A DNA stretch of 59,227 bases, taken from positions 1 to 59,227 of the forward strand of contig CAYZDV010000002.1 of assembly GCA_964477275.1 (NCBI GenBank), in the 5' to 3' direction. The position numbers and the translations under genes were made by a program. Shown piece by piece: positions 1-59,227 of the stretch (positions within the stretch are counted from its first letter, which is position 1; each line of letters starts with the position of its first letter). The DNA is from an uncultured Eubacteriales bacterium. Its GTDB lineage: Bacteria; Acidobacteriota; Aminicenantia; Aminicenantales; Aminicenantaceae. Under the pieces are notes generated by a model. That model saw nothing but the letters and a program-made list of their open reading frames with translations. It was not told where the DNA came from and did no database searches.

Positions 1-182
1 TATCCCCTCGGCTCCCCCGATCTGTTTCCCGGGGGAAAACAGATCAGCGAGGACGTACGGGGGACACCCCATGACAGGACCCATCCTAAAAAAATATCAG
101 CCTCCACGGAAAAAAAGATGCTTACTTTCCTTTAGCTTGTCTTGAGAGGGAGGAATATGTTTAAATAAAACAGGAGAAAAAG

Positions 183-2774
183 ATGAGGTGGGAAAGATTC
201 ACGCTCATGACCCAGGAAGCCTTTCAGCTTGCCCAGAGCAGGGCCGAGGAACTGGGCAACCAGGAGCTGAAGCCTGAGCATCTTCTCTGGGCCTTTCTCA
301 GTCAAGACGGGAACATCGTGAACGCCGTCCTGTCCGAGATGGGCGTCAGTGCCGGAAAAATTATGGAGGAAGCGAACGCCGCTCTGGGAAGGCTTCCCAA
401 AATTCAAGGAGCCGGAGAGGTCTACATTTCCCCCTCCTTGCGTCAGGTTCTGAACAGTGCCCGGAAGGAAGCGGACAAGCTCAAGGATGAGTACATCTCG
501 CCCGAACACATCTTCCTGGCCATGTTAAAGGATGGCTTCAGCGAGGCTGGCCGAATCCTGGGTCAGAACGGGATGACCGAAGAGTTGGTGCTCAAGGCCC
601 TCATGGCTATCAGAGGAACCCATCGGGTCACCGACCCCCAGCCCGAGGGAAAATACCAGGTCCTCGAACGCTACGCACGGGACATCACAGACCTGGCGAG
701 AAAGGGAAAGCTGGACCCGGTCATCGGGAGGGAGGACGAGATCCGCAGGGTCATTCAGGTCCTCTCCCGGAGGACAAAAAACAACCCGGTGCTGATCGGT
801 GAGGCGGGTGTCGGTAAAACGGCTATCGTTGAAGGGCTGGCCCAGCGGGTTGCCAACGGCGATGTCCCCCAGTCTTTGAAGAATAAACGGCTTATCGCTC
901 TGGATATCGGCGCTCTGGTCGCCGGCACCAAATTCCGAGGGGAATTCGAGGACAGGTTGAAAGCGATTCTGAAGGAAATCAAGGAGGCCAAGGGCGAGCT
1001 CATCCTCTTCATCGACGAGCTCCACACCATAATCGGTGCCGGCGCTGCCGAAGGCGCCGTCGACGCCTCGAACATGCTCAAGCCGCCGCTGTCGAGAGGC
1101 GAGCTGCGCTGTGTAGGAGCCACCACGATCAACGAATACAGGAAATACATCGAGAAAGATGCGGCGCTGGAGAGGAGGTTTCAGCAGGTCTTTGTCGATG
1201 AGCCCTCTGTCGAGGAAACCATCTCCATTCTGAGAGGGCTGAAGGAGAAGTACGAGGTCCACCATGGGGTGGCGATCAAGGACTCTGCCCTGGTGGCGGC
1301 AGCCACGCTGTCCAACCGCTACATCACCGGCCGATACCTTCCGGATAAGGCCATCGACCTGATCGATGAAGCCGCCTCCCGCATCCGGATTGAGATCGAC
1401 AGCATGCCGGAGGAGATCGACGAGCTGGAGCGGAAAATCATCCAGCTCGAAATCGAGAAGCAGGCCCTGAAGAAAGAAAAAGAAAAAAGCGCCAGGGAAA
1501 AGCTGGAAAAACTCAACAAAGAGCTGGCCGACCTCAAAGAAAAATCGAACGCACTCAAGGCCCGATGGAAAAGGGAGAAAGAGTTGATCGATGCCATGAA
1601 CAGACTGAAAGAGCAGATGGATGCGCTCCGGGTCGAGGAGCAGAATGCGGAAAGAGCGGGCGACCTGGAGAAAGTGGCCGAGATTCGCTACGGCAAGATC
1701 ATCGAAGTCGAAAAGAGGATGAAGGAAACAGCCGAGAAGCTGGCCGAGGTCCAGAAATCAGGCAAGATGCTGAAGGAGGAGGTGGATGAGGAGGATGTGG
1801 CCGAGGTCGTATCGCGGTGGACGGGCATTCCTGTCTCCAGGATGCTTGAGGGAGAAGTGGAAAAACTGGTCAAGATGGAGACCACTCTTACCAGGAGAGT
1901 CGTCGGCCAGGACCATGCTCTTCACTCCATTTCCGACACCATCCGCCGGGCAAGGGCCGGGATCCAGGATGCGACCCGTCCCCTGGGCTCCTTTATCTTC
2001 ATGGGTCCGACAGGGGTCGGCAAGACCGAGCTCGCCCGAGCACTGGCTGAGTTCCTTTTCGACGATGAGAAGGCTCTGGTCCGCCAGGATATGTCCGAAT
2101 ACATGGAAAAGCACGCCGTTTCCCGCTTGATCGGCGCTCCTCCTGGCTATGTGGGCTACGAGGAAGGAGGCCAGCTCACCGAGGCCATCAAGCGCCGGCC
2201 CTATTCGGTCATTCTTCTCGATGAAATCGAGAAAGCCCATGCCGATGTGTTTAACATCCTGCTCCAGATTCTGGATGATGGCCGGCTGACTGACGGAAAG
2301 GGGCGAACCGTTGACTTCAGGAACACCATCATCATCATGACTTCCAACCTGGGCAGCGAGGTGATCAAAGACCTCAGCCACGACTTTGACCGGATGGAGA
2401 AAGAGGTGATGGCCATCATGGAAAGGCACTTCCGACCAGAGTTTCTCAACCGGGTGGATGAGGTCATCATTTTCAAGCCCCTCAAACCAGAGGTCATCCT
2501 CAAGATTGTGGATATTCAGCTCGAAGAGTTGAGAAAGAGGCTCAGGGAGAAAAAGATCGACATCGAACTGAGCGAGGCAGCGAAGAAACTGCTGACAGAG
2601 CGGGGCTATGACCCGGTTTACGGGGCGCGGCCCCTGAAGAGGACCATCCAGCGGGACATCCAGAATCCTCTGGCCCAGAAGATGCTGGAGGGCGTGTTCA
2701 GAGAAGGAGACAGGATTTTTGTGAATGTGGATGAGAAAAAGGAGTTTATCCTTCAAAAAAATAAACAATTCTAA
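183..2774 (+). CDS. clpB: ClpB protein disaggregase (two-module AAA+ chaperone)
   Basis: 863-aa ORF. It has an N-terminal Clp repeat region and two Walker A motifs ([16 protein letters not shown]). A long charged coiled-coil insert ([25 protein letters not shown]...) lies between the ATPase modules. AGGAG lies just upstream of the ATG. Confidence 0.95.
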
Positions 2775-2785
2775 CGGAGAAGCAT

Positions 2786-3007
2786 ATGCAAGAAGAAGTC
2801 AAGAAAGCTCTGGACGAGATCAGGCCTCATCTCAAAGCCGACGGCGGGGATGTGGAGCTGGTCGAGGTCACCGAGGACGGAGTGGTCAAGGTGCGGCTTT
2901 TGGGAGCTTGCGAGGGATGCCCGATGAGGGAGATGACGCTGACCCAGGGCATCGCCAATTTCATCCGGAAGAAAGTGCCCCAGATCAAAGAGGTCAAGGC
3001 CGTCTGA
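2786..3007 (+). CDS. NifU C-terminal domain / Nfu-like Fe-S cluster carrier
   Basis: 73-aa ORF with the Nfu pattern GGDVELVEV...VKVRLLGACEGCP (CxxC) and an SD-like GGAGAAG upstream. Confidence 0.8.
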   Translation: MQEEVKKALDEIRPHLKADGGDVELVEVTEDGVVKVRLLGACEGCPMREMTLTQGIANFIRKKVPQIKEVKAV

Positions 3008-3126
3008 GCCCTCAGAGTGTCGTCCTCTGAGACGGAAAAAATTCGACGGCGATTCCGTTTGACAAAAAAACCAAAAATGAGTAAACAAAGGAGAATCAAG
3101 AAGGAGGTTTCAATAAGAAGGTCGGC

Positions 3127-4443
3127 ATGAAAAAAAGGAAAACCATTCTCACGGTTTTGCTTTCTGTGTGCCTCTTGAGTTCGATGGCGCTGGCCAATGG
3201 CCTGAACCTGAACAGCCTGGGCACCAAAGCCCTGACTATGGGCGGGGCCTTTGTCGGGCTGGCCGATGATTTCAGCGCCATCTACTGGAATCCGGCCGGA
3301 ATCGCTCAGTTCGACAGGAAATACATCGGCTTTTACGGGACTGACATCATCCCCTCCGGCTCTTACACCATGACCGTTGTCGACCCTGTGTTTGGCCCGA
3401 TCACCGTGGTCAATGCCGAAACTCAGTTTACCCACTACCTTTCCGGCATGGCAGCCTATTACCATCCCCTGAGCGATCGGCTCGTCTTTGGGCTGGGGGT
3501 GTACATCCCCTCCGGCCTCGGAGCCAGCTGGAATGGCGCTGATTTTGCGAATATATCCATGGGCGAGACCTATGACTGGATGAGCAAGGTGGGGATCATC
3601 ACCTTTGCTCCCGCTCTGGCCGTCAAGGTTAACGAGAAGCTTTACCTCGGCGCGGCTCTGAACGTCAATTATGGCATGTTCGACATCGCCATGCACGCTG
3701 GCGCAGTCGCAAATCCCGCCCCGCCCCCAGATGAGGTCGACCTCGGCCAGTATGAGGAGAGCATGACCGGCTGGGGCTACGGAGCGACCTTTGGCGTCCT
3801 GTTGAGACTCAGCGAGATGTTCAGCCTCGGCGCCACTTTTCGAACGCAGAGCACAGTCAAATTCAGCGGAGAAGCCAGCATTTCCAACCTCAGCTTCCTC
3901 GGATGGAGCGATACCTCAAAGGTTGAACGGGAAGTCACATGGCCGGTATGGCTGGCCGGAGGGGCGGCCTTCAAGCCCATGGAAAACCTGACCCTGACGG
4001 CTGACGTCCAGTGGACACAGTGGTCGAAGATCGATGTCATGGAGACAACCTTTGTCGACCCGGTCTGGGCAGCGATGATGGAAGCCAGCGGCGATGATGA
4101 GCGGCCCCTTCACTGGAAGGATGCGCTGCAGATCAGGTTCGGTGCAGAATACCGGACGAAATCCATCGTGCTCCGGGGCGGGTACTACTGGGATCCCTCT
4201 CAAGCTCCCGACCGGACCATGAACGTTCTGCTCCCCAGCTATGACTTCCACGTGGCCACCCTCGGATTCGGCTATAGCCTCAATGGTATCCATCTGGATT
4301 TCGGAATCGAATACCTGATGGGAAAGGAGAGAACGGTTCCGCTGGAAAGAGTCCTCACCGACCCGGAATGGGAATCGGCCATGCCCGGTGACTACACGAT
4401 GAAAATCATCGTTCCCACTCTTTCCATAGGCTACAGGTTTTAA
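3127..4443 (+). CDS. FadL/OmpP1-family outer-membrane beta-barrel transporter
   Basis: It has a signal peptide (MKKRKTILTVLLSVCLLSSMALA) and a FadL-like N-terminal block (GGAFVGLADDFSAIYWNPAG). Amphipathic strand periodicity runs throughout, and the C-terminus ...SIGYRF ends in Phe as expected for an OM barrel. Confidence 0.75.
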   Translation: MKKRKTILTVLLSVCLLSSMALANGLNLNSLGTKALTMGGAFVGLADDFSAIYWNPAGIAQFDRKYIGFYGTDIIPSGSYTMTVVDPVFGPITVVNAETQFTHYLSGMAAYYHPLSDRLVFGLGVYIPSGLGASWNGADFANISMGETYDWMSKVGIITFAPALAVKVNEKLYLGAALNVNYGMFDIAMHAGAVANPAPPPDEVDLGQYEESMTGWGYGATFGVLLRLSEMFSLGATFRTQSTVKFSGEASISNLSFLGWSDTSKVEREVTWPVWLAGGAAFKPMENLTLTADVQWTQWSKIDVMETTFVDPVWAAMMEASGDDERPLHWKDALQIRFGAEYRTKSIVLRGGYYWDPSQAPDRTMNVLLPSYDFHVATLGFGYSLNGIHLDFGIEYLMGKERTVPLERVLTDPEWESAMPGDYTMKIIVPTLSIGYRF

Positions 4444-4524
4444 CGCCGGTTTTTTCGATTCAGCCAACGCCCTGAGAAAGCGGGCCTTTTCGGGAAGAAA
4501 GGGTCCAGACACGCTTCAAAGAGG

Positions 4525-5391
4525 TTGAACATGAAGATAAGAAAAGCGGTTATTCCCGCTGCCGGTTTTGGGACGCGTTTTCTTCCTGCCACCAAAGCCC
4601 AGCCCAAAGAGATGCTGACTGTCTTCGACAAGCCACTCATTCAGTATTCCGTGGAGGAAGCTGTTCACGCGGGAATCGAGCACATCTGCGTGGTCACCAG
4701 CCGGGGCAAATCGGCCATGGAGGACCATTTCGATGCCAGTCCCGAGCTCGAACAGTTCCTCGAAGAGAAGGGCAAACTCGACCTTCTGGAGGAAGTCCGA
4801 GCGATTTCCAGCCTGGCCGAGTTCTTTTATGTCCGCCAGAAAAGAGCCCTGGGTTTGGGACATGCGATCCTGATGGCCGAAAGGTTTATCGGAGAGGAGC
4901 CGTTTGCCGTCCTCCTCCCCGACGATATCTACGACTCCGCCACGCCCTGTATCAAGCAGCTCGTTGATGCCTACCAGGAGCGGAAGGCGCCGGTCATCGT
5001 CATCGGCCGAGTGGGCGAGGAAGGGACCAGGCTCTATGGAATCATCAAGCCCAGGCAGGTCTCAGAGCACTTGTTTCAGGTCGAGGACCTGGTGGAGAAG
5101 CCCGGTCCGGAAAAAGCCTTATCCGACCTGGCCAGCCTCGGCCGCTATGTTTTTAATCCCGATATCTTCGAGGCCATCAGGAAAACAAAGCCTGATCACA
5201 GGGGCGAAATCCAGCTTCCCGATGCCATCCGCCACCTGTTGAAGGAGAACAAGCCGGTCTACGGAGTCCTCTTTGAGGGAAAACGCTATGATGCCGGCGA
5301 CAAAATGGGCTACATCGAAGCCACTCTCTCAATGGCCCTGAAGAGGCCCGGCTTCAGCCAGAAGGTGAAGGATCTTTTGAAGAATATTTAA
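4525..5391 (+). CDS. galU: UTP--glucose-1-phosphate uridylyltransferase
   Basis: 288-aa ORF with the nucleotidyltransferase signature KAVIPAAGFGTRFLPATKAQPKEML and GalU-like length and layout. The true start may be the second ATG at 4531. Confidence 0.9.
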   Translation: MNMKIRKAVIPAAGFGTRFLPATKAQPKEMLTVFDKPLIQYSVEEAVHAGIEHICVVTSRGKSAMEDHFDASPELEQFLEEKGKLDLLEEVRAISSLAEFFYVRQKRALGLGHAILMAERFIGEEPFAVLLPDDIYDSATPCIKQLVDAYQERKAPVIVIGRVGEEGTRLYGIIKPRQVSEHLFQVEDLVEKPGPEKALSDLASLGRYVFNPDIFEAIRKTKPDHRGEIQLPDAIRHLLKENKPVYGVLFEGKRYDAGDKMGYIEATLSMALKRPGFSQKVKDLLKNI

Positions 5392-5404
5392 AAAAGGGGC
5401 CTGT

Positions 5405-5428
5405 TAAAAAAGGGGCCTGTCCCCTTTT
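5405..5428 (+). terminator. Intrinsic (bidirectional) terminator hairpin AAAAAAGGGGCCTGTCCCCTTTTT
   Basis: GGGG/CCCC stem with a 5-nt loop, flanked by an A-run and a T-run, 14 nt after the galU stop. The left arm is tandemly duplicated at 5390-5403. It could also stop the convergent tRNA-Phe transcript. Confidence 0.6.
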
Positions 5429-5482
5429 TCCTTTTTCGTGCCAGGTTTGACTAATACAAACGAAATGAATAATGTTACATTT

Positions 5483-5562
5483 CCTGTCATTCCTGCGCAG
5501 GCGGGAATCCAGGGTTTCCTGCTCCCTGCCTACGCAGGGACAGGCTTTGCGGGAATGACAGT
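5483..5562. repeat. Compound palindromic (REP/MITE-like) element
   Basis: Outer inverted arms TGTCATTCC (5485-5493) and GGAATGACA (5552-5560) enclose two inner hairpins: ATTCCTGC-GCAG-GCGGGAAT with 1 mismatch, and TCCCTGC-CTAC-GCAGGGA at 5523-5540. Its translation gives the ...VIPAQAGIQ... peptide typical of spurious ORFs called on repeats. Confidence 0.6.
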
Positions 5563-5634
5563 TCCAGGATTCAGGATTATTGTAAAGCCGTTATTGAGAC
5601 GCAACACTAGCTTATTTTAGGGGAGTTATGGGAA

Positions 5635-5707
5635 TGGCGAGGGACGGAATCGAACCGCCGACGCAGGGATTTTCAGTCCCTCGCTCTACCGACTGAGCTA
5701 CCTCGCC
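5635..5707 (-). tRNA. tRNA-Phe (anticodon GAA)
   Basis: The reverse complement reads GGCGAGG-TA-GCTC-AGTCGGTA-GAGC-G-AGGGA-CTGAAAA-TCCCT-GCGTC-GGCGG-TTCGATT-CCGTC-CCTCGCC-A. This is a complete 73-nt cloverleaf with GAA at positions 34-36. CCA is not encoded. Confidence 0.93.
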
Positions 5708-5739
5708 ATCTTCGGAGACAGGCTTTTCAGCCGAACATC

Positions 5740-5768
5740 AGTATAATTTCACCCCCGGAGAATGTCAA
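5740..5768 (-). promoter_or_regulatory. Sigma70-type promoter for tRNA-Phe (TTGACA-17 nt-TATACT)
   Basis: On the minus strand, TTGACA (5768-5763) and TATACT (5745-5740) are separated by 17 nt. They lie about 30 nt upstream of the tRNA 5' end in a very AT-rich spacer. Confidence 0.5.
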
Positions 5769-5811
5769 TTATTAACTTTTCCGTAAAAAAGTAAAAAATT
5801 AAAAAAGGATC

Positions 5812-5849
5812 TTCAGTCTCTCGCTCTACCGGCTGAGCTGCCTCGCCAT
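5812..5849 (-). pseudogene. Decayed partial copy of tRNA-Phe (positions 1-36 only)
   Basis: The 38 nt at 5812-5849 match 5672-5709 with 3 mismatches, in the same orientation at an offset of 140 nt. The anticodon-stem 3' strand, T-arm and acceptor 3' strand are absent. Confidence 0.7.
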
Positions 5850-5939
5850 TCTCCCTTCTCACAAAAAAGAAATGACTTTGCTCAAATTGAAATAAGGCCA
5901 TAGCTTATGATATTATTTTCAAGCTGGAGGAAAAGCCTG

Positions 5940-6161
5940 ATGCGAGAAGAAGAGATTAAGGCACTTCTTTTGAAGAAAAACAGGGAATTCAGAGAAGCCA
6001 ACCGGCTGCATCAGCAGTATGAGAAGAAACTGGAAAAACTGAAGAGCAAGAATTTCCTGACCGAAGCGGAGAAGATGGAGGAGAAGGAGCTGAAAAAAAA
6101 GAAACTCGCCCTGAAAGACAGGATGTATTACATGATGACAGAGTACAATAAATCCCTTTGA
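5940..6161 (+). CDS. Small coiled-coil protein, DUF465/YdcH-like
   Basis: About 73 aa starting at MREEEIKALLLKKNREF.... The charged helical pattern ends in KKKKLALKDRMYYMM as in YdcH-type proteins. GGAGG lies upstream of ATG 5940, and the longer 5907 start has no SD. Confidence 0.55.
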   Translation: MREEEIKALLLKKNREFREANRLHQQYEKKLEKLKSKNFLTEAEKMEEKELKKKKLALKDRMYYMMTEYNKSL

Positions 6162-6179
6162 TCCTGCCATCCCCGGGAA

Positions 6180-7205
6180 ATGAAAGAGAAAAAAAGACTC
6201 CGGATTGCTTTTGTCGGCACCGAATCGCTGCGGGCGAAAGAGCTGCGGAGCGTCCTGGACAGGAAGCACTTCCCGCTCGAGAGCGTTGATTTCTACGATC
6301 CGAGCGTTGAGGAGGAATACAGCAAGCTGACCTCGTTCCGGGACGAGCCCAGGGTCATCCATCGTCCCGATAAAAAATCTCTGGAGGGAGTGGACCTCGT
6401 CTTCCTGATCGCGGATCAGAAAGTGAATCGGGAACTTGCCGCCCTGGCCCCCAGACAGGGATTCCTGGCCATCGACCTCAGCGAAACCTTCAACCTGGAT
6501 GAGGAGGTCCCGGTCGTTGTGTCCGGTGTCAATGACGGGATTCTGAGCGGGAAAAGACCCGTTCTGATCGCCAACCCTCATCCGGCGACCATTGTCCTCT
6601 CTCACATGTTCCACATAGTCAGGGCCGCCTTCGGCCTGAAAAAAGCCGTTTCCATGGCCCTTCAGCCCGTCTCTGCCTACGAGAAGTCCGGCATCGAGGA
6701 GCTGGCCAGCCAGAGCTATTCCCTGCTCAGCAGCTCTTTGTTGACCAAAAAAGTGTTCAGGGAGCAGATCGCCTTCAACCTGCTTTCCCAGACTGAGAAA
6801 ACCGATGCAGATGGGTTCACGGCTGTTGAGAAGCAGATTTCCTCAGAAATCTGCCGGGTTCTCGACCGTCAGGATTTTCCATTTTCCCTTTCCGTCATCC
6901 AGGCCCCGGTTTTTTTCGCCTATTCCTTCCTGACCTATCTCGAGCTTGAGAAAAAGACCGATGTCCAGGGCCTGAAAGACCTTTTTAGGGTTCATCCCCT
7001 GTTCAAAGTTTCCCTTTCCGGCCGGTCGAGCCCGGTCTCGGTGGCCAGGAAGGAGGAGATTTTCCTCGGCCAGGTCAAGAAGATAGACGCCATTCCCAAC
7101 AGCTTCTGGGTCTGGATGGTGGCCGACAATCTGACCCGCGGCTCAGCCCTGAACGCCTTTGAAATTGCAGAACGGATTTTTTTAAGCCCCCAGCGTGAAG
7201 AATGA
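6180..7205 (+). CDS. Aspartate-semialdehyde dehydrogenase homologue lacking catalytic and cofactor motifs (probable pseudoenzyme)
   Basis: 341 aa, collinear with Asd blocks (LIANP..., QIAFNLL, WMVADNLTRGSALNAFEIAE). However, GxxGxxG is GTESLRA, NPNC is NPHP, the VRxP Arg is Q (IQAP), and GHS is AYS. Confidence 0.75.
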   Translation: MKEKKRLRIAFVGTESLRAKELRSVLDRKHFPLESVDFYDPSVEEEYSKLTSFRDEPRVIHRPDKKSLEGVDLVFLIADQKVNRELAALAPRQGFLAIDLSETFNLDEEVPVVVSGVNDGILSGKRPVLIANPHPATIVLSHMFHIVRAAFGLKKAVSMALQPVSAYEKSGIEELASQSYSLLSSSLLTKKVFREQIAFNLLSQTEKTDADGFTAVEKQISSEICRVLDRQDFPFSLSVIQAPVFFAYSFLTYLELEKKTDVQGLKDLFRVHPLFKVSLSGRSSPVSVARKEEIFLGQVKKIDAIPNSFWVWMVADNLTRGSALNAFEIAERIFLSPQREE

Positions 7206-9007
7206 GACAGATAGTCCAGCTTCTCAAGCTCACCCTCAGCGAGAAAAAAAGGCTCGCTCTTTCTCTGGGTTTCAGCTTGTTCGCGGCGTTTTTCACCTTC
7301 CTTTTCGTCGATCTCGTTCATCCGATCATCGACCAGATGTTTCTCGGAAAAGACCCGCAGGCGACAGCCGGAAAGCCCGGGTTCCTGACCTCTGTTTTTC
7401 AGAAACTCCAGGCTGCCGAAGGGCACTTCCTGTGGCTCATCCCCCTGTTGCTGGTGATCGTCATTCTCGGAAAGGGCCTGTTCACTTTTCTCTCCACGTT
7501 TTTCATGAAGACCATCGGCCACCGGGTGGTGAAAAAGCTGCGCGACGACCTCTTCCGGCACGTCATCCACGAGTCTTCCGATTTCTTTGACCACCGGTCG
7601 ACAGGCGAGCTGATGTCCCGCCTGACCAATGACGTGGACAAAATCCAGCAGGCGGTCTCGGGAAGTATGGGCGATTTCATCATCTCTTTGTTTATGATTG
7701 TCGCCCTGCTCGGCAAGATTGTTATCACCGACTGGAAACTGGCCCTTCTTTCTTTCCTCATCGCTCCCCTGGCCGTTATCCCCCTGGTGCTCTTCAGCCT
7801 TCAGCAGAAGAAAAGGGGGATGCAGGGCCAGAGGAAGATGGCCCACATCTACACCCTTCTCCACGAGACAATCACCGGACAAAAGATCGTCAAGGCCTTT
7901 ACCATGGAAATGTTCGAGATCAAAAAATTTCTGCAGGCCACTTTTGACTATTTCAAGACGAGCCTCAAGCTGGCTCTGACCGCAAGCCTGTCTTCCCCCT
8001 TCATGGAATTCGTCGGCGGCATTCTCGGCGCCTTCATTCTGGTGGTGGGAACGACCCGGATCGTGCGCGGGGAGCTGAGCCCGGGCGCTTTCAGCTCCTT
8101 TCTCATGGCCATCTTCATGATGTATACGCCGATCAACCGCCTCAGCCGGGCCAACAACGTCATTCATCAGGCAGTAGCCAGCCACGAGAGAATCCAGGAA
8201 ATCCTCCGCCGGCAGCCCCAGATTGTCGACCATCCCCGTGCTTGCCATCTGCCCAGGGTCAGGGGCCTGGTGAAGTTTGAGTACGTCTCCTTCAGCTATA
8301 ACGAGATGATGCCTGTTCTCCACGGCCTGAATTTTGAAGTCCAGCCGGCCGAGAAAGTGGCCCTGGTCGGCCTGAGCGGGGCCGGAAAGACGACCGTTGT
8401 CAACCTTCTCCTCCGTTTTTACGAGCCGACCTCGGGCCGGATCACCATCGACGGCATGGATATCCGGGAGGTCACTCTTTCCTCCCTTCGCTCCCAGATC
8501 GGTTTGGTCACCCAGGAGCTCATCCTCTTCAACGATACCGTGCGCAACAACATCGCCTATGGCCTGGAGGATGTCTCCCTGGAGGAGGTCATCCGGGCGG
8601 CCAGGGCAGCCAAAGCCCATCAGTTCATCGAAGAGCTTCCTCAGGGCTATGATTCGAACATCGGAGAGAAAGGAACCCTTCTCTCCAGCGGCCAGAGGCA
8701 GAGGCTGGCCATTGCCAGAGCCCTGCTCAAGGACCCGCCGATTCTCGTCCTCGACGAAGCCACTTCGGCTCTGGATTCGGAGTCAGAACGCCTGATCCAG
8801 CGTGCCCTGGATAACCTCATGAAAAACAGGACCACCTTCGCCATCGCCCACCGCCTCTCCACGGTGAGGAAGGCGGACAAGATTTTTGTCATCGACAGGG
8901 GGCGGATTGTCGAAAGCGGCACCCACCAGAAACTGATGAGGAAAAACGGAATATACAAGAAGCTCTACGACCTGCAGTTTCTGGAAGAAGCGGGGAGTGA
9001 GCCGTGA
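7202..9007 (+). CDS. ABC exporter, fused permease/ATPase, MsbA/lipid A flippase-like
   Basis: 601 aa with a six-helix TMD followed by an NBD. The NBD carries Walker A GLSGAGKTT, signature LSSGQRQRLAIARA and Walker B ILVLDEATSALD. The start overlaps the upstream stop (ATGA). Confidence 0.85.
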   Translation: MRQIVQLLKLTLSEKKRLALSLGFSLFAAFFTFLFVDLVHPIIDQMFLGKDPQATAGKPGFLTSVFQKLQAAEGHFLWLIPLLLVIVILGKGLFTFLSTFFMKTIGHRVVKKLRDDLFRHVIHESSDFFDHRSTGELMSRLTNDVDKIQQAVSGSMGDFIISLFMIVALLGKIVITDWKLALLSFLIAPLAVIPLVLFSLQQKKRGMQGQRKMAHIYTLLHETITGQKIVKAFTMEMFEIKKFLQATFDYFKTSLKLALTASLSSPFMEFVGGILGAFILVVGTTRIVRGELSPGAFSSFLMAIFMMYTPINRLSRANNVIHQAVASHERIQEILRRQPQIVDHPRACHLPRVRGLVKFEYVSFSYNEMMPVLHGLNFEVQPAEKVALVGLSGAGKTTVVNLLLRFYEPTSGRITIDGMDIREVTLSSLRSQIGLVTQELILFNDTVRNNIAYGLEDVSLEEVIRAARAAKAHQFIEELPQGYDSNIGEKGTLLSSGQRQRLAIARALLKDPPILVLDEATSALDSESERLIQRALDNLMKNRTTFAIAHRLSTVRKADKIFVIDRGRIVESGTHQKLMRKNGIYKKLYDLQFLEEAGSEP

Positions 9008-9882
9008 TCCAGAGCATGACCGGTTTCGCCGAGAAAAGGTTTGACTTCAGGACTCTCTCCGCCAAGTTCAGCATCCGCAGCCTCAACCACCGCTTTCTGG
9101 ATTGGAATTACAGGGGAGCCCAGGTCGGTCGGCTGGAAAACCGGCTGCGGGCCATCCTCCAGAAAAAAGTCCACAGGGGAAGGATCGAGGTTTTCCTTGA
9201 GCTGGATTATCCGGATGCGCGGCGCTGGGAGCTGTGCATCAACCAGGACGTGCTGGCCAAGATTGTTCGCGCCCTGCAGAGGCTCTCCTCGCAGATGAAG
9301 ACGGGCTTCAGCCTGACAGCGGAAAGCCTGTTCAGCATCCCTCATCTCGTTGAGCTGAGGAGGAAAGAGTTAAACGCCGGGGAGACGGCATTCCTGGAAA
9401 AAAGCTTTGAGAAAACCCTGGATGAAATGATCAGGATGAGAAAGAGGGAAGGAACCGGGGTCGAGAAAGAGCTGCGTAAATCTCTGGGCAGGATAAAGAG
9501 GGTGATGAAGAGGCTGGAGAAGATCGCCATCAGACAGCCCCAGCTTGTCCGGGAGAAATTGATAAACCGATTGAAGGACTTCAGCCAGGAGATTCCTCTT
9601 TCAGAGGAGAAGCTGGCCGAGGAAGCCGCCTTCTTCGCTCAAAGATCCGATATCACCGAAGAGATGGCCAGGCTGAAATCCCATCTGGATTATGCTCTGG
9701 AGCTTCTTTCGCCGGAGAAAGAGGAGCCGGTGGGCAGGAAGCTGGATTTTGTCGCCCAGGAAATGTTCAGGGAGGCGAATACCGTCAATTCCAAGGCTCA
9801 AAATATTGAGCTCATCAAGGACATCCTGACTGTCAAAGCCGAGGTGGAGAGCATTCGCCAGCAGGTGCAGAACATTGAGTAG
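9004..9882 (+). CDS. yicC: YicC-family stress-induced protein
   Basis: 292 aa with the typical N-terminus MIQSMTGFA, a C-terminal block REANTVNSKAQ and an end ...ESIRQQVQNIE. The GTG start overlaps the msbA-like stop. The yicC-gmk synteny is classic. Confidence 0.85.
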   Translation: MIQSMTGFAEKRFDFRTLSAKFSIRSLNHRFLDWNYRGAQVGRLENRLRAILQKKVHRGRIEVFLELDYPDARRWELCINQDVLAKIVRALQRLSSQMKTGFSLTAESLFSIPHLVELRRKELNAGETAFLEKSFEKTLDEMIRMRKREGTGVEKELRKSLGRIKRVMKRLEKIAIRQPQLVREKLINRLKDFSQEIPLSEEKLAEEAAFFAQRSDITEEMARLKSHLDYALELLSPEKEEPVGRKLDFVAQEMFREANTVNSKAQNIELIKDILTVKAEVESIRQQVQNIE

Positions 9883-9917
9883 CGAAGGACTATAATACGC
9901 CGGACTGGAGGCCATGC

Positions 9918-10520
9918 ATGCTATTCGTTATCACCGGACCGTCAGGCAGCGGAAAGACGACTCTCGTCCAGCGGGTGTTGAAAAAAGTAGAAAACCTCCA
10001 CTTCTCCGTATCCCACACCACGCGGAAGAAGCGGAATTCGGAGAAGGAAGGCAGGGATTACCACTTTGTTTCCGAGCCTGAGTTCAAGCAGATGATCAGG
10101 GAAGAGAAGCTGGTGGAATGGACGCGCTTCCACGGGAACTACTACGGTACCTCCCGGAAAGAGGTTGAGCAGAAAGGAGGCAGGGGCGACCTTCTGCTGG
10201 ACATCGATGTCCGCGGCGCTCAGCAGATCAAATCCAGGATCAAGAAGGCGGTCTTCATCTTCATTCTCCCTCCCCTCTTTGAGGAGCTGAAGAGAAGGCT
10301 CAAGCTGAGGGAGGAAAGTCCGGAGATGATCGCCGAGAGGCTGGAGCTGGCCAGAAAGGACATCCGGGCCTATCCCCAGTTTGATTACATCATCATCAAC
10401 GATGACCTGGACAGGGCTGTCCGCGACCTGGAGGCCATCATCCGCAGCGCAGGGTGCAGGCTGGAGGCCCGAAAGAAGGAGATCATTCCCATCCTCCAGA
10501 GTTTTTCCCGGGAGAAATGA
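9918..10520 (+). CDS. gmk: Guanylate kinase
   Basis: 200 aa with P-loop GPSGSGKTT and the motifs SHTTRKKR and NYYGT. Confidence 0.93.
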   Translation: MLFVITGPSGSGKTTLVQRVLKKVENLHFSVSHTTRKKRNSEKEGRDYHFVSEPEFKQMIREEKLVEWTRFHGNYYGTSRKEVEQKGGRGDLLLDIDVRGAQQIKSRIKKAVFIFILPPLFEELKRRLKLREESPEMIAERLELARKDIRAYPQFDYIIINDDLDRAVRDLEAIIRSAGCRLEARKKEIIPILQSFSREK

Positions 10521-10523
10521 GAG

Positions 10524-11738
10524 GTGAAAATGGCGTTGATTGCACTGGGCGTCAGTTCGTCGGTGAGCATCTACAAGGCCTGCGAGGTCGTCAGGGAGCT
10601 TCAGGAGAGGAAATGGGAAGTCCAGGTCATCATGACCAGGAACGCCACCCGGCTCGTTTCTCCTCTCCTCTTCAGCGCCCTCTGCGGCCGGAAGGCCATC
10701 GTCGACCCTTTTGAAGAGGAATATTCGGAGAAAATCGCCCACGTGGCGCTGGCTGAAGAGGCCTCCCTGCTTTTGGTGGCTCCGGCCACGGCCAACGTCA
10801 TCGGGAAATTTGCGGCGGGTGTCGCCGATGACTTTCTTTCCACCTTTTTTCTGGCCGTGGAGAGTCCGGTGCTCATCGCACCGGCCATGAACCAGGCTAT
10901 GTACCTCCATCATCAGACCCAGCAGAACATCCGCAAGCTGAAGAGCCTCGGCGTCCGGTTCGTCGAGCCGGAAAAAGGATACCTGGCCTGCGGAGATACC
11001 GGCTGGGGAAGGCTGGCTTCGCCGGCGAGGATTGTCGAGGAGGCGGTCCGGCTGATCAAGAAGAGCCAGAGCCTGAAAGGGAAGACGCTTCTCATTACGG
11101 CTGGCCCGACCCGCGAACACTTGGACCCGGTCCGTTTCCTGACCAACCGCTCCTCCGGAAAGATGGGCTACTGCCTTGCCGAGGAAGCGCTCCGGCGCGG
11201 GGCAGAGGTTGTGCTCGTCTCAGGCCCGACCCAGCTCTTCCCGCCTCAAAAGGCCGTTTTCAGGCCGGTGGAGACCGCAGCCGAGATGAAGGATGAAGTC
11301 CTGAAACACTTCCCCGGAGCCGATATCGTCATCATGGCTGCCGCTGTTTCGGATTTCCGCTTTGCCGATATTTCGGCCCGGAAAATAAGCAAAGAAAGCC
11401 TCGGAAAGACAGTGGCCGTCGCGGCCACAGAGGATATTCTCCACACGTTAGGCCAGAGAAAAAGGTCAAAGTTTCTCGTCGGCTTTGCCGCCGAGACCGA
11501 GGACATTGTCCCCAGGGCTCTTCAGAAATTGAAGAAGAAAAACCTCGACCTCATCGTCGCCAACAACGTTCTGGACAGAGAAATCGGGTTTGAGTCGGAT
11601 TCAAACCGGGTTCATCTGGTCTTCCCGGACGGGAAAGCCATCGAGACAGAGACGATGAGCAAAACCGAGATCAGCCAGGTCATCCTGGACAGGATAGAGG
11701 AAGCCGTTGGAAAGAAGCCGGGAAAAACTTCTCCATAA
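10524..11738 (+). CDS. coaBC: Bifunctional phosphopantothenoylcysteine decarboxylase / phosphopantothenate-cysteine ligase
   Basis: 404 aa with an N-terminal flavoprotein domain (VAPATANVIGKFAAGVADD) and a C-terminal CoaB domain (ITAGPTREHLDPVRFLTNRSSGKMG). ATG 10530 is the more likely start. Confidence 0.9.
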   Translation: MKMALIALGVSSSVSIYKACEVVRELQERKWEVQVIMTRNATRLVSPLLFSALCGRKAIVDPFEEEYSEKIAHVALAEEASLLLVAPATANVIGKFAAGVADDFLSTFFLAVESPVLIAPAMNQAMYLHHQTQQNIRKLKSLGVRFVEPEKGYLACGDTGWGRLASPARIVEEAVRLIKKSQSLKGKTLLITAGPTREHLDPVRFLTNRSSGKMGYCLAEEALRRGAEVVLVSGPTQLFPPQKAVFRPVETAAEMKDEVLKHFPGADIVIMAAAVSDFRFADISARKISKESLGKTVAVAATEDILHTLGQRKRSKFLVGFAAETEDIVPRALQKLKKKNLDLIVANNVLDREIGFESDSNRVHLVFPDGKAIETETMSKTEISQVILDRIEEAVGKKPGKTSP

Positions 11739-12369
11739 CCTCGAAGAGAGGCTGAGATTTTTTTCAGAACTCGGGGTGGAGTTTGTTTCCTCCCCCTCTG
11801 CCTCCAGAGAAGAGGTTTTTCATTCCCTGAAAGAGGAGATCCTTCGCTGCCGCAAATGCGGCCTTTCTCAGGGCAGAAAACAGGCTGTGCCCGGCGAGGG
11901 GAATCCTGAAGCGGAGCTGATGTTCGTCGGTGAAGCGCCGGGCCGCGATGAGGACCTTCAGGGACGTCCCTTTGTGGGAAAGGCCGGTCAGCTCCTGACG
12001 AGAATCATCAATGCCATGGGTTTCGAGAGGAAAGAGGTCTACATCACCAACGTGGTCAAATGCCGTCCGCCCGAAAACAGGACTCCTCAGGCCGGAGAGG
12101 TCGAGAAATGCCAGGGTTATCTCCTGAGGCAAGTGGAATTCATCAGGCCCCGGGTCGTGGTCACCCTGGGAAAAGTGGCCACCGACTTTTTTATCCGCAG
12201 CCATCTGGGGATGACCGCTCTCAGAGGAAACTTTCATCCCTGCGGGCCGGTCCAGGTCATGCCCACTTTTCATCCTTCCTATCTCATCCGCAATGAAGGG
12301 AACCGGGAGCTGAAAAGGATGGTCTGGGAAGACATGAAAAAGGTCATGGCCCTCCTGGGCAAGAAATGA
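11707..12369 (+). CDS. Family-4 uracil-DNA glycosylase (Fe-S type)
   Basis: It has motif A GEAPGRDED, motif B HPSYLIRN, and Cys residues at CRKC, KCRPP and EKC. No ATG precedes the catalytic core. A TTG at 11707 overlapping coaBC by 32 nt is the only candidate start, so the start is uncertain. Confidence 0.8.
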   Translation: MERSREKLLHNLEERLRFFSELGVEFVSSPSASREEVFHSLKEEILRCRKCGLSQGRKQAVPGEGNPEAELMFVGEAPGRDEDLQGRPFVGKAGQLLTRIINAMGFERKEVYITNVVKCRPPENRTPQAGEVEKCQGYLLRQVEFIRPRVVVTLGKVATDFFIRSHLGMTALRGNFHPCGPVQVMPTFHPSYLIRNEGNRELKRMVWEDMKKVMALLGKK

Positions 12370-14513
12370 CTTTGTGCGCCGAAGTCGTCCTTTCCCTGCC
12401 CGTCAACAAGGCCTTTGCTTATATCGTTCCTGAATCCTGCCGGGAAAGGGCCAGGGTCGGCTCCAGAGTCCTTGTCCCCTTCGGAAAGCGGACGTTAACC
12501 GGGTTTATTATCGGCATCAAAAAGAGACGGTTCTTTCCAGGGCTTGACCTCAAGCAGGTCATCGAGGTCCTGGATGAAGAGCCGGTTTTTTCCCGCCGCT
12601 TCCTCTCTTTCACCCGCAGCCTCAGCGATGAGTTCTTTTCCTCATGGGGAGAGCTCCTCCAGTCCTCACTCCCGCCGACCTACATCCTGAAGAGTCAGAT
12701 AACAGTCAGGCTTGCCGAGGGAGGCCGGGCCGCGCTCGAGGAGGAGCATCCTACCGGAAAAGAAAAAGAGCTTCTGCAATGGCTCGGGCGCAGGCCCTAC
12801 GCCCTATCCTTTCTCAGGAAAAAACTGAAGGTCAAAAGCTTTCACTCCTTCCTCGCCCGGCTTGAGAAAAAAGGCTGGGTACAAACGCAAAGGGAAGTCA
12901 GAACGGCCAGGAGGAGAAAAACATCTCAAACAGCGACTCGAGTGCCCACCCAGCTGGAGATGGATTTTTCCCTGGACAGCTCCTCACGCCGGGCCGCGGA
13001 AAAGATGACGTCCGCAGCCGGGAGAGAGCGTTTTTCTCCTTTTTTCCTTTTCGGGCCTCCGGCGAAGAGGGAATCCGTCTATTTTGAGCTGATCCGGAAA
13101 ACGCTCGAGGCCAAGAGGAGAATCCTCTTCCTGGTGCCCGAGATTACCCTGACAGAGGACCTCGTCGCCGAGTTCGAAAAACGGCTCGGCGGGAGGGCTG
13201 CGCTTCTTCACAGCCGCCTTCCGGAGCGGAAAAGGGAGCGGGAATGGATAAAGATCAGAGAGAAAAAGGCGGAAGTGGTGGTCGGCCCCCGCTCGGCACT
13301 CCTCTCTCCCCTCGAGAACCTGGGGCTGGTCATCGTCGATGAGGAGCAGGACGGGTCGTATTTCCAGGCGGAAAGCCCCAGCTATGATGCGCGGCGCGGA
13401 GCCTGGCTGAGGGCGAAGAAAGAGCATTGCCTCCTGGTTTACGGTTCAGAATTTCCCTCAGTCAGCTCATTCTTCAGGGCAAAAAAAGGAGGGCGCCTGG
13501 TCAGCTTGGAGAGTGAGCAGAAAAAGAAAAAGGTCGAAATCCTCGACGACCGGAGAGCGAGGGGGATTCTTTCCGGAAGGCTTAAAGACAAGATCGCAGA
13601 ACGGCTGAAAAAGAAAGAGCCGCTTGTTGTCTTTTTGAACCGGAAGGGATACGCCTCTTCTCTCTTCTGCTCCCGGTGCCGCTTCATCCCCCGTTGTGTG
13701 CGGTGCGACATCGCCCTCGCCTATCATCGGAAAAAAGAGGAGCTGGTCTGTCATTACTGCCATTACTCCCTCCCCCGAATGGCCAGCTGCCCGGACTGCG
13801 GCAGCCGTCTGATAAAGGAAAGAGGAGTCGGGGTGGAGGCCGTCGAAGAAGAGCTGAGGAAAGTTTTCCCTCAGGCCAGGGTCTCCTGCCTGACCGCTGA
13901 TTCGCGCCGGAATGAGCAGGAGAAGGTTGTCGGCCGCTTTGAGAAAGGCCAGGTGGATGTCCTGGTCGGAACCCAGCTCCTGGCTCATCAGGCCGGCCTG
14001 CCTGAAGTGTCGCTGGTCGCGGTCCTCTTTCCAGAAACGATTCTCACTCTCTCTGATTACAGGGCCAGCGAACGGACCTATCAGACCATAAGCCAGATGA
14101 TGAGGTTCATCGGGAGCGGGCCGGAAGCGGAAATGGTCATCCAGACCGGCCTGCCCGACCATTTCAGCATCCGGCTGGCGGCCGCGGCCGATTATCCGGC
14201 CTTTTTTGCCCGGGAGCTCGAGTTCCGCCGCCTGATGAATTATCCGCCCTTTTCCGCCATGGCGGAGATTCTCTTCCAGGGCGAAAATTTAAGGAGAGTG
14301 GCCAGCCAGTCGAGGGAGTTTCTGGGCCGGTTGAGAGAGTGCTGCGGGGAGATCGAGACACTGGGCGCGTCTCTCGCTCCGGTGGCCCGGCTGAGAGGGA
14401 TGAGCAGGATTCAGGTCATCCTCAGAGCGCGGAGCAGGAGAGAACTGGAAAAAGCCCTCAAAAAATTGTGGCCTGCGGTCAGGACGAGAAAGTCGGTGCG
14501 CTTTTACGATTGA
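12366..14513 (+). CDS. priA: Primosomal protein N' (PriA) homologue with degenerate helicase motifs
   Basis: 715 aa with PriA layout. This includes the Cys-rich Zn region (CSRCRFIPRCVRCDIALAYH...CHYCHY...CPDCGS). Walker A reads GPPAKRES, motif II reads DEEQ, and motif VI reads QMMRFIGS. Confidence 0.8.
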   Translation: MTLCAEVVLSLPVNKAFAYIVPESCRERARVGSRVLVPFGKRTLTGFIIGIKKRRFFPGLDLKQVIEVLDEEPVFSRRFLSFTRSLSDEFFSSWGELLQSSLPPTYILKSQITVRLAEGGRAALEEEHPTGKEKELLQWLGRRPYALSFLRKKLKVKSFHSFLARLEKKGWVQTQREVRTARRRKTSQTATRVPTQLEMDFSLDSSSRRAAEKMTSAAGRERFSPFFLFGPPAKRESVYFELIRKTLEAKRRILFLVPEITLTEDLVAEFEKRLGGRAALLHSRLPERKREREWIKIREKKAEVVVGPRSALLSPLENLGLVIVDEEQDGSYFQAESPSYDARRGAWLRAKKEHCLLVYGSEFPSVSSFFRAKKGGRLVSLESEQKKKKVEILDDRRARGILSGRLKDKIAERLKKKEPLVVFLNRKGYASSLFCSRCRFIPRCVRCDIALAYHRKKEELVCHYCHYSLPRMASCPDCGSRLIKERGVGVEAVEEELRKVFPQARVSCLTADSRRNEQEKVVGRFEKGQVDVLVGTQLLAHQAGLPEVSLVAVLFPETILTLSDYRASERTYQTISQMMRFIGSGPEAEMVIQTGLPDHFSIRLAAAADYPAFFARELEFRRLMNYPPFSAMAEILFQGENLRRVASQSREFLGRLRECCGEIETLGASLAPVARLRGMSRIQVILRARSRRELEKALKKLWPAVRTRKSVRFYD

Positions 14514-14537
14514 GGCAGAAGCTCTGGGTTTACCTTC

Positions 14538-15122
14538 TCAGTCGTTGACCCAGTCTGCAAAGTGGATGGTGATGGTGCCTGAGGCCTGGACAGGGTGGCC
14601 GGCCATGTCCTCCCCGTAAAAAGTGACAGTGGCTTGCATATTGATGCTGTTTTCCGTGCCTTTTAAAGCTGCAAGGGGTGGGGCATTCTTCGCTGTGGAC
14701 ATGACCAGAATGAACTGGACATCCACCGACTGGTTGATTCCGATCACGGTGTGCATGTAGCCGGTGAAGGGAGCCGGCGGCACAACTTCAGGTGGATCGA
14801 CACTGAAATAAATGACTTCATAGCGGTTGACGATGATTCTGTTCATGTAGGATGAGCCGGGTCCCAGGGACTCGGGTTCCTTGAGCCTCGCCTCCAGGGT
14901 GGCTGTGCCCACATCGTCATAGACGTTTCCGGTGGCATCGTCCTGGACGTCCGACTCCATAAAGTCCGCTTTTCTGCCGTCCGCAGTCTGTCCGGTAATC
15001 TTCAGGATGGTGAGGATGCTGTTGGATTTCTGACTGTCGCTGAGGATGTTGTCGCAGGATACGAGAAAGATAAGGCAGGGAAGGATGGCCAGTATTTTCA
15101 AAGCGGTTTTCATTCTTTTCAT
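14538..15122 (-). CDS. Lipoprotein of unknown function, last gene of the pil operon
   Basis: 194 aa with a signal peptide and lipobox LVSC. The mature part is beta-rich and I recognise no family. Its start lies 9 nt after the pilQ stop. Confidence 0.7.
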   Translation of the reverse strand: MKRMKTALKILAILPCLIFLVSCDNILSDSQKSNSILTILKITGQTADGRKADFMESDVQDDATGNVYDDVGTATLEARLKEPESLGPGSSYMNRIIVNRYEVIYFSVDPPEVVPPAPFTGYMHTVIGINQSVDVQFILVMSTAKNAPPLAALKGTENSINMQATVTFYGEDMAGHPVQASGTITIHFADWVND

Positions 15123-15131
15123 TTTCGCACC

Positions 15132-17363
15132 CTATGATTGGATTATTCGGGGAGTGATGAAGATGAGCAGCTCCCTGTTCTGCCGCGTTCGGGCGAAATT
15201 CTTGAACAGGCTTCCCAGAATGGGGATTTGATGGAGAAGGGGGACTCTTTCGCGTGTGATGGAATCCTCTGTCCTGTAGATTCCTCCGATGACCGCTGTT
15301 CCTCCATCGGGAACCATGACCGTGGTATCCGCGCTCTGGGTGGTGATGGGCGGGATGCCGTTGACCAGGTTGGCGAAGTCGGCGGCGTTGTTCCGGATTT
15401 CAATGTTCATGATGATTGTCCCCTCGGCCGTGATCTGAGGGGTGACCCTGAGCTCGAGGGCCGCGTTCACGAACCGGGTGGAGGTCGTGAAGTTGGCCAC
15501 CGTCTGGACCGGAATCTGCCGGCCCTGGACGATCTCGGCCTGTTTGTTGTTCTGAGTGGTGATCGAGGGGCAGGAGATGATGCGGCCCTGGCCGGAAGTC
15601 TCCAGAGCGGAAATGGCCATATCGATCCGGATCGTATCCATGACGTTTCCGAAGGAAAGGCCGAGGGCGGTGTTGAAGGCCGGGGCAGGAAGGTTGATGG
15701 CATAACCGCCCAGCGGCCCGCCGATTCCTTTGGTCACGATTCCCTGAGGAATCAGCGCGCCGTCCGCCAAGATCTTGTTCGGGAACTGGAGCGAAGTCTG
15801 GTTGCCGTAGAAGGGGTCCATGATGCCCCGGAATCCCCATTGAATACCCAGGTTGCGCACAAAGTTGGAGGTGGCTTCCACTATCCGGGCTTCGATGGAG
15901 ACCTGGGGCGTCGGCGTGTCGAAGACCGCGATCAGCTGCTCGATGAGATTGATTCTGTCTTTCACATCGGAGATGATGAGGGTGTTGGTCCGCTCGTCGG
16001 TGATCATTTCTCCCCTGGTCGAGAGTTTGTCAACGAGAAGCCGCTGGACATCGGCCGCTCTGGAGTAGGAAAGCTCAAAGGTCCGGTGAATCTGGGGGCC
16101 GACAAGCTCCAGGCTTTCCCTCAGTTTCCGCTGCTCCTCTTCCTCCCGGGTCAGAGCTCCGATGGAAGCGATGCGGAGCACGTTGCCCTCGATGGTTCGG
16201 CCCATCCTGTTCTGTTTGAGGATGATGTCGAGAGCCTGGTCCCAGGGGACATATCTCAGGTCGCAGGTCACGGTTCCCCTGACATCGGGGTCAAAGACGA
16301 CATTCAGGTCGGCAAAATCGGCAAGATAAAGGATGACATCCCGGAGGTCTGCGTCCTTGAAGCGGAGGCTGATGATTTCTCCCGTGTATCTTTCCTCAAC
16401 CCTGGCGATGGTTCTCGGCTCGAACCTGACTTCCCGGGGGGCTTCCTCGACAGGGGGAAGCGGCCGCACGGGTTCGACGGGAACTGGCTCCACCACCGCA
16501 GGCGGTGCGATTTCGGGGACGACTTCCGGCACAGGAACAGCGATTTCCGGGACGGGCCGGACCACGGCTTCCTTGGTGAAGGAGACATCGACTTCGGCCG
16601 TGTCTCTCTGCAGGTTATAGAAGCGCGGCTCCTGAAGGTCAAAGACCAGTCGGGCGATGGTATAAGGGCTTGTCCTCTGAAATTGCCCTGTCCTCACCCT
16701 GTAGATGCCCAGCCTCTGGACGGGGTAGACATAGGTCGGGTCGGGGTAGAGAGTATCGAAGAAATCCACCACCAGACGGAGGGGGCTTTCGAGGGCGAAG
16801 ACCTGAGAGACGGCATCATCGCTCAATTTGGCCGTGACGCGAATTCTCTCTTCGCTCTCCGAGATGGCAACCCCGCGGAAGTAGATATTCTTCTTGGGAA
16901 TCTGCCTCAGTTTCGTTTCTGTCTCTGAGGTCATGATGTATCCGTCCAGGCTTCTCTGGATTCTGTTCAGCTCAATCACGGTCTGGCCCTGGGAATAGTA
17001 AAATCGGTAGGGGACTTTCTCCCTGAGGCTGATGAGGAGACGGCCGGTTGTGGCACCGGTTTTTTCAATCTTGATGTCCTGGACAAATAGCGTTTCCTGA
17101 AGGTCGACCTCTGCTTCGACCCCGGTGTTGAAGCGCTCGAGGAGGATGACCATGGTCGCCGGATGATCCAGCGAGTAGAATGTATCGGAAATGACGATGG
17201 GGCCGCTGCTGGTCAGGATGACGTAAGTGTTGAGTTCGCCGGATTGCACGGTGACCTTGGTGATGGTGATAAGGGGTTGGGCACCACCAGGATATGCGCA
17301 CAGGAGTGCAAGCGAAAAAACCAAAGGAACAATCAGGATAAATTTTTTCCTTTTCATCTTCAT
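15132..17363 (-). CDS. pilQ: Type IV pilus secretin PilQ with N-terminal AMIN-type domains
   Basis: 743 aa with a signal peptide, two AMIN-like repeats and a Pro-rich linker (PVPEIAVPVPEVVPEIAPPAVVEPVPVEPVRPLPP). The C-terminal secretin domain reads ...VPLLHQIPILGSLFKN...RELLIFITPRII. Confidence 0.9.
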   Translation of the reverse strand: MKMKRKKFILIVPLVFSLALLCAYPGGAQPLITITKVTVQSGELNTYVILTSSGPIVISDTFYSLDHPATMVILLERFNTGVEAEVDLQETLFVQDIKIEKTGATTGRLLISLREKVPYRFYYSQGQTVIELNRIQRSLDGYIMTSETETKLRQIPKKNIYFRGVAISESEERIRVTAKLSDDAVSQVFALESPLRLVVDFFDTLYPDPTYVYPVQRLGIYRVRTGQFQRTSPYTIARLVFDLQEPRFYNLQRDTAEVDVSFTKEAVVRPVPEIAVPVPEVVPEIAPPAVVEPVPVEPVRPLPPVEEAPREVRFEPRTIARVEERYTGEIISLRFKDADLRDVILYLADFADLNVVFDPDVRGTVTCDLRYVPWDQALDIILKQNRMGRTIEGNVLRIASIGALTREEEEQRKLRESLELVGPQIHRTFELSYSRAADVQRLLVDKLSTRGEMITDERTNTLIISDVKDRINLIEQLIAVFDTPTPQVSIEARIVEATSNFVRNLGIQWGFRGIMDPFYGNQTSLQFPNKILADGALIPQGIVTKGIGGPLGGYAINLPAPAFNTALGLSFGNVMDTIRIDMAISALETSGQGRIISCPSITTQNNKQAEIVQGRQIPVQTVANFTTSTRFVNAALELRVTPQITAEGTIIMNIEIRNNAADFANLVNGIPPITTQSADTTVMVPDGGTAVIGGIYRTEDSITRERVPLLHQIPILGSLFKNFARTRQNRELLIFITPRIIQS

Positions 17364-17842
17364 TTTATTCTTATCTCCTCTGCTTTTATTTCTTTGACGA
17401 TATCTTTTGGCTTATAGAGAGGAACGCCTCTTTCACTTGTCTTGCGGAGGACCACTTTTGAGTCATCAATGGAGAGGACGAACCCGTCGGAAAACTTGTG
17501 GCCGACTTTGACAAAGAGCGGAAATTCCTGGGGACCGGTGATGATCGCCGTGAATCTTCCTCTGGCCTGGACGATTCCGATCAGCTCAATGTTGTCGATG
17601 GAAAGCTGTGGTCCCTCTTTCGGTTCGCCTGTCATTTTCTTTTCCTGCTGAGCGAGCAGGTCTCTGAAGGGGTCCTTCCTTCCCGCCGGGCTGTAGGAGG
17701 GGGCGGTCTGGTCGGGCAATCTGGCGCTGATTTCCTCCTGAGGGGTCTGCTCCTCTTCCTGTTTTTCCTCCTGGGGAAGAAGGGGCTGGTGAAAGACAAA
17801 GAAAAGACCGATCAGGAATACAACTGACATTGTTTTTTTCAT
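17360..17842 (-). CDS. pilP: PilP-like pilus assembly protein
   Basis: 160 aa with an N-terminal hydrophobic anchor, an acidic/Pro linker and a C-terminal beta domain (IELIGIVQARGRFTAIITGPQ...VKVGHKFSDGFVLSIDDSKVVL). Its position between pilO and pilQ fits. There is a 4-nt overlap with pilQ. Confidence 0.7.
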   Translation of the reverse strand: MKKTMSVVFLIGLFFVFHQPLLPQEEKQEEEQTPQEEISARLPDQTAPSYSPAGRKDPFRDLLAQQEKKMTGEPKEGPQLSIDNIELIGIVQARGRFTAIITGPQEFPLFVKVGHKFSDGFVLSIDDSKVVLRKTSERGVPLYKPKDIVKEIKAEEIRIK

Positions 17843-17847
17843 ATTGG

Positions 17848-18429
17848 CTACCTTTTTCGAGGAGATGTCTTTTTCTTGGCTGCCTCATCTGGAGGTGATT
17901 CACGGAAGATATAGGTCTTGGCCGTGAACGATGCGTTGATGGTCGAAGCGTCGGTCTGTCTGGCGAGGGCTCTGATGGAGAAATCTTCGACGTTAAAGAG
18001 GCGCGAGAAGTTGCTCAGCCGGTCGAAGAAGATGGCCAGGTTGTGGTAGTTTCCTGTGATTTTCATCGGGATCGGCCATTCGAAATAAAATTCCTTGTTG
18101 ACTTCTCCTTGAGGAGTAAACTCGTCGATATTGAGACGGGAGTTTACGGCCAGCTCGTGCATTTTCCTCAGGATGTCCCAGATCTCTTTCCTCTGGGGGA
18201 TGATGGCTTCCAGGTGGCTCAGTGTTTGATTCAGCTCGACCAGCTCGGCCTCGATCTTGTCCAGCTCCTTCTTTTTTTGCTGCAGCAACCTCACCTCACT
18301 TTCAACTTTTTCCCTTTCCAGCTTCAGGTTGTTCAACTCTTCGTTTTTAGGCTTGAACCAGACAAAATAGAGAAGGGCGGCGATGATCGCCATTAAAACC
18401 AGGTGTCCATACCATGGCCAGTCTTTCAT
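17848..18429 (-). CDS. pilO: PilO pilus assembly protein
   Basis: 193 aa with a single N-terminal TM, a coiled coil, then a ferredoxin-like C-terminal domain. It sits between pilN and pilP. Confidence 0.75.
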   Translation of the reverse strand: MKDWPWYGHLVLMAIIAALLYFVWFKPKNEELNNLKLEREKVESEVRLLQQKKKELDKIEAELVELNQTLSHLEAIIPQRKEIWDILRKMHELAVNSRLNIDEFTPQGEVNKEFYFEWPIPMKITGNYHNLAIFFDRLSNFSRLFNVEDFSIRALARQTDASTINASFTAKTYIFRESPPDEAAKKKTSPRKR

Positions 18430-19034
18430 TTTTTCACCCCCGTCTGAGCCTTCACAGAAGAAGCCTTGAGATCCTCAGAGACAGAAAATTGGGCAGTCAT
18501 CGAAAATTCCAGGTATTGGTCTCCCCGCATTTCTCTCTGTGTGGAAGAGATAAGGTTGACATTTTGGAAGTAAGGGCTGTTTGACAGAGCTTCTGTATAA
18601 TCCGCGATCAGGGTGTTGGACATGGCCCGGCCTTTGATTTGAAGGGTGCCCCGGCTGTAGCTGACCTCAGTCAGCCAGACCCAGTAGGGGACATGCCTGC
18701 TCAGCTCATCCATGATGGTGACAGGGATTCCCTGATAGGACTTGAGCTCGTTGATGAGATCGATCTTTCTCAGGATGAGGGCTTGCTGGTCCTTGACCTG
18801 CTGCAGTTTCATGTCCACGTCTTTGAGCTTGGCTTTTTCATCCTGGACCGCGCTGAGGAGGTTTCTTTCCTTTCTGGTGGAGCTGAGCTGGAGAAAGCCG
18901 AGGGCGATCACGACCACGATAAAAAGCCCGAGGATAGAGGTCATGGGGACCGGTTTTCTTTCTCTGGGGGCCTCAACTGCTGCTGGCACAGCAGCCAGCG
19001 TGGGTTCAGCCTTTAGTAGGTTTATGTGTATCAT
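18426..19034 (-). CDS. pilN: PilN pilus assembly protein
   Basis: 202 aa with the conserved N-terminus MIHINLL, a single TM and a coiled coil. It lies immediately downstream of pilM. Confidence 0.8.
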   Translation of the reverse strand: MIHINLLKAEPTLAAVPAAVEAPRERKPVPMTSILGLFIVVVIALGFLQLSSTRKERNLLSAVQDEKAKLKDVDMKLQQVKDQQALILRKIDLINELKSYQGIPVTIMDELSRHVPYWVWLTEVSYSRGTLQIKGRAMSNTLIADYTEALSNSPYFQNVNLISSTQREMRGDQYLEFSMTAQFSVSEDLKASSVKAQTGVKK

Positions 19035-19037
19035 GGC

Positions 19038-20117
19038 TCAATCTTCCATTTTTCGAGTTGCCAGACCCGTGGCCACTCCGAAGAGCGAGGCCATTTCCTG
19101 AAAGTAGATAGGGTCTAGTTTTTTTTCATTATAATAGACGCTGCGGAAAGGGTTGAAAACCTCAATCTCCGTGCCGAACTTCTGCTGGAAGAACTTGGGC
19201 AGATCCTTCAGCTTGGCCAGCCCTCCGCTGAGGAAGATCCTTTCTATCTTCCGGCTTCCTTCCTCTCCCGCCTCGTAGAAAGTGAAGGTTTTTTCGATTT
19301 CCTCCAGAAGGTTTTCAATGTTGGTGTTGAGGACGGTTTCCACCTGTTCGGCGGGGATATCTTTGGCGGGGATTCCTTTCAGCACCTTTTCGGCATCATC
19401 GATGCTGAGGCCCAGCTCTTTGCGGATGTTCTCCGTGAAGAACGAGCCGCCGATCGAAAGGTCTCTGTAGAGCTGGGATTTTTCCTTCTGGGTGATGATG
19501 ATGTTGGTGGTGTTGGCGCCGAGATTGATGAGGGCGACGGTTTTGTCCCTGAAGTCGTCAGGATAGTTGATTTCCAACGCGTTTTGAAGAGCGAAGGCGT
19601 CGACCTCGATGGCCACCAGGTTTTTACGAGCTTGATTGACGACATTGCTGTAATTGCTCACCTTGTCTTTCTTTGCGGCGACGAGGAGAATATCCACGTT
19701 CTTCTCTTCCGAGTAAAGAGAGGGTTTCAGGATGGCATAGTCCACAGCCGTTTCTTCGTAAGGATAGGGAATGTTGTGCCTGGCTTCCCAGATGATGGAT
19801 TCGGCCAGCTCTTCGGTTTCCATGGAAGGGAGGGATATTTTTTTGATGATCACCGAGCTTCCCGAAAGAGAAATGACCACATTCTTATTGGTAATGTGGT
19901 TTCCGTCGAAGACCATCTTGATGGTTTCGTAGACTGCCGTGGGGTCCATGATGGTTCCTTCGACGATGGCGTCATGGGGCAGGAATTCGAGACCGATCTT
20001 GGTCACTTCGTAGAATTCGCCTCCGCCTTTTTTTCGTGTTTTGAATTCGACCGCTTTGATCGAGTAGGAACCGATGTCCAGCCCGACGATTGACTTGACT
20101 TTCCCCAGACCAAACAT
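19038..20117 (-). CDS. pilM: PilM, actin-like ATPase-fold pilus assembly protein
   Basis: 359 aa with N-terminus ...IVGLDIGSYSIKAVE and an FtsA/actin-like fold pattern (INLGANTTNIII, FLSGGLAKL). Confidence 0.9.
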   Translation of the reverse strand: MFGLGKVKSIVGLDIGSYSIKAVEFKTRKKGGGEFYEVTKIGLEFLPHDAIVEGTIMDPTAVYETIKMVFDGNHITNKNVVISLSGSSVIIKKISLPSMETEELAESIIWEARHNIPYPYEETAVDYAILKPSLYSEEKNVDILLVAAKKDKVSNYSNVVNQARKNLVAIEVDAFALQNALEINYPDDFRDKTVALINLGANTTNIIITQKEKSQLYRDLSIGGSFFTENIRKELGLSIDDAEKVLKGIPAKDIPAEQVETVLNTNIENLLEEIEKTFTFYEAGEEGSRKIERIFLSGGLAKLKDLPKFFQQKFGTEIEVFNPFRSVYYNEKKLDPIYFQEMASLFGVATGLATRKMED

Positions 20118-20143
20118 GTCTTTTCTCCCTGCAGGTTATCCGT

Positions 20144-20659
20144 TCAAACCCGGCTGCATTTTTTTATTTTTTCCTTGAGTTTTTTCTCAACCTCGACCGG
20201 GACCAGGTCTTTCAGACAGCCTCCCAACAGGAAGATTTCCTTGACCAGATTGGAGCTGAGAAAGGAGTAGCTGAGACTGGGCATCATGAAGAAGGTCTCG
20301 ATTTCCGGGTCGAGTTTTCTGTTCATCAGCGCCATCTGAAATTCGTACTCGAAGTCCGAAATGGCCCTCAACCCTCTGATGACGACTTTGGCTTTGTTCT
20401 TTCTGGCAAACTCCACCAGAAGGCCGCCAAAAGATTTGACCTCGGTATTTTTATGGCCGGCAAAGACCTCCTGAATCATTCTGACTCTCTCTTTTGTGGA
20501 AAAGAGAAGCTTTTTCTTGGGGTTCTCCAGAACGGCGATGACGATGCTGTCAAATATATTGAGCCCTCTCTTGATGATGTCCACGTGTCCGTTGGTGATG
20601 GGGTCAAAAGAACCGGGATAAACCGCTTTTCTGACCGGGGATTGGAAGCTCTCGCTCAT
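20144..20659 (-). CDS. coaD: Phosphopantetheine adenylyltransferase
   Basis: 171 aa with AVYPGSFDPITNGHVDII and ISDFEYEFQMALMN. Confidence 0.93.
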   Translation of the reverse strand: MSESFQSPVRKAVYPGSFDPITNGHVDIIKRGLNIFDSIVIAVLENPKKKLLFSTKERVRMIQEVFAGHKNTEVKSFGGLLVEFARKNKAKVVIRGLRAISDFEYEFQMALMNRKLDPEIETFFMMPSLSYSFLSSNLVKEIFLLGGCLKDLVPVEVEKKLKEKIKKCSRV

Positions 20660-21068
20660 TTTGTTAAGTTACTATTATCAAAAAAATTATAGTTTGTCAA
20701 TTCAAAACATGACAAAAATTGACCTGGCGGAAAAGCCATTTTTGCGCGATCCAGAGAAAAATTTTGACAAATTTTGGCCACAAAATCCGGCCCCGAATTG
20801 ATGACGAATCCTGTCACGACGTTTTCTCTCATCTGCAAAATAATCTGTGGAGAAATCTCCCGTTCATTTTTCTGTCGCCCGTCTTATATCCTTGCAAAGA
20901 TTAAATTTGCAGTCAATCACCAGATAGGAGGATTTCAAAGGGTGATTTTTAACAAAATTTCGTCACCTGCAGCGGTGGGGAGTCTCATCTCTGTCGATGA
21001 GGGGAGTTTCCGGAAAAAATTGCGAGCTTTCTCTTTCTTTTTGGGCTGGATCTGACTAAAATAAAAAA

Positions 21069-21105
21069 AGGCAAACTGACAATGGCATGAAAAGAAAGTT
21101 TGCCT
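21069..21105. terminator. Orphan 9-bp-stem hairpin with flanking A- and T-tracts
   Basis: AGGCAAACT (21069-21077) pairs with AGTTTGCCT (21097-21105). AAAATAAAAAA lies upstream and CATTTTCGCTTT downstream. The U-tract is stronger on the minus strand. No CDS ends here. Confidence 0.4.
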
Positions 21106-21169
21106 CATTTTCGCTTTCCACCGCGGATTATTATCCGGTCGAAGAGCGGAGAGTCAGAGGGTCAAAGAG

Positions 21170-21904
21170 ATGAAATTGCGTTTCCGCTTGAGGCGTGTCA
21201 TTGGAGGGGTGGTCATCTTGACCCTCGGCCTCGCTTTGTTCTCCCGGGAGGAAGACGAGTATGCCCGGAAAAGGGAGGCCATGGTTCGCGGGCAGCTTGC
21301 CGCAAGGGACATCACCGACTCCAGAGTCCTCGAGGCCATGCGCCAGGTCCCCCGGCACCTTTTTGTCAGCCCCAGCCTGCGGAGCCAGGCTTATATCGAC
21401 TCTCCCCTTCCCATCGATGAAGGCCAGACGATTTCCCAGCCTTATATCGTCGCTCTGATGACCCAGCACCTGAGTGTGAAGCCAGGAGAGAAGGTTCTGG
21501 AGATTGGCACCGGCTCCGGGTACCAGGCGGCAGTGTTCACCTTTCTCACCGATGAGGTGTATTCGGTGGAGATCAGAGAAAAGCTGGCCAGAAAGGCCGA
21601 AGAGACTTTGACCAGCCTGGGTTACGACCGGGTGCGTGTCAAATGGGGGGATGGCTATTTCGGATGGGAGGAGCATGCTCCCTTTGATGCCATCATGGTC
21701 ACCTGCGCCGCCAATCACGTCCCTCCCCCTCTTATCCAGCAGCTCAAGGAGGGCGGGCGGATGATTATCCCTCTCGGCAACCCTCTTCTTTTTCAGACTC
21801 TGACCCTCATTACCAAAAAACGGGGGAAACCCTACGTGAAGCACGTCTTAGATGTGCGTTTTGTCCCCATGGTGGGCGAAATCCAGAAAAAGAAGGGCCA
21901 GTAG
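21170..21904 (+). CDS. pcm: Protein-L-isoaspartate O-methyltransferase with N-terminal membrane anchor/signal
   Basis: 244 aa with the SAM motif VLEIGTGSGYQAA, the block QTISQPYIVA and the end ...VRFVPMVG. The N-terminal hydrophobic segment is VIGGVVILTLGLALF. Confidence 0.9.
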   Translation: MKLRFRLRRVIGGVVILTLGLALFSREEDEYARKREAMVRGQLAARDITDSRVLEAMRQVPRHLFVSPSLRSQAYIDSPLPIDEGQTISQPYIVALMTQHLSVKPGEKVLEIGTGSGYQAAVFTFLTDEVYSVEIREKLARKAEETLTSLGYDRVRVKWGDGYFGWEEHAPFDAIMVTCAANHVPPPLIQQLKEGGRMIIPLGNPLLFQTLTLITKKRGKPYVKHVLDVRFVPMVGEIQKKKGQ

Positions 21905-24271
21905 ATAGCCTCCGCAGGCCAGCAGTAACACAAGGCTGTAGCCTCCCCAGAAGGCGATCATCAGCGCGGAAACCGAGTTCACCACAGAGGAAAAAGCGTT
22001 CGTCGCCCAGGCCCAGGGAATCAGCCTTTTGCTCTTCTCTTCCAGAAGCCGGATTCCTGTCGGGAAGGGAAATCCCATCACGAAGCCCAGGGGAAACGTC
22101 ACCAGAAAGGTGAGAACCATCTTGAGAGGAAGGCTGCGGGTGATGAGGGTTTCAGAGAAATGGGGGAAGATGAGGAGATGAAGGCCGATGAGGGCCGCAC
22201 AGAGAAAAAGACTCCACCTCAAGTTCCTTCTCCTCTTCTGACCCAGGATGGCCTTGGAGAAGAAGCTTCCCAGCCCCGAGGAGAAGAGAAGGGAGAAGAT
22301 GACGAGGGATGTGGAATAGAGGGGATGGCCGAGAAAGAGAATGAATTTCTGGATGAGGGTGATCTCGACAAAGATGAAGGCCATGCCGATCAGGCCAAAG
22401 TAGAGAAAGGTCTTTGAGGCCAGGCCCTTTACCACCCGAAGTCGGCCCCGGAAAAGGAGAAGAGGCAGAAGAACCAAGACAAAAGCGATGATGATGGACT
22501 GAAGGAAGAGAAGCGGGACCAGGAACTCGCCCTGAAGAAAAGGCAGCCATTTCTGGCCGAGTGTCCGGTGGGTAGCCTTCAGTCTGTTGAGCTTGAAGAA
22601 GTTGAAGAAAAAGGGGCTGTCGTCCGTGGCCGGCCTGATCTGGAAAAGGTACCCGCGGTAAAGCTCTTTTCTCTGCGGCTCGGAGAGGAGCCTCAGGACG
22701 AGTTCATAATAGAGAGGATTGTCGAAGACGTTGTAGATGTTGGCTTCTTCGGGCCGGATTCCCGGATAATAGACAAGGTCAAACAGGCAGCGCTCGCTAA
22801 ACTGGTGAAGTTTCTGGATGTCGGATGCCAGAAAGGGGCTTTTTTTGATGAAAAAGTGAATGGTTCCCCAGCTTCTGATGGCGGCTATTCGCAGGGAGGG
22901 GTCAAGCCCGCTTTTTTTTAGGGCTTCGACCCAGGTGGCCGCTGCTCTCAGCTCCTGGCGGGGCGGAGGAAGGAGGTAGAGGCTCATGCTGATCAATCCA
23001 TCAGGCGATAAGAGGTTCAGCAGATGGAGGAAGGATTCGACCGTGAAGAGATAATTTTCGCCCAGGCCGTAGATTCCTGTTCCCGAAGCACCGAAGACGT
23101 CGGTGAGGGAAAAGACGATGAGGTCGTAAGAACCCTCTCCCTCTATGACGACGGCCCGGCTGTGGCCGGAGACGGCCTCAATTCTTTCCTTCAGATAGAG
23201 ATTTCCGGAGGCTGCGGCCAGTTCATCACGCATTAGCTTCACGATCAGCGGGTTTCCTTCGAGGGCTTTGATGCGAGTGGCGCCGAAGTTCAATGCGGCC
23301 AGGACATCCAGACCGCCTTTTGGCTGGATGATGAGGGTCCGCGGCTGTTTGACAAAGGAGTAGGCCAGAGAGGAAGGAAGAGAGGCGAGAAACTCCAGGG
23401 ACGATTCCCCGATATTTTCGAAATGGGTCACCGCCGAGAGATCGCCGCCGTCAATGGACAGACCGGTCTGCGGAGGGAGGTCTTTCTGGTAGAGGAGGCT
23501 TAATCCCGGTGCGTATCTCAAGGCCGGCGATTCGAGAATGTCGATCCGGGAAATGGCGTTCCAGCTTGTGGCCAGATGCCTGGCCTGGGGATACTTCATG
23601 GCGAGAGGAAGGGCCTTGACCGGTGAAATTCTGAAGCTCAGCCAGGCAGGTGCCCAGATAAAAAGCCCGATTTCGAGAGCCATGAAAGAGACAAGGACAA
23701 GCCGAAAAAGGAGAGATCTTTTGAGGCTGAAAAGAAGAGAGGCAAGCAGAGCCAGAAACGAAATCATCAGGATGACTCCCCGGTCTCCTCTGGGAAGGAA
23801 GACGACCAGAGCGGCCAGAGTGCCGGCACCGGCACCGACAAGATCCGAGAAGTAAATCGTGTTCACGGCCTGCGGCGTGCTGGAAATGGCGAAGGAGATG
23901 GTGAGGCCGGCAAAAAAGAAAGGAATGCTGAGAATGAGATAATACAGAAAGATGTATCCGATCTGGCGCTTATCCCAGGCCAGCCAGGCAAAGTCGAAGG
24001 GAATGGCGTTACAGAGCAAAAAACAAAGGAGGATGGTCAGGGAATAGAGAAAAGAGCTCGAGGACAGGAATGTCTCCCGATCGATGAAACCCAGAGATTT
24101 GAAAAGGCTCAGACAGGAGCCGCTGGCGCCGTAGCCCATGAAGGCCATGCTGACCACAAGGAAGGCAAAATGATAATGCTGGGAGATCGAGAAATAGCGG
24201 GTGAGGGATATCTCCAGGCAGAGGGTGGCCGCGGAGATGAGGAAGATTCCAGCCAGAATGCGTCTGTTCAT
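21848..24271 (-). CDS. Polytopic membrane protein with central spermidine-synthase-like (class I MTase fold) domain
   Basis: 807 aa with the N-terminal motif CLEISLTRYFS typical of membrane-fused spermidine-synthase-like proteins. About 8 TM helices precede a soluble Rossmann-like core (IIQPKGGLDVLAALNFGATRIKALEGNP...YDLIVFSLTD), followed by a second block of about 6 TM helices. Confidence 0.7.
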   Translation of the reverse strand: MNRRILAGIFLISAATLCLEISLTRYFSISQHYHFAFLVVSMAFMGYGASGSCLSLFKSLGFIDRETFLSSSSFLYSLTILLCFLLCNAIPFDFAWLAWDKRQIGYIFLYYLILSIPFFFAGLTISFAISSTPQAVNTIYFSDLVGAGAGTLAALVVFLPRGDRGVILMISFLALLASLLFSLKRSLLFRLVLVSFMALEIGLFIWAPAWLSFRISPVKALPLAMKYPQARHLATSWNAISRIDILESPALRYAPGLSLLYQKDLPPQTGLSIDGGDLSAVTHFENIGESSLEFLASLPSSLAYSFVKQPRTLIIQPKGGLDVLAALNFGATRIKALEGNPLIVKLMRDELAAASGNLYLKERIEAVSGHSRAVVIEGEGSYDLIVFSLTDVFGASGTGIYGLGENYLFTVESFLHLLNLLSPDGLISMSLYLLPPPRQELRAAATWVEALKKSGLDPSLRIAAIRSWGTIHFFIKKSPFLASDIQKLHQFSERCLFDLVYYPGIRPEEANIYNVFDNPLYYELVLRLLSEPQRKELYRGYLFQIRPATDDSPFFFNFFKLNRLKATHRTLGQKWLPFLQGEFLVPLLFLQSIIIAFVLVLLPLLLFRGRLRVVKGLASKTFLYFGLIGMAFIFVEITLIQKFILFLGHPLYSTSLVIFSLLFSSGLGSFFSKAILGQKRRRNLRWSLFLCAALIGLHLLIFPHFSETLITRSLPLKMVLTFLVTFPLGFVMGFPFPTGIRLLEEKSKRLIPWAWATNAFSSVVNSVSALMIAFWGGYSLVLLLACGGYLLALLFLDFAHHGDKTHI

Positions 24272-24549
24272 CGGCCTGCGGGGTTACATTAAAAAAGATT
24301 TCAGAAGCTGTCAAATGGTGGAGCGCTCACGTCAGGCGAGGAATGATTCACAGGAAATTGCGCATGAAGCTTGAGCGGGCATGGTTTCTCTCCGGAGGGG
24401 AGAAGAGCGAAAGTTGAATGGGAGCCCGTTTGCCTCGCTGGAAAAACGAGTGTCCGACGGGCCATCAGCCCCTCACCGCTATCATGGGAAAAAACAGCGT
24501 CTCTCCAGAAGTTGCTTTTCCGCGGCGCTTGTGTTAATTTTTTTTAAGA

Positions 24550-25950
24550 ATGATCAAATTCGGGACGTCGGGCTGGCGAGGCATCATGGGGGAAGAGTTC
24601 ACGTTCCAGAATGTGCGCATCGTTGTCCATGCGATTGCCAACTACCTGAAGAAAAGATTCGGCGCTGGAAAAATCTCGGTGGTGGTCAATTATGACACCC
24701 GCTTCCTGTCGGAAAGGTACGCCTTTGAAGCGGCGAAGGTTCTCTCTCGCAACCAGATTCATGTCTATTTGACAGACAGGGACGCCCCTTCGCAGGCCCA
24801 GTCCTATCAGGTGATAAAGAGAGAGGCTCAAGGTGGAATCAACTTCACTGCTTCCTTCAACCCTCCTGAATACAACGGGCTCAAATTCAACACCGAAAGC
24901 GGCGCTCCCGCCCTTCCGGAAGTGACGGATAAAATCGAAGAGGAGATCGTCGCGTTGATGAAAGAGCCTGCCGTCTGTCCCTATTACCCGAAAACGGAGA
25001 ACGTGGAAAAAATCGACCTTCAGGACGATTATCTCTCATTCATCCAGGAGAAAATCGATTTCGAGATGATCCGCAAATCCGGAATCAGGATCGCCGTGGA
25101 TTCGCTCTACGGCACGAGCCGCGAGTATTTAGACGCGATTCTGGAAGAGAATCAGATCCCCGTCGAGGAGATTCACGGCTACATCGACCCCTATTTTGGC
25201 GGGATCACGCCCTCCTGCACCGAGGAAAACCTGGGCGAGCTGAAGGCTCTGGTCAGGAAAAAAAAACACCAGCTGGGCATCGCCACCGATGCCGACGGAG
25301 ACCGCTTCGGCGTGGTCGATGAAAAGGGAAACTTCATCATCCAGAACATCATCATCTCTCTCCTCCTGAATTATTTGGTTTCGGTGAAAAAGTGGAGGGG
25401 AGGAGTGGCCCGTTCCGTGGCCACCACCCATCTGGTGGACAGGATTGCCAGGAAGTTCGGCCTCCACCTCTACAAAACACCGGTCGGCTTCAAGTATCTG
25501 GCCGACCTTTTTCTCAGGAAGAGAATTATTTTCGGGGGAGAAGAGAGTGCCTGTGTGGCCATCAAGGACCATCTGCCGGAAAAAGACGGGATTTTCGCCG
25601 GCCTCCTGGTGGCCGAGATGATGGCGGCCTGCGGAAAGACGCTCTCCCGTCTCATCGATGATCTCTTCCAGGAATACGGGAAGAGAGTCGGGATGCAGAA
25701 GAACATCTCTTTGACAGCAGACAGAGAGAAGAAACTCAGAAGACTGATCAAATCCCCCCCTTCCCGGCTGGGAGACAGAAATATCATCAACATCGAGACC
25801 ATTGACGGTGTCAAGTTCGATTTTGCCGACGACGACTGGGTCCTTCTCCGTTTCTCCGGCACCGAGCCCATCATCCGCTGTTACGCAGAATCCGAATCGA
25901 AGAAAAAAGTGGAGAGCCTCATCCGCTCAGGGCTGGAGCTGTTGCCTTGA
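24550..25950 (+). CDS. Alpha-D-phosphohexomutase (phosphoglucomutase/phosphomannomutase family)
   Basis: 466 aa with FGTSGWRG, a phosphoserine loop TASFNP (canonical TASHNP), metal loop DADGDR, sugar loop GEES and phosphate loop RFSGTEP. Confidence 0.85.
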   Translation: MIKFGTSGWRGIMGEEFTFQNVRIVVHAIANYLKKRFGAGKISVVVNYDTRFLSERYAFEAAKVLSRNQIHVYLTDRDAPSQAQSYQVIKREAQGGINFTASFNPPEYNGLKFNTESGAPALPEVTDKIEEEIVALMKEPAVCPYYPKTENVEKIDLQDDYLSFIQEKIDFEMIRKSGIRIAVDSLYGTSREYLDAILEENQIPVEEIHGYIDPYFGGITPSCTEENLGELKALVRKKKHQLGIATDADGDRFGVVDEKGNFIIQNIIISLLLNYLVSVKKWRGGVARSVATTHLVDRIARKFGLHLYKTPVGFKYLADLFLRKRIIFGGEESACVAIKDHLPEKDGIFAGLLVAEMMAACGKTLSRLIDDLFQEYGKRVGMQKNISLTADREKKLRRLIKSPPSRLGDRNIINIETIDGVKFDFADDDWVLLRFSGTEPIIRCYAESESKKKVESLIRSGLELLP

Positions 25951-26264
25951 TGGAAAAGAAAGAGAAGAGCCGTCTCTCCTTCCGGAGGGTCTTCCTTACG
26001 GCCGCCCTCGGGCTGTTCATCTCCATTCTGCTCATGGCCTCTTTCTTCGGCAAGAAGGGCTTGATCGAAATATTCCGGGCCCAGAAGCAGCAGAAAGCCC
26101 TGATCCAGGACCTGGAGCATCTCGAGGAGAAAATGGATAAACTGAAGAGAGAGATCGAGGAGCTGAAGACAAATCCCAAAGCGGTCGAGACGAAAGCGAG
26201 AGAGAAGCTCTGGCTGGTCAAACCGGATGAGGTCGTCATCATCAAGAAAAACAAAGAGAATTAA
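25947..26264 (+). CDS. ftsB: Septum formation initiator FtsB/DivIC-like
   Basis: About 104 aa with a single TM, a leucine-zipper coiled coil and the C-terminal block AREKLWLVKPDEVVI. The likely start is ATG 25950, which overlaps the upstream TGA. Confidence 0.75.
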   Translation: MMEKKEKSRLSFRRVFLTAALGLFISILLMASFFGKKGLIEIFRAQKQQKALIQDLEHLEEKMDKLKREIEELKTNPKAVETKAREKLWLVKPDEVVIIKKNKEN

Positions 26265-26288
26265 GGTTCTTATCGTTTCATTTCGAGC

Positions 26289-29237
26289 ATGTCCCGCATA
26301 TCCCAGAATGAAAGCATCCTCCAGTTGCTGGAGGGCCTGAATCCTCTTCAGAGACAGGCAGTGACCCATGGCCCAGGTCCTCTTCTGATCATCGCCGGAG
26401 CCGGAACCGGTAAAACGAAAGTCATCACTCACCGCATCGCATACCTGATCGCCTCGAAAGCGGCCAGGCCCGAAGAGATTCTGGCAGTAACCTTTACCGA
26501 GAAAGCGGCCAATGAGATGGAGGAGAGAGTCGACCTCCAGATCCCTTACAGCTATTCCTTTGTCGAGATCAGCACTTTCAACTCCTTCGGAGAAAGGGTG
26601 CTGAGGAACTACGGGATCGAGCTGGGCTATCCGCCCGATTTCAAGCTTCTCGACGATGTCGAGCAGGCGATATTTTTCAGGGAGCATCTTTTTGATTTTC
26701 CCCTCCGTCACTACCGGCCTCTGAGCTCTCCCACCAGGCACATCCAGGAACTCCTGGATGTCATCAGGCGGCTGAAACAGGAGGATATTCGTCCTGAGGA
26801 GTACCTCAAGCACGCTGCGGCGCTCGAGACGAAGGCGTCAGGAAAAGCGGAGAAGGAAGAGGCACTGAAGCATCTGGAGGTGGCCCGGCTGTATCAAAAG
26901 TATCAGGAGCTGCTCAGGAGCAGGGGGAGGATTGATTTCGAAGACCAGGTGCTGCTGGTGGTCGAGCTTCTCCGAAGGAGGCCGTCAATCCTCAAGGTTT
27001 TCCAGGAAAAATACAGGTACATCCTGGTCGATGAGTTCCAGGATACAAACTACGTCCAGTTCGAGCTCCTCAAGCTTCTGGCTGCACGCCACAGAAACCT
27101 GACCGTCTGCGGCGACGATGATCAGAGCATTTTCCGCTTCAGGGGAGCCTCCATGAGCAACATCTACAGCTTCCGCAAAATCTACCCGGATTATAAAAAG
27201 GTTGTCCTCAACATCAACTACCGCTCCAGGCAGGATATCCTGGATTCAGCCAGCCAGCTCATCCGCAAGAACAACCCGAACCGCCTGGAGTACGAGGAAG
27301 AGATCGACAAGAAGCTCGAGTCGACCATCAGGAGCGACGGGAAATGCATCCATCTCCTCTCCTTCGAGACCCTCAGCCAGGAAGCCGACAGTGTGGCCCG
27401 GATGATCAAGGCAAAAGTTCAGGAAGGCTTCAGGTATGGGGATATCGCCATCCTGGTCCGCAGAAATGCCGATGCTGAGCCCTACCTGCGGGCTCTGAAC
27501 ATGGAGGAGATTCCCCATCGGTTTTCAGGTAGCCGCGGCCTTTACTCCCGGGAAGAGGTCAAAATCCTGGTTTCTTTCATCAGGGCCTTGACAGATTTTG
27601 AGGACAGTAAAAGCCTCTTCTCCCTGGCCCTCTCCGGGATTTATCAGGCTGATCCTTACGACCTGACGCTGATTACCAACTTTGCCCATAAAAGGCACCT
27701 GCCCCTGCACTGGGTCTTCAGGAAGATCCATGAAGGGGAAAGCCCGGTGGAAATCTCCAGGGCGTCCGCAGTCAAGGTGAAGGCAATTTTTAAGGATTTG
27801 CTCTATTTTGTGAAGCTGGCCGGCTCGGAAAACGCGGGCAGGGTGATTTATGCTTTTCTGGAGAGGACGGGCTACCTGAAATCATTGGTCGAGCGCAAAA
27901 ATATCGAAGCGGAGTTGAAGATCAAGAACATCCGCCTCTTCTTCGACAAGGTGAAGAACTTCTCCGAGCTGACCGATGACGACTCCATTCATTCCTTTGC
28001 CCGGCATCTCGACCTTCTCCAGCAGGTGGGGGACAACCCGGCGACCGCCGAGGCTGAACTGGAAGAGGATGCGGTCAATGTTCTCACCGTCCACAAAGCC
28101 AAGGGCCTGGAGTTTGACGCGGTCTTCATGGTCAGCCTGATCAGCGACCGCTTCCCCGGACGCGAGCGAAAGGAGAAGATTCCCGTTCCTGAACAGATTC
28201 TCAAGGATAAAGTTCCCATTGGAGCGAAATACGGCCTGGCGGAGAGGGAGCGGATTTCTCTCCAGGAGGAAAGGCGTCTTTTCTACGTCGGGATGACCCG
28301 GGCCAGGAAACATCTCTACCTCACCTGGGCCAGGGATTACGGCCTGAAGCGCCTGAAGAAGGTCAGCCCGTTCGTGCTCGAAGCCTTCGACCTTCCCAAG
28401 GCACCGCCGGATGTTCAGCCCACCTCTGCCCTGGAGGAGATCAGGAGGTATGCCAGAAAGGCGCCGCCGCCGAGAGTCGTCTCCGAACCGACAGAGAAGG
28501 GAATTCTGACCCTGAGCTTCTCTCAGGTGGATGATTATCTGACCTGCCCTCTCCGGTATAAATACCGCCATCTCATCCGGATTCCGGTCCTCCCTCATCA
28601 CAACCTGGTCTTCGGCCGCGTTATTCACAGCACCGTGCATTGTTATCTCCAGAGGAAAATGGCAGGGGAGGAGCTGAGCGAAGAGGATCTCATCCGGGAA
28701 TACGAAAGCCGATGGGTCAACGAGGGCTTTCTCAGCCGGGAGCACGAGGAGATGAGAAAGGAGGCAGGCCGAAAAGCTCTCCGCCTCTTCCATCGCCGGG
28801 AAAAGGCATCGGGAACAGAACCCCGATTCCTGGAGAAAAATTTCAAATGGCAGCAGGACAGAGTCCGCTTCATCGGCCGGTGGGACAGGGTGGACTGCAC
28901 CGATGAAGGCGGGGTCATCATCGACTATAAGGCGACAGAAGTCAAAGACCAGAAAGAAGCAGACAGAAAGGCAAGGGAAAGCCTCCAGATGGACATCTAT
29001 GCCCTCTCTTTCGTCAGAACCCAGGCTGTTCCGCTGGTCGAGACGCGGCTTTATTTTCTGGAGTCGGATATCATCGGCCGTGCCTCAAAGGACGAGAAGA
29101 GCCTGGCCAGAGCTGCGGAGAAAATTCAGGAGGCCGAAGCGGGCATCCTGAGCCAGGATTTCGCAGCCAGGCCTGACTGGCACCACTGCAACCTCTGTGA
29201 TTTCCGGACCATCTGTCCTTCTTCCTATGCCTACTGA
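26289..29237 (+). CDS. UvrD/PcrA-type SF1 helicase fused to a C-terminal Cas4/AddB-type PD-(D/E)XK nuclease with Cys cluster
   Basis: 982 aa with Walker A AGAGTGKT, motif II VDEFQDTN and motif VI YVGMTRAR. The C-terminal roughly 250 aa carry the first Cys in DYLTCPLRY, IDYK in the (D/E)xK position, and a terminal CNLCDFRTIC. Confidence 0.8.
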   Translation: MSRISQNESILQLLEGLNPLQRQAVTHGPGPLLIIAGAGTGKTKVITHRIAYLIASKAARPEEILAVTFTEKAANEMEERVDLQIPYSYSFVEISTFNSFGERVLRNYGIELGYPPDFKLLDDVEQAIFFREHLFDFPLRHYRPLSSPTRHIQELLDVIRRLKQEDIRPEEYLKHAAALETKASGKAEKEEALKHLEVARLYQKYQELLRSRGRIDFEDQVLLVVELLRRRPSILKVFQEKYRYILVDEFQDTNYVQFELLKLLAARHRNLTVCGDDDQSIFRFRGASMSNIYSFRKIYPDYKKVVLNINYRSRQDILDSASQLIRKNNPNRLEYEEEIDKKLESTIRSDGKCIHLLSFETLSQEADSVARMIKAKVQEGFRYGDIAILVRRNADAEPYLRALNMEEIPHRFSGSRGLYSREEVKILVSFIRALTDFEDSKSLFSLALSGIYQADPYDLTLITNFAHKRHLPLHWVFRKIHEGESPVEISRASAVKVKAIFKDLLYFVKLAGSENAGRVIYAFLERTGYLKSLVERKNIEAELKIKNIRLFFDKVKNFSELTDDDSIHSFARHLDLLQQVGDNPATAEAELEEDAVNVLTVHKAKGLEFDAVFMVSLISDRFPGRERKEKIPVPEQILKDKVPIGAKYGLAERERISLQEERRLFYVGMTRARKHLYLTWARDYGLKRLKKVSPFVLEAFDLPKAPPDVQPTSALEEIRRYARKAPPPRVVSEPTEKGILTLSFSQVDDYLTCPLRYKYRHLIRIPVLPHHNLVFGRVIHSTVHCYLQRKMAGEELSEEDLIREYESRWVNEGFLSREHEEMRKEAGRKALRLFHRREKASGTEPRFLEKNFKWQQDRVRFIGRWDRVDCTDEGGVIIDYKATEVKDQKEADRKARESLQMDIYALSFVRTQAVPLVETRLYFLESDIIGRASKDEKSLARAAEKIQEAEAGILSQDFAARPDWHHCNLCDFRTICPSSYAY

Positions 29238-30970
29238 GTTTTTGACCCGGGGAATATCCAGAAAGGCATGATGGCCATCATCCTTTCTCTCTCCAGGAGC
29301 TGAAATGCGAACAGGATTTTCTCCCATCCGGCGGGAGTGCCAGTCTTGGTTGCGATCAACCTTCTGCTCATGAGCATGTCCCAGAAAGAGATTTTTTTCG
29401 GCCAGACGACAAGGCTTACCTCTTCATCGGCCGGAATGCCGGCCAGCTCCTTGGCCAGGTTGATGGCCCGCGCGAGGCCTCCGATTTCATCGACGAGGCC
29501 CAGCTCCTTGGCCTGGCGGCCTGTCCAGACACGGCCCTTACCGATCCGGTCGACTTCTTCCTTGTTCATTTCCCGTCCCGCCGCAACCTTGTTCAAAAAC
29601 TGGCCGTAGATCCAGAGGATTTCTTTTTTCAGATTCTTTCTTTCCTGAGGCGTGAGGCTTCTGTGGGTGGAGAACATGTCAGCACTCTTCCCGTAGGCCA
29701 GTCTTTCAGAGGTGACGCCCAGCTTTTCGTAGAGGCCGGTCATGGTGAACTTGCCGCCGACGACGCCGATGGAGCCGGTGAAAGTCTGGGGTTGGGCGAC
29801 AATCTTATGGGCAGCCATGGAGACCCAATACCCGCCGGAGCCGGCCACATCCGACATGGAGACGACAAAGGGCTTTTCCTTCTTGGTCAGAACAACCTCT
29901 CTCCAGATGATGTCCGAAGCCACGGCCGAGCCTCCCGGGCTGTCGACGCGGAAGACGACAGCGGCAATGGATTTATCTTTGCGGGCTGCTCTGATCCATC
30001 CGGCTATGGTCTGGCTTCCCATAGTCTGGGAATAGCTTTCGCCGGTATGGATCAGCCCCTGGCCGTAAAGAAGAGCAACCTTTTTTCCCCTGTAGAGGCC
30101 GACTGCGGCCGGTTTGACCTTCAAGTATTCCTGGTGAGTGATTTTATGGAGCGGCTTTCCTTTTTCTTCGAGGAGCTCCGTGAGCTGGTCTTCATAGAGA
30201 AGGTCATCGACAAGCCCGGACTCCAGAGCCTTCTCCCCCTGGAAAGCGCCGATGTCAATCAATGCCCTGACCTCCTTCTCGCTTTTTCCGCGGGCCTCGG
30301 CCAGGGCCTCGACATAAAGGGAAAAAATGTCGCCGTAAAGGGATTCCATCATTTCCCTGTGGGCCGGCGTGAATCCTTCCTCTGTAAACATGTTGTAGGC
30401 TGTCTTGTATTCCTCGGCATGCTCGAACTCGGCCTGGATTCCCAGTTTGTCCAGAGCTTTCTTGAAGAAGGGAATGTGTCCGCCGATTCCGTTAACGCCC
30501 ATCCAGCCCAGAGGATGGAGGATGATCTTATCGCAGGCTGAAGCCAGATAGTATTCTTTGTCGAATTCAGGAGCTTCCTCGATGTACGCATAGGCTTTTT
30601 TCCCGGATTTTCGGAACTCGAGCACAGCTTCTCTGATTTCATTGACTTTGGCCCAGTCGCATTCGAGATAGCCGAGACGAAGGACAAGGCATTTGATCCG
30701 GCCGTCCACGCTGGCTTTGCGGACGTTTGTCCAGATATCGAACATGGACAGGGGCTGCCTGCCGACGAAAAGAGCGGTCATCAGGTCAGGAACCGCCTTT
30801 TCCTGGATGGCGCCGGAAAGTTTGATCTCCAGAAAGGAACGGGGCTTGACGGCCGGCGGCTTTGCGAACTCATAAAAGAGGAAGGAAACGATCGTCGCCA
30901 TGGCCAGGATGAAGAAGATCAGGAAGATGATCAGGATGTATTTTCCTCTCTTCATTTTTCCTCCTTGCAT
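29231..30970 (-). CDS. sppA: Signal peptide peptidase SppA, 67K (tandem-domain) type
   Basis: 579 aa with an N-terminal TM and two ClpP/crotonase-like halves. The serine motif is MSDVAGSGGYWVSMAA. Confidence 0.85.
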   Translation of the reverse strand: MQGGKMKRGKYILIIFLIFFILAMATIVSFLFYEFAKPPAVKPRSFLEIKLSGAIQEKAVPDLMTALFVGRQPLSMFDIWTNVRKASVDGRIKCLVLRLGYLECDWAKVNEIREAVLEFRKSGKKAYAYIEEAPEFDKEYYLASACDKIILHPLGWMGVNGIGGHIPFFKKALDKLGIQAEFEHAEEYKTAYNMFTEEGFTPAHREMMESLYGDIFSLYVEALAEARGKSEKEVRALIDIGAFQGEKALESGLVDDLLYEDQLTELLEEKGKPLHKITHQEYLKVKPAAVGLYRGKKVALLYGQGLIHTGESYSQTMGSQTIAGWIRAARKDKSIAAVVFRVDSPGGSAVASDIIWREVVLTKKEKPFVVSMSDVAGSGGYWVSMAAHKIVAQPQTFTGSIGVVGGKFTMTGLYEKLGVTSERLAYGKSADMFSTHRSLTPQERKNLKKEILWIYGQFLNKVAAGREMNKEEVDRIGKGRVWTGRQAKELGLVDEIGGLARAINLAKELAGIPADEEVSLVVWPKKISFWDMLMSRRLIATKTGTPAGWEKILFAFQLLERERMMAIMPFWIFPGSKTQ

Positions 30971-31021
30971 GACCGGAGAAAATTCTCTCTGGTTTCCAGT
31001 AAACTATAGCAGAAAACCGTA

Positions 31022-31049
31022 TTGATGAATAGCCGTATAGCCGTATAAT
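31022..31049 (+). promoter_or_regulatory. Possible sigma70 promoter (TTGATG-16 nt-TATAAT)
   Basis: The hexamers lie at 31022-31027 and 31044-31049. The spacer contains a tandem TAGCCGTA x2. The site is about 235 nt upstream of the ECF sigma gene. Confidence 0.25.
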
Positions 31050-31132
31050 AGTTGATTATCATTGAACCTGGACTATTCATAAAAGAGGGTAAGACAATGA
31101 ATGCTTTCTTTCCAGAAAGAAGTTTCGAGGAG

Positions 31133-31158
31133 TGAACCTTTTTCCAGATTCTTCCGTT
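31133..31158 (+). promoter_or_regulatory. Possible ECF-type autoregulated promoter (TGAAC-17 nt-CGTT)
   Basis: TGAACC at 31133-31138 and CGTT at 31155-31158 match the common ECF GAAC...CGT architecture. The site is about 125 nt upstream of the sigma start. Confidence 0.25.
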
Positions 31159-31282
31159 GGAATCGGCGAGGGTTTCATGATCAGGTTGAAAATGCCCGGA
31201 GAGAGAAAAACCCCTTGATTTTCCGGCCGGAATAGGTCTTTTTCAGGCCGGGCAGAGGGAGAAGCTAACAGAAAACAGAAAA

Positions 31283-31927
31283 ATGGAAACAAGGAGCATG
31301 GAAGAGAGTGCGGATATCTCCACGCTTGTGGAACGAATCAAGGAAGGAGACAGAGAAGCGTTCATGACCGTAACCCGGCTTTATCAGAGAAAGGTCTTTC
31401 TGCTGGCCTATTCTTTTTTTCGCAACAGGGAAGACGCACTGGATATTGTCCAGGAGACCTTCTTCAAGGTCTACCAGAAGGTCCGCCTCTTCGAGAGGGG
31501 AGAGGGTTTCCAGAACTGGCTGCTTCAGATCGCCAAAAATCTGTGCATCGATTATTACAGGAAAAGTCTCAGCAGGGGAAAGGATGAGTGGAGTGAAAAA
31601 TCCTTCGAAGAGGTGAATGCAGCTGTCGGGGATGAGAGAAATCCTCATGCGGCATCCGATCTGAGAATGATCATTTCCGAATGCATCCAGAAGCTGGCCA
31701 AAAAACAGAGAATGGTTTTTGTCATGAAGCATTACAACCAGCTCAATTACGCTGAGATCGCCCAGATCCTGGGAATTTCCCTGGGGACGGCGAAATCTCT
31801 GCATTTCAAGGCTGTTCAAAATATAAGGAGCCTGATGGCTCCCTACTTGGGGAGAAGCCATGAGAAACTGCAAAAAGCCAAGAAAAAATTTAGTGGCTTT
31901 CCTTTCCGGAGAGCTTCGGGAAAATGA
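31283..31927 (+). CDS. ECF-family RNA polymerase sigma factor
   Basis: It has region 2 (FMTVTRLYQRKVFLLAYSFFRNREDALDIVQETF, WLLQIAKNLCIDYYR) and a region 4 HTH (LNYAEIAQILGISLGTAKSLHFKA). Confidence 0.88.
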   Translation: METRSMEESADISTLVERIKEGDREAFMTVTRLYQRKVFLLAYSFFRNREDALDIVQETFFKVYQKVRLFERGEGFQNWLLQIAKNLCIDYYRKSLSRGKDEWSEKSFEEVNAAVGDERNPHAASDLRMIISECIQKLAKKQRMVFVMKHYNQLNYAEIAQILGISLGTAKSLHFKAVQNIRSLMAPYLGRSHEKLQKAKKKFSGFPFRRASGK

Positions 31928-32666
31928 GCGGAAGCTCCTCCAGGCCCATCTGGATGAATGTCCGGCCTGCCAGGACGAACTCAAAGAGCTCAACGCATTC
32001 CTTGCCACTGCCGATGTCTTGAAGGAAGATATCCGGGAAGCCGTGGAATCCGTCGACTGGGAAACCCTTCCCTCCAGGATTACAGACTCTGTCTTCAGGA
32101 AAGAAGTTCCTCTCCGGTGGGAATCGAGGTTGACCAGAACATCCCGGTTTTTCTTCCAGCCCCGTCTGAGGCCGGTCTACGCGGCTCTTTTCCTTGGTAT
32201 TATCCTCGGTGCGGTGCTGACGTTTGTTCTCTTCAGGCCGCCGCAGCCGGCTGAAGTCGTGACCGCCGACTACTTTGTGCCTCAGGAGTTCATGCAGAAA
32301 GTTGAGCTGGAGATGGCCAGGAGAGAAACGCTCGACTATCTGGAGAAGAGCGAGTTCCTGCTTCTGGACTTCATCCAGACGCCAGCGGAGAAGTCGGCCG
32401 AACTCTGGCAGGGCGAGTTTGTCTCCCTTAAAGCGAGAGACCTGCTGGCCAAGAAAAAATACATCAACCCGCAGCTTGATAACTTCCAGATGGCCAAGGC
32501 CAAGGCAATCTGTGACCAGATCGAGCTGCTCTTCTACGAGCTTTCTCAAATCAGCGTCCAGCTTTCAGCAGCAGAGATCCACAAGATTCAAAGAATGATC
32601 GAAGACAGACAGATTCTGCTGAAGATCAGCCTGGTCAAAAAAGAGCTGGAAAGAACTGGAGTCTAA
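31860..32666 (+). CDS. Anti-sigma factor, zf-HC2 type, single-pass membrane
   Basis: It has the N-terminal HLDECPACQ (HxxxCxxC) motif, one TM (VYAALFLGIILGAVLTFVLF) and an extracytoplasmic helical domain. It overlaps the sigma gene by 68 nt. Confidence 0.75.
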   Translation: MRNCKKPRKNLVAFLSGELRENERKLLQAHLDECPACQDELKELNAFLATADVLKEDIREAVESVDWETLPSRITDSVFRKEVPLRWESRLTRTSRFFFQPRLRPVYAALFLGIILGAVLTFVLFRPPQPAEVVTADYFVPQEFMQKVELEMARRETLDYLEKSEFLLLDFIQTPAEKSAELWQGEFVSLKARDLLAKKKYINPQLDNFQMAKAKAICDQIELLFYELSQISVQLSAAEIHKIQRMIEDRQILLKISLVKKELERTGV

Positions 32667-32667
32667 C

Positions 32668-33504
32668 ATGAGAAAAATCATCATCAATTTAGCTGTTCTT
32701 CTCATCCTCACTTCTGTCCTTCAGGCCTCCGCTCAAAGCCGGCCCGATGAGAAGCTTTTCCATGAGGCTAAAATTCTCATTTTCGATAAGGACTGGGAGA
32801 GCGCCCAGAAAAAGCTGGAGGAGCTGCTGGAGAAATATCCCCGAAGTCCGTTCGCTTCCCAGGCTGTCTTTTACAGATCCAGATGTCTTCAGGAGCAGAG
32901 GGGAAAAGAGCTCGAGGCTCTGAAGGCCTATAAGGATTACATCAGAGGAAAGGAGCGCAGCGAGAGCCTGGCCGAGGAAGCGGAGAGAGCCATCATCGAT
33001 ATTGCTTTTGAGCTTTATCGAGCCGGGAAAGGATCCTACCTGAAAGAGATAGAAGACAGGCTCTCCAGCCCCAACAAAGTGATTAAATATTATGCGGCGT
33101 TCAAGCTGAGTTATCTGACAGATAAAAAAGTTGCAGGGAAAGGGATTGCGGTTCTGAAGGAGATTCTCCTTAGGGAAAAGGATGACGAGCTCAGAGACAG
33201 GGCGAAAATTGCCCTGCTCCGGGTCAATCCTGATGCCCTGAAGGAAGTGGATGTTGAGGAGAGATACGAGAAAAAAACAAAGCTGTTGAAAATCAGGGTC
33301 TGGGAGGACGGCGAACCGGTTCTGAAAATCAACATTCCCTGGGCTCTGGCAGAGCTTGTCCTGGGCTCGATGTCGGAGGAAGAGAAAGCCTTGTTGAGAG
33401 CCAAAGGCTATGACTGGGAAACCATCACCAGAACTCTGATTGAAGCCGGCGAAATCATTCATGTCGAGGAAAAAGGAAAAGTCATAAAAATCTGGATTGA
33501 ATGA
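32668..33504 (+). CDS. Exported TPR-like/HEAT-like repeat protein
   Basis: 278 aa with a signal peptide (LLILTSVLQASA), a YbgF/BamD-style TPR segment (DKDWESAQKKLEELLEKYPRSPFASQAVFYRSRC) and a HEAT-like segment (DDELRDRAKIALLRV). It starts 2 nt after the anti-sigma stop. Confidence 0.6.
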   Translation: MRKIIINLAVLLILTSVLQASAQSRPDEKLFHEAKILIFDKDWESAQKKLEELLEKYPRSPFASQAVFYRSRCLQEQRGKELEALKAYKDYIRGKERSESLAEEAERAIIDIAFELYRAGKGSYLKEIEDRLSSPNKVIKYYAAFKLSYLTDKKVAGKGIAVLKEILLREKDDELRDRAKIALLRVNPDALKEVDVEERYEKKTKLLKIRVWEDGEPVLKINIPWALAELVLGSMSEEEKALLRAKGYDWETITRTLIEAGEIIHVEEKGKVIKIWIE

Positions 33505-33717
33505 CACAAAGGAGGTTGACCTCAGAGAACTCTTCGCCGAGCTGAAGAAACACGGGCCACTGGTGTTCATCGAGATCAATGACGAAGAGGAGGATGTGAC
33601 GGTCAGGGTCTGGGTGGAATGAGCAGAACGTGAAATCTCGCGCTCGGGAAGATAAGGAGGGGGCAAACGGCAACAGCCCCATTCTCATGTCCGAATGGCA
33701 ATGGGAAAATGGCTTCT

Positions 33718-34581
33718 CTACCTGTTCAGGGCGTCAAAGATCTTCTTCTGGAGGTTTTTCACAAACTCAGTTTTTTCCGATTTCGAGGAGTTGGCCTTCT
33801 CAAAAGTGAGGGGCGGCAGAAACTCGATTGTCAGGCGGGGGCGGGTGAATCGTTTCTTCCTCAGGCGATGAGCCAGCCACTTGACCGCTCTGAAGAGGAC
33901 GATCCTGTCCGCGACATACTGCCAGTAAGTGATCTTGTCGATCATCGGATTTTCCTTTACCACGCAGGGGACGATTTTGGCCACCTTGCCCCGCTTGTAG
34001 AGGGCGCTGGCCAGGGTGGGGACGATGGTCTGGTATATGGGAATTTCAACCGTATCCGAGGTTTTTCCTCCGCTGGGAGCAATGGCGAGAGGGATATTGT
34101 TTTCCAGGCTTTTGATGCATTCCAGAAACGCCTCTTTGTTGATTTTCCGTTTCCTGAGCCATTCTTCTTCAGTGGCCGGATCGTCGAGGTTGACGACGAT
34201 GACCTTCAACATGTTCGCCTGGGCGATGACGTATCTGGTGAGAAGTCCGATGAATTTTGCATAAAAGTATCCGGCCAGACGCTTTTTCTTGACTTTCTCC
34301 CGATATGAAGGAGTAAAGATGGCCTCCTCCACCTCTTCGCGGAGTTTTGAGGAATATTCCGGGCTGGCAATGATGCCTTCAGCTAAAAAGCGGATGCTGG
34401 GTTTTGAAGGAGCGGCCATCCCCAGGTAGACAGGCTCACCTCTTCTTGTCAGGTGGTTGTAGACAAGAATGGTGGGTCCGTCATCAGGGATGTTTTGGAG
34501 GCCGACGGATTCCGGCTTGGGGCAGATAGGAACTGTCCTCAAAATGATTCTTAAAGGGCGGTAAGGGAAAGCGATCATCAT
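33718..34581 (-). CDS. Lysophospholipid-acyltransferase (PlsC/LPLAT)-like protein with atypical motif I
   Basis: 287 aa with the LPLAT-like entry GLQNIPDDGPTILVYNH. HX4D is replaced by HLTRRGE, and a motif III-like block IAPSGGKTS is present. Confidence 0.45.
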   Translation of the reverse strand: MMIAFPYRPLRIILRTVPICPKPESVGLQNIPDDGPTILVYNHLTRRGEPVYLGMAAPSKPSIRFLAEGIIASPEYSSKLREEVEEAIFTPSYREKVKKKRLAGYFYAKFIGLLTRYVIAQANMLKVIVVNLDDPATEEEWLRKRKINKEAFLECIKSLENNIPLAIAPSGGKTSDTVEIPIYQTIVPTLASALYKRGKVAKIVPCVVKENPMIDKITYWQYVADRIVLFRAVKWLAHRLRKKRFTRPRLTIEFLPPLTFEKANSSKSEKTEFVKNLQKKIFDALNR

Positions 34582-34731
34582 TACGAGCCCGGTTTTCTTG
34601 CGCTAACTTATTCTGATGGGGAGCGGATTCCTATTTTTGATGTTTATCTTTCGATCTTATCCGGTCCCCTCACAAAAGAGCTATAGCACAGCCCGCTCGG
34701 GGTGTCAAACAAAAGAAATATCCCAAGCCGG

Positions 34732-35019
34732 TCAGATCATGCTGAGAAATTCATCCCAGGGCATCCCCTGCAGGGTTTCTGTTGTCGAATGTCCGTAGGC
34801 CCGGATGATCATGGCGGCTTTCATGATCTGTTTCGGGTCGTCCGATTCGACGATATCCACCACGTCGAAGCGGCCGGTGGTGGAGAAGCTCTGTTTCCAG
34901 ATGACACCGGGACAATCGCTCTTGATTCTCGAAGCCACTGTTTCAGCGATTTTCTTGAACTCGTAGGGGTCGCTGAAGGCTTCAGGAGAAATCCGGCTGA
35001 GGATAATGTAGGTGGCCAT
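34732..35019 (-). CDS. GYD-domain protein
   Basis: 95 aa with MATYIILSRISPEAF..., ...TTGRFDVVDIVESDD... and ...IRAYGHSTTETL, which together match the GYD family pattern. Confidence 0.75.
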   Translation of the reverse strand: MATYIILSRISPEAFSDPYEFKKIAETVASRIKSDCPGVIWKQSFSTTGRFDVVDIVESDDPKQIMKAAMIIRAYGHSTTETLQGMPWDEFLSMI

Positions 35020-35366
35020 CTCAAACCTCCATTCTGGATTACATCGTATAGTTTATCAGAAACTCCAAAAAAGACATAAAGAGACGGATTTTCGCCCTGG
35101 TGCATTTTGTCTCAATCGGGCCCACTGGATGGCACCGCGGGTCAAAATTTTTCGGATCTTTTTTTTCAATGTTCAGGTTTCTCTCTCGACTAAAAATACG
35201 GCCCTGTTATGCTGGCTGGACAGGGTTCAGACACAGTCAACCCCTTTTGCTTCTTTTCCCCTCAAACAGCCAGCATTTTTTTTGGCCTTTTTTTGTGTTC
35301 CGGGCTTCTCGCAGAAATGGTCAGCCATGAAGGCAAGTTTTTTTAAGAGAGAGAAGAGGATTCAGA

Positions 35367-35549
35367 TTAAATTTCAGGTCGGATAATGAAGATAAAGTAG
35401 ATAAGGGCTAAGATTCCATAAAACAAGACGAAAATTACCAGGTAATTGACTCTTTTTTTTTCCACCTTGAAGAGCAACATGGAGAGATAGGTCAGAATGA
35501 TTGAGCCGGGAATGAGCATGAACAAAAAATGGAATAGGATATCTCCCAT
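35367..35549 (-). CDS. Possible small two-TM membrane protein
   Basis: 60 aa with two hydrophobic helices separated by KVEKKR. The stretch is AT-rich and lacks a convincing SD, so this could be a compositional artefact. Confidence 0.3.
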   Translation of the reverse strand: MGDILFHFLFMLIPGSIILTYLSMLLFKVEKKRVNYLVIFVLFYGILALIYFIFIIRPEI

Positions 35550-35667
35550 CTTCCACTGATAGGAGAATTCTATCCAAATGGAGAGGGAGGTGTCAACCGA
35601 ATCTTTGGGTTCAAATGCCGGGGGAAATTCTGATTGAGGCCTTTGTCAGCGTATTCCTTTTTATCGC

Positions 35668-37188
35668 TTACGAAGCGAAGACGATTTTAAACTCCGTCCC
35701 GTTTTCCCGCCCGACTTCCACAGTCCCATTGAGCTGCTGGATCAGATCCATGACCAGCTTCAATCCCAATGAAGGGGAGCTGCGAAAATCTATCCCTTCA
35801 GGAAGCCCTGTCCCCGTATCTCGCACCGTGAGGGTGGACTTCCCTTTTCTGTCTCGACAGATCTCCACGGAGATTTCTCCTTCTCCGCCTGAGGGGAAAG
35901 CGTGTTTGAGAGAATTGGAGACGAGCTCGGTGACGATCAGGCCGCAGGGAATGGCTTTTTTCAGGTCGAGGGGGACATCCGTGACATTGACTCTGAGCCT
36001 GACATTTTCCGCCCTCTTTCTGTACATGGAAAAAAGATGGGCGGTTAATTTTTTGATGTATTCCGCCAGGTCAACCGAGGCCAGTTCTTGAGATTGATGC
36101 TGCATTTCGTAGAGGATGGCCATCGACTTTATCCGGTCATGGATGTCATCAAAGACTTCCTGGGTTTTCCGGTCAGCGATGCCAGCCGCTTTGATTCTGA
36201 GCAGGCTGGAGATAATCTGCAGGTTGTTTTTGACGCGGTGATGGATTTCCTTGAGAAGGATGTCTTTCTCCTCGAGCGATTTTCGGATTTGTTCGTCGGC
36301 TCGTTTGCGCTCGGTGATATCACGGACATTTCCCAGCACCAGCGTTTGACCTTTGATTTTAACCGGGTATGTTCGGATTTCCACCGCCACTCGAGTGCCG
36401 TTTTTTCTGTTCAAGACAAATTCGTCCGGACCCGTGGGCTTCCGCATAGCATTTTTGACGAGAAGGCGCGCTGCCCTCGGAATATCTTTCGGAGAGAGAA
36501 GATGCAGCTTTAAAAAGCTCTTTCCGACGAGTTCATCTTTTTTATACCCGGTGAGCTGTTCAGCAGCCCTGTTTCCATCTATAAATCTTCCTTTTACGTC
36601 GTTGAGATAATATCCATCAGGAGCGTATTCAAACAGGATTCTGAACCTCTCTTCAGAGTTTCTCAGCGCTTCTTCCGTCTGCCTGCGTTCGGTGATGTCT
36701 TCGACATAGATTCGACTTCCCACCGCCACCTTTCCTTTGAGGATCGGAGAGACCATGACTTCGAGATGCCGGACAGAGCCGTCTTTCTTGAGGCCCCTGA
36801 AGACATAGGTTGCGGGAACGGCCTTCCCTTTGAGGCGGTTTCTATGAAATCCGGTGACCATCTCCACATCGTCAGGGTGGACGAGCGTCTCGATTGCCTG
36901 GTGTCTCATTTGCTCAGGAGGATATCCGTACAGCTCTGCGGCCTTCTGGTTGGCGTAGACGATATTTCCTTCCTTGTCGTCGATCAAAATGGCGATACTG
37001 GCGTTCTCGACCAGATCCCGGTAAGTGTCTTCAGGCACCGAAAATCCGTCCTTTTTTTCCTCATCTTCATTTCCTGGAGCCATGGATCCGGGATTCCTGC
37101 CCGGCGAATTTTTCATGTCAGCCGGGAGTCCACTTCCCGTTTTCTTTTTGTCTCCCATCTCAGACTCCCTATTATACCCTGAAAACAA
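35668..37188 (-). CDS. Cytoplasmic PAS-PAS sensor histidine kinase, HisKA_2 type
   Basis: 506 aa with no TM segment and two PAS modules. The H-box is EIHHRVKNNLQIISSLL, and the HATPase_c motifs are ELVSNSLKHAF and VRDTGTGLP. Confidence 0.88.
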   Translation of the reverse strand: MFSGYNRESEMGDKKKTGSGLPADMKNSPGRNPGSMAPGNEDEEKKDGFSVPEDTYRDLVENASIAILIDDKEGNIVYANQKAAELYGYPPEQMRHQAIETLVHPDDVEMVTGFHRNRLKGKAVPATYVFRGLKKDGSVRHLEVMVSPILKGKVAVGSRIYVEDITERRQTEEALRNSEERFRILFEYAPDGYYLNDVKGRFIDGNRAAEQLTGYKKDELVGKSFLKLHLLSPKDIPRAARLLVKNAMRKPTGPDEFVLNRKNGTRVAVEIRTYPVKIKGQTLVLGNVRDITERKRADEQIRKSLEEKDILLKEIHHRVKNNLQIISSLLRIKAAGIADRKTQEVFDDIHDRIKSMAILYEMQHQSQELASVDLAEYIKKLTAHLFSMYRKRAENVRLRVNVTDVPLDLKKAIPCGLIVTELVSNSLKHAFPSGGEGEISVEICRDRKGKSTLTVRDTGTGLPEGIDFRSSPSLGLKLVMDLIQQLNGTVEVGRENGTEFKIVFAS

Positions 37189-37266
37189 TTCAGAACAATA
37201 TCCATAAGAACGAGATCGTGGTTTTCATTTCAGAAGCGGGCTGTTCCCTCAATGCTGTCTCCAGGC

Positions 37267-39330
37267 CTATCCGGGCTCATTTCGGTCTCCTCGGCTCCGG
37301 GGTTTTCGACCTCGAGGCCCGGTGTTTGCCTTTGATTCATTTTTCATCCGCATCCGGATACGAAAGCAGGTTCCTTTTGTTCTCTCAACCTGGATTTGGC
37401 CGTGAAGCTGCTCTTTGGCGAGGAGGCACACCAGGTGAAGCCCCAGGGAATCCGCCTTCTGAATGTCCACATTCCGGGGAATGCCGACGCCATTGTCGCT
37501 GACGGTCAGTTCAATTTCGGTGTTATTTATGGGACGTGCGGCGATGCGGATTTCCCCTTTTTGCCGGTCCGGGAAAGCATATTTCAGGGAGTTGGTGACC
37601 AGCTCGTTGATGATCAGGCCGCAGGGAACAGCCGTGTTGATGTCCAGAGAGACATCCTTGATGTCGATGTCCACGCGGATTTTTTGCGGGCTGATTCCGT
37701 ATGAGCTGAAGAGGTAAGCGGTCAGGCTCTCCACGTATTCCGCAAAATCGACGCTGGCCAGGTCCCTGGACCGATAGAGCCTTTCGTGGATGAGCGCCAT
37801 GGATTTGATGCGGTCCTGTGTCGTTTTGAATGTCTCCAGTATCTTTTTATTCTTGATTTGCTGGGCCTGAAGGCTGTGAAGGCTGGAGATGATTTGCATG
37901 TTGTTTTTGACCCGGTGATGGATTTCCTGAAGGAGCGTTTCTTTTTCCCTGAGGGAAGCTTTGATCTGTTCCTCCGTGCGTTTGATATCGGTGATGTCGC
38001 GGTAGATGCCGTAGCTGGCAACCTGCGCACCGCCAATCACGATGGGTGCGGCCAGAACATGAACATCGATGGGTGTTCCGTCCTTTTTCTGACGCACAGC
38101 CTCAAAGGAGAGATTCTCTCCTTTGACCACATTTTTTGTGATGGAACAGGCATTTTCCTTAAGGTTTGCAGGAACGATCAGTTCGTCCACGTTCTGGCCG
38201 GCAGCCTCTTCCGGGGTGAAGCCGAACAGCTTCATAAATTCTTTGTTTATCCTCTGGATTCTGCCCTGATTATCTGTCAGGACAATGGCCTCCTGGACAT
38301 TCTCGAAGAGCTGATTGAGGTGGACTTCACTGGCGTGCAGTTCTTGCTCGGCTCGTTTCATTTCCGTGATATCGATCAAGGCGGCCTGGATAGCGGGCCT
38401 GTTCAGGAATGTGATGCGGCTGGCGAACATCTCCATCCACATCACCTCGCCGTCCTTACGGAAGAAGCGGAACTCGTAGTGAGGCGGGACTTTTTTCCCT
38501 TCCAGCCTGGCCTTCATGCGTCCCCAGACCAGCTCCTGATCTTCCGGGTGAACGAGGCTTTTGACTTTTTCAGGCGAAAGAGACAGCAGCTCATCGATCG
38601 TGAAGCCTGAAATTTTGGCCATTGCGGCATTGGCAAACACGATGCGGAAATCCTTGAGGATGACAATCCCCTGGAGCGATTGTTCGACCTGCTCCCGGTA
38701 TTTTCTCTCGCTTTTTCTCAGCTCCTTCTCAATGCGTTTCCGCTGCTGGATTTCTGCTCTCAGGATGCGGTTGAGGGTCAGAAGCTCGGCGGTCCGCTTC
38801 TCCACTCTCTGTTCCAGCTCATTGCGGGCTTGCCGGAGCGCCTCTTCCATTTTTTTCCGGTCCGTGATATCTCGCGCAACCCCCAGAGCTGCCACCACCC
38901 GACCTTCGGAGTCGAATATGGGTGCGGCGTTATTGAGAATATGGAGGTAGGATCCATTCCTCCTTCTATACCTGTATTCCATATTGTCCACTTTCCGGCC
39001 CGCCGTCAATCGAGAAAATCGCTTTTTTACCCTCGCCAGGTCTTCCGGATGAACGAGGTCAAAACCGTTCATCTGCTTGATGATGTTTTCCGGATAGCCG
39101 AGCGTTTCGACCAGAGCCCTGTTCACGAACAGAAAGTTGCCCGTCAGGTCGACGATAAACATCATGTCGGCGGAGGATTCCACAAACAGCCTGAACTTTC
39201 GTTCCGGCTCTTTGATGAGCTGTTCATCATGGAAGCCGTAGATATTGGCGACCTCCATCTCTTTTACGCGCTGACGGAGCCCGGTCAATTCAGCAATGAG
39301 CTCTTCTTTGGATTTTTTCTCATCTTTCAT
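37267..39330 (-). CDS. Cytoplasmic multi-PAS sensor histidine kinase, HisKA_2 type
   Basis: 687 aa with no TM segment and three to four PAS modules separated by coiled-coil linkers. The H-box is EIHHRVKNNMQIISSL, and the HATPase_c motifs are ELVTNSLKYAFP and VSDNGVGIP. Confidence 0.88.
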   Translation of the reverse strand: MKDEKKSKEELIAELTGLRQRVKEMEVANIYGFHDEQLIKEPERKFRLFVESSADMMFIVDLTGNFLFVNRALVETLGYPENIIKQMNGFDLVHPEDLARVKKRFSRLTAGRKVDNMEYRYRRRNGSYLHILNNAAPIFDSEGRVVAALGVARDITDRKKMEEALRQARNELEQRVEKRTAELLTLNRILRAEIQQRKRIEKELRKSERKYREQVEQSLQGIVILKDFRIVFANAAMAKISGFTIDELLSLSPEKVKSLVHPEDQELVWGRMKARLEGKKVPPHYEFRFFRKDGEVMWMEMFASRITFLNRPAIQAALIDITEMKRAEQELHASEVHLNQLFENVQEAIVLTDNQGRIQRINKEFMKLFGFTPEEAAGQNVDELIVPANLKENACSITKNVVKGENLSFEAVRQKKDGTPIDVHVLAAPIVIGGAQVASYGIYRDITDIKRTEEQIKASLREKETLLQEIHHRVKNNMQIISSLHSLQAQQIKNKKILETFKTTQDRIKSMALIHERLYRSRDLASVDFAEYVESLTAYLFSSYGISPQKIRVDIDIKDVSLDINTAVPCGLIINELVTNSLKYAFPDRQKGEIRIAARPINNTEIELTVSDNGVGIPRNVDIQKADSLGLHLVCLLAKEQLHGQIQVERTKGTCFRIRMRMKNESKANTGPRGRKPRSRGDRNEPG

Positions 39331-39440
39331 CTTCCACTCTCCGCAGGCTTTTTTCTCTCCACCTCCAGGGGACCCTTCTGCTGGACCTGCTTATCCATTC
39401 ATCGGAAACTCGTGCATTCCCGTTCTTTGCATTTTGAATT

Positions 39441-40808
39441 TCAGGGCACCTGGAAAGCGAATTTTTTTGTTTGAAAGAGCCGGGTGCAAATATGAACGAC
39501 GGTCGGGTCGTAAAGAATGTTTTTATTCTTGTTGATTTCACTCAGGCTGATTGTGAGTCCGAGGGCCGGTCGGTAAGGACGGGGGGAGGACATGGCCTCG
39601 ACCACATCAGCGACGGCGAGAATCTTGGCCTCCAGGAGTATTTTATCGCCCGGCAGGCCCTGAGGATACCCTGAACCGTTGATTCTCTCATGGTGCTGGT
39701 AGACAATCTGGGCCACCGGATAGGGAAAGTCGACGGATTTCAAAATATTGTGTCCCACCAGAGGGTGCATCTTGATCATTTGGAATTCAATCTCTGAGAG
39801 GAGGGCGGGTTTGATGAGAATCTCGACCGGGATGTTGATCTTTCCCACATCATGGATCAGGCTGGCATAGCGCAGCCCTTCAATCTGCTCTTCGGGAAGG
39901 CCCATCTCCCGGGCGATGGCATAGGCCAGGCTGGTCACTCTCCTTTGATGGCCGACTGTGTAAGGGTCTCTGATCTCCAGGGCAGAGACCAGGGCGTTGA
40001 TCGTCTCCTCGAATGTTTTCCGCAACCTCTCCAGGGTGTTTTTGAGTTTTTCCTCTGCCCGCCTGCGTTGGGTGACATCCCTTATGATTCCGATTTCTTT
40101 CACATTTTTATGATTTCCAATGGTGACGGTATTGGCCTCGATGATCCGGATTCCTTTGTCCCTGGAGATGATACGGAACTCGCTCCCGTGAGGGATTGTC
40201 TCTCCCTTCTGTTTGGCCTTTTCCCTTTCCATGAGCAGCGGGATGTCTTCCGGGTGGACAATATTCCAGAAATTGAATTCGGCGTTGCACAATTCTTCCT
40301 TTCTCAGGCCGGTGAGCCTTTCAAAGGCCGGGTTGACATACTGGAAGCCGTTCAGGGTGCTGATGTAGATGGCGTCGTATGCGTTCTCAGCCAGGCTCCG
40401 GTATTTCTCTTCGCTTTCTTTGAGTTTCTCCTCCATCTCATGCTTGTAGAGAGCGATCTCGATGGCGGTGTGAATGTCCCTGTCCTGGAAGGGCTTGATG
40501 ATATAGCCGAGCGGCTCTGTGACCTTCGCCCGTTCCAGGGTTTTTTTATCGCTATAGGCCGTGAGATAAACGATGGGAGTGTTGAAGCGGCTCTGGATGG
40601 CCTCAGCGGCCTCGATGCCGTCCATTTTGCCGCTCAGGACGATGTCCATCAATACCAGGTCGGGAAGCGTTTTTTCCGCTTTTCGGACCGCATCTTCCCC
40701 GGAGGAGGCGATCCCACAAACCTCATAGCCCAGTTTTGCGAGGCACAACCGGAGGTCCTCGGACACGATGCGTTCATCCTCGACGATCAAAATCCGGGTT
40801 TTATTCAT
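39441..40808 (-). CDS. Response regulator: REC-PAS-HD-GYP (putative c-di-GMP phosphodiesterase)
   Basis: 455 aa with a REC domain ([10 protein letters not shown]...DLVLMDIVL), a PAS domain, and an HD-GYP domain (HDVGKINIP...HHERINGSGYPQGL). Confidence 0.88.
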   Translation of the reverse strand: MNKTRILIVEDERIVSEDLRLCLAKLGYEVCGIASSGEDAVRKAEKTLPDLVLMDIVLSGKMDGIEAAEAIQSRFNTPIVYLTAYSDKKTLERAKVTEPLGYIIKPFQDRDIHTAIEIALYKHEMEEKLKESEEKYRSLAENAYDAIYISTLNGFQYVNPAFERLTGLRKEELCNAEFNFWNIVHPEDIPLLMEREKAKQKGETIPHGSEFRIISRDKGIRIIEANTVTIGNHKNVKEIGIIRDVTQRRRAEEKLKNTLERLRKTFEETINALVSALEIRDPYTVGHQRRVTSLAYAIAREMGLPEEQIEGLRYASLIHDVGKINIPVEILIKPALLSEIEFQMIKMHPLVGHNILKSVDFPYPVAQIVYQHHERINGSGYPQGLPGDKILLEAKILAVADVVEAMSSPRPYRPALGLTISLSEINKNKNILYDPTVVHICTRLFQTKKFAFQVP

Positions 40809-40867
40809 GCTGAGATACCTCTCTGGCGAGATGGGGATTAAAGAATTCCCAATTGAGCCGAAAAACG

Positions 40868-41254
40868 CTACCTCGTTCCATTTTTTATCTGGAGAATACT
40901 GGAAATTTTGGACCTGAGAATCCCTGTTTCAACAGGCTTGACGAGATAATCCTCGCAGTACATTCCTGCGGCCTTGATCTTGGATTCGTCTCCGTTTTTC
41001 GCGGTGAGCATGATCACGGGAATATGGTATGTTTTTTCGTTCTCCTTCAGCTTTTTCAACACTTCAAACCCGTCGAGGCCGGGCATCATGATGTCGAGGA
41101 TAATCAGGTCCGGTTTCTCTTTGAGGGCGGTTCTTATTCCTTTTTTCCCTCTGTTTGACGTGATGACCACGCTGTTGGTGGTGAGCTCCAGGTTTGTTTT
41201 CAGGAAATAGGCGAAATCCTCTTCGTCATCGATAATCAGGATTTTCTTTCTCAT
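40868..41254 (-). CDS. Stand-alone CheY-like receiver protein
   Basis: 128 aa with [27 protein letters not shown] and VIMLTAK. Its start overlaps the upstream kinase gene by 29 nt. Confidence 0.88.
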
Positions 41255-42794
41255 TTATGGTTCCTCCTGTCGATCGCGCCAGGGGCAGAGCGACTCTAAC
41301 AGTCGTCCCTGCTCCTGGCCGGCTTTCGATTTCCAAAGAGCCCTTATGATTGTCGACGATCATCTTTGTCATGAACAAACCGAGGCCCGTTCCTTTTTTA
41401 TCCCTTTTTGTGGAAAAAAATGGTTCGAAGATTTTCGGCAGGTTCTCTTCCGGAATTCCCTCTCCCGTATCCTTGACTTCGATGATACAGAGCGCGCTGT
41501 CCGGGCAAGAAGGGGGACGATTCAATTTGTATGTTTTCACCGAAATCCTTCCGCCTTTTGGCATGGCGTCGATGGCATTCATCAGGAGGTTTAAGAGAAC
41601 CTGGAGCATCTGATTCCTGTCCACATCAACAGAGATGTCTTCTGCTTCGGCCTCGGCCTTGATTTTGATGTTTTTTAAAGGAATCCTGAATTTCAAAAGA
41701 GAAAGAGCTTCATCTATCAAATCTTGCGGCCTGATCCTTTCAGGTGTTGCCCCGGACGAAGGTCTGGCAAACTTTAATAAATCCTGAACGATTGCGTTGG
41801 CTCTGGTGACCGAGTCTTTCATCTTTTTTATGGCGGTTTTCACATCTTCATCGAGATGGGAAAGTTTCATTTCCAGAAATTCTGCCCCGCTCAGGATGAT
41901 TCCGAGGGGATTTTTGATCTCATGGGCCACTCCGGCGGAAAATCTTCCCAGAGCTGCCAGCTTTTCGGACTGGATGAGTTCGTGCTGCGTTTTCTTCAGG
42001 TCCTCATAGGCGTTTTTGAGCTCATCCATTGTTTTCTTTCGTTCTGACATATCCTGAAACACCAGCACCGCACCGGAAATCCCTCGTTTTTCCAGGATGA
42101 TCGGAGCGCAGTTGTGAATGATGGGAATTTTCCTTTTGTTTTTGGTCACAAGCGTTGCTTGATTCGTCGGTTCGCGAGAAATTCCATCGCCGAGCAGCTT
42201 TGATGCGGAGTCCTCAATCGGCTCGCCTGTTTCTTCATTCGTGATCACGAACACCTCTTTCAAAGGCATGCCCTCAGCCTCATCCTGCGTCCATCCGGTT
42301 AAATTTTCTGCTGCGGGGTTCATGAAGATGATGTTTCCCTTTCTGTCGGTGGCGATGACCGCATCGCCGATGCTGTTGAGCGTGGTGGAAAGCCATTCCT
42401 CGCTTTCTCTTAACTTCTTCTCTATTCTGTGCTTGTAGAGGGCGATTTCTATAATGGAGTGCAACTCTCTGTCGTCGAAGGGCTTGATGATGTAGCCAAA
42501 GGGTTCTGTCACTTTGGCTCGTTCCAGAGTCTTATGGTCGGAATAAGCGGTCAGGTAGATGATGGGAGCATCGAGGAGCGAGCGAATTCTCTGGGCGACC
42601 TCCACGCCATCCATCTTCCCTTGAAGGACGATGTCCATCAGCACCAGGTCAGGCTGCGTCTTCTGAGCCTTTGAAATGGCTTCCTCCCCGGAATGGGCTG
42701 TTCCGCAGACCTGGTGGCCGAGCCTCTCCAGGCTCATCTTGATGTCTTCGGCGACGATGCGCTCGTCTTCGACGATGAGAATGTGTTTTTTCAT
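41226..42794 (-). CDS. Hybrid REC-PAS-HisKA-HATPase_c histidine kinase
   Basis: 522 aa with an N-terminal REC and a PAS domain. The classical H-box is [12 protein letters not shown], with an N box [11 protein letters not shown] and a G box VKDTGEGIP...GTGLGL. Confidence 0.88.
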
Positions 42795-43279
42795 CAGAGC
42801 TCCCTCTTTTGTGACGACGACACTTCGCTTCCAGATAACGTATTTTTCCGATTGAGTCTGGTCACTGCTTGGGTCTCCTCTGGAGACAGGGCTTTTTCGT
42901 TAGCTCTTTGAGAAGGCCAGTTTTTCCTACATCATTCATTTTTCATGTTACTGGGATAAAGTCCATTCGCGGCCATGGGTGGAACAGGCCGGGATTTGCT
43001 TGCAGAAAAAGCAATAGGAAGTTTATGGTTCTGGCCAATGTGAGAAACAAATGAAGGATATTGAACGGAATAGAATATCCGGGGAAAAATATTATAAAAT
43101 TTTATGTATATATAGAGTTGCATTCTCTTCCCCTCCAGAGATGATTAGTCGTTTAGAGAATGAAAAAATTGAAAATACTTTCGTTTTTGTTGAGTATGAT
43201 GGATAAAATCATTGTGTATAAATTCACGCACACCAGTAGATCTGTCAGACGATGAACGTCTTTTCCGCACACTGACGAA

Positions 43280-43295
43280 ATTCATTTCTCTGAAT
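43280..43295. promoter_or_regulatory. Palindromic operator-like site ATTCA-N6-TGAAT (distal)
   Basis: ATTCATTTCTCTGAAT sits within AAATTCATTTCTCTGAATAAAG. This is a near-repeat of the promoter-proximal site 110 nt downstream. Confidence 0.35.
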
Positions 43296-43380
43296 AAAGT
43301 GAAAGACCGGAGGTGCGGAAGCCCGCGAAGAGGGTTTTCAAAAAAATGCAACGTGCCCTCTACAAAAGCATTTCCGTGCA

Positions 43381-43410
43381 TTGACAAAAATTCATCCTCT
43401 CTGAATAATA
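43381..43410 (+). promoter_or_regulatory. Sigma70-type promoter (TTGACA ... TGAATAAT) with embedded ATTCA-N7-TGAAT operator-like palindrome
   Basis: TTGACA lies at 43381-43386, and a TG-extended AT-rich -10 lies at 43402-43410. The palindrome at 43390-43406 occupies the spacer and -10 region. SD AAAGGAGAG and a GTG start follow at 43433. Confidence 0.45.
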
Positions 43411-43432
43411 GGGAAACGAAAGGAGAGCCGGA

Positions 43433-44998
43433 GTGGCCAGACTCTACGAGTACCAGAGCAAGGAGCTGCTGAAGGACGCGGGGATTCGTGTTCCCGAGGG
43501 AGAGGTGGCTTCCTCTCCTCAGGAGGCGCGCCGGATCGCGGAGAAGCTGGCCAGGCCGGTAGTCCTCAAGATCCAGGTCTGGTTGACCGGAAGAGCTGGC
43601 ATGGGCGGGATCCAGTTTGCCGAATCACCCCGTGAAGCGGAACAGGCCGCCGGCCGGATGCTGGGGATGATTGCCGGCCATTTCGTCATCGACAGGGTTC
43701 TCGTCGAGGAAAAACTCGCCATCCAGTCCGAGTATTTTGCCGGATTGGTCATCGACGATGCCCGGAAGTGCCCTGTCGTCATTTTCAGCTCTGCCGGAGG
43801 GACCGGAATCGAGGACATCGCCCGCCGTCACCCGGAAAAGGTGGTTCGGACGCCGGTCGATGTCTTGACCGGGTTAAGGGATTTTGAGGCCCGAAACCTT
43901 CTCCGGCGAGCCGGAATCCGGGGCCGGCATCTTCTTTCCCTGGCCGATGTCCTGACCAGACTGTATGCGGTTGGCCGCCTCTGGGACGCCCGCTCAGCGG
44001 AGATCAACCCGCTGGCGGTCACCGAAGATGGCACGGTGTATGCCGCTGACTGCCATCTGGCCATCGATGACTATGCGGTCTTCCGCCATCCGGAGCTGGG
44101 AATAGAAGTGGCCAGGGAGTTCGACCGGCCGCCGAGCGAGCTGGAGAAAATCGCCTACCGGGTTGAGGAAAAGGACCACCGGGGAACATTCTATTTCCTG
44201 CAGATGGTCGATGAGGTCCCTCCCGGGGAAAAATTCATCGGGTTTCACGGCGCCGGCGGCGGCGGGTCGATGATGTCCATGGATGCCCTGCTGGCCAGAG
44301 GGTTCAAGCTGGCCGATTACTGTGACACCAGCGGAAATCCTTCGGCGAGCAAGGTCTACCGGGCGGCCAGGATCATCCTCTCCCAGCCGAACATCATCGG
44401 CTATTTTGCCTCAGGCTCAGGCGTGGCCAGCCAGGAACAGTACCACTCCGCCCGGGGCTTGGTCAAGGCTTTCCACGAGGAGAACCTCGGGATTCCGGCC
44501 GTCATCCGGCTCGGCGGGAATTTCGAGGAAAAGGCGATGGAGATTCTGGCCGCTTACCTCAAAGACATTCCGGCCCGGGTGGAAGGATACGGCCGGGATG
44601 ACTCGCCGGAGTTCTGCGCCCGCCGGCTGGAGGAGCTGACCGGGCAGGGAAAAATTGTTCCCCACAAGGTCAGACCTCTCGTCGACCCTGAAGTTTCTCC
44701 GGATGCCTATGCGTTCGAGACGCTGACCGGAAGGCTTTTCATCGACCACCGCCGGTGCCCGAGCTGCAGATCCAGAGGATGCATCGAAGCCTGCGCACCG
44801 CAGATCCTGAAGCTTATGGAGGGAAAGCCTGTGCTGGCGGTCTCCACTGAGGAAGCCAGGAAGGGCCGGTGCACCGAATGCCTGGCCTGTGAAATCTTCT
44901 GCCGGTTTCACGAGCAGGATGCCATCGTCATCCATCTCCCCATTACCGGACTGAAGGAGTACAGGGACAACATCATCGCCAGGCAGAATTCAGAATGA
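43433..44998 (+). CDS. Succinyl-CoA synthetase beta-like ATP-grasp subunit (citryl-CoA synthetase large-subunit-like) with C-terminal ferredoxin-type double Cys motif
   Basis: 521 aa with a SucC-like N-terminus (MARLYEYQSKELLKDAGIRVP) and a divergent CoA-ligase domain (GFHGAGGGGSMMSMD). An added tail carries CPSCRSRGCIEAC and CTECLACEIFC (nt 44756-44902). The start is GTG. Confidence 0.75.
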   Translation: MARLYEYQSKELLKDAGIRVPEGEVASSPQEARRIAEKLARPVVLKIQVWLTGRAGMGGIQFAESPREAEQAAGRMLGMIAGHFVIDRVLVEEKLAIQSEYFAGLVIDDARKCPVVIFSSAGGTGIEDIARRHPEKVVRTPVDVLTGLRDFEARNLLRRAGIRGRHLLSLADVLTRLYAVGRLWDARSAEINPLAVTEDGTVYAADCHLAIDDYAVFRHPELGIEVAREFDRPPSELEKIAYRVEEKDHRGTFYFLQMVDEVPPGEKFIGFHGAGGGGSMMSMDALLARGFKLADYCDTSGNPSASKVYRAARIILSQPNIIGYFASGSGVASQEQYHSARGLVKAFHEENLGIPAVIRLGGNFEEKAMEILAAYLKDIPARVEGYGRDDSPEFCARRLEELTGQGKIVPHKVRPLVDPEVSPDAYAFETLTGRLFIDHRRCPSCRSRGCIEACAPQILKLMEGKPVLAVSTEEARKGRCTECLACEIFCRFHEQDAIVIHLPITGLKEYRDNIIARQNSE

Positions 44999-45035
44999 AT
45001 TTCTTTTTTGGCCGATGACAGGAACAGAGGATTAA

Positions 45036-45947
45036 ATGGCGATACTGGTCAACGAGAAATCCCGGGTGGTCGTCCAGGGGATAACCGGCCGCGAGGGCAT
45101 GGCGCGCACCAGTCTGATGAAGGACTACGGAACACAGGTGGTGGCCGGGGTGACTCCTGGAAAAGGCGGAGAAGAGGTGTATGGCATTCCTGTCTTCGAC
45201 TCGGTGGAAGAAGCCTTCGAGGAGACGGGGCCGCTCGATGCGAGCGTCATCTTTGTCCCCGCCTTCCTGGTCAAGGACGCGGCCCTGGAGGCGATCGAGG
45301 CGGGAGTGAAACTCCTGGTCCTCGTCCCCGACCGGGTGCCCATCTATGATGTCCTGGAGATTGCCCGCCTGGCTCGGGAGAAAGGAGCCTGTTTTGTCGG
45401 GCCCAATACCCTCGGCCTGGTCAGCCCGGGAAAAGCGGTGCTGGGCATGATTGGCGGCCGGGCCGAGCGGGCCAGGGAATGGTTTTGTCCGGGCGATGTC
45501 GGAGTCAGCTCGAGAAGCGGCGGCATGACCTCTGCGATCTCGTATTACATGACCACGGCCGGCTTCGGCCAGAGCACCATCATCCATGTCGGCGGGGACG
45601 CGGTGGTCGGCCTTTCCCATCCCGAAGTCATGGAGCTCTTCGAGCAGGATGAGGAGACGCGGCTGGCGGTGATGTTCGGGGAAATCGGCACCAGCCAGGA
45701 AGAGCGCGTGGCCGACCTCATTGAGGCAGGGAATTTCACCAAGCCCCTGGTGGCCTATATCGGCGGAAAAGCGGCCAAGTCTGGAACCCGCTTCTCCCAT
45801 GCCGGGGCTATCGTCGAGGGCAGCCGGGGATCCTATGAAAGCAAAGTCGAGCGGCTGAGAGAGGCGGGCGTCCATCTGGCCGAATCGGTCGCCGACATCC
45901 CGGGAATTATCAGCCGCCTGAAGGGGAAAAAGGGAGGAACGAGATGA
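45036..45947 (+). CDS. Succinyl-CoA synthetase alpha-like subunit (citryl-CoA synthetase small-subunit-like)
   Basis: 303 aa, collinear with SucD: VVVQGITGREG, GVTPGKGG, SRSGGMTS, GFGQST, and the phosphohistidine loop SHAGAI. Confidence 0.85.
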   Translation: MAILVNEKSRVVVQGITGREGMARTSLMKDYGTQVVAGVTPGKGGEEVYGIPVFDSVEEAFEETGPLDASVIFVPAFLVKDAALEAIEAGVKLLVLVPDRVPIYDVLEIARLAREKGACFVGPNTLGLVSPGKAVLGMIGGRAERAREWFCPGDVGVSSRSGGMTSAISYYMTTAGFGQSTIIHVGGDAVVGLSHPEVMELFEQDEETRLAVMFGEIGTSQEERVADLIEAGNFTKPLVAYIGGKAAKSGTRFSHAGAIVEGSRGSYESKVERLREAGVHLAESVADIPGIISRLKGKKGGTR

Positions 45948-46723
45948 GCGAGCTTCACTGGAAAACAGCCATCACCGACGTCCAGCCGAATAAAATCTGC
46001 CTGAGAGGATATCCCATCGACAGATTGATGGGAAAGGTCTCCTTTGCTCAGGCCATCTACCTTGTCCTGAAAGGGGAGTTCCCGTCGACTGAGGTGGGGA
46101 AGCTCATCGATGCCATTTTCGTCTCTTCCATCGACCACGGCGCCAGCCCTCCTTCGGTGCTGACCGCCCGGACCGTGGCCTCGACCGGCGCTGAGCTGAA
46201 CGCCGCCATCGCCGCCGGTGTGCTGGCCATTTCCCGCTACCACGGAGGAGCGATCGAGGAGGGGATGCGCCTTTTCCTCGACATCGCTGGCCGGATGGAA
46301 GAGAGAAAGGCTCCGCTGGATGACGTCGCAGCTGAGGTCCTGGAAGAGATGAAGGCAGAAAAAAAGCGGGCGTCTGGTTTCGGCCACCGCATCCACACCA
46401 GGGACCCCAGGACCCAGAAGCTCTTCGATATGGCTGAGGAACTGGGTCTGGCCGGAACGCATGTCCGCATTGCCCGGGCTGTGGAAAAGGTGCTGGAGAG
46501 ACAGGCCGGCAAACCCCTTCCCATTAACGTGGACGGCGCCATCGCTGCCCTGCTCTGCGACCTCGGCCTGCCTTCCGAGGTTGGCAACGCCTTCTTCATC
46601 ATCGCCCGGGTGCCGGGCCTGGTGGCCCATATCCATGAGGAAAAAATCCGGATGAGGCCGATGAGAAAAATTCATCCTGAGGACTACGCGTATGACGGCC
46701 CGCCGGAAAGGGAAGTCAAATGA
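45944..46723 (+). CDS. Short citrate-synthase-family protein (citryl-CoA lyase-like)
   Basis: 259 aa, corresponding only to the catalytic C-terminal part of citrate synthase (RYHGGAIEE, GFGHRIHTRDPR). It has an ATGA overlap with the upstream gene. Confidence 0.75.
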   Translation: MSELHWKTAITDVQPNKICLRGYPIDRLMGKVSFAQAIYLVLKGEFPSTEVGKLIDAIFVSSIDHGASPPSVLTARTVASTGAELNAAIAAGVLAISRYHGGAIEEGMRLFLDIAGRMEERKAPLDDVAAEVLEEMKAEKKRASGFGHRIHTRDPRTQKLFDMAEELGLAGTHVRIARAVEKVLERQAGKPLPINVDGAIAALLCDLGLPSEVGNAFFIIARVPGLVAHIHEEKIRMRPMRKIHPEDYAYDGPPEREVK

Positions 46724-47256
46724 GAAGAGACGAGATTCTCTCTTTAATGCCCGAGCTGCGGATCATCGGGGACGCCGAGCTCAAGGAAAAAACGATCACT
46801 GTCTGGGTCGAAGCCATCAAAAAAGGCGGATGGACCGCAGATGACCTCCAGCGCATGCCGTTCACTTTGCTCATCGAAGGGACAGGGGTGAACATCATCG
46901 AGCACACCCGGGCGGTCACCCTCTGTTCGCTGGAGATCCACCGCGTGTTAAAGGAGATGTACGAGGAGAGAATTGACATCAACCGGGATTATCTTCTCTC
47001 CGGCGCCCTTCTTCACGATGTGGGAAAGCTGTTCGAGTACAGGAAAGTGAAGGAGAAATTCCTCAAGAGCGGGGAGGGAAAGCTTCTCCGTCATCCGATT
47101 TCCGGCGCTGCCTTTGCCTCCCGGCACGGGCTTCCGCCTGAGGTGGTCCACATCATCGCCGCTCATTCCAAGGAAGGCGACGGAGCCCGGGCGACGGTGG
47201 AAGCGGTGATCGTCAACCATGCGGATTTCGTCAATTTCGAGGCCCTGAAGCTTTAG
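46720..47256 (+). CDS. HD-domain metal-dependent phosphohydrolase
   Basis: 178 aa with the H...HD...H...D pattern (IIEHTRAV, LLHDVGK, LLRHPISG, NHADF). It has an ATGA overlap with the upstream gene. Confidence 0.75.
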   Translation: MRRDEILSLMPELRIIGDAELKEKTITVWVEAIKKGGWTADDLQRMPFTLLIEGTGVNIIEHTRAVTLCSLEIHRVLKEMYEERIDINRDYLLSGALLHDVGKLFEYRKVKEKFLKSGEGKLLRHPISGAAFASRHGLPPEVVHIIAAHSKEGDGARATVEAVIVNHADFVNFEALKL

Positions 47257-47274
47257 ACTCTAAAGGAGGGATGC

Positions 47275-48528
47275 TTGGGCAAGACGTTCTCGGAGAAGAT
47301 CCTCGGCCGCAAGGCTGGCCGCGAGGTTCGAGCCGGTGAGGTCATCACGGCCTCCCCGGATTTCATTCTCTCCCATGATAATTCCGCGGCTATCATCCAG
47401 GAATTCCAGAAGCTGGGCGTGGAGAGAGTGAGCTGCCCCCGGAAGCTGGTCATCATCCTCGACCACGTGGTCCCTGCCTCCACCGAAAAATACGCCCTGA
47501 ACCACAAGATGATCCGGGAGTTCGTCAAGGTGCAGGAACTCTCCCACTTCTTCGATGTCAGCCACGGAATCTGCCACCAGGTTTTCCCAGAGAATGGATT
47601 TGCCCTGCCCGGGAAACTGATCCTGGGTGCTGACTCCCATACCACGACCTATGGCGCGTTTGGCGCCTTCTCAGCCGGCATCGGCCGCTCGGAAGTGGCC
47701 GCTCTCTGGGCCACCGATGAGACCTGGTTGAAGGTTCCGGAGACGCTGAGAGTGGTCATCGAAGGCCGGCTTCCTCCGGGAGTCTATGCCAAGGACATTA
47801 TTCTCAGGGTCATCGGCGACCAGGGTGCAGACAGAGCCAACTACATGGCTGTGGAGTTTGGCGGTGATGTGGTGAAGCAGTTAAGTCTGGCTTCCCGGAT
47901 GGTGCTCTGCAACATGAGTGCCGAGATGGGCGCCAAGAACGGCTACTGCGAGCCGGACCAAAAGCTTCTCCGCTGGCTCCGGGGACGGGCTCAGGATGAG
48001 TTTGAGGTGGTCGTCTCCGACCCGGATGCCACATATGAACAAACGCTCCATTACGATGTCTCTTCTCTGGAGCCGCAGGTGGCCTGCCCTCACAGCGTGG
48101 ACAATGTCCGGCCGGTCTCCGAAGTCGAGGGAACGGAGTTTGATCAGGCACTGCTCGGCACCTGCACCAACGGCCGGCTCGAGGATCTGGAGGCGGCGGC
48201 CAGAATCCTCGGGGGTAAGGCCGTCCGCTCCGGAGTGAGGGTTCTGGTCATTCCGGCCTCCCGGCAGGAATACCTGATGGCTCTGCGGAAAGGAGTCATT
48301 GAAGCCCTGGCTGCTGCAGGCTGTCTTATCCTCAACCCGGGCTGCGGACCCTGTCTCGGGGCGCACCAGGGAATTCTGGCTCCCGGCGAGGTGGCCCTGA
48401 GCACAGCCAACCGGAATTTCCGCGGCCGGATGGGAAGCCGGGATGCGGAGATCTACCTGGCCTCACCGGCGACAGTGGCGGCCTCGGCCCTGGAGGGAAA
48501 AATCACCGACCCGAGGAAATATTCATGA
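47275..48528 (+). CDS. Aconitase-family dehydratase large subunit (LeuC/HacA type), paralogue 1
   Basis: 417 aa with GADSHTT, cluster Cys in GTCTNGR and NPGCGPCLG, and substrate motif NRNFRGRMG. The start is TTG. Confidence 0.85.
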
Positions 48529-49031
48529 AGAAAGGAAGAGTCTGGAAATACGGCGATAATGTCAACACAGATGTCATCTTCCCGGGCAAATACACATACT
48601 CGGTGCTCGAACCGGCGGAGATGGCCCGGCATGCGCTGGAAGACCTGGACCCGGATTTCAGCCGGAACGTCAGGGCCGGCGATGTCGTTGTCGCGGGCCG
48701 CAACTTCGGCTGCGGAAGCTCGCGGGAGCAGGCAGCCACCTGCCTCAGGACTTCCGGCATCCAGGCTGTTGTGGCCAAATCCTTTGCCCGGATTTTCTAC
48801 CGCAACGCCATCAACCAGGGGCTTCCGGCCCTCCAGTCCGAGGAGGCGGCCGAGAAGATCGAAAACGGAGAGGAAATTGCCATCGATTTTGCCCGGGGCG
48901 AGATCAAAACAGAAAAAGGACTGTTTCCCTTCAACCCTTTCCCCGATTCGGTCCTGGGCATTCTGGAGGAGGGAGGCCTCATTCCCTACACCATGAAAAA
49001 ATTGAAGAAGGCGCGGAGGAGGTGTCCATGA
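48525..49031 (+). CDS. Aconitase-family dehydratase small subunit (LeuD/HacB type), paralogue 1
   Basis: 168 aa with [27 protein letters not shown] and [11 protein letters not shown]. It overlaps upstream by 4 nt. Confidence 0.85.
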
Positions 49032-50143
49032 AAAGGTACAGAATTGCCGTGCTCCCCGGAGATGGCGTGGGAAAGGATGTCATGGAAGCAGCCATGATCG
49101 TGCTGGAGACACTCAAGCTCGATGCGGAATACGTTCAGGGTGATATCGGATGGGAGTTCTGGTGCCGGGAAGGAAATCCCCTTCCCGATCGGACGGTCAA
49201 AATGCTCAAGGAGACCGATGTCTGCCTGTTCGCAGCCATCACCTCCAAGCCCAAGGAGGATGCCCTCAGAGAGCTCGACCCGGGGTTGAGGAACAAGGGA
49301 TATTCCTATTTCAGCCCCATCGTCCGCCTGCGTCAGGAATTCGACCTCTACACCAACCTCCGGCCCTGCAAAGCCTATCCCGGCAACTCGCTCAATTACC
49401 GCGATGATATCGACCTCGTCATCTTCCGGGAGAACACCGAGGGGATGTACGCGGGCGTGGAATTCCATCCACTTCCCGAAGAAGTGCGTCAGGGGCTGCT
49501 CATCCATCCCAAGATGGCCAGGTTCAGGGATATTCCCGCTGAGGAGGTCGCCCTCTCAACCAGGATCATGACCCGGAAAGCCTGCCAGAGAATTGTCAGG
49601 CGAGCCTTCGAATACGCACAAAAGCGGAAGCGCCGCTCCGTGACCCTGGTGGAGAAGCCAAATGTGCTTCGCGAGACAGGGGGGTTCATCCTCGATATCG
49701 CCAGAGATATTGCCAGAGAGTTCCCGGATGTGGAATTCCGGGAGGCCAACGTCGATGCCATGGCCATGTGGCTGGTCAAGAATCCGCAGGACTACGATGT
49801 CCTGGTGGCTGAAAACCTCTTTGGCGACATCATTTCCGACCTCGCCGCCCAGCTGGTCGGCGGACTCGGCTTTGCCTGCAGCGGCAATATCGGCGACGCG
49901 TATGCGGTCTTTGAGCCGACCCACGGCTCGGCTCCCAAGTATACCGGCCTCTACAAGGTGAACCCGACAGCGATGCTCCTGGCCGCCAAGATGATGCTGG
50001 AATGGCTGGGAGAAGAGGAGAAGGCGCGCCGCCTGGAAGAGGCTGTCGCCCGGGTCATCCAGGAGGGAAAGGTCCGGACCTACGACATGGGCGGCGGCGC
50101 CACCACGCTCGATGTGGCCCGCGAAGTCGCCTCAAAGCTATAA
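49028..50143 (+). CDS. Isocitrate / homoisocitrate / 3-isopropylmalate dehydrogenase family enzyme
   Basis: About 371 aa with [37 protein letters not shown] and [12 protein letters not shown]. An inserted segment after RENTEG resembles the ICDH branch. ATG 49028 overlaps the upstream TGA. Confidence 0.8.
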
Positions 50144-50155
50144 AAAAAATATCAG

Positions 50156-51421
50156 ATGGGCAAGACAATCATCGAGAAAATCATCCAGGAGCACAGCCGG
50201 GAAGAGGTCCGGCCGGGAAAGATCGTCTGGATGGACATTGACCTTCGCACGGCCCGGGACTTCGGCGGCCCCAACGTGGTCAAGCACTATGAAAGGGAAT
50301 ATGATGACCTGCCGGTTGCTGACAGGAAGAAGACCTTCTTCACCTTTGACCTCTGCGTCCCGGCCTGCATGCTCAAATACGCCTCGGGCCAGCAAATCTG
50401 CCGGCAGTTTGCCAGAAAACAGGAAGTCAGGGTCTTTGATGTGGAAAACGGAATCGGCTCCCATGTCCTGATCGAGGAAGGCCTGGCCAGGCCGGGGACG
50501 ACCGTTGTCGGGACCGACAGCCACCTCAACATCCTCGGCGCAGTGGGTTCGTTCGGCCAGGGGATGGGCGATGTGGACATCGCCTTTGCTTTCAGGACAG
50601 GAAAGACCTGGTTTGAGGTTCCCCGGACCATCCGGGTCAACGTGAAAGGCCGTACCGGCCCCGCAGCAACGGCCAAAGACCTCACCCTTTACCTCCTGAA
50701 GCTGCTGGGGACGAAGGTGGCGGCCCTGAAGGCCGTCGAGTTCTACGGCGAGGCAGTGAGGGAGCTCACGCTTTCCGGCCGGATCACTCTCTGCAGCATG
50801 GTCACAGAGATGGCCGGCATCGCCGGTTTCATTCCCGAGAGCAGCAGGTCTTTTCTCTCCGACATGGAAATCCTGTGGGCAGAGAAGTTTCTCCATCCTG
50901 TGGCCGATTCCGACTGCGCCTATTCGGAACTCCTGGAGGTCGATGTGAGCGGGCTCGGCCCTCAGGTGGCCGTGCCCTTTTCTCCGGATAAGGTGGAGGA
51001 TGTTTCCGGGCTCAAGAAAATCAAAATCGACACGGGATTCATCGGCTCCTGCACCAACGGCCGCAGCGAAGACCTGGCCCTCGCCGCCCGCATCCTCAAA
51101 GGGAAGAAAATCAAGGATGGGGTGACGCTCAAGGTTGTCCCGGCCACCCGGCGGGTTTACCGGGAAATCCTGGAGAAGGGCATCCTGGAGGACCTTTTCC
51201 GCAGCGGCGCGGTGATCGGAAACCCGGGCTGCGCCGGCTGTGCCGAGGGCCATATCGGCCTGACGGGCGAGGGTGAGGTTCAAATCAGCACCGGCAACCG
51301 GAATTTTGCCGGCAAGCAGGGAAAGGGAATGACCTATCTGGCCAGTCCCGCGGTGGTGGCTGCGTCCTGTCTGGCTGGTCACATCGCCAGTCCCCAAGAT
51401 GTAGAGAGAGATGATGTATAA
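50156..51421 (+). CDS. Aconitase-family dehydratase large subunit, divergent paralogue 2
   Basis: 421 aa that retains the three cluster Cys (GSCTNGR, NPGCAGCAEG). It has GTDSHLN instead of DSHT and NRNFAGKQG instead of NRNFxGR. Confidence 0.8.
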   Translation: MGKTIIEKIIQEHSREEVRPGKIVWMDIDLRTARDFGGPNVVKHYEREYDDLPVADRKKTFFTFDLCVPACMLKYASGQQICRQFARKQEVRVFDVENGIGSHVLIEEGLARPGTTVVGTDSHLNILGAVGSFGQGMGDVDIAFAFRTGKTWFEVPRTIRVNVKGRTGPAATAKDLTLYLLKLLGTKVAALKAVEFYGEAVRELTLSGRITLCSMVTEMAGIAGFIPESSRSFLSDMEILWAEKFLHPVADSDCAYSELLEVDVSGLGPQVAVPFSPDKVEDVSGLKKIKIDTGFIGSCTNGRSEDLALAARILKGKKIKDGVTLKVVPATRRVYREILEKGILEDLFRSGAVIGNPGCAGCAEGHIGLTGEGEVQISTGNRNFAGKQGKGMTYLASPAVVAASCLAGHIASPQDVERDDV

Positions 51422-51522
51422 TGGGGTTGTTCCAAAGCGGTGGGACAAAATGAGAGGAAGTTCCTTTTCAGGATGTCAATGAATTCGCGCCGGAATTTAA
51501 CCAAATAAACAATAGAGACAGG

Positions 51523-52065
51523 ATGAAAGAATCGCGCATTTCGGGAAGGATCTGGGTGCTGGCCGGCGAAGACGGCCGTCTGATCGAGGATGTCGATACC
51601 GACCAGATCTACCACAATGCCTTCCTTCATATTACCGACATCGCTGAGATGGGCCAGTATGCTCTGGGCAACCTGAAGGGATGGGAGGATTTCCCCCGCA
51701 AGGCCCGGCCAGGCGACGTTCTCGCTGCCGGCCGGAATTTTGGAGGCGGGTCCTCCCGCCAGCAGGCCGTGGACTGTTTTCGTTCCCTGAGCATCGGCCT
51801 GATCCTGGCGCCTTCTTTTGGAGCCATATATTTCCGGAACGCCGTCAACTCCGGCCTGCCCGTTCTCAGATGCGTTGGCCTTGAGGAACTGGTTGCAGAC
51901 AAGCGCTTTCGGAACGGCGATGATGTTCGAGTCGATCTCCGCTCCGGCAAAGGCCTGAACGTCAGCCGGAATTTCTCTTTTCCGGTGATGCCGATGAGTT
52001 CTATTCAGCTCGAGATCTTCGAGGCCGGCGGACTTTTCCATTACGGAAGAAAAATCCAGAAGTAG
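51523..52065 (+). CDS. Aconitase-family dehydratase small subunit, divergent paralogue 2
   Basis: 180 aa with DVDTDQIYHNAF, GRNFGGGSSRQQA (canonical GCGSSREHA) and FGAIYFRNAVN. Confidence 0.8.
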   Translation: MKESRISGRIWVLAGEDGRLIEDVDTDQIYHNAFLHITDIAEMGQYALGNLKGWEDFPRKARPGDVLAAGRNFGGGSSRQQAVDCFRSLSIGLILAPSFGAIYFRNAVNSGLPVLRCVGLEELVADKRFRNGDDVRVDLRSGKGLNVSRNFSFPVMPMSSIQLEIFEAGGLFHYGRKIQK

Positions 52066-52075
52066 AGGAGAAAGG

Positions 52076-52756
52076 ATGATTTTTCTGGCCGTGGACACGA
52101 CCACTTTTTCCGGGTCAGTCGCCCTTCTGAAGGGAACAGAGCTCCTCGGCGAAGTCAACATCGAATCCTCCGTAACCTTTTCGGAGCGCCTTCTTCCGGC
52201 CGTGGACTTCCTCCTCAGGGCTCACGGTCTGACCATCGAGGAGATGGAAGGCTATGCCCTTGCCGTGGGTCCGGGTTCCTTCACCGGAATCCGCATCGGG
52301 TTGAGCACCGTCAAATCTTTTGCCTATGCTTCGGGAAAGCCGGTGGCCCCGGTCTCCACCCTGAAGGCCCTGGCCTTGAAGTTGAGCCATCCCCGGGGCC
52401 GTCTCATCTGCCCCCTGCTGGATGCGAAAAAAGGGGAAATTTTCGCTGCCCTTTTTGAAACAGGACGAGGAGAGTTAAGGGAGGTGGTTCGCCAGGGCGC
52501 CTACAAGCCCGACCAGTTCCTTTCCCTCCTTCCTGCCCACCGGATCATTTTCTTCATCGGAAACGGCGGCGAGGCTTACAGGGAGAAAATTGTCTCCTAT
52601 TTCCAGGACAGGGCCAGGTTTTCTCCCCGCTCGCCCTTCATTGCTCATGAGGTGGGCTTGCTCGGCTACGCGCTTCTGGTGAAGAAAAAGGGTCTGAGCG
52701 CGCATCAACTGGAGCCCCTCTATTTTCGAAAATCGCAGGCGGAGAAGAATGATTAA
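52076..52756 (+). CDS. tsaB: tRNA t6A biosynthesis protein TsaB (YeaZ)
   Basis: 226 aa with the N-terminus MIFLAVDTTTFSGSVAL and the block VGPGSFTGIRIGLSTVKSFA. Confidence 0.88.
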   Translation: MIFLAVDTTTFSGSVALLKGTELLGEVNIESSVTFSERLLPAVDFLLRAHGLTIEEMEGYALAVGPGSFTGIRIGLSTVKSFAYASGKPVAPVSTLKALALKLSHPRGRLICPLLDAKKGEIFAALFETGRGELREVVRQGAYKPDQFLSLLPAHRIIFFIGNGGEAYREKIVSYFQDRARFSPRSPFIAHEVGLLGYALLVKKKGLSAHQLEPLYFRKSQAEKND

Positions 52757-53246
52757 GAAGGCCAAGATTCTTCCCGATTTCTTCACCCTGAGGCGGATGG
52801 AAGAAAGAGACCTGTCCGCTGTCCTGGAAATCGAGAACCTCTCCTACCCCAATCCCTGGCGAGAGATGACCTTCAGGGGAGAGATCCAGAACGCTGCCAT
52901 CTCTTTTCCCTACACCATCGACCATAAGTACCAGCAAAGGGTCATCGGCTACATCATTTTCTGGGTCGTGAAGGACAGGGCCCAGATCAACAATATCGCC
53001 ATTCACCCGGATTTCAGGCGGATGGGCGTGGCTGAGGCGGTCATGCGCCAGGTGCTGGATTTCATGCCCAGGGCAGGAGTGGAGCTGGCCACGCTGGAGG
53101 TCCGGCCTTCCAATGTCGCAGCCCGCTCATTGTACAAGAAGCTCGGTTTCGAGCTTCTCTGGGTCAGGCAAAACTACTACAATAACCCTCGCGAGGATGC
53201 CCTTATCCTGGGCAAATATTTCCGCCAACCCACCCGCCCTTCCTGA
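52749..53246 (+). CDS. rimI: Ribosomal-protein-alanine N-acetyltransferase
   Basis: 165 aa with the GNAT motif A IAIHPDFRRMGVAEAVM and the block LEVRPSNVAARSLYKKLGF. It shows the classic tsaB-rimI adjacency with an 8-nt overlap. Confidence 0.88.
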   Translation: MIKKAKILPDFFTLRRMEERDLSAVLEIENLSYPNPWREMTFRGEIQNAAISFPYTIDHKYQQRVIGYIIFWVVKDRAQINNIAIHPDFRRMGVAEAVMRQVLDFMPRAGVELATLEVRPSNVAARSLYKKLGFELLWVRQNYYNNPREDALILGKYFRQPTRPS

Positions 53247-53457
53247 TCATCGTCTTTCTATCGAGGAGTGAGGCAGGTCGCAGCCTGATTTTTCTTTTTC
53301 GCTCTCCTCGACCACAAGCATCGATGCAGTCAGGGCTTTCATCGTTTGTGAGCTCATCATGACGTGGTAATAAAAGTGGCGTCTCGAAGAATGAAGAAGA
53401 TTCCTTCGCTTTACCCGGAGCAGACATGATAATTTAATGATTTTTCTGGCGACTGCA

Positions 53458-54318
53458 TCAGTAAACGACCTTGATCAAGCATAGACCTTTAGCGGGCGCG
53501 GTCGGGCTGGCCAGCGAGCGCTTTTTCGCCCTGAAGAGGTCTTCAATCATATTCGGCGGCAATTTTCCCTTCCCGATTTCGAGCAGCGTGCCGACCATGG
53601 TGCGGGCCATGTATCTCAGGAAACCGTTGGCCTCCACGGTGTAGACGATTTCATCTCCTCTTTTCTGTATTTCGGAGCGGGTGACTCTGCGGACCGGGTC
53701 AAGGAAGCGGTTGGAGGAGAAGGCGGAGAAATCCGCTTTTCGGATGAAAAGGCGAGCCGCCTCCCTCATCCGGTTCACAGTGAGAAATCCGGGATGGTGG
53801 AGGGCGTAGCGGAAGAGAAAGGGGCTGATCAGCGGAGAGTTGACGATCCGGTACTGGTAGATTTTGGACCTGGCCATTTTTCTGGCGTGGAAGCCAATGG
53901 CTGTTTTCTCCAGAGAAACGATCCTGACATCCGGAGGAAGGAGCGCGTTCAAGGCCCGCTCGAGCTCTTCTTCCGTCAGGCTGATGGTCGCTTTGAAGTT
54001 TGCCGCTTGCTCCAGGGCATGGACGCCCGCGTCTGTCCGGCCAGCCCCGATCACATGGATGAGCTTGCCCGTGATCTGCGCCAGACAGTGTTCGAGGACA
54101 CCCTGGACAGTCCTCTTGTCCGGCTGGCGCTGCCAACCGTGGTAATCGGTCCCGTCGTAACTGAGCGTGGCTTTGAAGTTTGAAAAAAGGGGACAGGCCC
54201 CTTTTTTACTGGAAGGCGAACGCAACGGCTTCCTCCGGTGTGTCGGTTTTGATGACGCCCTCGATGTCCCACGCTCCCAGGCCGATGACTTTTTTGCCAT
54301 AGATGCCGGCATAAGCAA
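53458..54318 (-). CDS. truA: tRNA pseudouridine(38-40) synthase
   Basis: The core begins at KATLSYDGTDYHGWQRQ, and the catalytic Asp lies in GAGRTDAGVHA. The only in-frame ATGs (54318, 54312, 54300) lie inside the 3' end of the upstream gene, so the start is uncertain. Confidence 0.85.
   Translation of the reverse strand: MLMPASMAKKSSAWERGTSRASSKPTHRRKPLRSPSSKKGACPLFSNFKATLSYDGTDYHGWQRQPDKRTVQGVLEHCLAQITGKLIHVIGAGRTDAGVHALEQAANFKATISLTEEELERALNALLPPDVRIVSLEKTAIGFHARKMARSKIYQYRIVNSPLISPFLFRYALHHPGFLTVNRMREAARLFIRKADFSAFSSNRFLDPVRRVTRSEIQKRGDEIVYTVEANGFLRYMARTMVGTLLEIGKGKLPPNMIEDLFRAKKRSLASPTAPAKGLCLIKVVY
54183..54207 (-). terminator. Hairpin AAAAAAGGGGCCTGTCCCCTTTTTT immediately after the LOG-like stop codon
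   Basis: The core is the exact reverse complement of the galU terminator. The A-run overlaps the TAA stop at 54208-54206. Confidence 0.5.
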
Positions 54319-54658
54319 TTTCGCAGAGAGTCCCGAAGCGTCCGTCGATGGCGATCAGGACATCGGCGTTCATCACCACCAGCGAGTTCCGGGTGTGACC
54401 CAACCCGGTGGCGATGGGGATGTCGACGTGCGGGTTTGCATCGCCGGCGAAGTTTCCGGGCAGGATGCCCACGGTCAGCCCCCCGGCTTCCCTGGTTCCC
54501 CTGCAGGCGGCCTCCATGATTCCGCTGAGACCGCCGCAGACAAGAATGGCGCCTTTCTCTGCGATCAGCTGGCCGACTTTATAGGCCAGCTTGAGGAAGC
54601 TCTCATCCGTCTGCGAGCCGCCGATCACGCCCACTCTTTTTTTGTTTCTCCAGTCCAT
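54206..54658 (-). CDS. TIGR00725 / LOG (lysine-decarboxylase-like) family Rossmann protein
   Basis: 150 aa with VGVIGGS, LVCGGLSGIMEAACRG and PIATGLGHTRN, matching the short LOG-family pattern. Confidence 0.7.
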   Translation of the reverse strand: MDWRNKKRVGVIGGSQTDESFLKLAYKVGQLIAEKGAILVCGGLSGIMEAACRGTREAGGLTVGILPGNFAGDANPHVDIPIATGLGHTRNSLVVMNADVLIAIDGRFGTLCEIAYAGIYGKKVIGLGAWDIEGVIKTDTPEEAVAFAFQ

Positions 54659-54860
54659 TTCGGTTTCTTCCTTTTTTTAAAGGATAATAACCGAACACCG
54701 CCATGTTTTCAATGAGAGAGGGGATGTCCCCGAGACAAACATCCTTTCATCCTGACATTCCTGACCGCAGGGAAAAGAAAGGGGGTTCGGGCGGAGAATG
54801 GCCCTGATTTGCAATTTGATATATCAAGGCACGTCTTTTCGTCTTTAAGGTGACCCGGAC

Positions 54861-56378
54861 ATGCTCTACAAAATCGCCAGCGCCTCGCTCATCGGCATCG
54901 ACTCCTATCTTGTCGATGTGGAAGTGGATATCTCCCTCGGACTTCCCGGCATTGTGACCGTCGGCCTTCCCGACGCCTCGGTGAGGGAGAGCAAGGAGCG
55001 GGTGAGAGCCGCTCTCAAGAACTGCGGCTACGAGTTTCCGTCGCGCAAAATCACCATCAACCTCGCTCCCGCTGACCGGCGCAAGGAGGGCTCGGCTTTT
55101 GACCTGCCCATTGCCCTCGGCCTCATGGCGCATCTGGACCTTTTCCCGGCAGAGAGGCTCTCGGATTTTCTGTTTCTGGGAGAGCTGGCTCTGGATGGGA
55201 GCCTTAAATCCGGAAAGGGGATTCTTCCTTCAGCCGTCCTTGCCAGGAAACAGGGATTTCAGGGAATCGCCATCCCCAGGGCGAACGAGAAAGAGGCAGC
55301 CCTGGTCCAGGATCTCGACGTCTACGGAATGGAAAACCTGGTCCAAGTCGTCCGGCTCCTCAATTCTGATGAAACCATCCACCCCTGCCGCTACTCACTC
55401 CAGGAGCTCTTGCCCAAGCCTGTCTATGAAGTGGACTTCCAGGAGATCCGCGGCCAGCAGCATGTCAAACGGGCCCTGGAAGTTGCTGCGGCCGGGTCGC
55501 ACAACGTGTTGATGATCGGCCCGCCCGGTGCGGGGAAGACGATGCTCGCCAGACGGTTGCCGACCATCCTCCCTCCGATGACCTTTGAGGAAATTCTGGA
55601 AGTGACCCAGGTCTACAGTGTCTCAGGGCTTTTGAAGGATAAAGGGGCAATTGGAGAGCGGCCCTTTCGTTCGCCCCATCACACCATCTCGGATGCGGGC
55701 CTGATCGGGGGCGGAGTGATTCCCAGACCGGGCGAAGTGAGCCTGGCTCACCACGGCATTCTCTTTCTCGATGAGCTGCCAGAATTCAAAAGGAAAGTCC
55801 TGGAGGACCTCCGGCAGCCGGTTGAGGAAGGCAGAGTCACTGTCTCCCGCGCTTCGATCTCCATCACCTTCCCGTCTTCCTTCATGCTGGTTGCGGCCAT
55901 GAACCCCTGGGAGGATGCCTACGCCTCGTTCTCCTCTTCCGTCTCCTGGCCGGAGGGCCAGAGATTTCGCTACTACTCCAGGATCTCCGGGCCGCTGCTC
56001 GACCGCATCGACATCCAGGTCGAAGTGCCACGCGTTGATTTCCGGGACATCGTCTCCAGGGAAGAAGGGGAGCATTCAGCGGACATTCGCAGGAGGGTCA
56101 GCAAAGCCAGGGAACGGCAGCTTCAGAGATTCCGGGAGAAGAAAATCTACTGCAACGCCCAGATGGGCACAAAGGAGGTCAAAAAGCACTGCCAGGTGGA
56201 TGAGGAAGGGAAGAAGCTTCTGGAAATGGCCGTCAACCGGTTCGGGTTCAGTGCCAGGGCTTACTCCAGGGCCCTGAAGGTGGCCCGGACGATTGCCGAC
56301 CTCAGCGGCGAGGAAAGAATCAGCGCTGTCCACCTCAGCGAGGCCATCCAGTACCGCATGCTGGATAAGTATTTTTGA
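54861..56378 (+). CDS. comM: YifB/ComM-family Mg-chelatase-like AAA+ ATPase
   Basis: 505 aa with an N-terminal Lon-like domain (VDVEVDISLGLPGIVTVGLPDASVRESKERV). Walker A is GPPGAGKTM, Walker B is ILFLDELPEF, and the C-terminal tail reads HLSEAIQYR. Confidence 0.9.
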   Translation: MLYKIASASLIGIDSYLVDVEVDISLGLPGIVTVGLPDASVRESKERVRAALKNCGYEFPSRKITINLAPADRRKEGSAFDLPIALGLMAHLDLFPAERLSDFLFLGELALDGSLKSGKGILPSAVLARKQGFQGIAIPRANEKEAALVQDLDVYGMENLVQVVRLLNSDETIHPCRYSLQELLPKPVYEVDFQEIRGQQHVKRALEVAAAGSHNVLMIGPPGAGKTMLARRLPTILPPMTFEEILEVTQVYSVSGLLKDKGAIGERPFRSPHHTISDAGLIGGGVIPRPGEVSLAHHGILFLDELPEFKRKVLEDLRQPVEEGRVTVSRASISITFPSSFMLVAAMNPWEDAYASFSSSVSWPEGQRFRYYSRISGPLLDRIDIQVEVPRVDFRDIVSREEGEHSADIRRRVSKARERQLQRFREKKIYCNAQMGTKEVKKHCQVDEEGKKLLEMAVNRFGFSARAYSRALKVARTIADLSGEERISAVHLSEAIQYRMLDKYF

Positions 56379-56484
56379 TGGACGGTATCCTGATTTCACC
56401 TGATTTTTTCTTCTTGACTTCGTTGCAAAAAACAAGGAATAGATAAGAAAGGAAAATCCGTCATGAGTGGGAGATGGGATTTGA

Positions 56485-57072
56485 ATGACATTTTTTGAGG
56501 GCCGAAAGATGAGAAAAAATAATTCTCTATTCATTCGCAGGAGAGAGTTCATTGCCTCTGCATCGGCGCTCGCCCTGGGAGTCGGACTTGGGGATGTAGC
56601 GCTTTTTTCGTCGAGCCTCACACCGTGGAGCCAGGAGCTCAGGGAGGAGCTTTCGCCAGAGGAGGTTGAAATTGTCAAAAACTCGGTGATGGCCAGGGAC
56701 CTTGAGAACTATTTCGGGAAAGGCTACAACTGTGCAGAGTCGCTCTTCATGGTCTCATTGAATTTTTTAGGGAAACCCGGCGAGCTTGTCTGGATTGCCT
56801 GCGGATTTGGTGGGGGGATGGGCCATAAGGACCTCTGTGGATTTCTGACAGCCGCTTACATGGCCATCGGTCTTTCCGCGGGGATGCGGGGAAAGGAGAG
56901 GAAGGAAGCCAAGGAGCAGTGCACGAATACAATCAAGGAGTACTGGAAGTGGTGGGCCTCCCTGGCCGCCATCCACTGTTCTGAGATTCGCAAAGAGGGA
57001 ACAAGCGCCAAGGTCTGCCGCCGGATCGGCCAGCTGGCCGCCGCCAGGGTGGAAGAGCTGCTGAAAAAGTGA
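56485..57072 (+). CDS. C_GCAxxG_C_C-family putative redox protein with twin-arginine signal
   Basis: It has the Tat-like motif RRREFIASASALALGVGLG. The family Cys pattern is GYNCAESLF, ACGFGGGMG, LCGFLTAAYMAIG and HCSE. The probable start is ATG 56509. Confidence 0.7.
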   Translation: MTFFEGRKMRKNNSLFIRRREFIASASALALGVGLGDVALFSSSLTPWSQELREELSPEEVEIVKNSVMARDLENYFGKGYNCAESLFMVSLNFLGKPGELVWIACGFGGGMGHKDLCGFLTAAYMAIGLSAGMRGKERKEAKEQCTNTIKEYWKWWASLAAIHCSEIRKEGTSAKVCRRIGQLAAARVEELLKK

Positions 57073-57094
57073 AAAAGGGGCCTGCCCCCTTTTT
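57072..57094 (+). terminator. Intrinsic terminator AAAAAGGGGCCTGCCCCCTTTTT
   Basis: It begins within the stop codon of the upstream gene and differs by 1 nt from the hairpins at 5405-5428 and 54183-54207. Confidence 0.55.
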
Positions 57095-57122
57095 AGTCCC
57101 GGGGGGAGGAAGGAGACTTGAG

Positions 57123-57998
57123 ATGGTGGGTGTGTGTATCTCCGGGGGCGGAGCCAAAATCGGCTTTGCCGTCGGTGTCCTGGAAACCATGGAAAGCAAG
57201 GGCATTGAGCCGGAGCTGGTCTATGGGATTTCGAGCGGGAGTCTTTGCACGGCAGCCCTCTGCTATGGAAGCGTTGGTTTGTTGAAAAGCCAGCTCCTCG
57301 ATATCCGGAAAAAAGAGGATGTCCTCGATCCTCAATGGTTCAAGACGCTGCTCACCCAGACCATTGGCCTCGGCGAGGCGGACGGGTTCTTCGGCATGAA
57401 GACCATGCGGAAGAAGCTGGATCGGCTGCCTGAGGACAAGCCTGTCAGGAAGGGCGTTGTGGGATATGTCGACCTCAGGAGCGGGGAAATCACCTACACT
57501 TCAAGCTCGGATGTGCCGAAGAAAGATTTCCTGGATGCCGTCCAGGCCAGCTGTTCCATCCCGCTCGTCATGCAGACTCAGCGGGTGGGAGACGAGGTCC
57601 GTGTCGACGGCGGAGTGAGAGACATCCTCCCTTTGAAGCAGCTCATCGATGACCCTCTCAATGTGGATGAGATTCATGTGATCTGCCTGAGCCCTGTTGT
57701 TCCCGACCAAAAGCAGATCGGGAAGAAGATCGTTCATGTCGCTCTCCGGACTATCGACCTGCTTTGCAATGAGGTCCTGGTGAACGACCTCAAAATCGCC
57801 AAGACTTACAACATGCTTCTCAAAAAGGGATTGGGCGAATTGGTCCCCGGCAAACGGCTGATCAAGTTCTACGAGTACTTCCCGAATCACATCATCTGCG
57901 ACACCATCGAATTCAACAGGGAAAACATCCGGAAAGGAATCGACCACGGCCTTGAAATCGCCCGTGAAATTCTGAAGGATTATCCTTCGCGCAGTTAA
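57123..57998 (+). CDS. Patatin-like phospholipase
   Basis: It has the oxyanion motif ISGGGAKIG, the nucleophile elbow GISSGS and the catalytic Asp in VDGGVRD. ATG 57123 with an upstream GGAGGAAGGAG is preferred over the GTG 57069 start, which would read through the terminator. Confidence 0.82.
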   Translation: MVGVCISGGGAKIGFAVGVLETMESKGIEPELVYGISSGSLCTAALCYGSVGLLKSQLLDIRKKEDVLDPQWFKTLLTQTIGLGEADGFFGMKTMRKKLDRLPEDKPVRKGVVGYVDLRSGEITYTSSSDVPKKDFLDAVQASCSIPLVMQTQRVGDEVRVDGGVRDILPLKQLIDDPLNVDEIHVICLSPVVPDQKQIGKKIVHVALRTIDLLCNEVLVNDLKIAKTYNMLLKKGLGELVPGKRLIKFYEYFPNHIICDTIEFNRENIRKGIDHGLEIAREILKDYPSRS

Positions 57999-58042
57999 GG
58001 AGCGAAAATACAGGAATTCCCGGGAAAGAAAACTCCGGCAAC

Positions 58043-58954
58043 TTACAGCCAGCGCCAGAGGGCGACGATGAGGGTGATGAGAAGGACCAGCACAAGATTC
58101 ATGTAGGCCATGAAATAGAAGAGCTTTTCATGGCGCGGCCTGGCCTTTTTTTCTCCTGCGGGAATCAGCCGCCCCACCCGGGGCATGGCCAGAATTTTTT
58201 CCTCCCCGTGAGGAGCGACGTCTAACATCTCGGTCAGGTCAATGCCTGCATTGTGCCTTCCGAAGTGAACGCCTTTTTGCCAGAGCCGGCTTGGAGTCAT
58301 GTCGTAAATTGTGCCCTTGTAGGCCGCATAAGCCGGTCGGCCATCGGCCCCGTCGAAAGATCGGAGCTCGTCCGCGGTCAGATCTCCTGTTGATTGGATT
58401 TGCGTCTCTCTCTTTTTTCTGAGGCGGGGGCCGATGAAAAAGACGACATAAAGTGCCGAACAGGCCATGATGAGAAAAAGTGAAACCTTGATCAGAAGCA
58501 GGATTCCAAAGCGGGTGCTGATGAGGAAAGCGAGAGAGGGAACACGGAAAAAAGAGAGAATGGTTCCGGTCACCGCCATCACCACCAGGGAAATCAGGCC
58601 GACCCTCACCTCACCGCGGGGAAGGCCGCTGGCTGCATACGAGGGTTTAAGAACAATATGGACATAGAGGATGGTGCCGAACCAGAAAATGGCGGTGAGG
58701 AGATGGAGGTAGCCGGCGATGAGCCGCAGAGCCTTTTTCCAGCCTGCCGGAATGGCCTCTTTTTCCTCTGCATTTTCAGAAAGCGTCAGGAGGTAATCCT
58801 TTCCCGCCCTGGTCAGCTCTCCTCCTCCGGACGGGTCAAAATGGCAGGCGGCGCAGGTTTTTCCTGTCTTTTCCGCCATCTCTTCGGTCGCATCTGCCAG
58901 GGGCAAAAACAAAAAAAAGAGCGCTGTCAGAAAGAAGACAAATGAAGATTTCAT
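58043..58954 (-). CDS. Fusion membrane protein: c-type haem motif + CopD-like TM bundle + cytochrome b5-like haem/steroid-binding domain
   Basis: 303 aa with a signal peptide, CAACH at residues 35-39 and about 4 TM helices. A soluble block RPAYAAYKGTIYDMTPSRLWQKGVH...HNAGIDLT follows, then a terminal TM. Confidence 0.65.
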   Translation of the reverse strand: MKSSFVFFLTALFFLFLPLADATEEMAEKTGKTCAACHFDPSGGGELTRAGKDYLLTLSENAEEKEAIPAGWKKALRLIAGYLHLLTAIFWFGTILYVHIVLKPSYAASGLPRGEVRVGLISLVVMAVTGTILSFFRVPSLAFLISTRFGILLLIKVSLFLIMACSALYVVFFIGPRLRKKRETQIQSTGDLTADELRSFDGADGRPAYAAYKGTIYDMTPSRLWQKGVHFGRHNAGIDLTEMLDVAPHGEEKILAMPRVGRLIPAGEKKARPRHEKLFYFMAYMNLVLVLLITLIVALWRWL

Positions 58955-59227
58955 TCAGTTTCCTCTCTCTATTTTTCCGTCCCTGACCACCTGTTTTCCA
59001 TTTTTGATGACATGGCGGATGGGGTTTACGCCCAGATGGTAGACAAGGCTGGGATAGTTGGGTGCCTCGCAGAGCAGGAGGTCCATCTTTTTTCCGACCT
59101 CGAGGCTTCCGACTGTCTCCTGCCGGCCCAGGGCGTATGCGGCGTTGGCCGTTGAGGCGTTGATGGCTTCTTCGATGGACATCTTCATGGTGAACACTGC
59201 AAGCTGGATGACAAAGAGCATGGATTC
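58955..59227 (-). CDS. hutI: Imidazolonepropionase/amidohydrolase, C-terminal fragment (gene continues beyond window)
   Basis: The ORF is open to the window edge. The C-terminal pattern is SIEEAINASTANAAYALG...GSLEVGKKMDLLL...P...VIKNGK. The stop abuts the start of the next gene. Confidence 0.6.
   Translation of the reverse strand, partial: ESMLFVIQLAVFTMKMSIEEAINASTANAAYALGRQETVGSLEVGKKMDLLLCEAPNYPSLVYHLGVNPIRHVIKNGKQVVRDGKIERGN

Follow-up and report, generated by a model that had tools for sequence, protein, structure and literature searches.

Catalytically disabled paralogues of aspartate-semialdehyde dehydrogenase (Asd, EC 1.2.1.11), such as USG-1, have been recognised for decades with no function assigned, and the Asd enzymes themselves are obligate dimers. 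In Escherichia coli the paralogue gene, usg, sits in a pdxB-usg-truA-dedA operon (PMC6358828). The protein described here, hereafter AsdL, is, like USG-1/Usg, an Asd paralogue without assigned function. It is encoded in a stretch of 59,227 nucleotides (the window) from an uncultured member of the class Aminicenantia (Acidobacteriota), by an ORF at positions 6180-7205 of the forward strand that starts with ATG, is 341 codons long and specifies an Asd-fold protein devoid of the catalytic, substrate-binding and cofactor-binding residues of Asd.

The homology of AsdL to Asd is far above chance. Both domain profiles, PF01118 (Semialdhyde_dh, 45.8 bits) and PF02774 (Semialdhyde_dhC, 59.1 bits), exceed their cut-offs of 26 bits, so that the two-domain fold is accounted for; phmmer matches to PDB chains have E-values from 1e-31 to 1e-19, and the AF2 model (pLDDT 93, pTM 0.92) reaches Foldseek TM-scores of 0.90 to Vibrio cholerae Asd2 (2r00/2qz9) and 0.89 to the Pseudomonas aeruginosa chain 2hjs. 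The collinearity with Asd noticed in the initial annotation is thus confirmed by profile and by model. B-type Asd (V. cholerae Asd2, Streptococcus pneumoniae 2gz1, Thermus thermophilus 2yv3) has the same two-domain fold over its full length: it superposes on AsdL at TM 0.90 (rmsd 2.3 Å, 339 columns), with equal length and no insertions, and the two have in common D99, P133, S165, the QIAFN block, W312 and D316-N-L. Their identity is nevertheless only 23%, and AsdL falls below all the NCBIfam Asd equivalog cut-offs (NF011456, 165 bits versus 223; TIGR01296, 155 versus 324.2) as well as that of TIGR00978 (30 bits, cut-off 301.2).

What separates AsdL from B-type Asd is the active site. We compared it residue by residue with the PDB chains and, in a MAFFT alignment, with 25 canonical Asd, in which the catalytic Cys and His columns are both invariant (1.00). 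In these alignments the nucleophile Cys is matched by Pro135, the substrate Arg by Gln241 and the His by Tyr248; the Arg, Glu and Lys that bind phosphate or substrate are matched by Asn105, Val216 and Gln219 (C135 to Pro, H248 to Tyr, R241 to Gln, R105 to Asn, E216 to Val, K219 to Gln, and also N134 to His). The three catalytic and substrate-site replacements claimed from the letters alone therefore hold, and a proper alignment yields no Cys/His pair at the catalytic positions; the motifs quoted in support of that claim (G-T-E-S-L-R-A, NPHP, IQAP, AYS) and the retained blocks (LIANP, QIAFN, ADNLTRGSA..EIAE) are all present in the ORF. In nucleotide terms, all on the forward strand, codons 132-135 (6573-6584) read N-P-H-P in place of N-P-N-C, which carries the oxyanion Asn and the nucleophile, and codons 240-249 (6897-6926) read I-Q-A-P-V-F-F-A-Y-S, with Gln241 at 6900-6902 and Tyr248 at 6921-6923. 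The GxxGxxG dinucleotide loop is replaced by G-T-E-S-L-R-A at codons 13-19 (6216-6236), for which the AsdL family consensus is G-T-D-S-L-R-G; its middle Gly16, invariant in Asd (1.00), is Ser or Thr in AsdL and Ser here, the 2'-phosphate Ser (S43, 0.92) is Val in the window protein, and the SGAG loop is lost. Altogether the canonical invariants G16, R105, N134, C135, G166, E216, K219, R241 and H248 are replaced without exception, and Q162 is the sole survivor of five substrate or phosphate ligand side chains (the other columns being N105, V216, Q219 and Q241). The corresponding ligands in Haemophilus influenzae Asd we take to be R103, E243, K246, R270 and Q163, a numbering with which the PDB mutant entries R103K/L, E243D and H277N are consistent. 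The only Cys of the window protein, C224, lies in a column without a majority residue among orthologues. AsdL thus keeps a two-domain, probably dimeric Asd fold in which Asd chemistry should not be possible, since there is no thiol nucleophile and no acid/base His, four of five ligand side chains are gone and the cofactor loop is broken.

With an E-value of 1.2e-31 and 27% identity, 2hjs, a P. aeruginosa "USG-1 protein homolog", is the best PDB sequence match to AsdL. It resembles AsdL in reading IQAPVFF for VRVPVF and in missing the His (GDS); unlike AsdL, it retains the GATGSVG loop intact and has a Cys within SSPCAV. AsdL also scores below the cut-offs of the Usg-type NCBIfam models (NF005957, PRK08040, 116.6 versus 273; NF004224, PRK05671, 159.9 versus 284), and its gene lies with DUF465, psd, pssA and msbA, against pdxB and truA for Usg. 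In the phylogeny, a branch with an SH-aLRT support of 100 has 77 AsdL rows on one side, including all 43 Acidobacteriota loci, and canonical Asd_B together with USG-like proteins on the other; the 2hjs-like stand-in P0166 (244 bits to 2hjs, 300 to 2qz9) is placed with the canonical proteins, and the window protein, which carries the AsdL signature (xPHPxx / Q-P-x-S / Q-A-P-V-F), on the AsdL side. Loss of Asd chemistry is common in this fold: of the best 150 cluster representatives among Asd_B-like metagenome proteins 136 are full-length, and 79 of these depart from the canonical form (29 with a P-H-x loop, 46 otherwise Cys-less and four with a displaced Cys). The other Cys-less proteins are mostly nested in canonical Asd_B and have other motifs, whereas AsdL branches apart and is marked by a distinct signature (xPHPxx, QPxSE/A, QAPVFH) and a distinct gene context.

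The substitutions are fixed in this branch. NPHP is found in 119 of 120 orthologues, Gln241 in 118 and Tyr248-Ser249 in every one, and among loci of the window's own order the median identity to the window is 52% for AsdL, compared with 51% for Gmk, 47% for YicC, 59% for CoaBC and 63% for MsbA. Conservation of AsdL on a par with that of the neighbouring Gmk and YicC argues for a maintained protein rather than a decaying one. The initial annotation had proposed precisely this, a maintained and co-expressed pseudoenzyme, and had asked whether orthologues share the substitutions; their fixation across 120 orthologues, throughout the phylum and at a housekeeping level of conservation, agrees with it. 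The conserved positions specific to the family are D40, P135, P163, G171, H246 and W310, while S165, Q178, A198, F199, N200 and F245, all in cleft motifs, are common to AsdL and Asd. In the phylum-wide set His134 (69%) and His246 (92%) are both family-specific gains, and position 248 is Tyr or His in the wider family. The window protein itself has Phe at position 246, and Ala at position 19 where most members have Gly, so the role of the usual residues is not strictly required here. AsdL is an undescribed family spanning Acidobacteriota: our literature search on AsdL-like proteins, USG-1 and Cys-less Asd paralogues returned nothing on function, as had been supposed, and no paper describing such a protein.

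In the window, asdL belongs to a tightly packed, co-directional array. A terminator-like hairpin of galU (5407-5429) and a tRNA on the reverse strand (5635-5707, an Rfam match) precede a promoter-like site on the forward strand (5887-5916; TTGAAA, an 18-nt spacer and a TG-extended TATTAT, a pattern match from a consensus scan). Then follow, all on the forward strand, the gene of a small coiled-coil protein of the DUF465 family (5940-6161; 73 amino acids from a conserved Met, the mechanical ORF starting at 5907), an 18-nt gap, asdL, an MsbA-like ABC exporter gene (7202-9007, 601 amino acids) and a housekeeping tail of yicC (9004-9882), gmk (9918-10520) and coaBC (10524-11738). The ORF of asdL is intact, as first described, and its TGA stop (7203-7205) overlaps the ATG of the exporter gene (7202-7204) in an ATGA. 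The exporter has MsbA as its best NCBIfam match (TIGR02203, 538 bits versus a cut-off of 602) and is the sole MsbA-like protein of the genome (a single match at E<=1e-100), in which lpxC is also present (270 bits). From this arrangement, the window genes would be co-transcribed from the promoter ahead of the DUF465 gene, with asdL translationally coupled to msbA. Among 24 msbA-linked orthologous loci the junction is a 4-nt overlap in ten, and in the other 14 the genes overlap by 1 to 17 nt or lie no more than 12 nt apart. The tail yicC-gmk-coaBC is kept downstream throughout Aminicenantia, so that some of the gene order may have been inherited as synteny without reflecting a functional link. 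The proposed msbA linkage does not extend beyond this class: adjacency to msbA was seen only inside Aminicenantia, and even there five loci of one family (f42) have asdL without msbA at this place. In the two f42 genomes checked genome-wide (G123 and G062) lpxC was found in neither, and G123 gave no MsbA-like match at E<=1e-100; both keep DUF465-asdL. We read the asdL-msbA coupling as operon packing, not as an obligate partnership.

The wider neighbours are DUF465, psd and pssA. Of 15 phylum-level loci 12 have the order DUF465-psd-pssA-asdL, as do all five metagenome contigs of sufficient length; the flanks are unrelated, and genes overlap by 4 nt, pssA and asdL among them; the identities of pssA and psd rest on profile scores above cut-off, and the AsdL of the distant Acidobacteriota families that share this four-gene unit are 23-36% identical. 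The psd-pssA pair is absent between DUF465 and asdL in the window, as is typical of families f1, f44 and f45 of its order. In its genome tblastn searches with Psd and PssA gave no match, and none of the four CDP-alcohol transferases is a PssA. Across the order, searches for pssA and psd came up empty in 15 of 31 genomes, and the two genes are relocated in others; AsdL is retained in 13 of those 15, including the single-contig genomes G132 and G136.

The one neighbour that stays adjacent across the phylum is the DUF465 gene, upstream of asdL in 39 of 43 loci and single-copy in 63 of 71 class genomes. The window protein scores 24.1 bits with PF04325, just below the 25-bit cut-off, and an alignment of 32 orthologues has F28, H35, K63, K66, L67, K70 and D71 invariant. 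A complex prediction for AsdL with DUF465 residues 12-84 scored 0.00 in a run without controls, which speaks neither for nor against binding. A DUF465 gene is mildly induced in phosphatidylcholine-deficient Sinorhizobium meliloti (PMC8343143), the sole lead on DUF465 that the literature offered. In one family of the order (f4) AsdL was found in none of 25 genomes and DUF465-pssA-msbA-yicC is kept; DUF465 is thus not reliant on AsdL, and AsdL is dispensable in some relatives.

We think that AsdL is not an Asd; it probably binds a ligand as a partner within a DUF465 module whose origin lies in a phosphatidylethanolamine operon, and we give this reading roughly an even chance. The strongest conservation in AsdL falls on positions around what was the active-site cleft (P-H-P loop, Q-P-x-S, QIAFN and QAPVF(H) loop), and the Asp at the end of strand beta2 (D40) is fixed; we infer from this that the cleft binds a ligand and does not reduce an acyl phosphate. 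That ligand could be an adenine nucleotide, but with the middle Gly lost from the glycine-rich loop and SGAG gone nucleotide binding is uncertain. Together with the product of the adjacent upstream DUF465 gene, AsdL would serve as a sensor or adaptor without redox activity, in a module born within the operon DUF465-psd-pssA-asdL that has become independent of it in the window's own lineage.

Could AsdL be the real Asd of this organism after all, working by an unorthodox chemistry and filling a hole in the pathway? The initial annotation had expected a canonical asd elsewhere in the genome and held that its absence in a prototroph would imply an active copy here. No such gene was found in the 92.6%-complete assembly, by TIGR01296, TIGR00978 or a second PF02774 match (a second, weak TIGR01296 match, on contig C19, is GAPDH), and hom (contig C4), thrB and a dapA-scoring gene (both on contig C45; dapA at 243 bits, above cut-off) are present. 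The absence thus stands, but activity does not follow from it. The residues that serve as nucleophile, as acid/base and as substrate or phosphate ligands have all been replaced; aspartokinase (lysC) and dapB were not found in this genome either, so that the substrate would be missing too; and, as the contig with dapA-thrB stops about 300 nt past thrB, an assembly gap is possible. Moreover, the class uses an archaeal-type asd_EA (TIGR00978) adjoining lysC, and among 71 class genomes 35 have both, 35 neither and one lysC only: lysC tracks asd_EA, not AsdL, which is found in 14 of the 35 genomes with asd and in 30 of the 36 without. AsdL is not linked to lysC, dap or hom, and a canonical asd occurs alongside it in at least 14 genomes of the class and in many other Acidobacteriota. 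AsdL is not the cell's Asd, and we consider the contrary very improbable. More remote still is the idea that AsdL pairs with a live Asd and activates it, as the AdoMetDC prozyme, a dead paralogue, is described as doing for the live enzyme in trypanosomes (PMC6221367). The dimerisation domain (PF02774) is retained, yet most asd-negative class genomes have AsdL and no partner for it, and the live Asd of the class is of a distant archaeal type, whereas AsdL derives from the B type. Both ideas were dropped on these phyletic grounds. So was, for another reason, the idea that the phosphoserine head group of phosphatidylserine mimics aspartyl phosphate in a retained amino-acid pocket: none of the residues that would bind the amino, carboxylate and phosphate groups (E216, R241, R105, K219) is left.

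Two other readings deserve more attention, though we doubt both. The remodelled cleft could run a new, non-thioester reaction with His134, a His or aromatic residue at 246, Tyr or His at 248, Gln162, Ser165 and Glu217, acting perhaps on the head group of a phospholipid or on a nucleotide-linked precursor; the His residues might hold a metal. The location of the top-conserved positions in former active-site loops and not elsewhere, the family-specific gain of two His and the fact that in the greater part of the phylum asdL is tightly coupled to two lipid enzyme genes, overlapping pssA by 4 nt, would fit such a neo-enzyme, which we regard as doubtful: His246 is Phe or Tyr in 24 of 120 close orthologues, including this one, and position 248 varies too, whereas essential ligands are rarely so variable; asdL persists where pssA and psd were not found; and we saw no fused, longer forms that might hint at a substrate, although this counts for little. 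It is also conceivable, if unlikely in our opinion, that the gene order is purely historical, AsdL having a cytoplasmic, non-lipid role amid an old and slowly eroding array. AsdL does persist where psd-pssA, msbA and lpxC, or asd and lysC have been lost or have moved, and the Aminicenantia array also contains yicC, gmk and coaBC; however, inertia alone is not expected to keep a four-gene unit with stop/start overlaps that recurs in distant families and on contigs with unrelated flanks.

We therefore return to a ligand-binding AsdL in a DUF465 module, and infer for it a role in envelope lipids. Tentatively, DUF465-AsdL may be a self-standing two-protein module peculiar to Acidobacteriota in which a small-molecule-sensing pseudo-dehydrogenase, its ligand perhaps an adenine nucleotide or a lipid precursor, joins the DUF465 coiled-coil protein in tuning the head-group synthesis or the export of membrane lipids (PssA, Psd, MsbA).

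Many AsdL proteins are labelled "aspartate-semialdehyde dehydrogenase" by JGI. In Aminicenantia, where asd and lysC occur in only about half of the sampled class genomes, metabolic reconstructions that rely on this label would miss a genuine gap in the synthesis of lysine, threonine and methionine. AsdL is a separate branch of disabled paralogues, single-copy, phylum-wide and conserved like essential enzymes, and its place in a phosphatidylethanolamine-making operon gives experiments a concrete starting point on two orphan families, AsdL and DUF465, as well as on envelope lipid management in Acidobacteriota, which are abundant in soil and sediment and have unusual lipids. If the proposal is true, the DUF465-AsdL module would be a new kind of regulator of envelope lipid homeostasis, derived from an enzyme of an amino-acid pathway.

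The asd-like gene that we provisionally call asdL (6180-7205, + strand, 341 aa) sits in a co-directional array that begins with a promoter-like site (5887-5916, +) and continues through a DUF465 gene (+ strand; true start at 5940, judging from 32 orthologues), asdL, an msbA-like gene, yicC, gmk and coaBC to a family-4 UDG. The TGA stop of asdL overlaps the ATG of the downstream gene, which encodes a 601-aa ABC exporter that matches MsbA best among protein families, at 538 bits (cut-off 602). On the 5' side come galU and its terminator-like hairpin, and then a minus-strand tRNA gene (5635-5707, 71 bits) which, inside the 515-nt galU-DUF465 gap, sets the DUF465-asdL array apart from the upstream genes. 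Elsewhere in the window, an 807-aa ORF (21848-24271, -) that matches nothing in Pfam at E<=1e-8 is flanked by a type IV pilus gene cluster (including a secretin, 15132-17363, and pilM, 19038-20117) and a phosphoglucomutase gene.

The initial annotation had read asdL as encoding an apparently catalytically dead homologue of Asd, and the motifs that it quoted are indeed all present. The homology holds at the profile level, with both Asd domains matched in Pfam, and the protein falls far under the cut-off of every NCBIfam Asd equivalog. When residues were placed with phmmer against solved Asd chains and with MAFFT alongside 25 canonical sequences of the bacterial type (Asd_B), the catalytic columns held not Cys and His but Pro135 and Tyr248; the oxyanion Asn is replaced by His134, the substrate Arg by Gln241, the phosphate Arg by Asn105, and the Glu and Lys of the ExxK pair by Val216 and Gln219. 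The middle Gly of GxxGxxG is Ser16 and SGAG reads SAYE; Gln162 is the sole survivor. AF2 modelling from a 47-sequence alignment gave a confident structure (pLDDT 93, pTM 0.92) that superposes on V. cholerae Asd2 with a TM of 0.90 and an rmsd of 2.3 A. Together, alignments and superposition show that the fold is intact and that the residues with which Asd performs catalysis and binds substrate and cofactor, and with them Asd chemistry, are gone.

The gene is maintained and not in decay, which is what the initial annotation had argued from its intact, normal-length ORF and its overlap with msbA. Among 120 orthologues (55-70% identity), NPHP is fixed in 119, Gln241 in 118 and Tyr248-Ser249 in all, and the dinucleotide loop reads G-T-D-S-L-R-G; the window protein departs from its own family at three conserved positions, at which Glu15, Ala19 and Phe246 stand in place of Asp, Gly and His. 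When same-order loci are compared with the window, the median identity is 52% for AsdL, compared with 51% for Gmk, 47% for YicC, 59% for CoaBC and 63% for MsbA. AsdL is thus conserved as strongly as its housekeeping neighbours, under strong purifying selection. The orthologue of one relative (G130, C28:71181-72126) matches as two segments that overlap (residues 27-235 and 211-337) and may be frameshifted or misassembled.

We found no published description of AsdL, but the loss of the Cys in Asd paralogues is a known phenomenon, of which AsdL is a separate branch. Searched against 1.84 billion cluster representatives, AsdL had 87 matches at E<=1e-30. The triad of Cys, Arg and His is present in only 57 of the 136 full-length proteins among the best 150 representatives; of the 79 without it, 29 have a P-H-x loop, 46 are otherwise Cys-less and four have a displaced Cys. 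The best PDB sequence match, 2hjs (the P. aeruginosa 'USG-1 protein homolog'), resembles AsdL in reading IQAPVFF and in lacking the His, but unlike AsdL it retains GATGSVG and a Cys. The separation rests on a maximum-likelihood tree in which one branch (SH-aLRT 100) divides 77 AsdL sequences, including all 43 loci from Acidobacteriota genomes, from 70 others, canonical Asd_B and scattered degenerate forms, and a 2hjs-like representative falls among the latter.

Could AsdL nevertheless be the Asd of this cell? The lack of any other asd in a lysine/threonine/methionine-prototrophic genome had been named beforehand as evidence for activity, and no canonical asd was found in the genome containing the window (2.14 Mb, 221 contigs, 92.6% complete), which the source names of the closest homologues assign to Candidatus Aminicenantes. 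On this point the result formally goes against a dead protein; the distribution across the class Aminicenantia still argues that AsdL is not the cell's Asd. The class has as its real Asd an archaeal-type enzyme (TIGR00978, with scores of 384-435 bits in G027 and G058), which occurs in 35 of the 71 genomes sampled; aspartokinase, its chromosomal neighbour, occurs in 36, a difference of a single genome between the two sets. Genomes without either include the near-complete G074 (100% complete, 9 contigs) and G123 (3 contigs), and dapB was also not found in the tested genomes without asd and lysC. Among asd-positive genomes 14 out of 35 have AsdL, as do 30 of the 36 asd-negative ones, and in other Acidobacteriota it usually co-occurs with a canonical asd (tally of 61 phylum genomes, including the unpublished G024, which is used for this tally only). 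Given this distribution and coexistence, AsdL neither substitutes for a live Asd nor partners it. The window genome retains hom (contig C4), thrB and, by profile match, a dapA-scoring aldolase gene; dapA-thrB lie at the end of contig C45, which stops just past thrB and so leaves a small residual doubt on the absence of asd. About half of the sampled Aminicenantia lack the archaeal-type asd and adjacent lysC, yet retain homoserine dehydrogenase.

Gene order was compared across 43 species-genome loci that carry AsdL, four AsdL-less loci of family f4 and five metagenome contigs. The unit DUF465-psd-pssA-asdL, with pssA and psd identities above NCBIfam cut-offs, frequent stop-start overlaps and unrelated flanks, recurs at 12 of the 15 phylum-level loci and on all five metagenome contigs long enough to show it. 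Basal Aminicenantia families read DUF465-psd-pssA-asdL-msbA-yicC-gmk-coaBC; in the window's order psd-pssA are gone from the array, leaving DUF465-asdL-msbA-yicC, while family f42 has DUF465-asdL-yicC and f4, where AsdL was not found in any of 25 genomes, DUF465-pssA-msbA-yicC. DUF465 is the only constant neighbour of AsdL (39/43 loci) and is single-copy in 63 of the 71 class genomes, including 18 of the 25 of f4. These comparisons show that asdL has long shared an operon with genes of PE synthesis and that its coupling to msbA is specific to the window's lineage: the overlap first noticed in the window is real, the linkage as a general feature is not.

AsdL also persists without its lipid neighbours. 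Of 31 genomes of the window's order, 16 have pssA and psd together; families f1 (to which the window belongs), f44 and f45 yielded neither, and AsdL is kept in 13 of the 15 genomes where the pair was not found, including the single-contig G132 and G136. The window genome encodes four CDP-alcohol transferases, which are PgsA-like, ClsA-like, PIP-synthase-like or unassigned, with no PssA among them. An unassigned CDP-alcohol phosphatidyltransferase (248 aa; locus L075, G000:C13:1953-3685) adjoins a radical SAM/SPASM protein that weakly matches the tetraether lipid synthase Tes family (40 bits, a score far under cut-off). In the window genome lpxC is present and the MsbA-like gene coupled to asdL is the only one of its kind, whereas lpxC was found in neither f42 genome tested (G123, G062); this lends support to a putative lipid A flippase in the window. 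No MsbA-like gene was found in G123 either. Part of the order may therefore have lost lipid A synthesis, and the retention of AsdL there shows that it does not depend on the MsbA-like exporter.

What, then, would such a protein do? The most conserved AsdL positions still line the former active-site cleft, and an Asp at the end of strand beta2 (D40; Ala in canonical Asd) is found in 82% of AsdL, at a site which is a typical adenosine-ribose contact in NAD-binding Rossmann folds. We therefore favour a putative function as a ligand-binding protein without redox activity, acting in a module with DUF465; the ATGA overlap of asdL with msbA would be operon packing. The main rival is a neo-enzyme using the new His residues of AsdL, which is weakened since Phe or Tyr takes the place of His246 in 24 of 120 close orthologues, and the window protein itself has Phe. 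NCBI labels the orthologues 'Asd/ArgC dimerization domain-containing protein' or 'hypothetical protein', and JGI labels many of them 'aspartate-semialdehyde dehydrogenase', a name that would mislead pathway reconstructions.

Follow-up and report, generated by a model that had tools for sequence, protein, structure and literature searches.

Textbooks describe succinyl-CoA synthetase, citryl-CoA synthetase and ATP-citrate lyase as enzymes without redox chemistry, and genes for 'citryl-CoA synthetase/lyase' are treated in metagenomic surveys as markers of the reductive TCA cycle. In Hydrogenobacter thermophilus a two-subunit SucC-type ligase (CcsA/CcsB; PDB entry 6hxq) is found beside a short lyase of the citrate-synthase fold, an arrangement that is shared by the locus described here. 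ATP-citrate lyase (AclB/AclA; Chlorobium, PDB entry 6hxj; human ACLY) belongs to the same superfamily; its alpha subunit and lyase are fused in AclA and are separate in the present locus, and its overall reaction would be the same if the ligase and the lyase reported here act sequentially. Succinyl-CoA synthetase (Thermus aquaticus SucC, PDB entry 3ufx) shares with the present protein the ATP-grasp and CoA-ligase domains and an alpha partner with the catalytic histidine. A non-redox enzyme that carries a domain of the dicluster-ferredoxin type is already known: in archaeal RNA polymerase the ferredoxin-like domain (D3/FLD) of subunit Rpo3/D has 0, 1 or 2 clusters according to lineage; the clusters influence assembly or stability and not catalysis, and oxygen or iron sensing has been proposed for them (PMC5300874). 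In Rpo3/D the domain sits in an unrelated host protein and at an unrelated position, and the analogy with the protein reported below is one of principle only.

The window (the whole stretch of 59,227 nucleotides that was analysed) encodes a 521-residue protein in which a ligase core of the succinyl-CoA synthetase type is followed by a linker and a cysteine-rich, ferredoxin-like module. The coordinates of the gene, of its parts and of the genes that follow it are given in Table 1.

Table 1. Features of the ligase locus in the window (aa, amino acids; nt, nucleotides).
Feature	Position	Strand	Basis and remarks
Sigma-70-like promoter candidate, TTGACA-17 nt-AATAAT, ∼24 nt 5' of the start codon	43381..43409	+	11/12 consensus positions; pattern matching alone
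Ligase large (beta-type) subunit, 521 aa, with fused ferredoxin-like module	43433..44998	+	Single ORF, GTG start
Catalytic core, residues 1-400 (ATP-grasp and C-terminal CoA-ligase-type domain)	43433..44632	+	Profiles, fold matches
Variable linker, residues 401-424	44633..44704	+	Low column conservation
Ferredoxin-like module, residues 425-515	44705..44977	+	Fer4-only matches
Cys motif 1, CPSCRSRGCIEAC (C442, C445, C450, C454)	44756..44794	+	Read in translation
Cys motif 2, CTECLACEIFC (C480, C483, C486, C490)	44870..44902	+	Read in translation
Motif LPITGLKEYR (consensus LPIPGLxEYR), putative docking element	44936..44965	+	Near-invariant in close homologues
Ligase small (alpha-type) subunit, 303 aa, phosphohistidine motif SHAGAI	45036..45947	+	Pfam CoA_binding, Ligase_CoA
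Citryl-CoA lyase, short citrate-synthase-fold protein	45944..46723	+	NCBIfam NF004869
HD/HDIG-domain protein, conserved operon member	46720..47256	+	Profiles
First LeuCD/HacAB-type aconitase-family hydro-lyase pair	47275..49031	+	Large 47275-48528, small 48525-49031
Isocitrate/isopropylmalate/homoisocitrate-dehydrogenase-family enzyme	49022..50143	+	Profiles; reaches no equivalog cutoff
Second LeuCD/HacAB-type hydro-lyase pair	50156..52065	+	Large 50156-51421, small 51523-52065

Pfam ATP-grasp_2 was matched over residues 3-195 (E = 2e-50), and the core could be aligned to succinyl-CoA synthetase beta chains only as far as residues ∼373-390. Since the SucC-type alignment stops there, the extension amounts to ∼130 residues (a linker of ∼25 residues, a module of ∼90 residues and a short end); an earlier note on this DNA had recognized it and had put it somewhat too short, at about 100 residues beyond the normal SucC length. 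The C-terminal sequence translated from the ORF reads ...DHRRCPSCRSRGCIEACAPQILKLMEGKPVLAVSTEEARKGRCTECLACEIFCRFHEQ.... Relative to Thermus SucC there is also an insertion at ∼230-265. The full-length structural model reached a pLDDT of 87 and a pTM of 0.83, and a fold search with this model returned ligase cores only, with succinyl-CoA synthetase beta chains as the top matches. The window DNA runs from core to tail without a stop, a frameshift or a terminator-like break. Column conservation in the linker is 0.56, compared with 0.78-0.90 in the rest of the protein, and the module is conserved at the level of the ATP-grasp domain; linker length and sequence differ among distant relatives. Versions of the module that are encoded on their own start past the position equivalent to the linker. 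An Rfam scan of the window gave no riboswitch or known RNA near the gene, the sole match being a tRNA at 5635-5707.

Eight of the 12 cysteines of the protein fall inside one 49-residue stretch. The position that the earlier note had given for the double motif was exact (the codon of C442 begins at 44756 and that of C490 finishes at 44902), as was its reading of the spacing: C-x2-C-x4-C-x3-C, 25 intervening residues and C-x2-C-x2-C-x3-C. The combined pattern is present at one place only when the whole window is translated in six frames, and in none of 100,000 shuffles of the 521-residue sequence. Motif 1 (C-x2-C-x4-C-x3-C-A-P) is two residues longer than the canonical C-x2-C-x2-C-x3-C-P and was aligned by HMMER to canonical Fer4 motifs via a two-residue gap; motif 2 (C-x2-C-x2-C-x3-C-R) lacks the usual trailing proline, and the canonical pattern is thus not present in both motifs of the window tail. 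The spacing, which the earlier note had called typical of a 2x[4Fe-4S] ferredoxin-like domain, is non-canonical in motif 1.

In profile searches of the tail, which the earlier note had proposed, the only Pfam families matched were Fer4 families; for the window copy the Fer4_9 score (20.1-21.6 bits, E = 2e-4 to 6.5e-4) falls under the gathering score of 27. Fer4_9 was likewise matched by ten of 16 diverse homologous tails (best E = 5.5e-6), and non-Fer4 families by none; the best match of a relative to a Fer4 family reached E = 3e-6. The PDB matches listed for a profile built from diverse tails are solely Fe-S proteins of the ferredoxin type (E = 1.1e-4 and 2.4e-4), and a 2-oxoglutarate oxidoreductase ranks first with its delta subunit. 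The tail region of the full-length model has a pLDDT of 77-91 and folds as strand-strand-helix-strand-strand-helix-helix-strand around the motifs; modelled alone, the tail reached a pLDDT of 50, which was too poor for a fold search. By homology the tail is a dicluster ferredoxin domain and it is predicted to bind [4Fe-4S] clusters, which upholds the central proposal of the earlier note, namely a domain of the 2x[4Fe-4S]-ferredoxin type on the C-terminus of a SucC/CcsA-like ATP-grasp subunit.

Among the matches listed, 120 homologues of 514-551 residues are 70-76% identical to the 521-residue protein and a further 115 homologues have 508-607 residues, with source names that include Acidobacteria, Zixibacteria, Anaerolineae, KSB1, Gemmatimonadetes, Cloacimonetes and Marinimicrobia. 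In the listed close homologues all four cysteines of motif 1 are invariant, as are C480, C486 and C490 of motif 2, and C483 is present in 119/120; the spacing of motif 1 is retained in 115/115 of the listed homologues from other phyla. Both motifs are kept in 234 of the 235 full-length proteins listed, with variable residues in between, so the cysteines, for which the earlier note had considered a lack of conservation, are in fact conserved in orthologues across many phyla. CxECLACE is the best-conserved stretch of the module, which is also marked by its own flanks (YxFxTxTG at the start and LPIPGLxEYR at the end). The LPIPGL motif persists in stand-alone versions of the module and in cysteine-free forms from Planctomycetota, and LPIPGLxEYR is regarded here as a putative docking element.

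The exceptions are themselves informative about the ligands. Three representatives (P0138, P0144 and P0272) are without Cys 1 and Cys 3 of motif 1 and Cys 4 of motif 2, and P0138 and P0144 additionally without Cys 2 of motif 1; all three retain Cys 4 of motif 1 and Cys 1-3 of motif 2, which from knowledge of clostridial ferredoxins we take to be the ligand set of one cluster. The losses in these three proteins therefore respect the cross-wise ligation of two clusters. An aspartate occupies a ligand position in P0165 and in the protein of locus L088, and in the Planctomycetota forms of the P0140 group the tail and its LPIPGL motif persist although only 0-2 of the eight cysteines are left. This pattern of ligand loss and substitution argues for real clusters.

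How widespread the fusion is, a question raised by the earlier note, can be answered from these 235 listed homologues, drawn from many phyla, and from ∼458 stretches encoding the module in species-representative genomes. The genome loci were searched with comparatively narrow tail alignments, and the best 80 of the ∼458 stretches are all from Aminicenantes; a single fused ORF is intact in 74 of these 80, five of the other six being truncated by a contig end and one being a single case of 417 residues. In metagenomes the fused ORF was found in 65/80 loci. A word-indexed protein search with the tail only gave 16 short fragments of the same fusion and nothing else. The split gene calls in close relatives are assembly errors or lie at contig ends.

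Close relatives that seemed to be naturally tail-less were also considered, and this was rejected for the four loci checked: in 4/4 a stand-alone module gene (88-111 residues) adjoins the ligase gene. A stand-alone protein of 111 residues is 52% identical to the window module (BLASTP, 6e-30), and in the split system L089 a 411-residue ligase subunit is paired with a 111-residue protein. Because all four encode the module separately, it is seen as a recurrent third component that happens to be fused in the window. In a rough neighbour-joining tree of the cores the eight-cysteine forms of Aminicenantes and of other phyla cluster together, and the other module-bearing forms are intermixed with 'tail-less' ones. 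No description of the fusion, or of such an enzyme in these phyla, was found in the searchable literature, the coverage of which excludes subscription journals.

Conservation of the operon extends over 80 Aminicenantes loci and to Anaerolineae and Planctomycetota. The HD protein is at the same position in Aminicenantes loci, an Anaerolineae locus and a Planctomycetota locus, and the second LeuCD/HacAB-type pair is syntenic in many Aminicenantes loci. The alpha-type subunit scored 302.8 bits with TIGR01019, under the cutoff of 353, and the lyase scored 283.8 bits with NF004869 (citryl-CoA lyase), over the cutoff of 212. This gene content points to citrate/2-oxoglutarate metabolism.

The substrate of the ligase is most probably citrate, judged mainly from the adjoining lyase because the Pfam Citrate_bind match of the window protein (23.9 bits) is below the cutoff of 26.8; for most homologues Citrate_bind is on record. 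A SucC-like ATP-grasp/CoA-ligase core, a small subunit with a phosphohistidine and a citryl-CoA lyase gene alongside are features that the locus shares with the CcsA type, and the ligase and the lyase would be expected to act jointly. The fold match to Hydrogenobacter CcsA is significant (E = 1.7e-33); the solved CcsA chain (429 residues) aligns to window residues 3-386 only and is without the Cys-rich module. In sequence the window protein is nearer Thermus succinyl-CoA synthetase (3ufx_B, 1.6e-65) than characterized CcsA (6hxq_B, 2.2e-33), for which reason it is probably a separate lineage and not a CcsA orthologue.

It is conceivable, if unlikely, that the module is real and generic to the clade and that the enzyme is a succinyl-CoA synthetase or a ligase of another di- or tricarboxylate (malate, citramalate or methylcitrate). 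Thermus SucC is the best match in both sequence and fold (residues 3-373), and the source annotations of the homologues in the databases read 'succinyl-CoA synthetase beta subunit'. Relatives of the gene adjoin HpcH/CitE-type lyases, PrpD/PrpF, glutamate mutase or an HMGL-like synthase, and in Cloacimonetes and Gemmatimonadetes it stands alone. Against such a substrate, the scores with the SucC models (TIGR01016, 239.6 bits, cutoff 375.55; NF001913, 238.3 bits, cutoff 370) and with the malate-CoA ligase model (161.8 bits, cutoff 604) are far too low. The neighbouring gene, in the place of the other TCA-cycle genes typical of sucCD, passes the citryl-CoA lyase cutoff, and the operon goes on with aconitase- and isocitrate-dehydrogenase-family genes and is conserved in three phyla. 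The substrate-loop motifs GAGGGGS and SGNPSA resemble those of Hydrogenobacter CcsA (GGGGS, GNP) and Chlorobium AclB and not those of succinyl-CoA synthetase. In a Planctomycetota relative (L087) alpha subunit and lyase form a single fused protein, which is the arrangement of ATP-citrate lyase; in the window the two genes are separate.

The reading that we prefer, to which we assign a probability of roughly 55%, is that the gene product is a citryl-CoA-type ligase subunit with a genuine dicluster [4Fe-4S] domain that serves as a non-catalytic structural, docking or assembly module. The product would be the large subunit of an ADP-forming ligase of the succinyl-CoA synthetase superfamily which, together with the small subunit and citryl-CoA lyase, would interconvert citrate, CoA and ATP with acetyl-CoA and oxaloacetate. 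The module, either fused or as a separate protein of ∼90-110 residues, would be a recurrent third component of the whole ligase clade, and its clusters would stabilize the fold of the domain and would thereby make the enzyme depend, for its integrity or its activity, on anoxia and a sufficient iron supply, in the manner of the ferredoxin-like domain of Rpo3/D. The domain is read as non-catalytic because the chemistry of the ligase is electron-free and because some lineages have retained it although one or both clusters were lost; most likely it would confer oxygen or iron sensitivity on the enzyme.

An electron-transfer role was weighed against this structural one. In that case the tail would be a working tethered electron carrier that docks the citrate enzyme to a 2-oxoglutarate:ferredoxin or pyruvate:ferredoxin oxidoreductase, either in a metabolon of the reductive-TCA type or for local electron delivery. 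The strict retention of the eight ligand cysteines in most lineages, across many phyla, and the attachment of the module through a variable, probably flexible linker would suit such a carrier, and most of the named source organisms come from uncultured phyla (Aminicenantes and Zixibacteria, for example), one Aminicenantes bin being listed in a paper as an anaerobic fermenter. A further point in favour of a carrier is that the tail profile found its best PDB match in a 2-oxoglutarate:acceptor oxidoreductase, namely in the delta (ferredoxin) subunit (8ys5_D); the match covers both Cys motifs with the long hairpin between them, and delta subunits of 2-oxoacid:ferredoxin oxidoreductases resemble the stand-alone modules in being small subunits encoded in enzyme operons. 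However, this match is a weak one (E 1e-4) of a kind general to dicluster domains, and unlike the delta subunits the module has its own flanks, a two-residue insertion in motif 1 and a partner that is not an oxidoreductase. The ligase and lyase reactions are non-redox, neither the window nor any related operon examined yielded a gene for a ferredoxin-dependent oxidoreductase, and the module also occurs beside ligases with other lyases and from other pathways. The persistence of the domain without one or both clusters is a further point against a carrier, which we judge to be improbable; cysteine-free descendants and separate versions beside other lyases fit better with a structural or regulatory accessory than with an electron wire.

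A cluster with a direct part in catalysis, such as that of a Lewis acid towards the tricarboxylate or an acyl-phosphate or thioester intermediate, would make this a mechanistically new ligase. Fe-S clusters serve as Lewis acids in aconitase-family enzymes, and this precedent and the strictly conserved cysteines would be in keeping with such a role. It is nonetheless very improbable, as the four-cysteine ligation is complete for both clusters and leaves no iron site open, the cysteine-free orthologues from Planctomycetota still have the full operon, the module is attached through a poorly conserved linker, and the matched structures of succinyl-CoA and citryl-CoA synthetases align through the core only and, like those of ATP-citrate lyase, have no Fe-S or ferredoxin-like domain. 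The frameshift or misassembly against which the earlier note had cautioned, joining a small ferredoxin gene to the ligase gene, can be regarded as refuted in spite of the separate module genes of some lineages and the split calls of some assemblies, given the continuous frame in the window, the fused length shared by 235 independent homologues, the fused ORF in most of the genome and metagenome loci, and the broken aconitase gene in the same assembly as the split case L084.

With the structural module as the preferred reading, a wider one may be put forward tentatively and is possible at best: a large and hitherto unrecognized clade of the succinyl-CoA synthetase/ATP-citrate lyase superfamily would consist of three-component Fe-S ligases, spread over many anaerobic bacterial phyla and Bathyarchaeia, in which the module gates the synthesis or cleavage of citrate and of related acyl-CoA esters by oxygen, iron or redox state. 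Were this true, anaerobes would have a redox switch where the TCA cycle is entered and left. Since the module is fused to or neighbours the ligase across many anaerobic phyla, a non-redox family of central metabolism appears to have an unrecognized Fe-S component. The ligases of hundreds of species from little-known anaerobic phyla carry it or have it beside them, and these proteins now bear the labels 'succinyl-CoA synthetase beta subunit' or 'ATP-grasp protein', with the module left unannotated. The fused and split forms make a clean Rosetta-stone pair, and the natural variants with two, one and no clusters are ready-made experimental controls. For the organisms themselves, the cleavage or synthesis of citrate may be dependent on oxygen, iron or redox state, or the enzyme may be part of a larger assembly.

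The large-subunit gene of the SucC/CcsA-like ligase is a single unbroken reading frame, and the N-terminus of its product (MARLYEYQSK) agrees with the starts of its homologues. Eight of the 12 cysteines of the protein fall within 49 residues of the C-terminal tail (residues 425–515, beyond a linker at 401–424; ...DHRRCPSCRSRGCIEACAPQILKLMEGKPVLAVSTEEARKGRCTECLACEIFCRFHEQ...), as motif 1 (C442, C445, C450 and C454) and motif 2 (C480, C483, C486 and C490). Their codons begin at 44756 and finish at 44902, exactly where the earlier note had placed them. Translated in all six frames, the window contains this combined pattern a single time, and none of 100,000 shuffled versions of the protein has it. 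A near-consensus putative promoter lies just 5′ of the GTG start, and a non-coding gap of ∼640 bp separates the gene from a divergently oriented signalling cluster upstream.

Locations and properties of the window features and of the stand-alone modules
Feature	Location	Strand	Remarks
Signalling cluster	35668–42794	−	Two PAS histidine kinases; response regulator with PAS and HD-GYP-type domains; single-domain response regulator; hybrid receiver-PAS-kinase
Putative sigma-70-type promoter	43381–43409		TTGACA, 17 nt, AATAAT
Ligase large subunit	43433–44998	+	GTG start; 521 aa
Alpha-type ligase subunit	45036–45947	+	Catalytic-histidine motif SHAGAI
Citryl-CoA lyase	45944–46723	+	NCBIfam model passed, 283.8 bits (cutoff 212)
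HD/HDIG protein, small	46720–47256	+	Between lyase and hydro-lyase genes
First LeuCD/HacAB-type hydro-lyase pair	47275–49031	+	After HD/HDIG gene
Isocitrate/isopropylmalate-family (LeuB/IDH-type) dehydrogenase	Between the two hydro-lyase pairs	+	
Second LeuCD/HacAB-type hydro-lyase pair	50156–52065	+	After dehydrogenase gene
C_GCAxxG_C_C family protein ('putative redox-active protein')	56485–57072		
Stand-alone module, L086 (Bathyarchaeia)	4979–5257		92 aa; overlaps ligase gene end
Stand-alone module, L088	3239–3517		92 aa; 4-nt overlap
Stand-alone module, L089	2310–2645		111 aa; 52% identical to window tail (E 6e-30)
Stand-alone module, L170	6246–6512		88 aa

The core of the protein matches Pfam ATP-grasp_2 over the full length of the family (residues 3–195, E 2e-50). 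Its closest solved relatives are succinyl-CoA synthetase beta chains (Thermus aquaticus 3ufx_B, E 1.6e-65 over residues 3–373), and Hydrogenobacter citryl-CoA synthetase is matched through its large subunit (6hxq_B, E 2.2e-33); the structural model, for which 120 homologues were used, has high confidence (pLDDT 87, pTM 0.83) and superposes on the succinyl-CoA and citryl-CoA synthetase structures matched by sequence. The protein falls short of the cutoffs of the malate-CoA ligase model and of the curated SucC models (239.6 bits where 375.55 is required), and its match to the Pfam citrate-binding model is just under threshold. Its substrate-binding loops (GAGGGGS...SGNPSA...ASGSGVAS) are nearer to those of Hydrogenobacter CcsA (GGGGS...GGNPPA) and Chlorobium AclB (AGGGAS...SGDPAD) than to those of succinyl-CoA synthetase (GNGAGL...GGGAKA).

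The tail had been proposed to be a ferredoxin-like domain, and a profile search with it alone returned only 4Fe–4S families, including HgcB- and OorD-type ferredoxins; the best match, Fer4_9 (positions 1–48 of 52, E 2e-4), scored 21.6 bits, below the gathering score of 27. Fer4_9 was matched by ten of 16 diverse homologous tails (best E 5.5e-6), with no non-Fer4 family among the matches of the 16, and a profile built from them found only Fe–S ferredoxin-type proteins in the PDB, led by a 2-oxoglutarate:acceptor oxidoreductase delta subunit (E 1.1e-4) and Sulfolobus zinc-ferredoxin (E 2.4e-4). The C-x2-C-x4-C spacing of motif 1 is spanned by a two-residue gap in the HMMER alignment to ferredoxins. 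Within the model of the whole protein, the tail is predicted with confidence (block pLDDT 77–91), each motif being surrounded by short strands and helices; modelled alone, it gave a poor prediction.

The tail is present in all 120 close homologues listed (70–76% identical, 514–551 aa) and both motifs are kept in 119 of them; seven cysteines are invariant and C483 nearly so, while the intervening residues vary freely. Among these orthologues the conservation of the module equals that of the ATP-grasp domain (0.78), against 0.56 for the linker. A profile search reaching distant members listed 115 further full-length proteins, all with eight cysteines at the same spacing, from sources named as Acidobacteria, Zixibacteria, Anaerolineae, KSB1, Gemmatimonadetes, Cloacimonetes, Marinimicrobia and others, and in a 50%-identity representative library the fused architecture extends to 30% identity. 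The conservation of the cysteines in orthologues, on which the earlier note had made its proposal depend, is borne out across many phyla. One eight-cysteine fused homologue (P0352), labelled 'Thermofilaceae archaeon' by its source, groups with bacterial sequences in a rough tree, which could reflect mis-binning or lateral transfer.

The exceptions are instructive as to ligation. In clostridial-type ferredoxins ligation is crosswise: one motif supplies a cluster with three cysteines, and the fourth cysteine of the other motif completes the set. In three homologues (P0138, P0144 and P0272) motif 1 is missing its first and third cysteines and motif 2 its fourth; in two of them (P0138 and P0144) the second cysteine of motif 1 is gone as well. 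What all three retain, the fourth cysteine of motif 1 and the first three of motif 2, is under crosswise ligation the exact ligand set of one cluster. Judged by their residues, these proteins have lost one cluster. A Planctomycetota group (P0140, P0167, P0197 and P0219) keeps the whole tail and its end motif (consensus LPIPGLxEYR) with only 0–2 of the eight cysteines and, on the same reading, has lost both. Aspartate replaces Cys 4 of motif 1 in the homologue P0165 and Cys 1 of motif 2 in the stand-alone relative of L088. Such a pattern would be expected of real cluster ligands on a fold with an additional, cluster-independent job.

The fusion itself is no frameshift or assembly artefact: the window frame is continuous, and the fused state is the commoner one in the samples drawn (65 of 80 metagenome loci and 74 of the best 80 genome loci). 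Split gene calls among close Aminicenantes relatives were rejected as natural fissions and ascribed to sequencing errors or contig ends; in L084 (2764–4333), where a 1-nt gap divides the gene into 411 + 110 aa, the contig also has a broken aconitase gene, which marks the assembly as error-prone. In 4/4 loci examined for the nearest 'tail-less' relatives (405–424 aa), one from Bathyarchaeia and the others on metagenome contigs, a clear homologue of the module is encoded separately, by a small gene next to those of the ligase. These proteins, with no or only a faint Pfam match, begin past the linker at a conserved YxFxTxTG strand, and most finish with an LPxPGL-type motif; they and the window gene are a natural split/fused (Rosetta-stone) pair. 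The ligase of split-form operons is paired with a citrate-synthase-fold or HpcH/CitE-type lyase, and neighbours include PrpD, PrpF, glutamate mutase or HMGL-like synthase. The module thus recurs as a third component of a clade of ligases that probably act on several substrates. Relatives of the ligase-plus-ferredoxin system at L172:2620–10528, L170:1667–6512 and L089:1452–6236 lie with PrpD/PrpF plus aconitase, glutamate mutase subunits or an HMGL-like synthase, a hint that other members of the clade may act on methylcitrate-, citramalate- or homocitrate-type substrates.

The window, placed in Aminicenantes by the source names of its homologues, shares its operon order with 80/80 Aminicenantes loci (the best 80), as far as each contig extends, and with an Anaerolineae contig. 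A Planctomycetota contig (L087:1876–9035) carries the same gene set, but there the alpha subunit and the lyase domain form one 566-aa fusion protein, the arrangement of AclA in ATP-citrate lyase; the ligase tail has lost almost all cysteines, and downstream of the fusion gene lie HD-protein, single-chain aconitase, Iso_dh and PrpD genes. The position of the HD/HDIG gene is constant in all three groups. No AcnA/AcnB-type aconitase is present in the window operon, which has instead the two hydro-lyase pairs and one dehydrogenase; each pair may catalyse one aconitase half-reaction or act on homologous substrates. From its gene content and conservation the operon looks like a route linking acetyl-CoA and oxaloacetate with 2-oxoglutarate via citrate, in one direction or the other. 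One Aminicenantes bin is listed in a paper as an anaerobic fermenter. The C_GCAxxG_C_C family gene a few kb downstream showed no link to the operon.

The main rival reading is a tethered electron carrier serving ferredoxin-dependent enzymes, which would suit the strict cysteine conservation and the weak resemblance to the delta subunit of an oxidoreductase. However, ligase and lyase reactions involve no electron transfer, no ferredoxin-dependent oxidoreductase gene was found in the window or the related operons examined, and the domain persists in cluster-less lineages; the carrier role is accordingly improbable and a non-catalytic structural, docking or assembly module is favoured. A Lewis-acid role for a cluster in catalysis is very improbable, as both clusters would have full cysteine ligation. 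The N-terminal Fe–S domain of ABCE1, on an ATPase, is a comparable case. The precedent, by analogy, is the ferredoxin-like domain of archaeal RNA polymerase subunit Rpo3/D, whose number of clusters (two, one or none) depends on the lineage and which influences assembly but is not needed for the chemistry (PMC5300874).

Fused homologues are abundant in databases as 'succinyl-CoA synthetase beta subunit', 'ATP-grasp domain-containing protein' or 'acetate--CoA ligase family protein', and no description of an Fe–S domain on this ligase family was found in the full-text literature, subscription literature lying outside the search. The module is read as a widespread and so far undescribed Fe–S component of a familiar enzyme superfamily; in the favoured account its clusters would stabilise it and so make the enzyme dependent on anoxia and iron supply.

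Follow-up and report, generated by a model that had tools for sequence, protein, structure and literature searches.

The window, a stretch of 59,227 nucleotides from an uncultured Aminicenantes bacterium (contig CAYZDV010000002.1), carries a nine-gene operon at 43433-52065 that, on balance, appears to encode a self-contained citrate branch in which two enzymes together isomerise citrate and isocitrate and citrate is cleaved in an ATP-dependent, two-step manner; the branch probably runs from 2-oxoglutarate towards cleavage. The preliminary description of this DNA had offered a citrate-isocitrate-2-oxoglutarate branch as one of two readings, and it proved the best supported, the first three genes having the architecture of two-step citrate cleavage. 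From the genes observed, their families, motifs and conservation and the non-orthologous replacements, we infer the substrates, the split into half-reactions and the direction of flux as follows. The dehydrogenase would interconvert 2-oxoglutarate, CO2 and NAD(P)H with isocitrate; hydro-lyase A (LeuC1D1, with a homoaconitase-type loop) would interconvert isocitrate and cis-aconitate, and hydro-lyase B (LeuC2D2, the functional equivalent of PrpD elsewhere) cis-aconitate and citrate. A SucCD-like ligase with an Fe-S module would form citryl-CoA from citrate, ATP and CoA via a phosphohistidine intermediate, and a short citrate-synthase-like lyase would cleave it into acetyl-CoA and oxaloacetate, both steps being reversible in principle. 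The 2-oxoglutarate could derive, for example, from glutamate, these bacteria being anaerobes that ferment peptides and sugars.

Layout and conservation of the operon

All nine ORFs lie on the + strand, and re-reading the sequence confirmed the cluster as first described, including four ATGA overlaps at 45944, 46720, 48525 and 49028. A promoter-like site, TTGACA-17-AATAAT (43381..43409, + strand), which rests on its consensus match only (11/12), stands 24 nt before the first gene; about 109 nt upstream there is a related box. The syntenic genes tsaB and rimI follow downstream (52076..53246, + strand; tsaB TIGR03725, 146 bits); they are outside the pathway and possibly co-transcribed with the operon, and the first and sole intergenic terminator-like hairpin 3' of the nine genes is found after rimI, at 53274-53287. 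Note that promoter and terminator matches in the scan were no commoner than in shuffled sequence and are thus weak evidence.

We compared 80 GTDB species-representative Aminicenantes loci. The identical nine-gene order was present in 34, a further 37 were colinear up to the contig end, and 9 differed; these nine genes, with tsaB and rimI behind them, are also found on the complete chromosome CP070750.1. The nine-gene arrangement is not due to chance, and the conservation in related genomes on which the preliminary description had made its reading depend was found.

The putative citrate-cleaving ligase and lyase

The first gene (43433-44998, 521 aa) is predicted to encode the large subunit of an ADP-forming acid-CoA ligase of the SucC/CcsA/AclB type, consisting of an ATP-grasp_2 domain (E = 2e-50; a Citrate_bind match was weak) and a Cys-rich tail. 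The second (45036-45947, 303 aa; CoA_binding and Ligase_CoA) encodes its SucD/CcsB-like small subunit, whose phosphohistidine motif SHAGA was invariant in 66 orthologues. Both subunits scored below the cut-offs for succinyl-CoA synthetase (SCS), with 240 bits against 375 for SucC and 303 against 353 for SucD, and in a neighbour-joining tree the large subunit formed a separate clade, the third next to those of SCS and of citryl-CoA synthetase (CCS) with ATP-citrate lyase (ACL). Its pocket motifs GAGGGGS and DTSGNP (GGGGS, SGNP) are common to CCS/ACL, unlike SCS, and the SCS motifs NGAGLAM, GGGA and GGITR are absent from it; the third pocket motif is ASQEQ, where ACL has ANFT and CCS has ANNT.

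The third gene (45944-46723, 259 aa; C-terminal half of Citrate_synt), translationally coupled to the small subunit by the overlap at 45944, encodes a member of the citryl-CoA lyase family: it scored 284 bits against NF004869 (cut-off 212), its best solved relative is the Hydrogenobacter thermophilus citryl-CoA lyase (CCL; 6hxp, 210 bits, 45% identity), and the motifs HGGA, GHR, DPR, NVDG and RVPG are conserved, including Arg residues that we mapped onto citrate synthase ourselves. The likeness to the CcsA/CcsB plus Ccl system claimed earlier was thus upheld for the three-gene architecture and the lyase family. The operon shares with H. thermophilus CcsAB and Ccl (6hxq, 6hxp) the trio of SucC-like, SucD-like and short citrate-synthase-like proteins, the GGGGS and GNP pocket motifs and the phosphohistidine motif. 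However, the large subunit is no CcsA orthologue, since it scored only 119 bits against 6hxq_B and 225 bits against the Thermus SCS beta subunit, its best solved relative, and stands in a clade of its own. Furthermore, CcsA lacks the ferredoxin-like module, the Aminicenantes trio shares one operon with hydro-lyases and a dehydrogenase, and the host is a presumed fermenter rather than a known autotroph.

The proposed overall reaction is that of AclAB (Chlorobium limicola, 6hxj) and mammalian ACLY, from which the operon differs in its ligase clade, the split isomerisation, the Fe-S module and the HD protein. In a Planctomycetota locus (L084), one fusion protein combines the SucD-like subunit with the lyase, as in AclA, whereas the operon has separate genes. 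The closest ligase relatives without a tail adjoin CitE-type acyl-CoA lyases, and distant ligase/lyase relatives, which PrpD and PrpF family genes accompany, occur in clusters of catabolic appearance that include a transporter and a GntR regulator.

The ligase tail contains a ferredoxin-like 2x[4Fe-4S] motif region (44756..44902, + strand; residues 442-490; CxxCxxxxCxxxC(A)P ... CxxCxxCxxxC), all eight Cys of which were invariant in 70 orthologues. Its Fer4_9 match (E = 4.7e-4) was below the gathering score and the AlphaFold2 model of the region was poor; the module occurs as a free 92-aa ORF in two archaeal relatives (L086 and L089). As a guess, the Fe-S module and the HD protein may have a regulatory or redox-sensing role.

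Hydro-lyases, dehydrogenase and their partners in other lineages

The large subunit of hydro-lyase A, LeuC1 (47275-48528, 417 aa; Aconitase), scored best against hacA_fam (549 bits, cut-off 386) and has a canonical active site with the SHDNS, LDH, CHQ and DSH motifs and three Cys. Its small subunit LeuD1 (48525-49031, 168 aa; Aconitase_C; LEUD_arch, 204 bits) is closest to the small subunit of the Methanocaldococcus jannaschii isopropylmalate/citramalate isomerase (161 bits). The LeuD1 specificity loop PGKYTY, however, differs from those of MJ1277 (YLVY) and MJ1271 (YLRT) and equals the fungal homoaconitase loop NTDGIYPGKYTY; it is kept in L083, L084 and 20 of 30 metagenome loci, and the L084 counterpart of hydro-lyase A scored 728 bits against TIGR00139 'homoaconitase' (trusted cut-off 530). 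LeuC1D1 is canonical in its catalytic residues and set apart mainly by this loop. LeuC2 (50156-51421, 421 aa; Aconitase; NF001614, 421 bits, cut-off 385) has a remodelled active site, with FDL for FDH, GSH for CHQ and ARDFGG for xHDxxG, and lacks the equivalent of the catalytic His101 while keeping three Cys and DSH; ARDFGG and FD[LC] were present in 19 of 19 metagenome orthologues. LeuD2 (51523-52065, 180 aa; Aconitase_C; LEUD_arch, 118 bits) aligns to solved small subunits with a loop NAFLHIT and a GSSRQ motif and is conserved across orthologues. By these features LeuC2D2 is not an ordinary LeuCD.

An MmgE/PrpD protein takes the place of LeuC2D2 in L084, L090 and many metagenome loci. The PrpD of E. 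coli dehydrates citrate but is not known to act on isocitrate, and NCBIfam NF006943 names PrpD a bifunctional 2-methylcitrate dehydratase/aconitate hydratase. Two-enzyme isomerisation is, to our knowledge, established for homocitrate and methylcitrate and not for citrate. Homoaconitase-type enzymes carry out the ene-to-iso half-reaction only, and the aminoadipate pathway is the textbook example of an isomerisation for which two enzymes are required (PMC3556520). Because pair A has the loop of a one-half-reaction homoaconitase, and pair B lacks His101 and is replaced by PrpD elsewhere, the two dehydratases, first taken as two isomerisation steps, look instead as if each catalysed one half-reaction of a single isomerisation. 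A comparable division of labour is known from the methylcitrate cycle, where PrpD performs the first half-reaction and an aconitase-family enzyme the second; the operon lacks the PrpB lyase of that cycle and has a beta-decarboxylating dehydrogenase, which methylisocitrate cannot serve.

The dehydrogenase (49028-50143, 371 aa; Iso_dh, E = 4.5e-92) met no NCBIfam equivalog cut-off and was equidistant from Thermus thermophilus homoisocitrate dehydrogenase (HICDH; 255 bits, the best single PDB match) and NAD-IDH (251 bits), with IPMDH at most 197. It forms a distinct clade with an SPIV loop, seen in 80 of 80 metagenome loci, and a 15-aa insertion, and its orthologues in three other lineages are 53-63% identical. 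Both the IPMDH loop Glu-x-x-Leu-Leu and the Asn115 equivalent of isocitrate dehydrogenases are absent from it; by sequence it groups with ICDH/HICDH and not with ordinary LeuB/IPMDH. The HD protein (46720-47256, 178 aa; Pfam HD/HDIG and TIGR00277) is predicted to have an HD (HDIG) metal-dependent hydrolase fold with a conserved H..HD..H..D motif, its AlphaFold2 model (pLDDT 88) matching generic HD folds only. Of 26 well-flanked metagenome loci, 24 have its gene beside that of the dehydrogenase, and it belongs with that enzyme and not with the ligase and lyase, a correction to the first reading.

The dehydrogenase, the HD protein and the two hydro-lyases form a core module that recurs in other phyla. 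In many uncultured lineages it adjoins the citrate lyase CitDEF in place of the ligase and lyase, with a PrpD-family protein instead of LeuC2D2 and often Acs nearby; this citrate lyase consists of a CitD-CitE fusion and CitF, the latter scoring 503 bits in L123 (cut-off 501). CitDEF itself is absent from the window, and classical cit operons have neither dehydrogenase nor hydro-lyases. Three different citrate-type cleavage systems are attached to the module; citrate and citryl thioesters are the one known substrate family common to CCL, CitE and CitDEF. CitDEF runs in the cleavage direction and does not synthesise citrate, so that the usual direction is probably reductive, from 2-oxoglutarate to citrate and its cleavage, as judged from the CitDEF-bearing lineages rather than from the Aminicenantes themselves.

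Alternative substrates and directions

These partnerships, the lyase family, the ligase with two of three acid-pocket motifs as in CCS/ACL, the ligase-lyase coupling and fusion, the PrpD exchange and the ICDH/HICDH-like dehydrogenase all favour the citrate branch, as does the reported lack of citrate synthase and aconitase in an anaerobic Ignavibacteria genome (PMC7509429). The ASQEQ motif, the homoaconitase loop with its high-scoring Planctomycete counterpart, the missing Asn115 and the unprecedented two-enzyme isomerisation of citrate speak against it, and most of these agree with the main rival, a homocitrate branch interconverting 2-oxoadipate with 2-oxoglutarate and acetyl-CoA via homoisocitrate, cis-homoaconitate, homocitrate and homocitryl-CoA, for lysine/aminoadipate synthesis or 2-oxoadipate breakdown. 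The preliminary description had proposed such a citrate-analogue route, in which ligase and lyase replace a LeuA/NifV-type homocitrate synthase, and for homocitrate it stays a serious candidate that we consider rather unlikely. The hacA_fam assignment of LeuC1 and the top PDB match of the dehydrogenase fit it, and the fungal/Thermus aminoadipate pathway (PMC3556520) likewise combines one hydro-lyase bearing a GKYTY loop with a second unrelated or divergent one and an HICDH-like dehydrogenase. The operon, however, has no homocitrate synthase or lysine genes, its second hydro-lyase is a His101-lacking LeuCD paralogue (PrpD elsewhere) and not a true aconitase, its module is coupled to citrate-type cleavage systems, and aminoadipate-pathway or LysW-type genes were found in none of about 170 loci. 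T. thermophilus HICDH itself prefers isocitrate, and we know of no citrate-synthase-fold enzyme or CitDEF complex acting on homocitrate or 2-oxoglutarate; two unprecedented specificities would be needed instead of none. For other analogues, namely 2-methylcitrate, citramalate or an aconitate/itaconate-type acid, the PrpD/PrpF neighbours of distant relatives, the citramalyl-CoA lyases among CitE relatives and the citramalate-isomerising LeuC/LeuD relatives could be invoked. But 2-methylisocitrate, as a tertiary alcohol, is chemically ruled out as a substrate for such a dehydrogenase, citramalate needs one isomerase only, the lyase-motif Arg residues are conserved, and the dehydrogenase groups with tricarboxylate-acting enzymes; methylcitrate and citramalate fit poorly, and such a substrate is highly improbable.

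The citrate branch might instead run oxidatively in Aminicenantes, which we judge unlikely: lyase and ligase would operate in reverse, together acting as a citrate synthase that conserves ATP (acetyl-CoA and oxaloacetate to citryl-CoA, then citrate and ATP), and 2-oxoglutarate would be provided for making glutamate in an anaerobe whose TCA cycle is incomplete. Both reactions are near equilibrium, ATP-citrate lyase runs synthetically in Desulfobacter postgatei, and the operon is housekeeping-like, being conserved in Aminicenantes beside tsaB-rimI. Aminicenantes have been described as fermenters, not autotrophs (PMC5459899), and transcripts of their 'citrate synthase' have been found in sediments (PMC6469976). 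Against this direction stand the coupling of the homologous module to CitDEF and Acs elsewhere and the catabolic-looking clusters of distant relatives. It is very improbable that the genes are merely sucCD, a citrate synthase fragment and leucine/isoleucine genes (leuCD twice, leuB) side by side, as the Thermus SCS and M. jannaschii matches and public annotations (scs, cs, idh) might suggest. The ligase is outside the SCS clade in score, motifs and tree, and L084 has its small subunit in one fusion protein with the lyase; the dehydrogenase is no ordinary LeuB, the catalytic His is missing from LeuC2, partners of the module are exchanged for CitDEF and PrpD in other lineages, and leuA was found in none of about 170 loci by gene panels and Pfam calls.

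In hypoxic mammalian cells, glutamine-derived 2-oxoglutarate is converted by reductive carboxylation to isocitrate, citrate and, through ACLY, acetyl-CoA; the route proposed for Aminicenantes is the same. If the citrate branch reading is true, the operon would link 2-oxoglutarate with oxaloacetate and acetyl-CoA through citrate in these uncultured bacteria and, given the unusual version of every enzyme, would represent a hitherto undescribed form of a central metabolic branch.

Layout and conservation of the operon

Domain and profile searches bore out the preliminary description of the operon, namely nine open reading frames on the + strand at 43433-52065 with the domain content that it had stated. 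The first gene encodes a SucC-like ATP-grasp protein with a Cys-rich tail (521 aa), followed by genes for a SucD-like protein (303 aa), a protein corresponding to the C-terminal half of citrate synthase only (259 aa), an HD/HDIG protein (178 aa), the large and small subunits of an aconitase-family enzyme (LeuC1 and LeuD1, 417 and 168 aa), an Iso_dh-family dehydrogenase (371 aa, 49028-50143), and a second, more divergent aconitase-family pair (LeuC2 and LeuD2, 421 and 180 aa). Start/stop overlaps of the form ATGA were also read in the sequence at all four stated positions, 45944, 46720, 48525 and 49028. Hereafter, LeuC1D1 and LeuC2D2 are called hydro-lyases A and B. A scan for consensus elements only placed a near-consensus promoter-like site 24 nt 5' of the first start codon, and the first intergenic terminator-like hairpin downstream of the nine genes 3' of rimI.

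The 640-bp AT-rich region upstream of the operon contains two similar promoter-like boxes ~109 nt apart (window 43250-43420) with the motif TTCCG..CA.TGAC.AAA..TTCAT..CTCTGAATAA; they are only ~76% alike, and the downstream copy is the sigma-70-like site (11/12). No riboswitch or other RNA element was found upstream of the operon with Rfam, and a repeat search of the same region found no repeats. A 101-nt gap separates leuC2 and leuD2 (window 51422-51522), in which no ORF or RNA family was detected; in most relatives the two genes nearly abut. Directly upstream and divergent are four signalling genes (35668-42794, - strand) encoding a pair of PAS histidine kinases, a response regulator that combines PAS with HD-GYP-type domains, and a hybrid response regulator/kinase; this block is missing from the syntenic loci L001 and L002.

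To compare relatives, loci of ~20 kb around each match were used, the named relatives being Candidatus Aminicenantes (class Aminicenantia, Acidobacteriota). All nine genes were present in order in 34 of the 80 species-representative loci, and another 37 were colinear up to the contig end. The remaining nine differ: five have only the first six genes at the site, two are without ccsAB upstream of ccl, and two (L074 and L075) end after leuC1. The complete chromosome CP070750.1 has the identical arrangement. The nine-gene arrangement is thus conserved, as the preliminary description required, and is not due to chance. In the Candidatus Aminicenans sakinawicola loci L035 (4000-10777) and L044, the order is ccl-HD-leuC1-leuD1-dh-leuC2-leuD2 and the upstream sigma/anti-sigma synteny is retained despite the missing ccsA/ccsB, the ligase having been lost or moved in this lineage. 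Genes inserted in variant loci (L029, L043, L058, L062, L067 and L082) were considered as a possible condensing enzyme or pathway clue, and this was rejected, as they were unrelated (a Gfo/Idh/MocA-like gene, sigma factors and others).

Outside the cluster, no TCA, reductive TCA, leucine or lysine genes were found among most of the larger ORFs of the 59-kb window, and no 2-oxoglutarate: or pyruvate:ferredoxin oxidoreductase or fumarate reductase among the scanned ORFs of at least 90 aa, a set that covers all but several of the ORFs of 90-309 aa. The scanned remainder consists solely of housekeeping, pilus and signalling genes, and an asd-like gene scores below its cut-off. Two features unrelated to the operon are a tRNA gene (5635-5707, - strand), matched by Rfam at 71 bits, and genes for type IV pilus assembly at 15132-20117 (- strand), comprising PilM, PilN, PilO and a secretin.

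The ligase, its ferredoxin-like tail and the lyase

The first three genes had been likened to the citryl-CoA synthetase (CCS, CcsAB) and citryl-CoA lyase (CCL) system. The likeness of architecture holds, and the lyase belongs to the citryl-CoA-lyase family: it is above the cut-off in two NCBIfam subfamily models (NF004869, 284 vs 212 bits; NF004866, 276 vs 245 bits), below it in the equivalog NF004864 (244 vs 261 bits), and 45% identical to the solved Hydrogenobacter thermophilus CCL (6hxp), with citrate-synthase-type motifs conserved. The large ligase subunit, however, is no CcsA orthologue: it matches H. thermophilus CcsA (6hxq_B) with 119 bits only, whereas its closest solved structure over the whole length is the beta subunit of Thermus succinyl-CoA synthetase (SCS) with 225 bits, and it falls in a separate clade.

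The ligase is not an ordinary SCS either. Its large subunit is below the SucC cut-offs (TIGR01016, 240 vs 375 bits; NF001913, 238 vs 370 bits), and its small subunit below those of SucD (TIGR01019, 303 vs 353 bits; NF004230, 301 vs 336 bits). The acid-site motifs GAGGGGS, DTSGNP and SGVASQEQ are not those of the SCS beta subunit (xNGAGLAM, D[IV]GGGA and IFGGI[VT]R); GGGGS and SGNP are shared with CCS and ATP-citrate lyase (ACL), and the same positions read NGAGLAM and GGGA in SCS. When the three motifs were read off an alignment of the full-length matches from an exhaustive search of 1.84 billion representatives, they sorted into clear classes for SCS, CCS, ACL and the ligase of the window, the last having G[AI]GGGG[SA], D[TS]SGNP and a third motif of its own, ASQEQ, where ACL has ANFT and CCS has ANNT. 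In a rough neighbour-joining tree of 111 full-length representatives, this class formed a clade separate from SCS and from CCS+ACL; representatives of CCS type (E[IV]GGNP, NNTR) grouped with ACL. The Citrate_bind profile scored 23.9 bits on the ligase, below its cut-off of 26.8. Because of the low scores, the pocket motifs and the separate clade, the first two proteins lie outside the bona fide SCS, among which the preliminary description had allowed that they might fall, and the reading of the operon as housekeeping sucCD plus leu genes is unlikely.

Compared with ACL (AclAB), the SucD-like and citrate-synthase-like parts are separate genes in the window, joined by an ATGA overlap, whereas the Planctomycetota locus L084 has both in one 566-aa polypeptide with the architecture of the ACL alpha subunit. 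In archaeal and other tail-less relatives, the ligase adjoins a CitE-type acyl-CoA lyase instead of a CCL-type lyase. In each of these contexts, the ligase family is tied to a C-C lyase acting on a CoA ester, an association that is predicted for a citrate-type CoA ligase and not for SCS.

The tail of the large subunit (residues 442-490) carries CxxCxxxxCxxxC(A)P and CxxCxxCxxxC motifs, in which all eight Cys are invariant across 70 Aminicenantes orthologues. The isolated tail gave a sub-threshold match to the Fer4_9 dicluster profile (20.6 bits vs 27), and an AlphaFold2 model of the full large subunit had pLDDT below 50 at the Cys motifs. Where the closest relatives have no tail (L086, a Bathyarchaeia locus, and L089), the two ligase genes flank a separate 92-aa ORF that encodes the module, and the Planctomycete relative retains the module with most Cys lost. 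These fused, free-standing and Cys-depleted forms indicate that the module is an old, integral partner of the ligase family, whose predicted Fe-S binding is lineage-dependent.

Three loci place relatives of the ligase in other surroundings. In L087 (7494-16197), a 34% identical relative lies in a catabolic-looking cluster of ABC transporter, PrpD-like, ccl-like, ccsA-Fd, ccsB, a LeuCD-like pair, a PrpF/4-oxalomesaconate-tautomerase-like gene and a GntR regulator, with no dehydrogenase or HD gene. The L089 run (1974-10271) comprises tail-less ccsA, the ferredoxin-like ORF, ccsB, a CitE-like lyase, PrpD-like, cupin and DUF1847 genes, and a succinate dehydrogenase/fumarate reductase flavoprotein (949 bits). 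L088 (6748-10621) has a very distant ccsA-Fd/ccsB-like pair (29% identity) with degenerate pocket motifs and no lyase, adjoining a Ser/Thr protein kinase and a radical-SAM/SPASM maturase; here the scaffold probably serves a different function.

The hydro-lyases, the dehydrogenase and the HD protein

Hydro-lyase A is above its subfamily cut-offs (NF001614, 575 bits; TIGR01343, 549 bits; TIGR02087, 204 bits), and its catalytic residues are canonical, with three Cys ligands, the Asp-His, His-Gln and Asp-Ser-His motifs, and GSSRE in the small subunit. The LeuD1 loop PGKYTY, as checked on retrieved fungal sequences, is identical to that of fungal homoaconitase; the corresponding loops are YLVY in methanogen isopropylmalate isomerase and YLRT in methanogen homoaconitase. 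Against the homoaconitase model TIGR00139, hydro-lyase A scores 310 and 104 bits, below 530, whereas the Planctomycete counterpart in L084 scores 728, above it. Hydro-lyase B scores as a member of the aconitase superfamily (421 bits, cut-off 385), with its active site remodelled. LeuC2 retains the three cluster-binding Cys, Asp-Ser-His (DSH) and NRNF. However, in all orthologues examined the His101 position is Leu or Cys (FDL for FDH), His147-Gln is replaced by Ser/Thr-His (GSH for CHQ), and xHDxxG reads ARDFGG; LeuC2 also has Ser at the Asn258 position.

In the metagenome loci, the hydro-lyases come either as a LeuC1D1-type and a LeuC2D2-type enzyme or as a fused fungal-type "homoaconitase" with MmgE/PrpD. 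Every homoaconitase-type enzyme in the loci examined is accompanied by PrpD or by the His-less LeuC2D2, which can take each other's place. LeuC2 and LeuD2 are themselves fused into one ~600-aa ORF in L107 (11841-13637) and L132 (11779-13611). Fungal and Thermus homoaconitases catalyze only the ene-to-iso half of their reaction, the other half being carried out by a different enzyme, and in the methylcitrate cycle the first half-reaction is carried out by PrpD (PMC3556520). This precedent and the interchange of PrpD with LeuC2D2 indicate, in place of the two isomerisation steps proposed in the preliminary description, a single isomerisation whose two half-reactions hydro-lyases A and B would perform. 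An itaconate route via a PrpD-family cis-aconitate decarboxylase was rejected, because an itaconyl-CoA hydratase is missing and nothing would be left for the dehydrogenase to do.

The dehydrogenase is equidistant, at ~250 bits each, from Thermus thermophilus homoisocitrate dehydrogenase (HICDH) and the small NAD-isocitrate dehydrogenases (ICDH), with isopropylmalate dehydrogenases (IPMDH) clearly more remote; it matches the Iso_dh fold with 309 bits and reaches no equivalog cut-off. The protein has a 15-aa insertion, and its substrate loop, SPIV, keeps the Ser113 equivalent and is without Asn115 of ICDH, Arg85 of Thermus HICDH and Glu-x-x-Leu-Leu of IPMDH. Orthologues 53-63% identical occur in L083 (an unclassified 2.7-Mb contig with the same nine-gene cluster), L084 and L090 (Ignavibacteriaceae), and a metagenome scan seeded with four dehydrogenase sequences yielded 80 further loci, all 80 with SPIV. 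An extra loop Arg (SPIVR) was considered as a possible binder of a distal carboxylate and was dropped because it is G, T, A or S outside Aminicenantes.

The HD gene adjoins the dehydrogenase gene in 24 of the 26 metagenome loci with flanks of 8 kb or more in both directions, making the HD protein the most faithful neighbour of the dehydrogenase. It has the H..HD..H..D metal motif and an HD fold (Pfam HD 56 bits, HDIG 46 bits). Its AlphaFold2 model is confident, and the Foldseek matches were all HD proteins of generic fold, the best being YhaM with a TM-score of 0.62; a sequence search of the PDB found no match. To our knowledge, the protein has no place in textbook citrate chemistry.

Substrate, direction and distribution of the module

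The module reaches well beyond Aminicenantes, and the cleavage systems on it vary: the CcsA(Fd)B ligase with CCL in Aminicenantes and L083, an ACL-like fusion in Planctomycetota, and, in 22 or more metagenome loci, fused CitD-CitE with CitF after it, often with Acs nearby. The CitF scores of these loci are 484-503 bits (cut-off 501), and in some lineages (L107 and L132) CitD and CitE form one ~400-aa protein. In L132, genes typical of amino-acid fermentation (5594-9772, - strand; ADP-forming acyl-CoA synthetase, acyl-CoA dehydratase activase and a 2-hydroxyacyl-CoA-dehydratase-like subunit) adjoin the DH-HD-LeuC2D2-CitDE-CitF-LeuC1D1 locus. A full-text literature search found no description of the nine-gene cluster, of a ferredoxin-fused CcsA, or of a PrpD-type homocitrate/citrate dehydratase in such a context.

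CCL, CitE and CitDEF are known enzymes of citrate and citryl thioesters, and E. coli PrpD dehydrates citrate and is not known to act on isocitrate. Since the attached cleavage systems are all of the citrate/citryl-thioester type and PrpD has this specificity, citrate is the most economical substrate. Processing of methylcitrate or citramalate, which the preliminary description had also entertained, is unlikely. The main rival, a homocitrate/2-oxoadipate branch, would account for the need of two hydro-lyases and agrees with the homoaconitase loop of LeuD1, the score of the Planctomycete enzyme in TIGR00139, T. thermophilus HICDH as the best PDB match of the dehydrogenase, and a ligase pocket motif differing from the citrate motifs of ACL and CCS. 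However, it needs an unprecedented homocitrate specificity in the citrate-synthase-fold lyase, the ligase and CitDEF alike, and no aminoadipate-pathway genes occur in ~170 loci, so that we consider it improbable. On balance, and by a modest measure, we prefer a citrate branch with ATP-dependent two-step cleavage, in which hydro-lyase B would interconvert citrate and cis-aconitate, hydro-lyase A cis-aconitate and isocitrate, and the dehydrogenase isocitrate and 2-oxoglutarate. The chemistry is of a known kind, but each component represents a new lineage or variant.

Both the ligase step and the lyase step can run in either direction. Citrate lyase, by contrast, acts physiologically by cleavage, and its combination with Acs is equivalent to ACL. 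As the module is coupled to citrate lyase in other lineages, the favoured flux would run from 2-oxoglutarate by reductive carboxylation to citrate and on to oxaloacetate and acetyl-CoA. Such a flux could drain glutamate-family carbon to acetyl-CoA and C4 acids, re-oxidising NAD(P)H, or could alternatively form part of a reductive TCA cycle. The reverse flux, an ATP-conserving citrate synthesis for glutamate supply, is a real alternative in the ligase-bearing lineages. Aminicenantes are described as fermentative users of peptides and sugars (PMC5459899), and one anaerobic Ignavibacteria genome was reported without citrate synthase and aconitase (PMC7509429), a gap compatible with the module filling it.

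Taken jointly, these elements allow a wider and more tentative reading, namely a widespread, undescribed four-part module of anaerobic bacteria, seen in one of its forms in the window, that may run 2-oxoglutarate reductively to acetyl-CoA and oxaloacetate. Its parts would be an isocitrate-type dehydrogenase of a distinct kind, obligatorily paired with an HD protein; an aconitase function divided between two half-reaction enzymes, of which one, an Fe-S hydro-lyase without the catalytic histidine, can be exchanged for PrpD; any one of three citrate-cleaving systems that substitute for each other; and, as one of those three, a third lineage of citrate-CoA ligase with its own ferredoxin-like Fe-S subunit. 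If this is true, mammalian reductive glutamine metabolism would have a counterpart in bacteria, serving either as a third glutamate-fermentation route or as a cryptic segment of the reductive TCA cycle.

Citrate cleavage and the steps from citrate to 2-oxoglutarate are marker reactions for carbon fixation and metabolic reconstruction of uncultured microbes. In current annotation the present genes appear as a succinyl-CoA synthetase, a citrate synthase, dehydratases of leucine synthesis and a dehydrogenase of generic type, and surveys therefore miss them; for instance, a survey of 52,515 MAGs listed only 10 CCS/CCL genomes (PMC9802188). The finding is real, conserved and not ordinary, and the operon supplies testable candidates for a homocitrate/citrate dehydratase and for a cleavage of citrate under redox control. 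If the citrate reading is true, Aminicenantes and many Ignavibacteria-, Planctomycetota- and Bathyarchaeia-related lineages would have a non-canonical citrate branch, and the aconitase reaction would be divisible between two enzymes for citrate itself. The SucC/CcsA/AclB superfamily would also gain a third, Fe-S-bearing branch, which would bear on the evolution of ATP-citrate lyase and citrate synthase.
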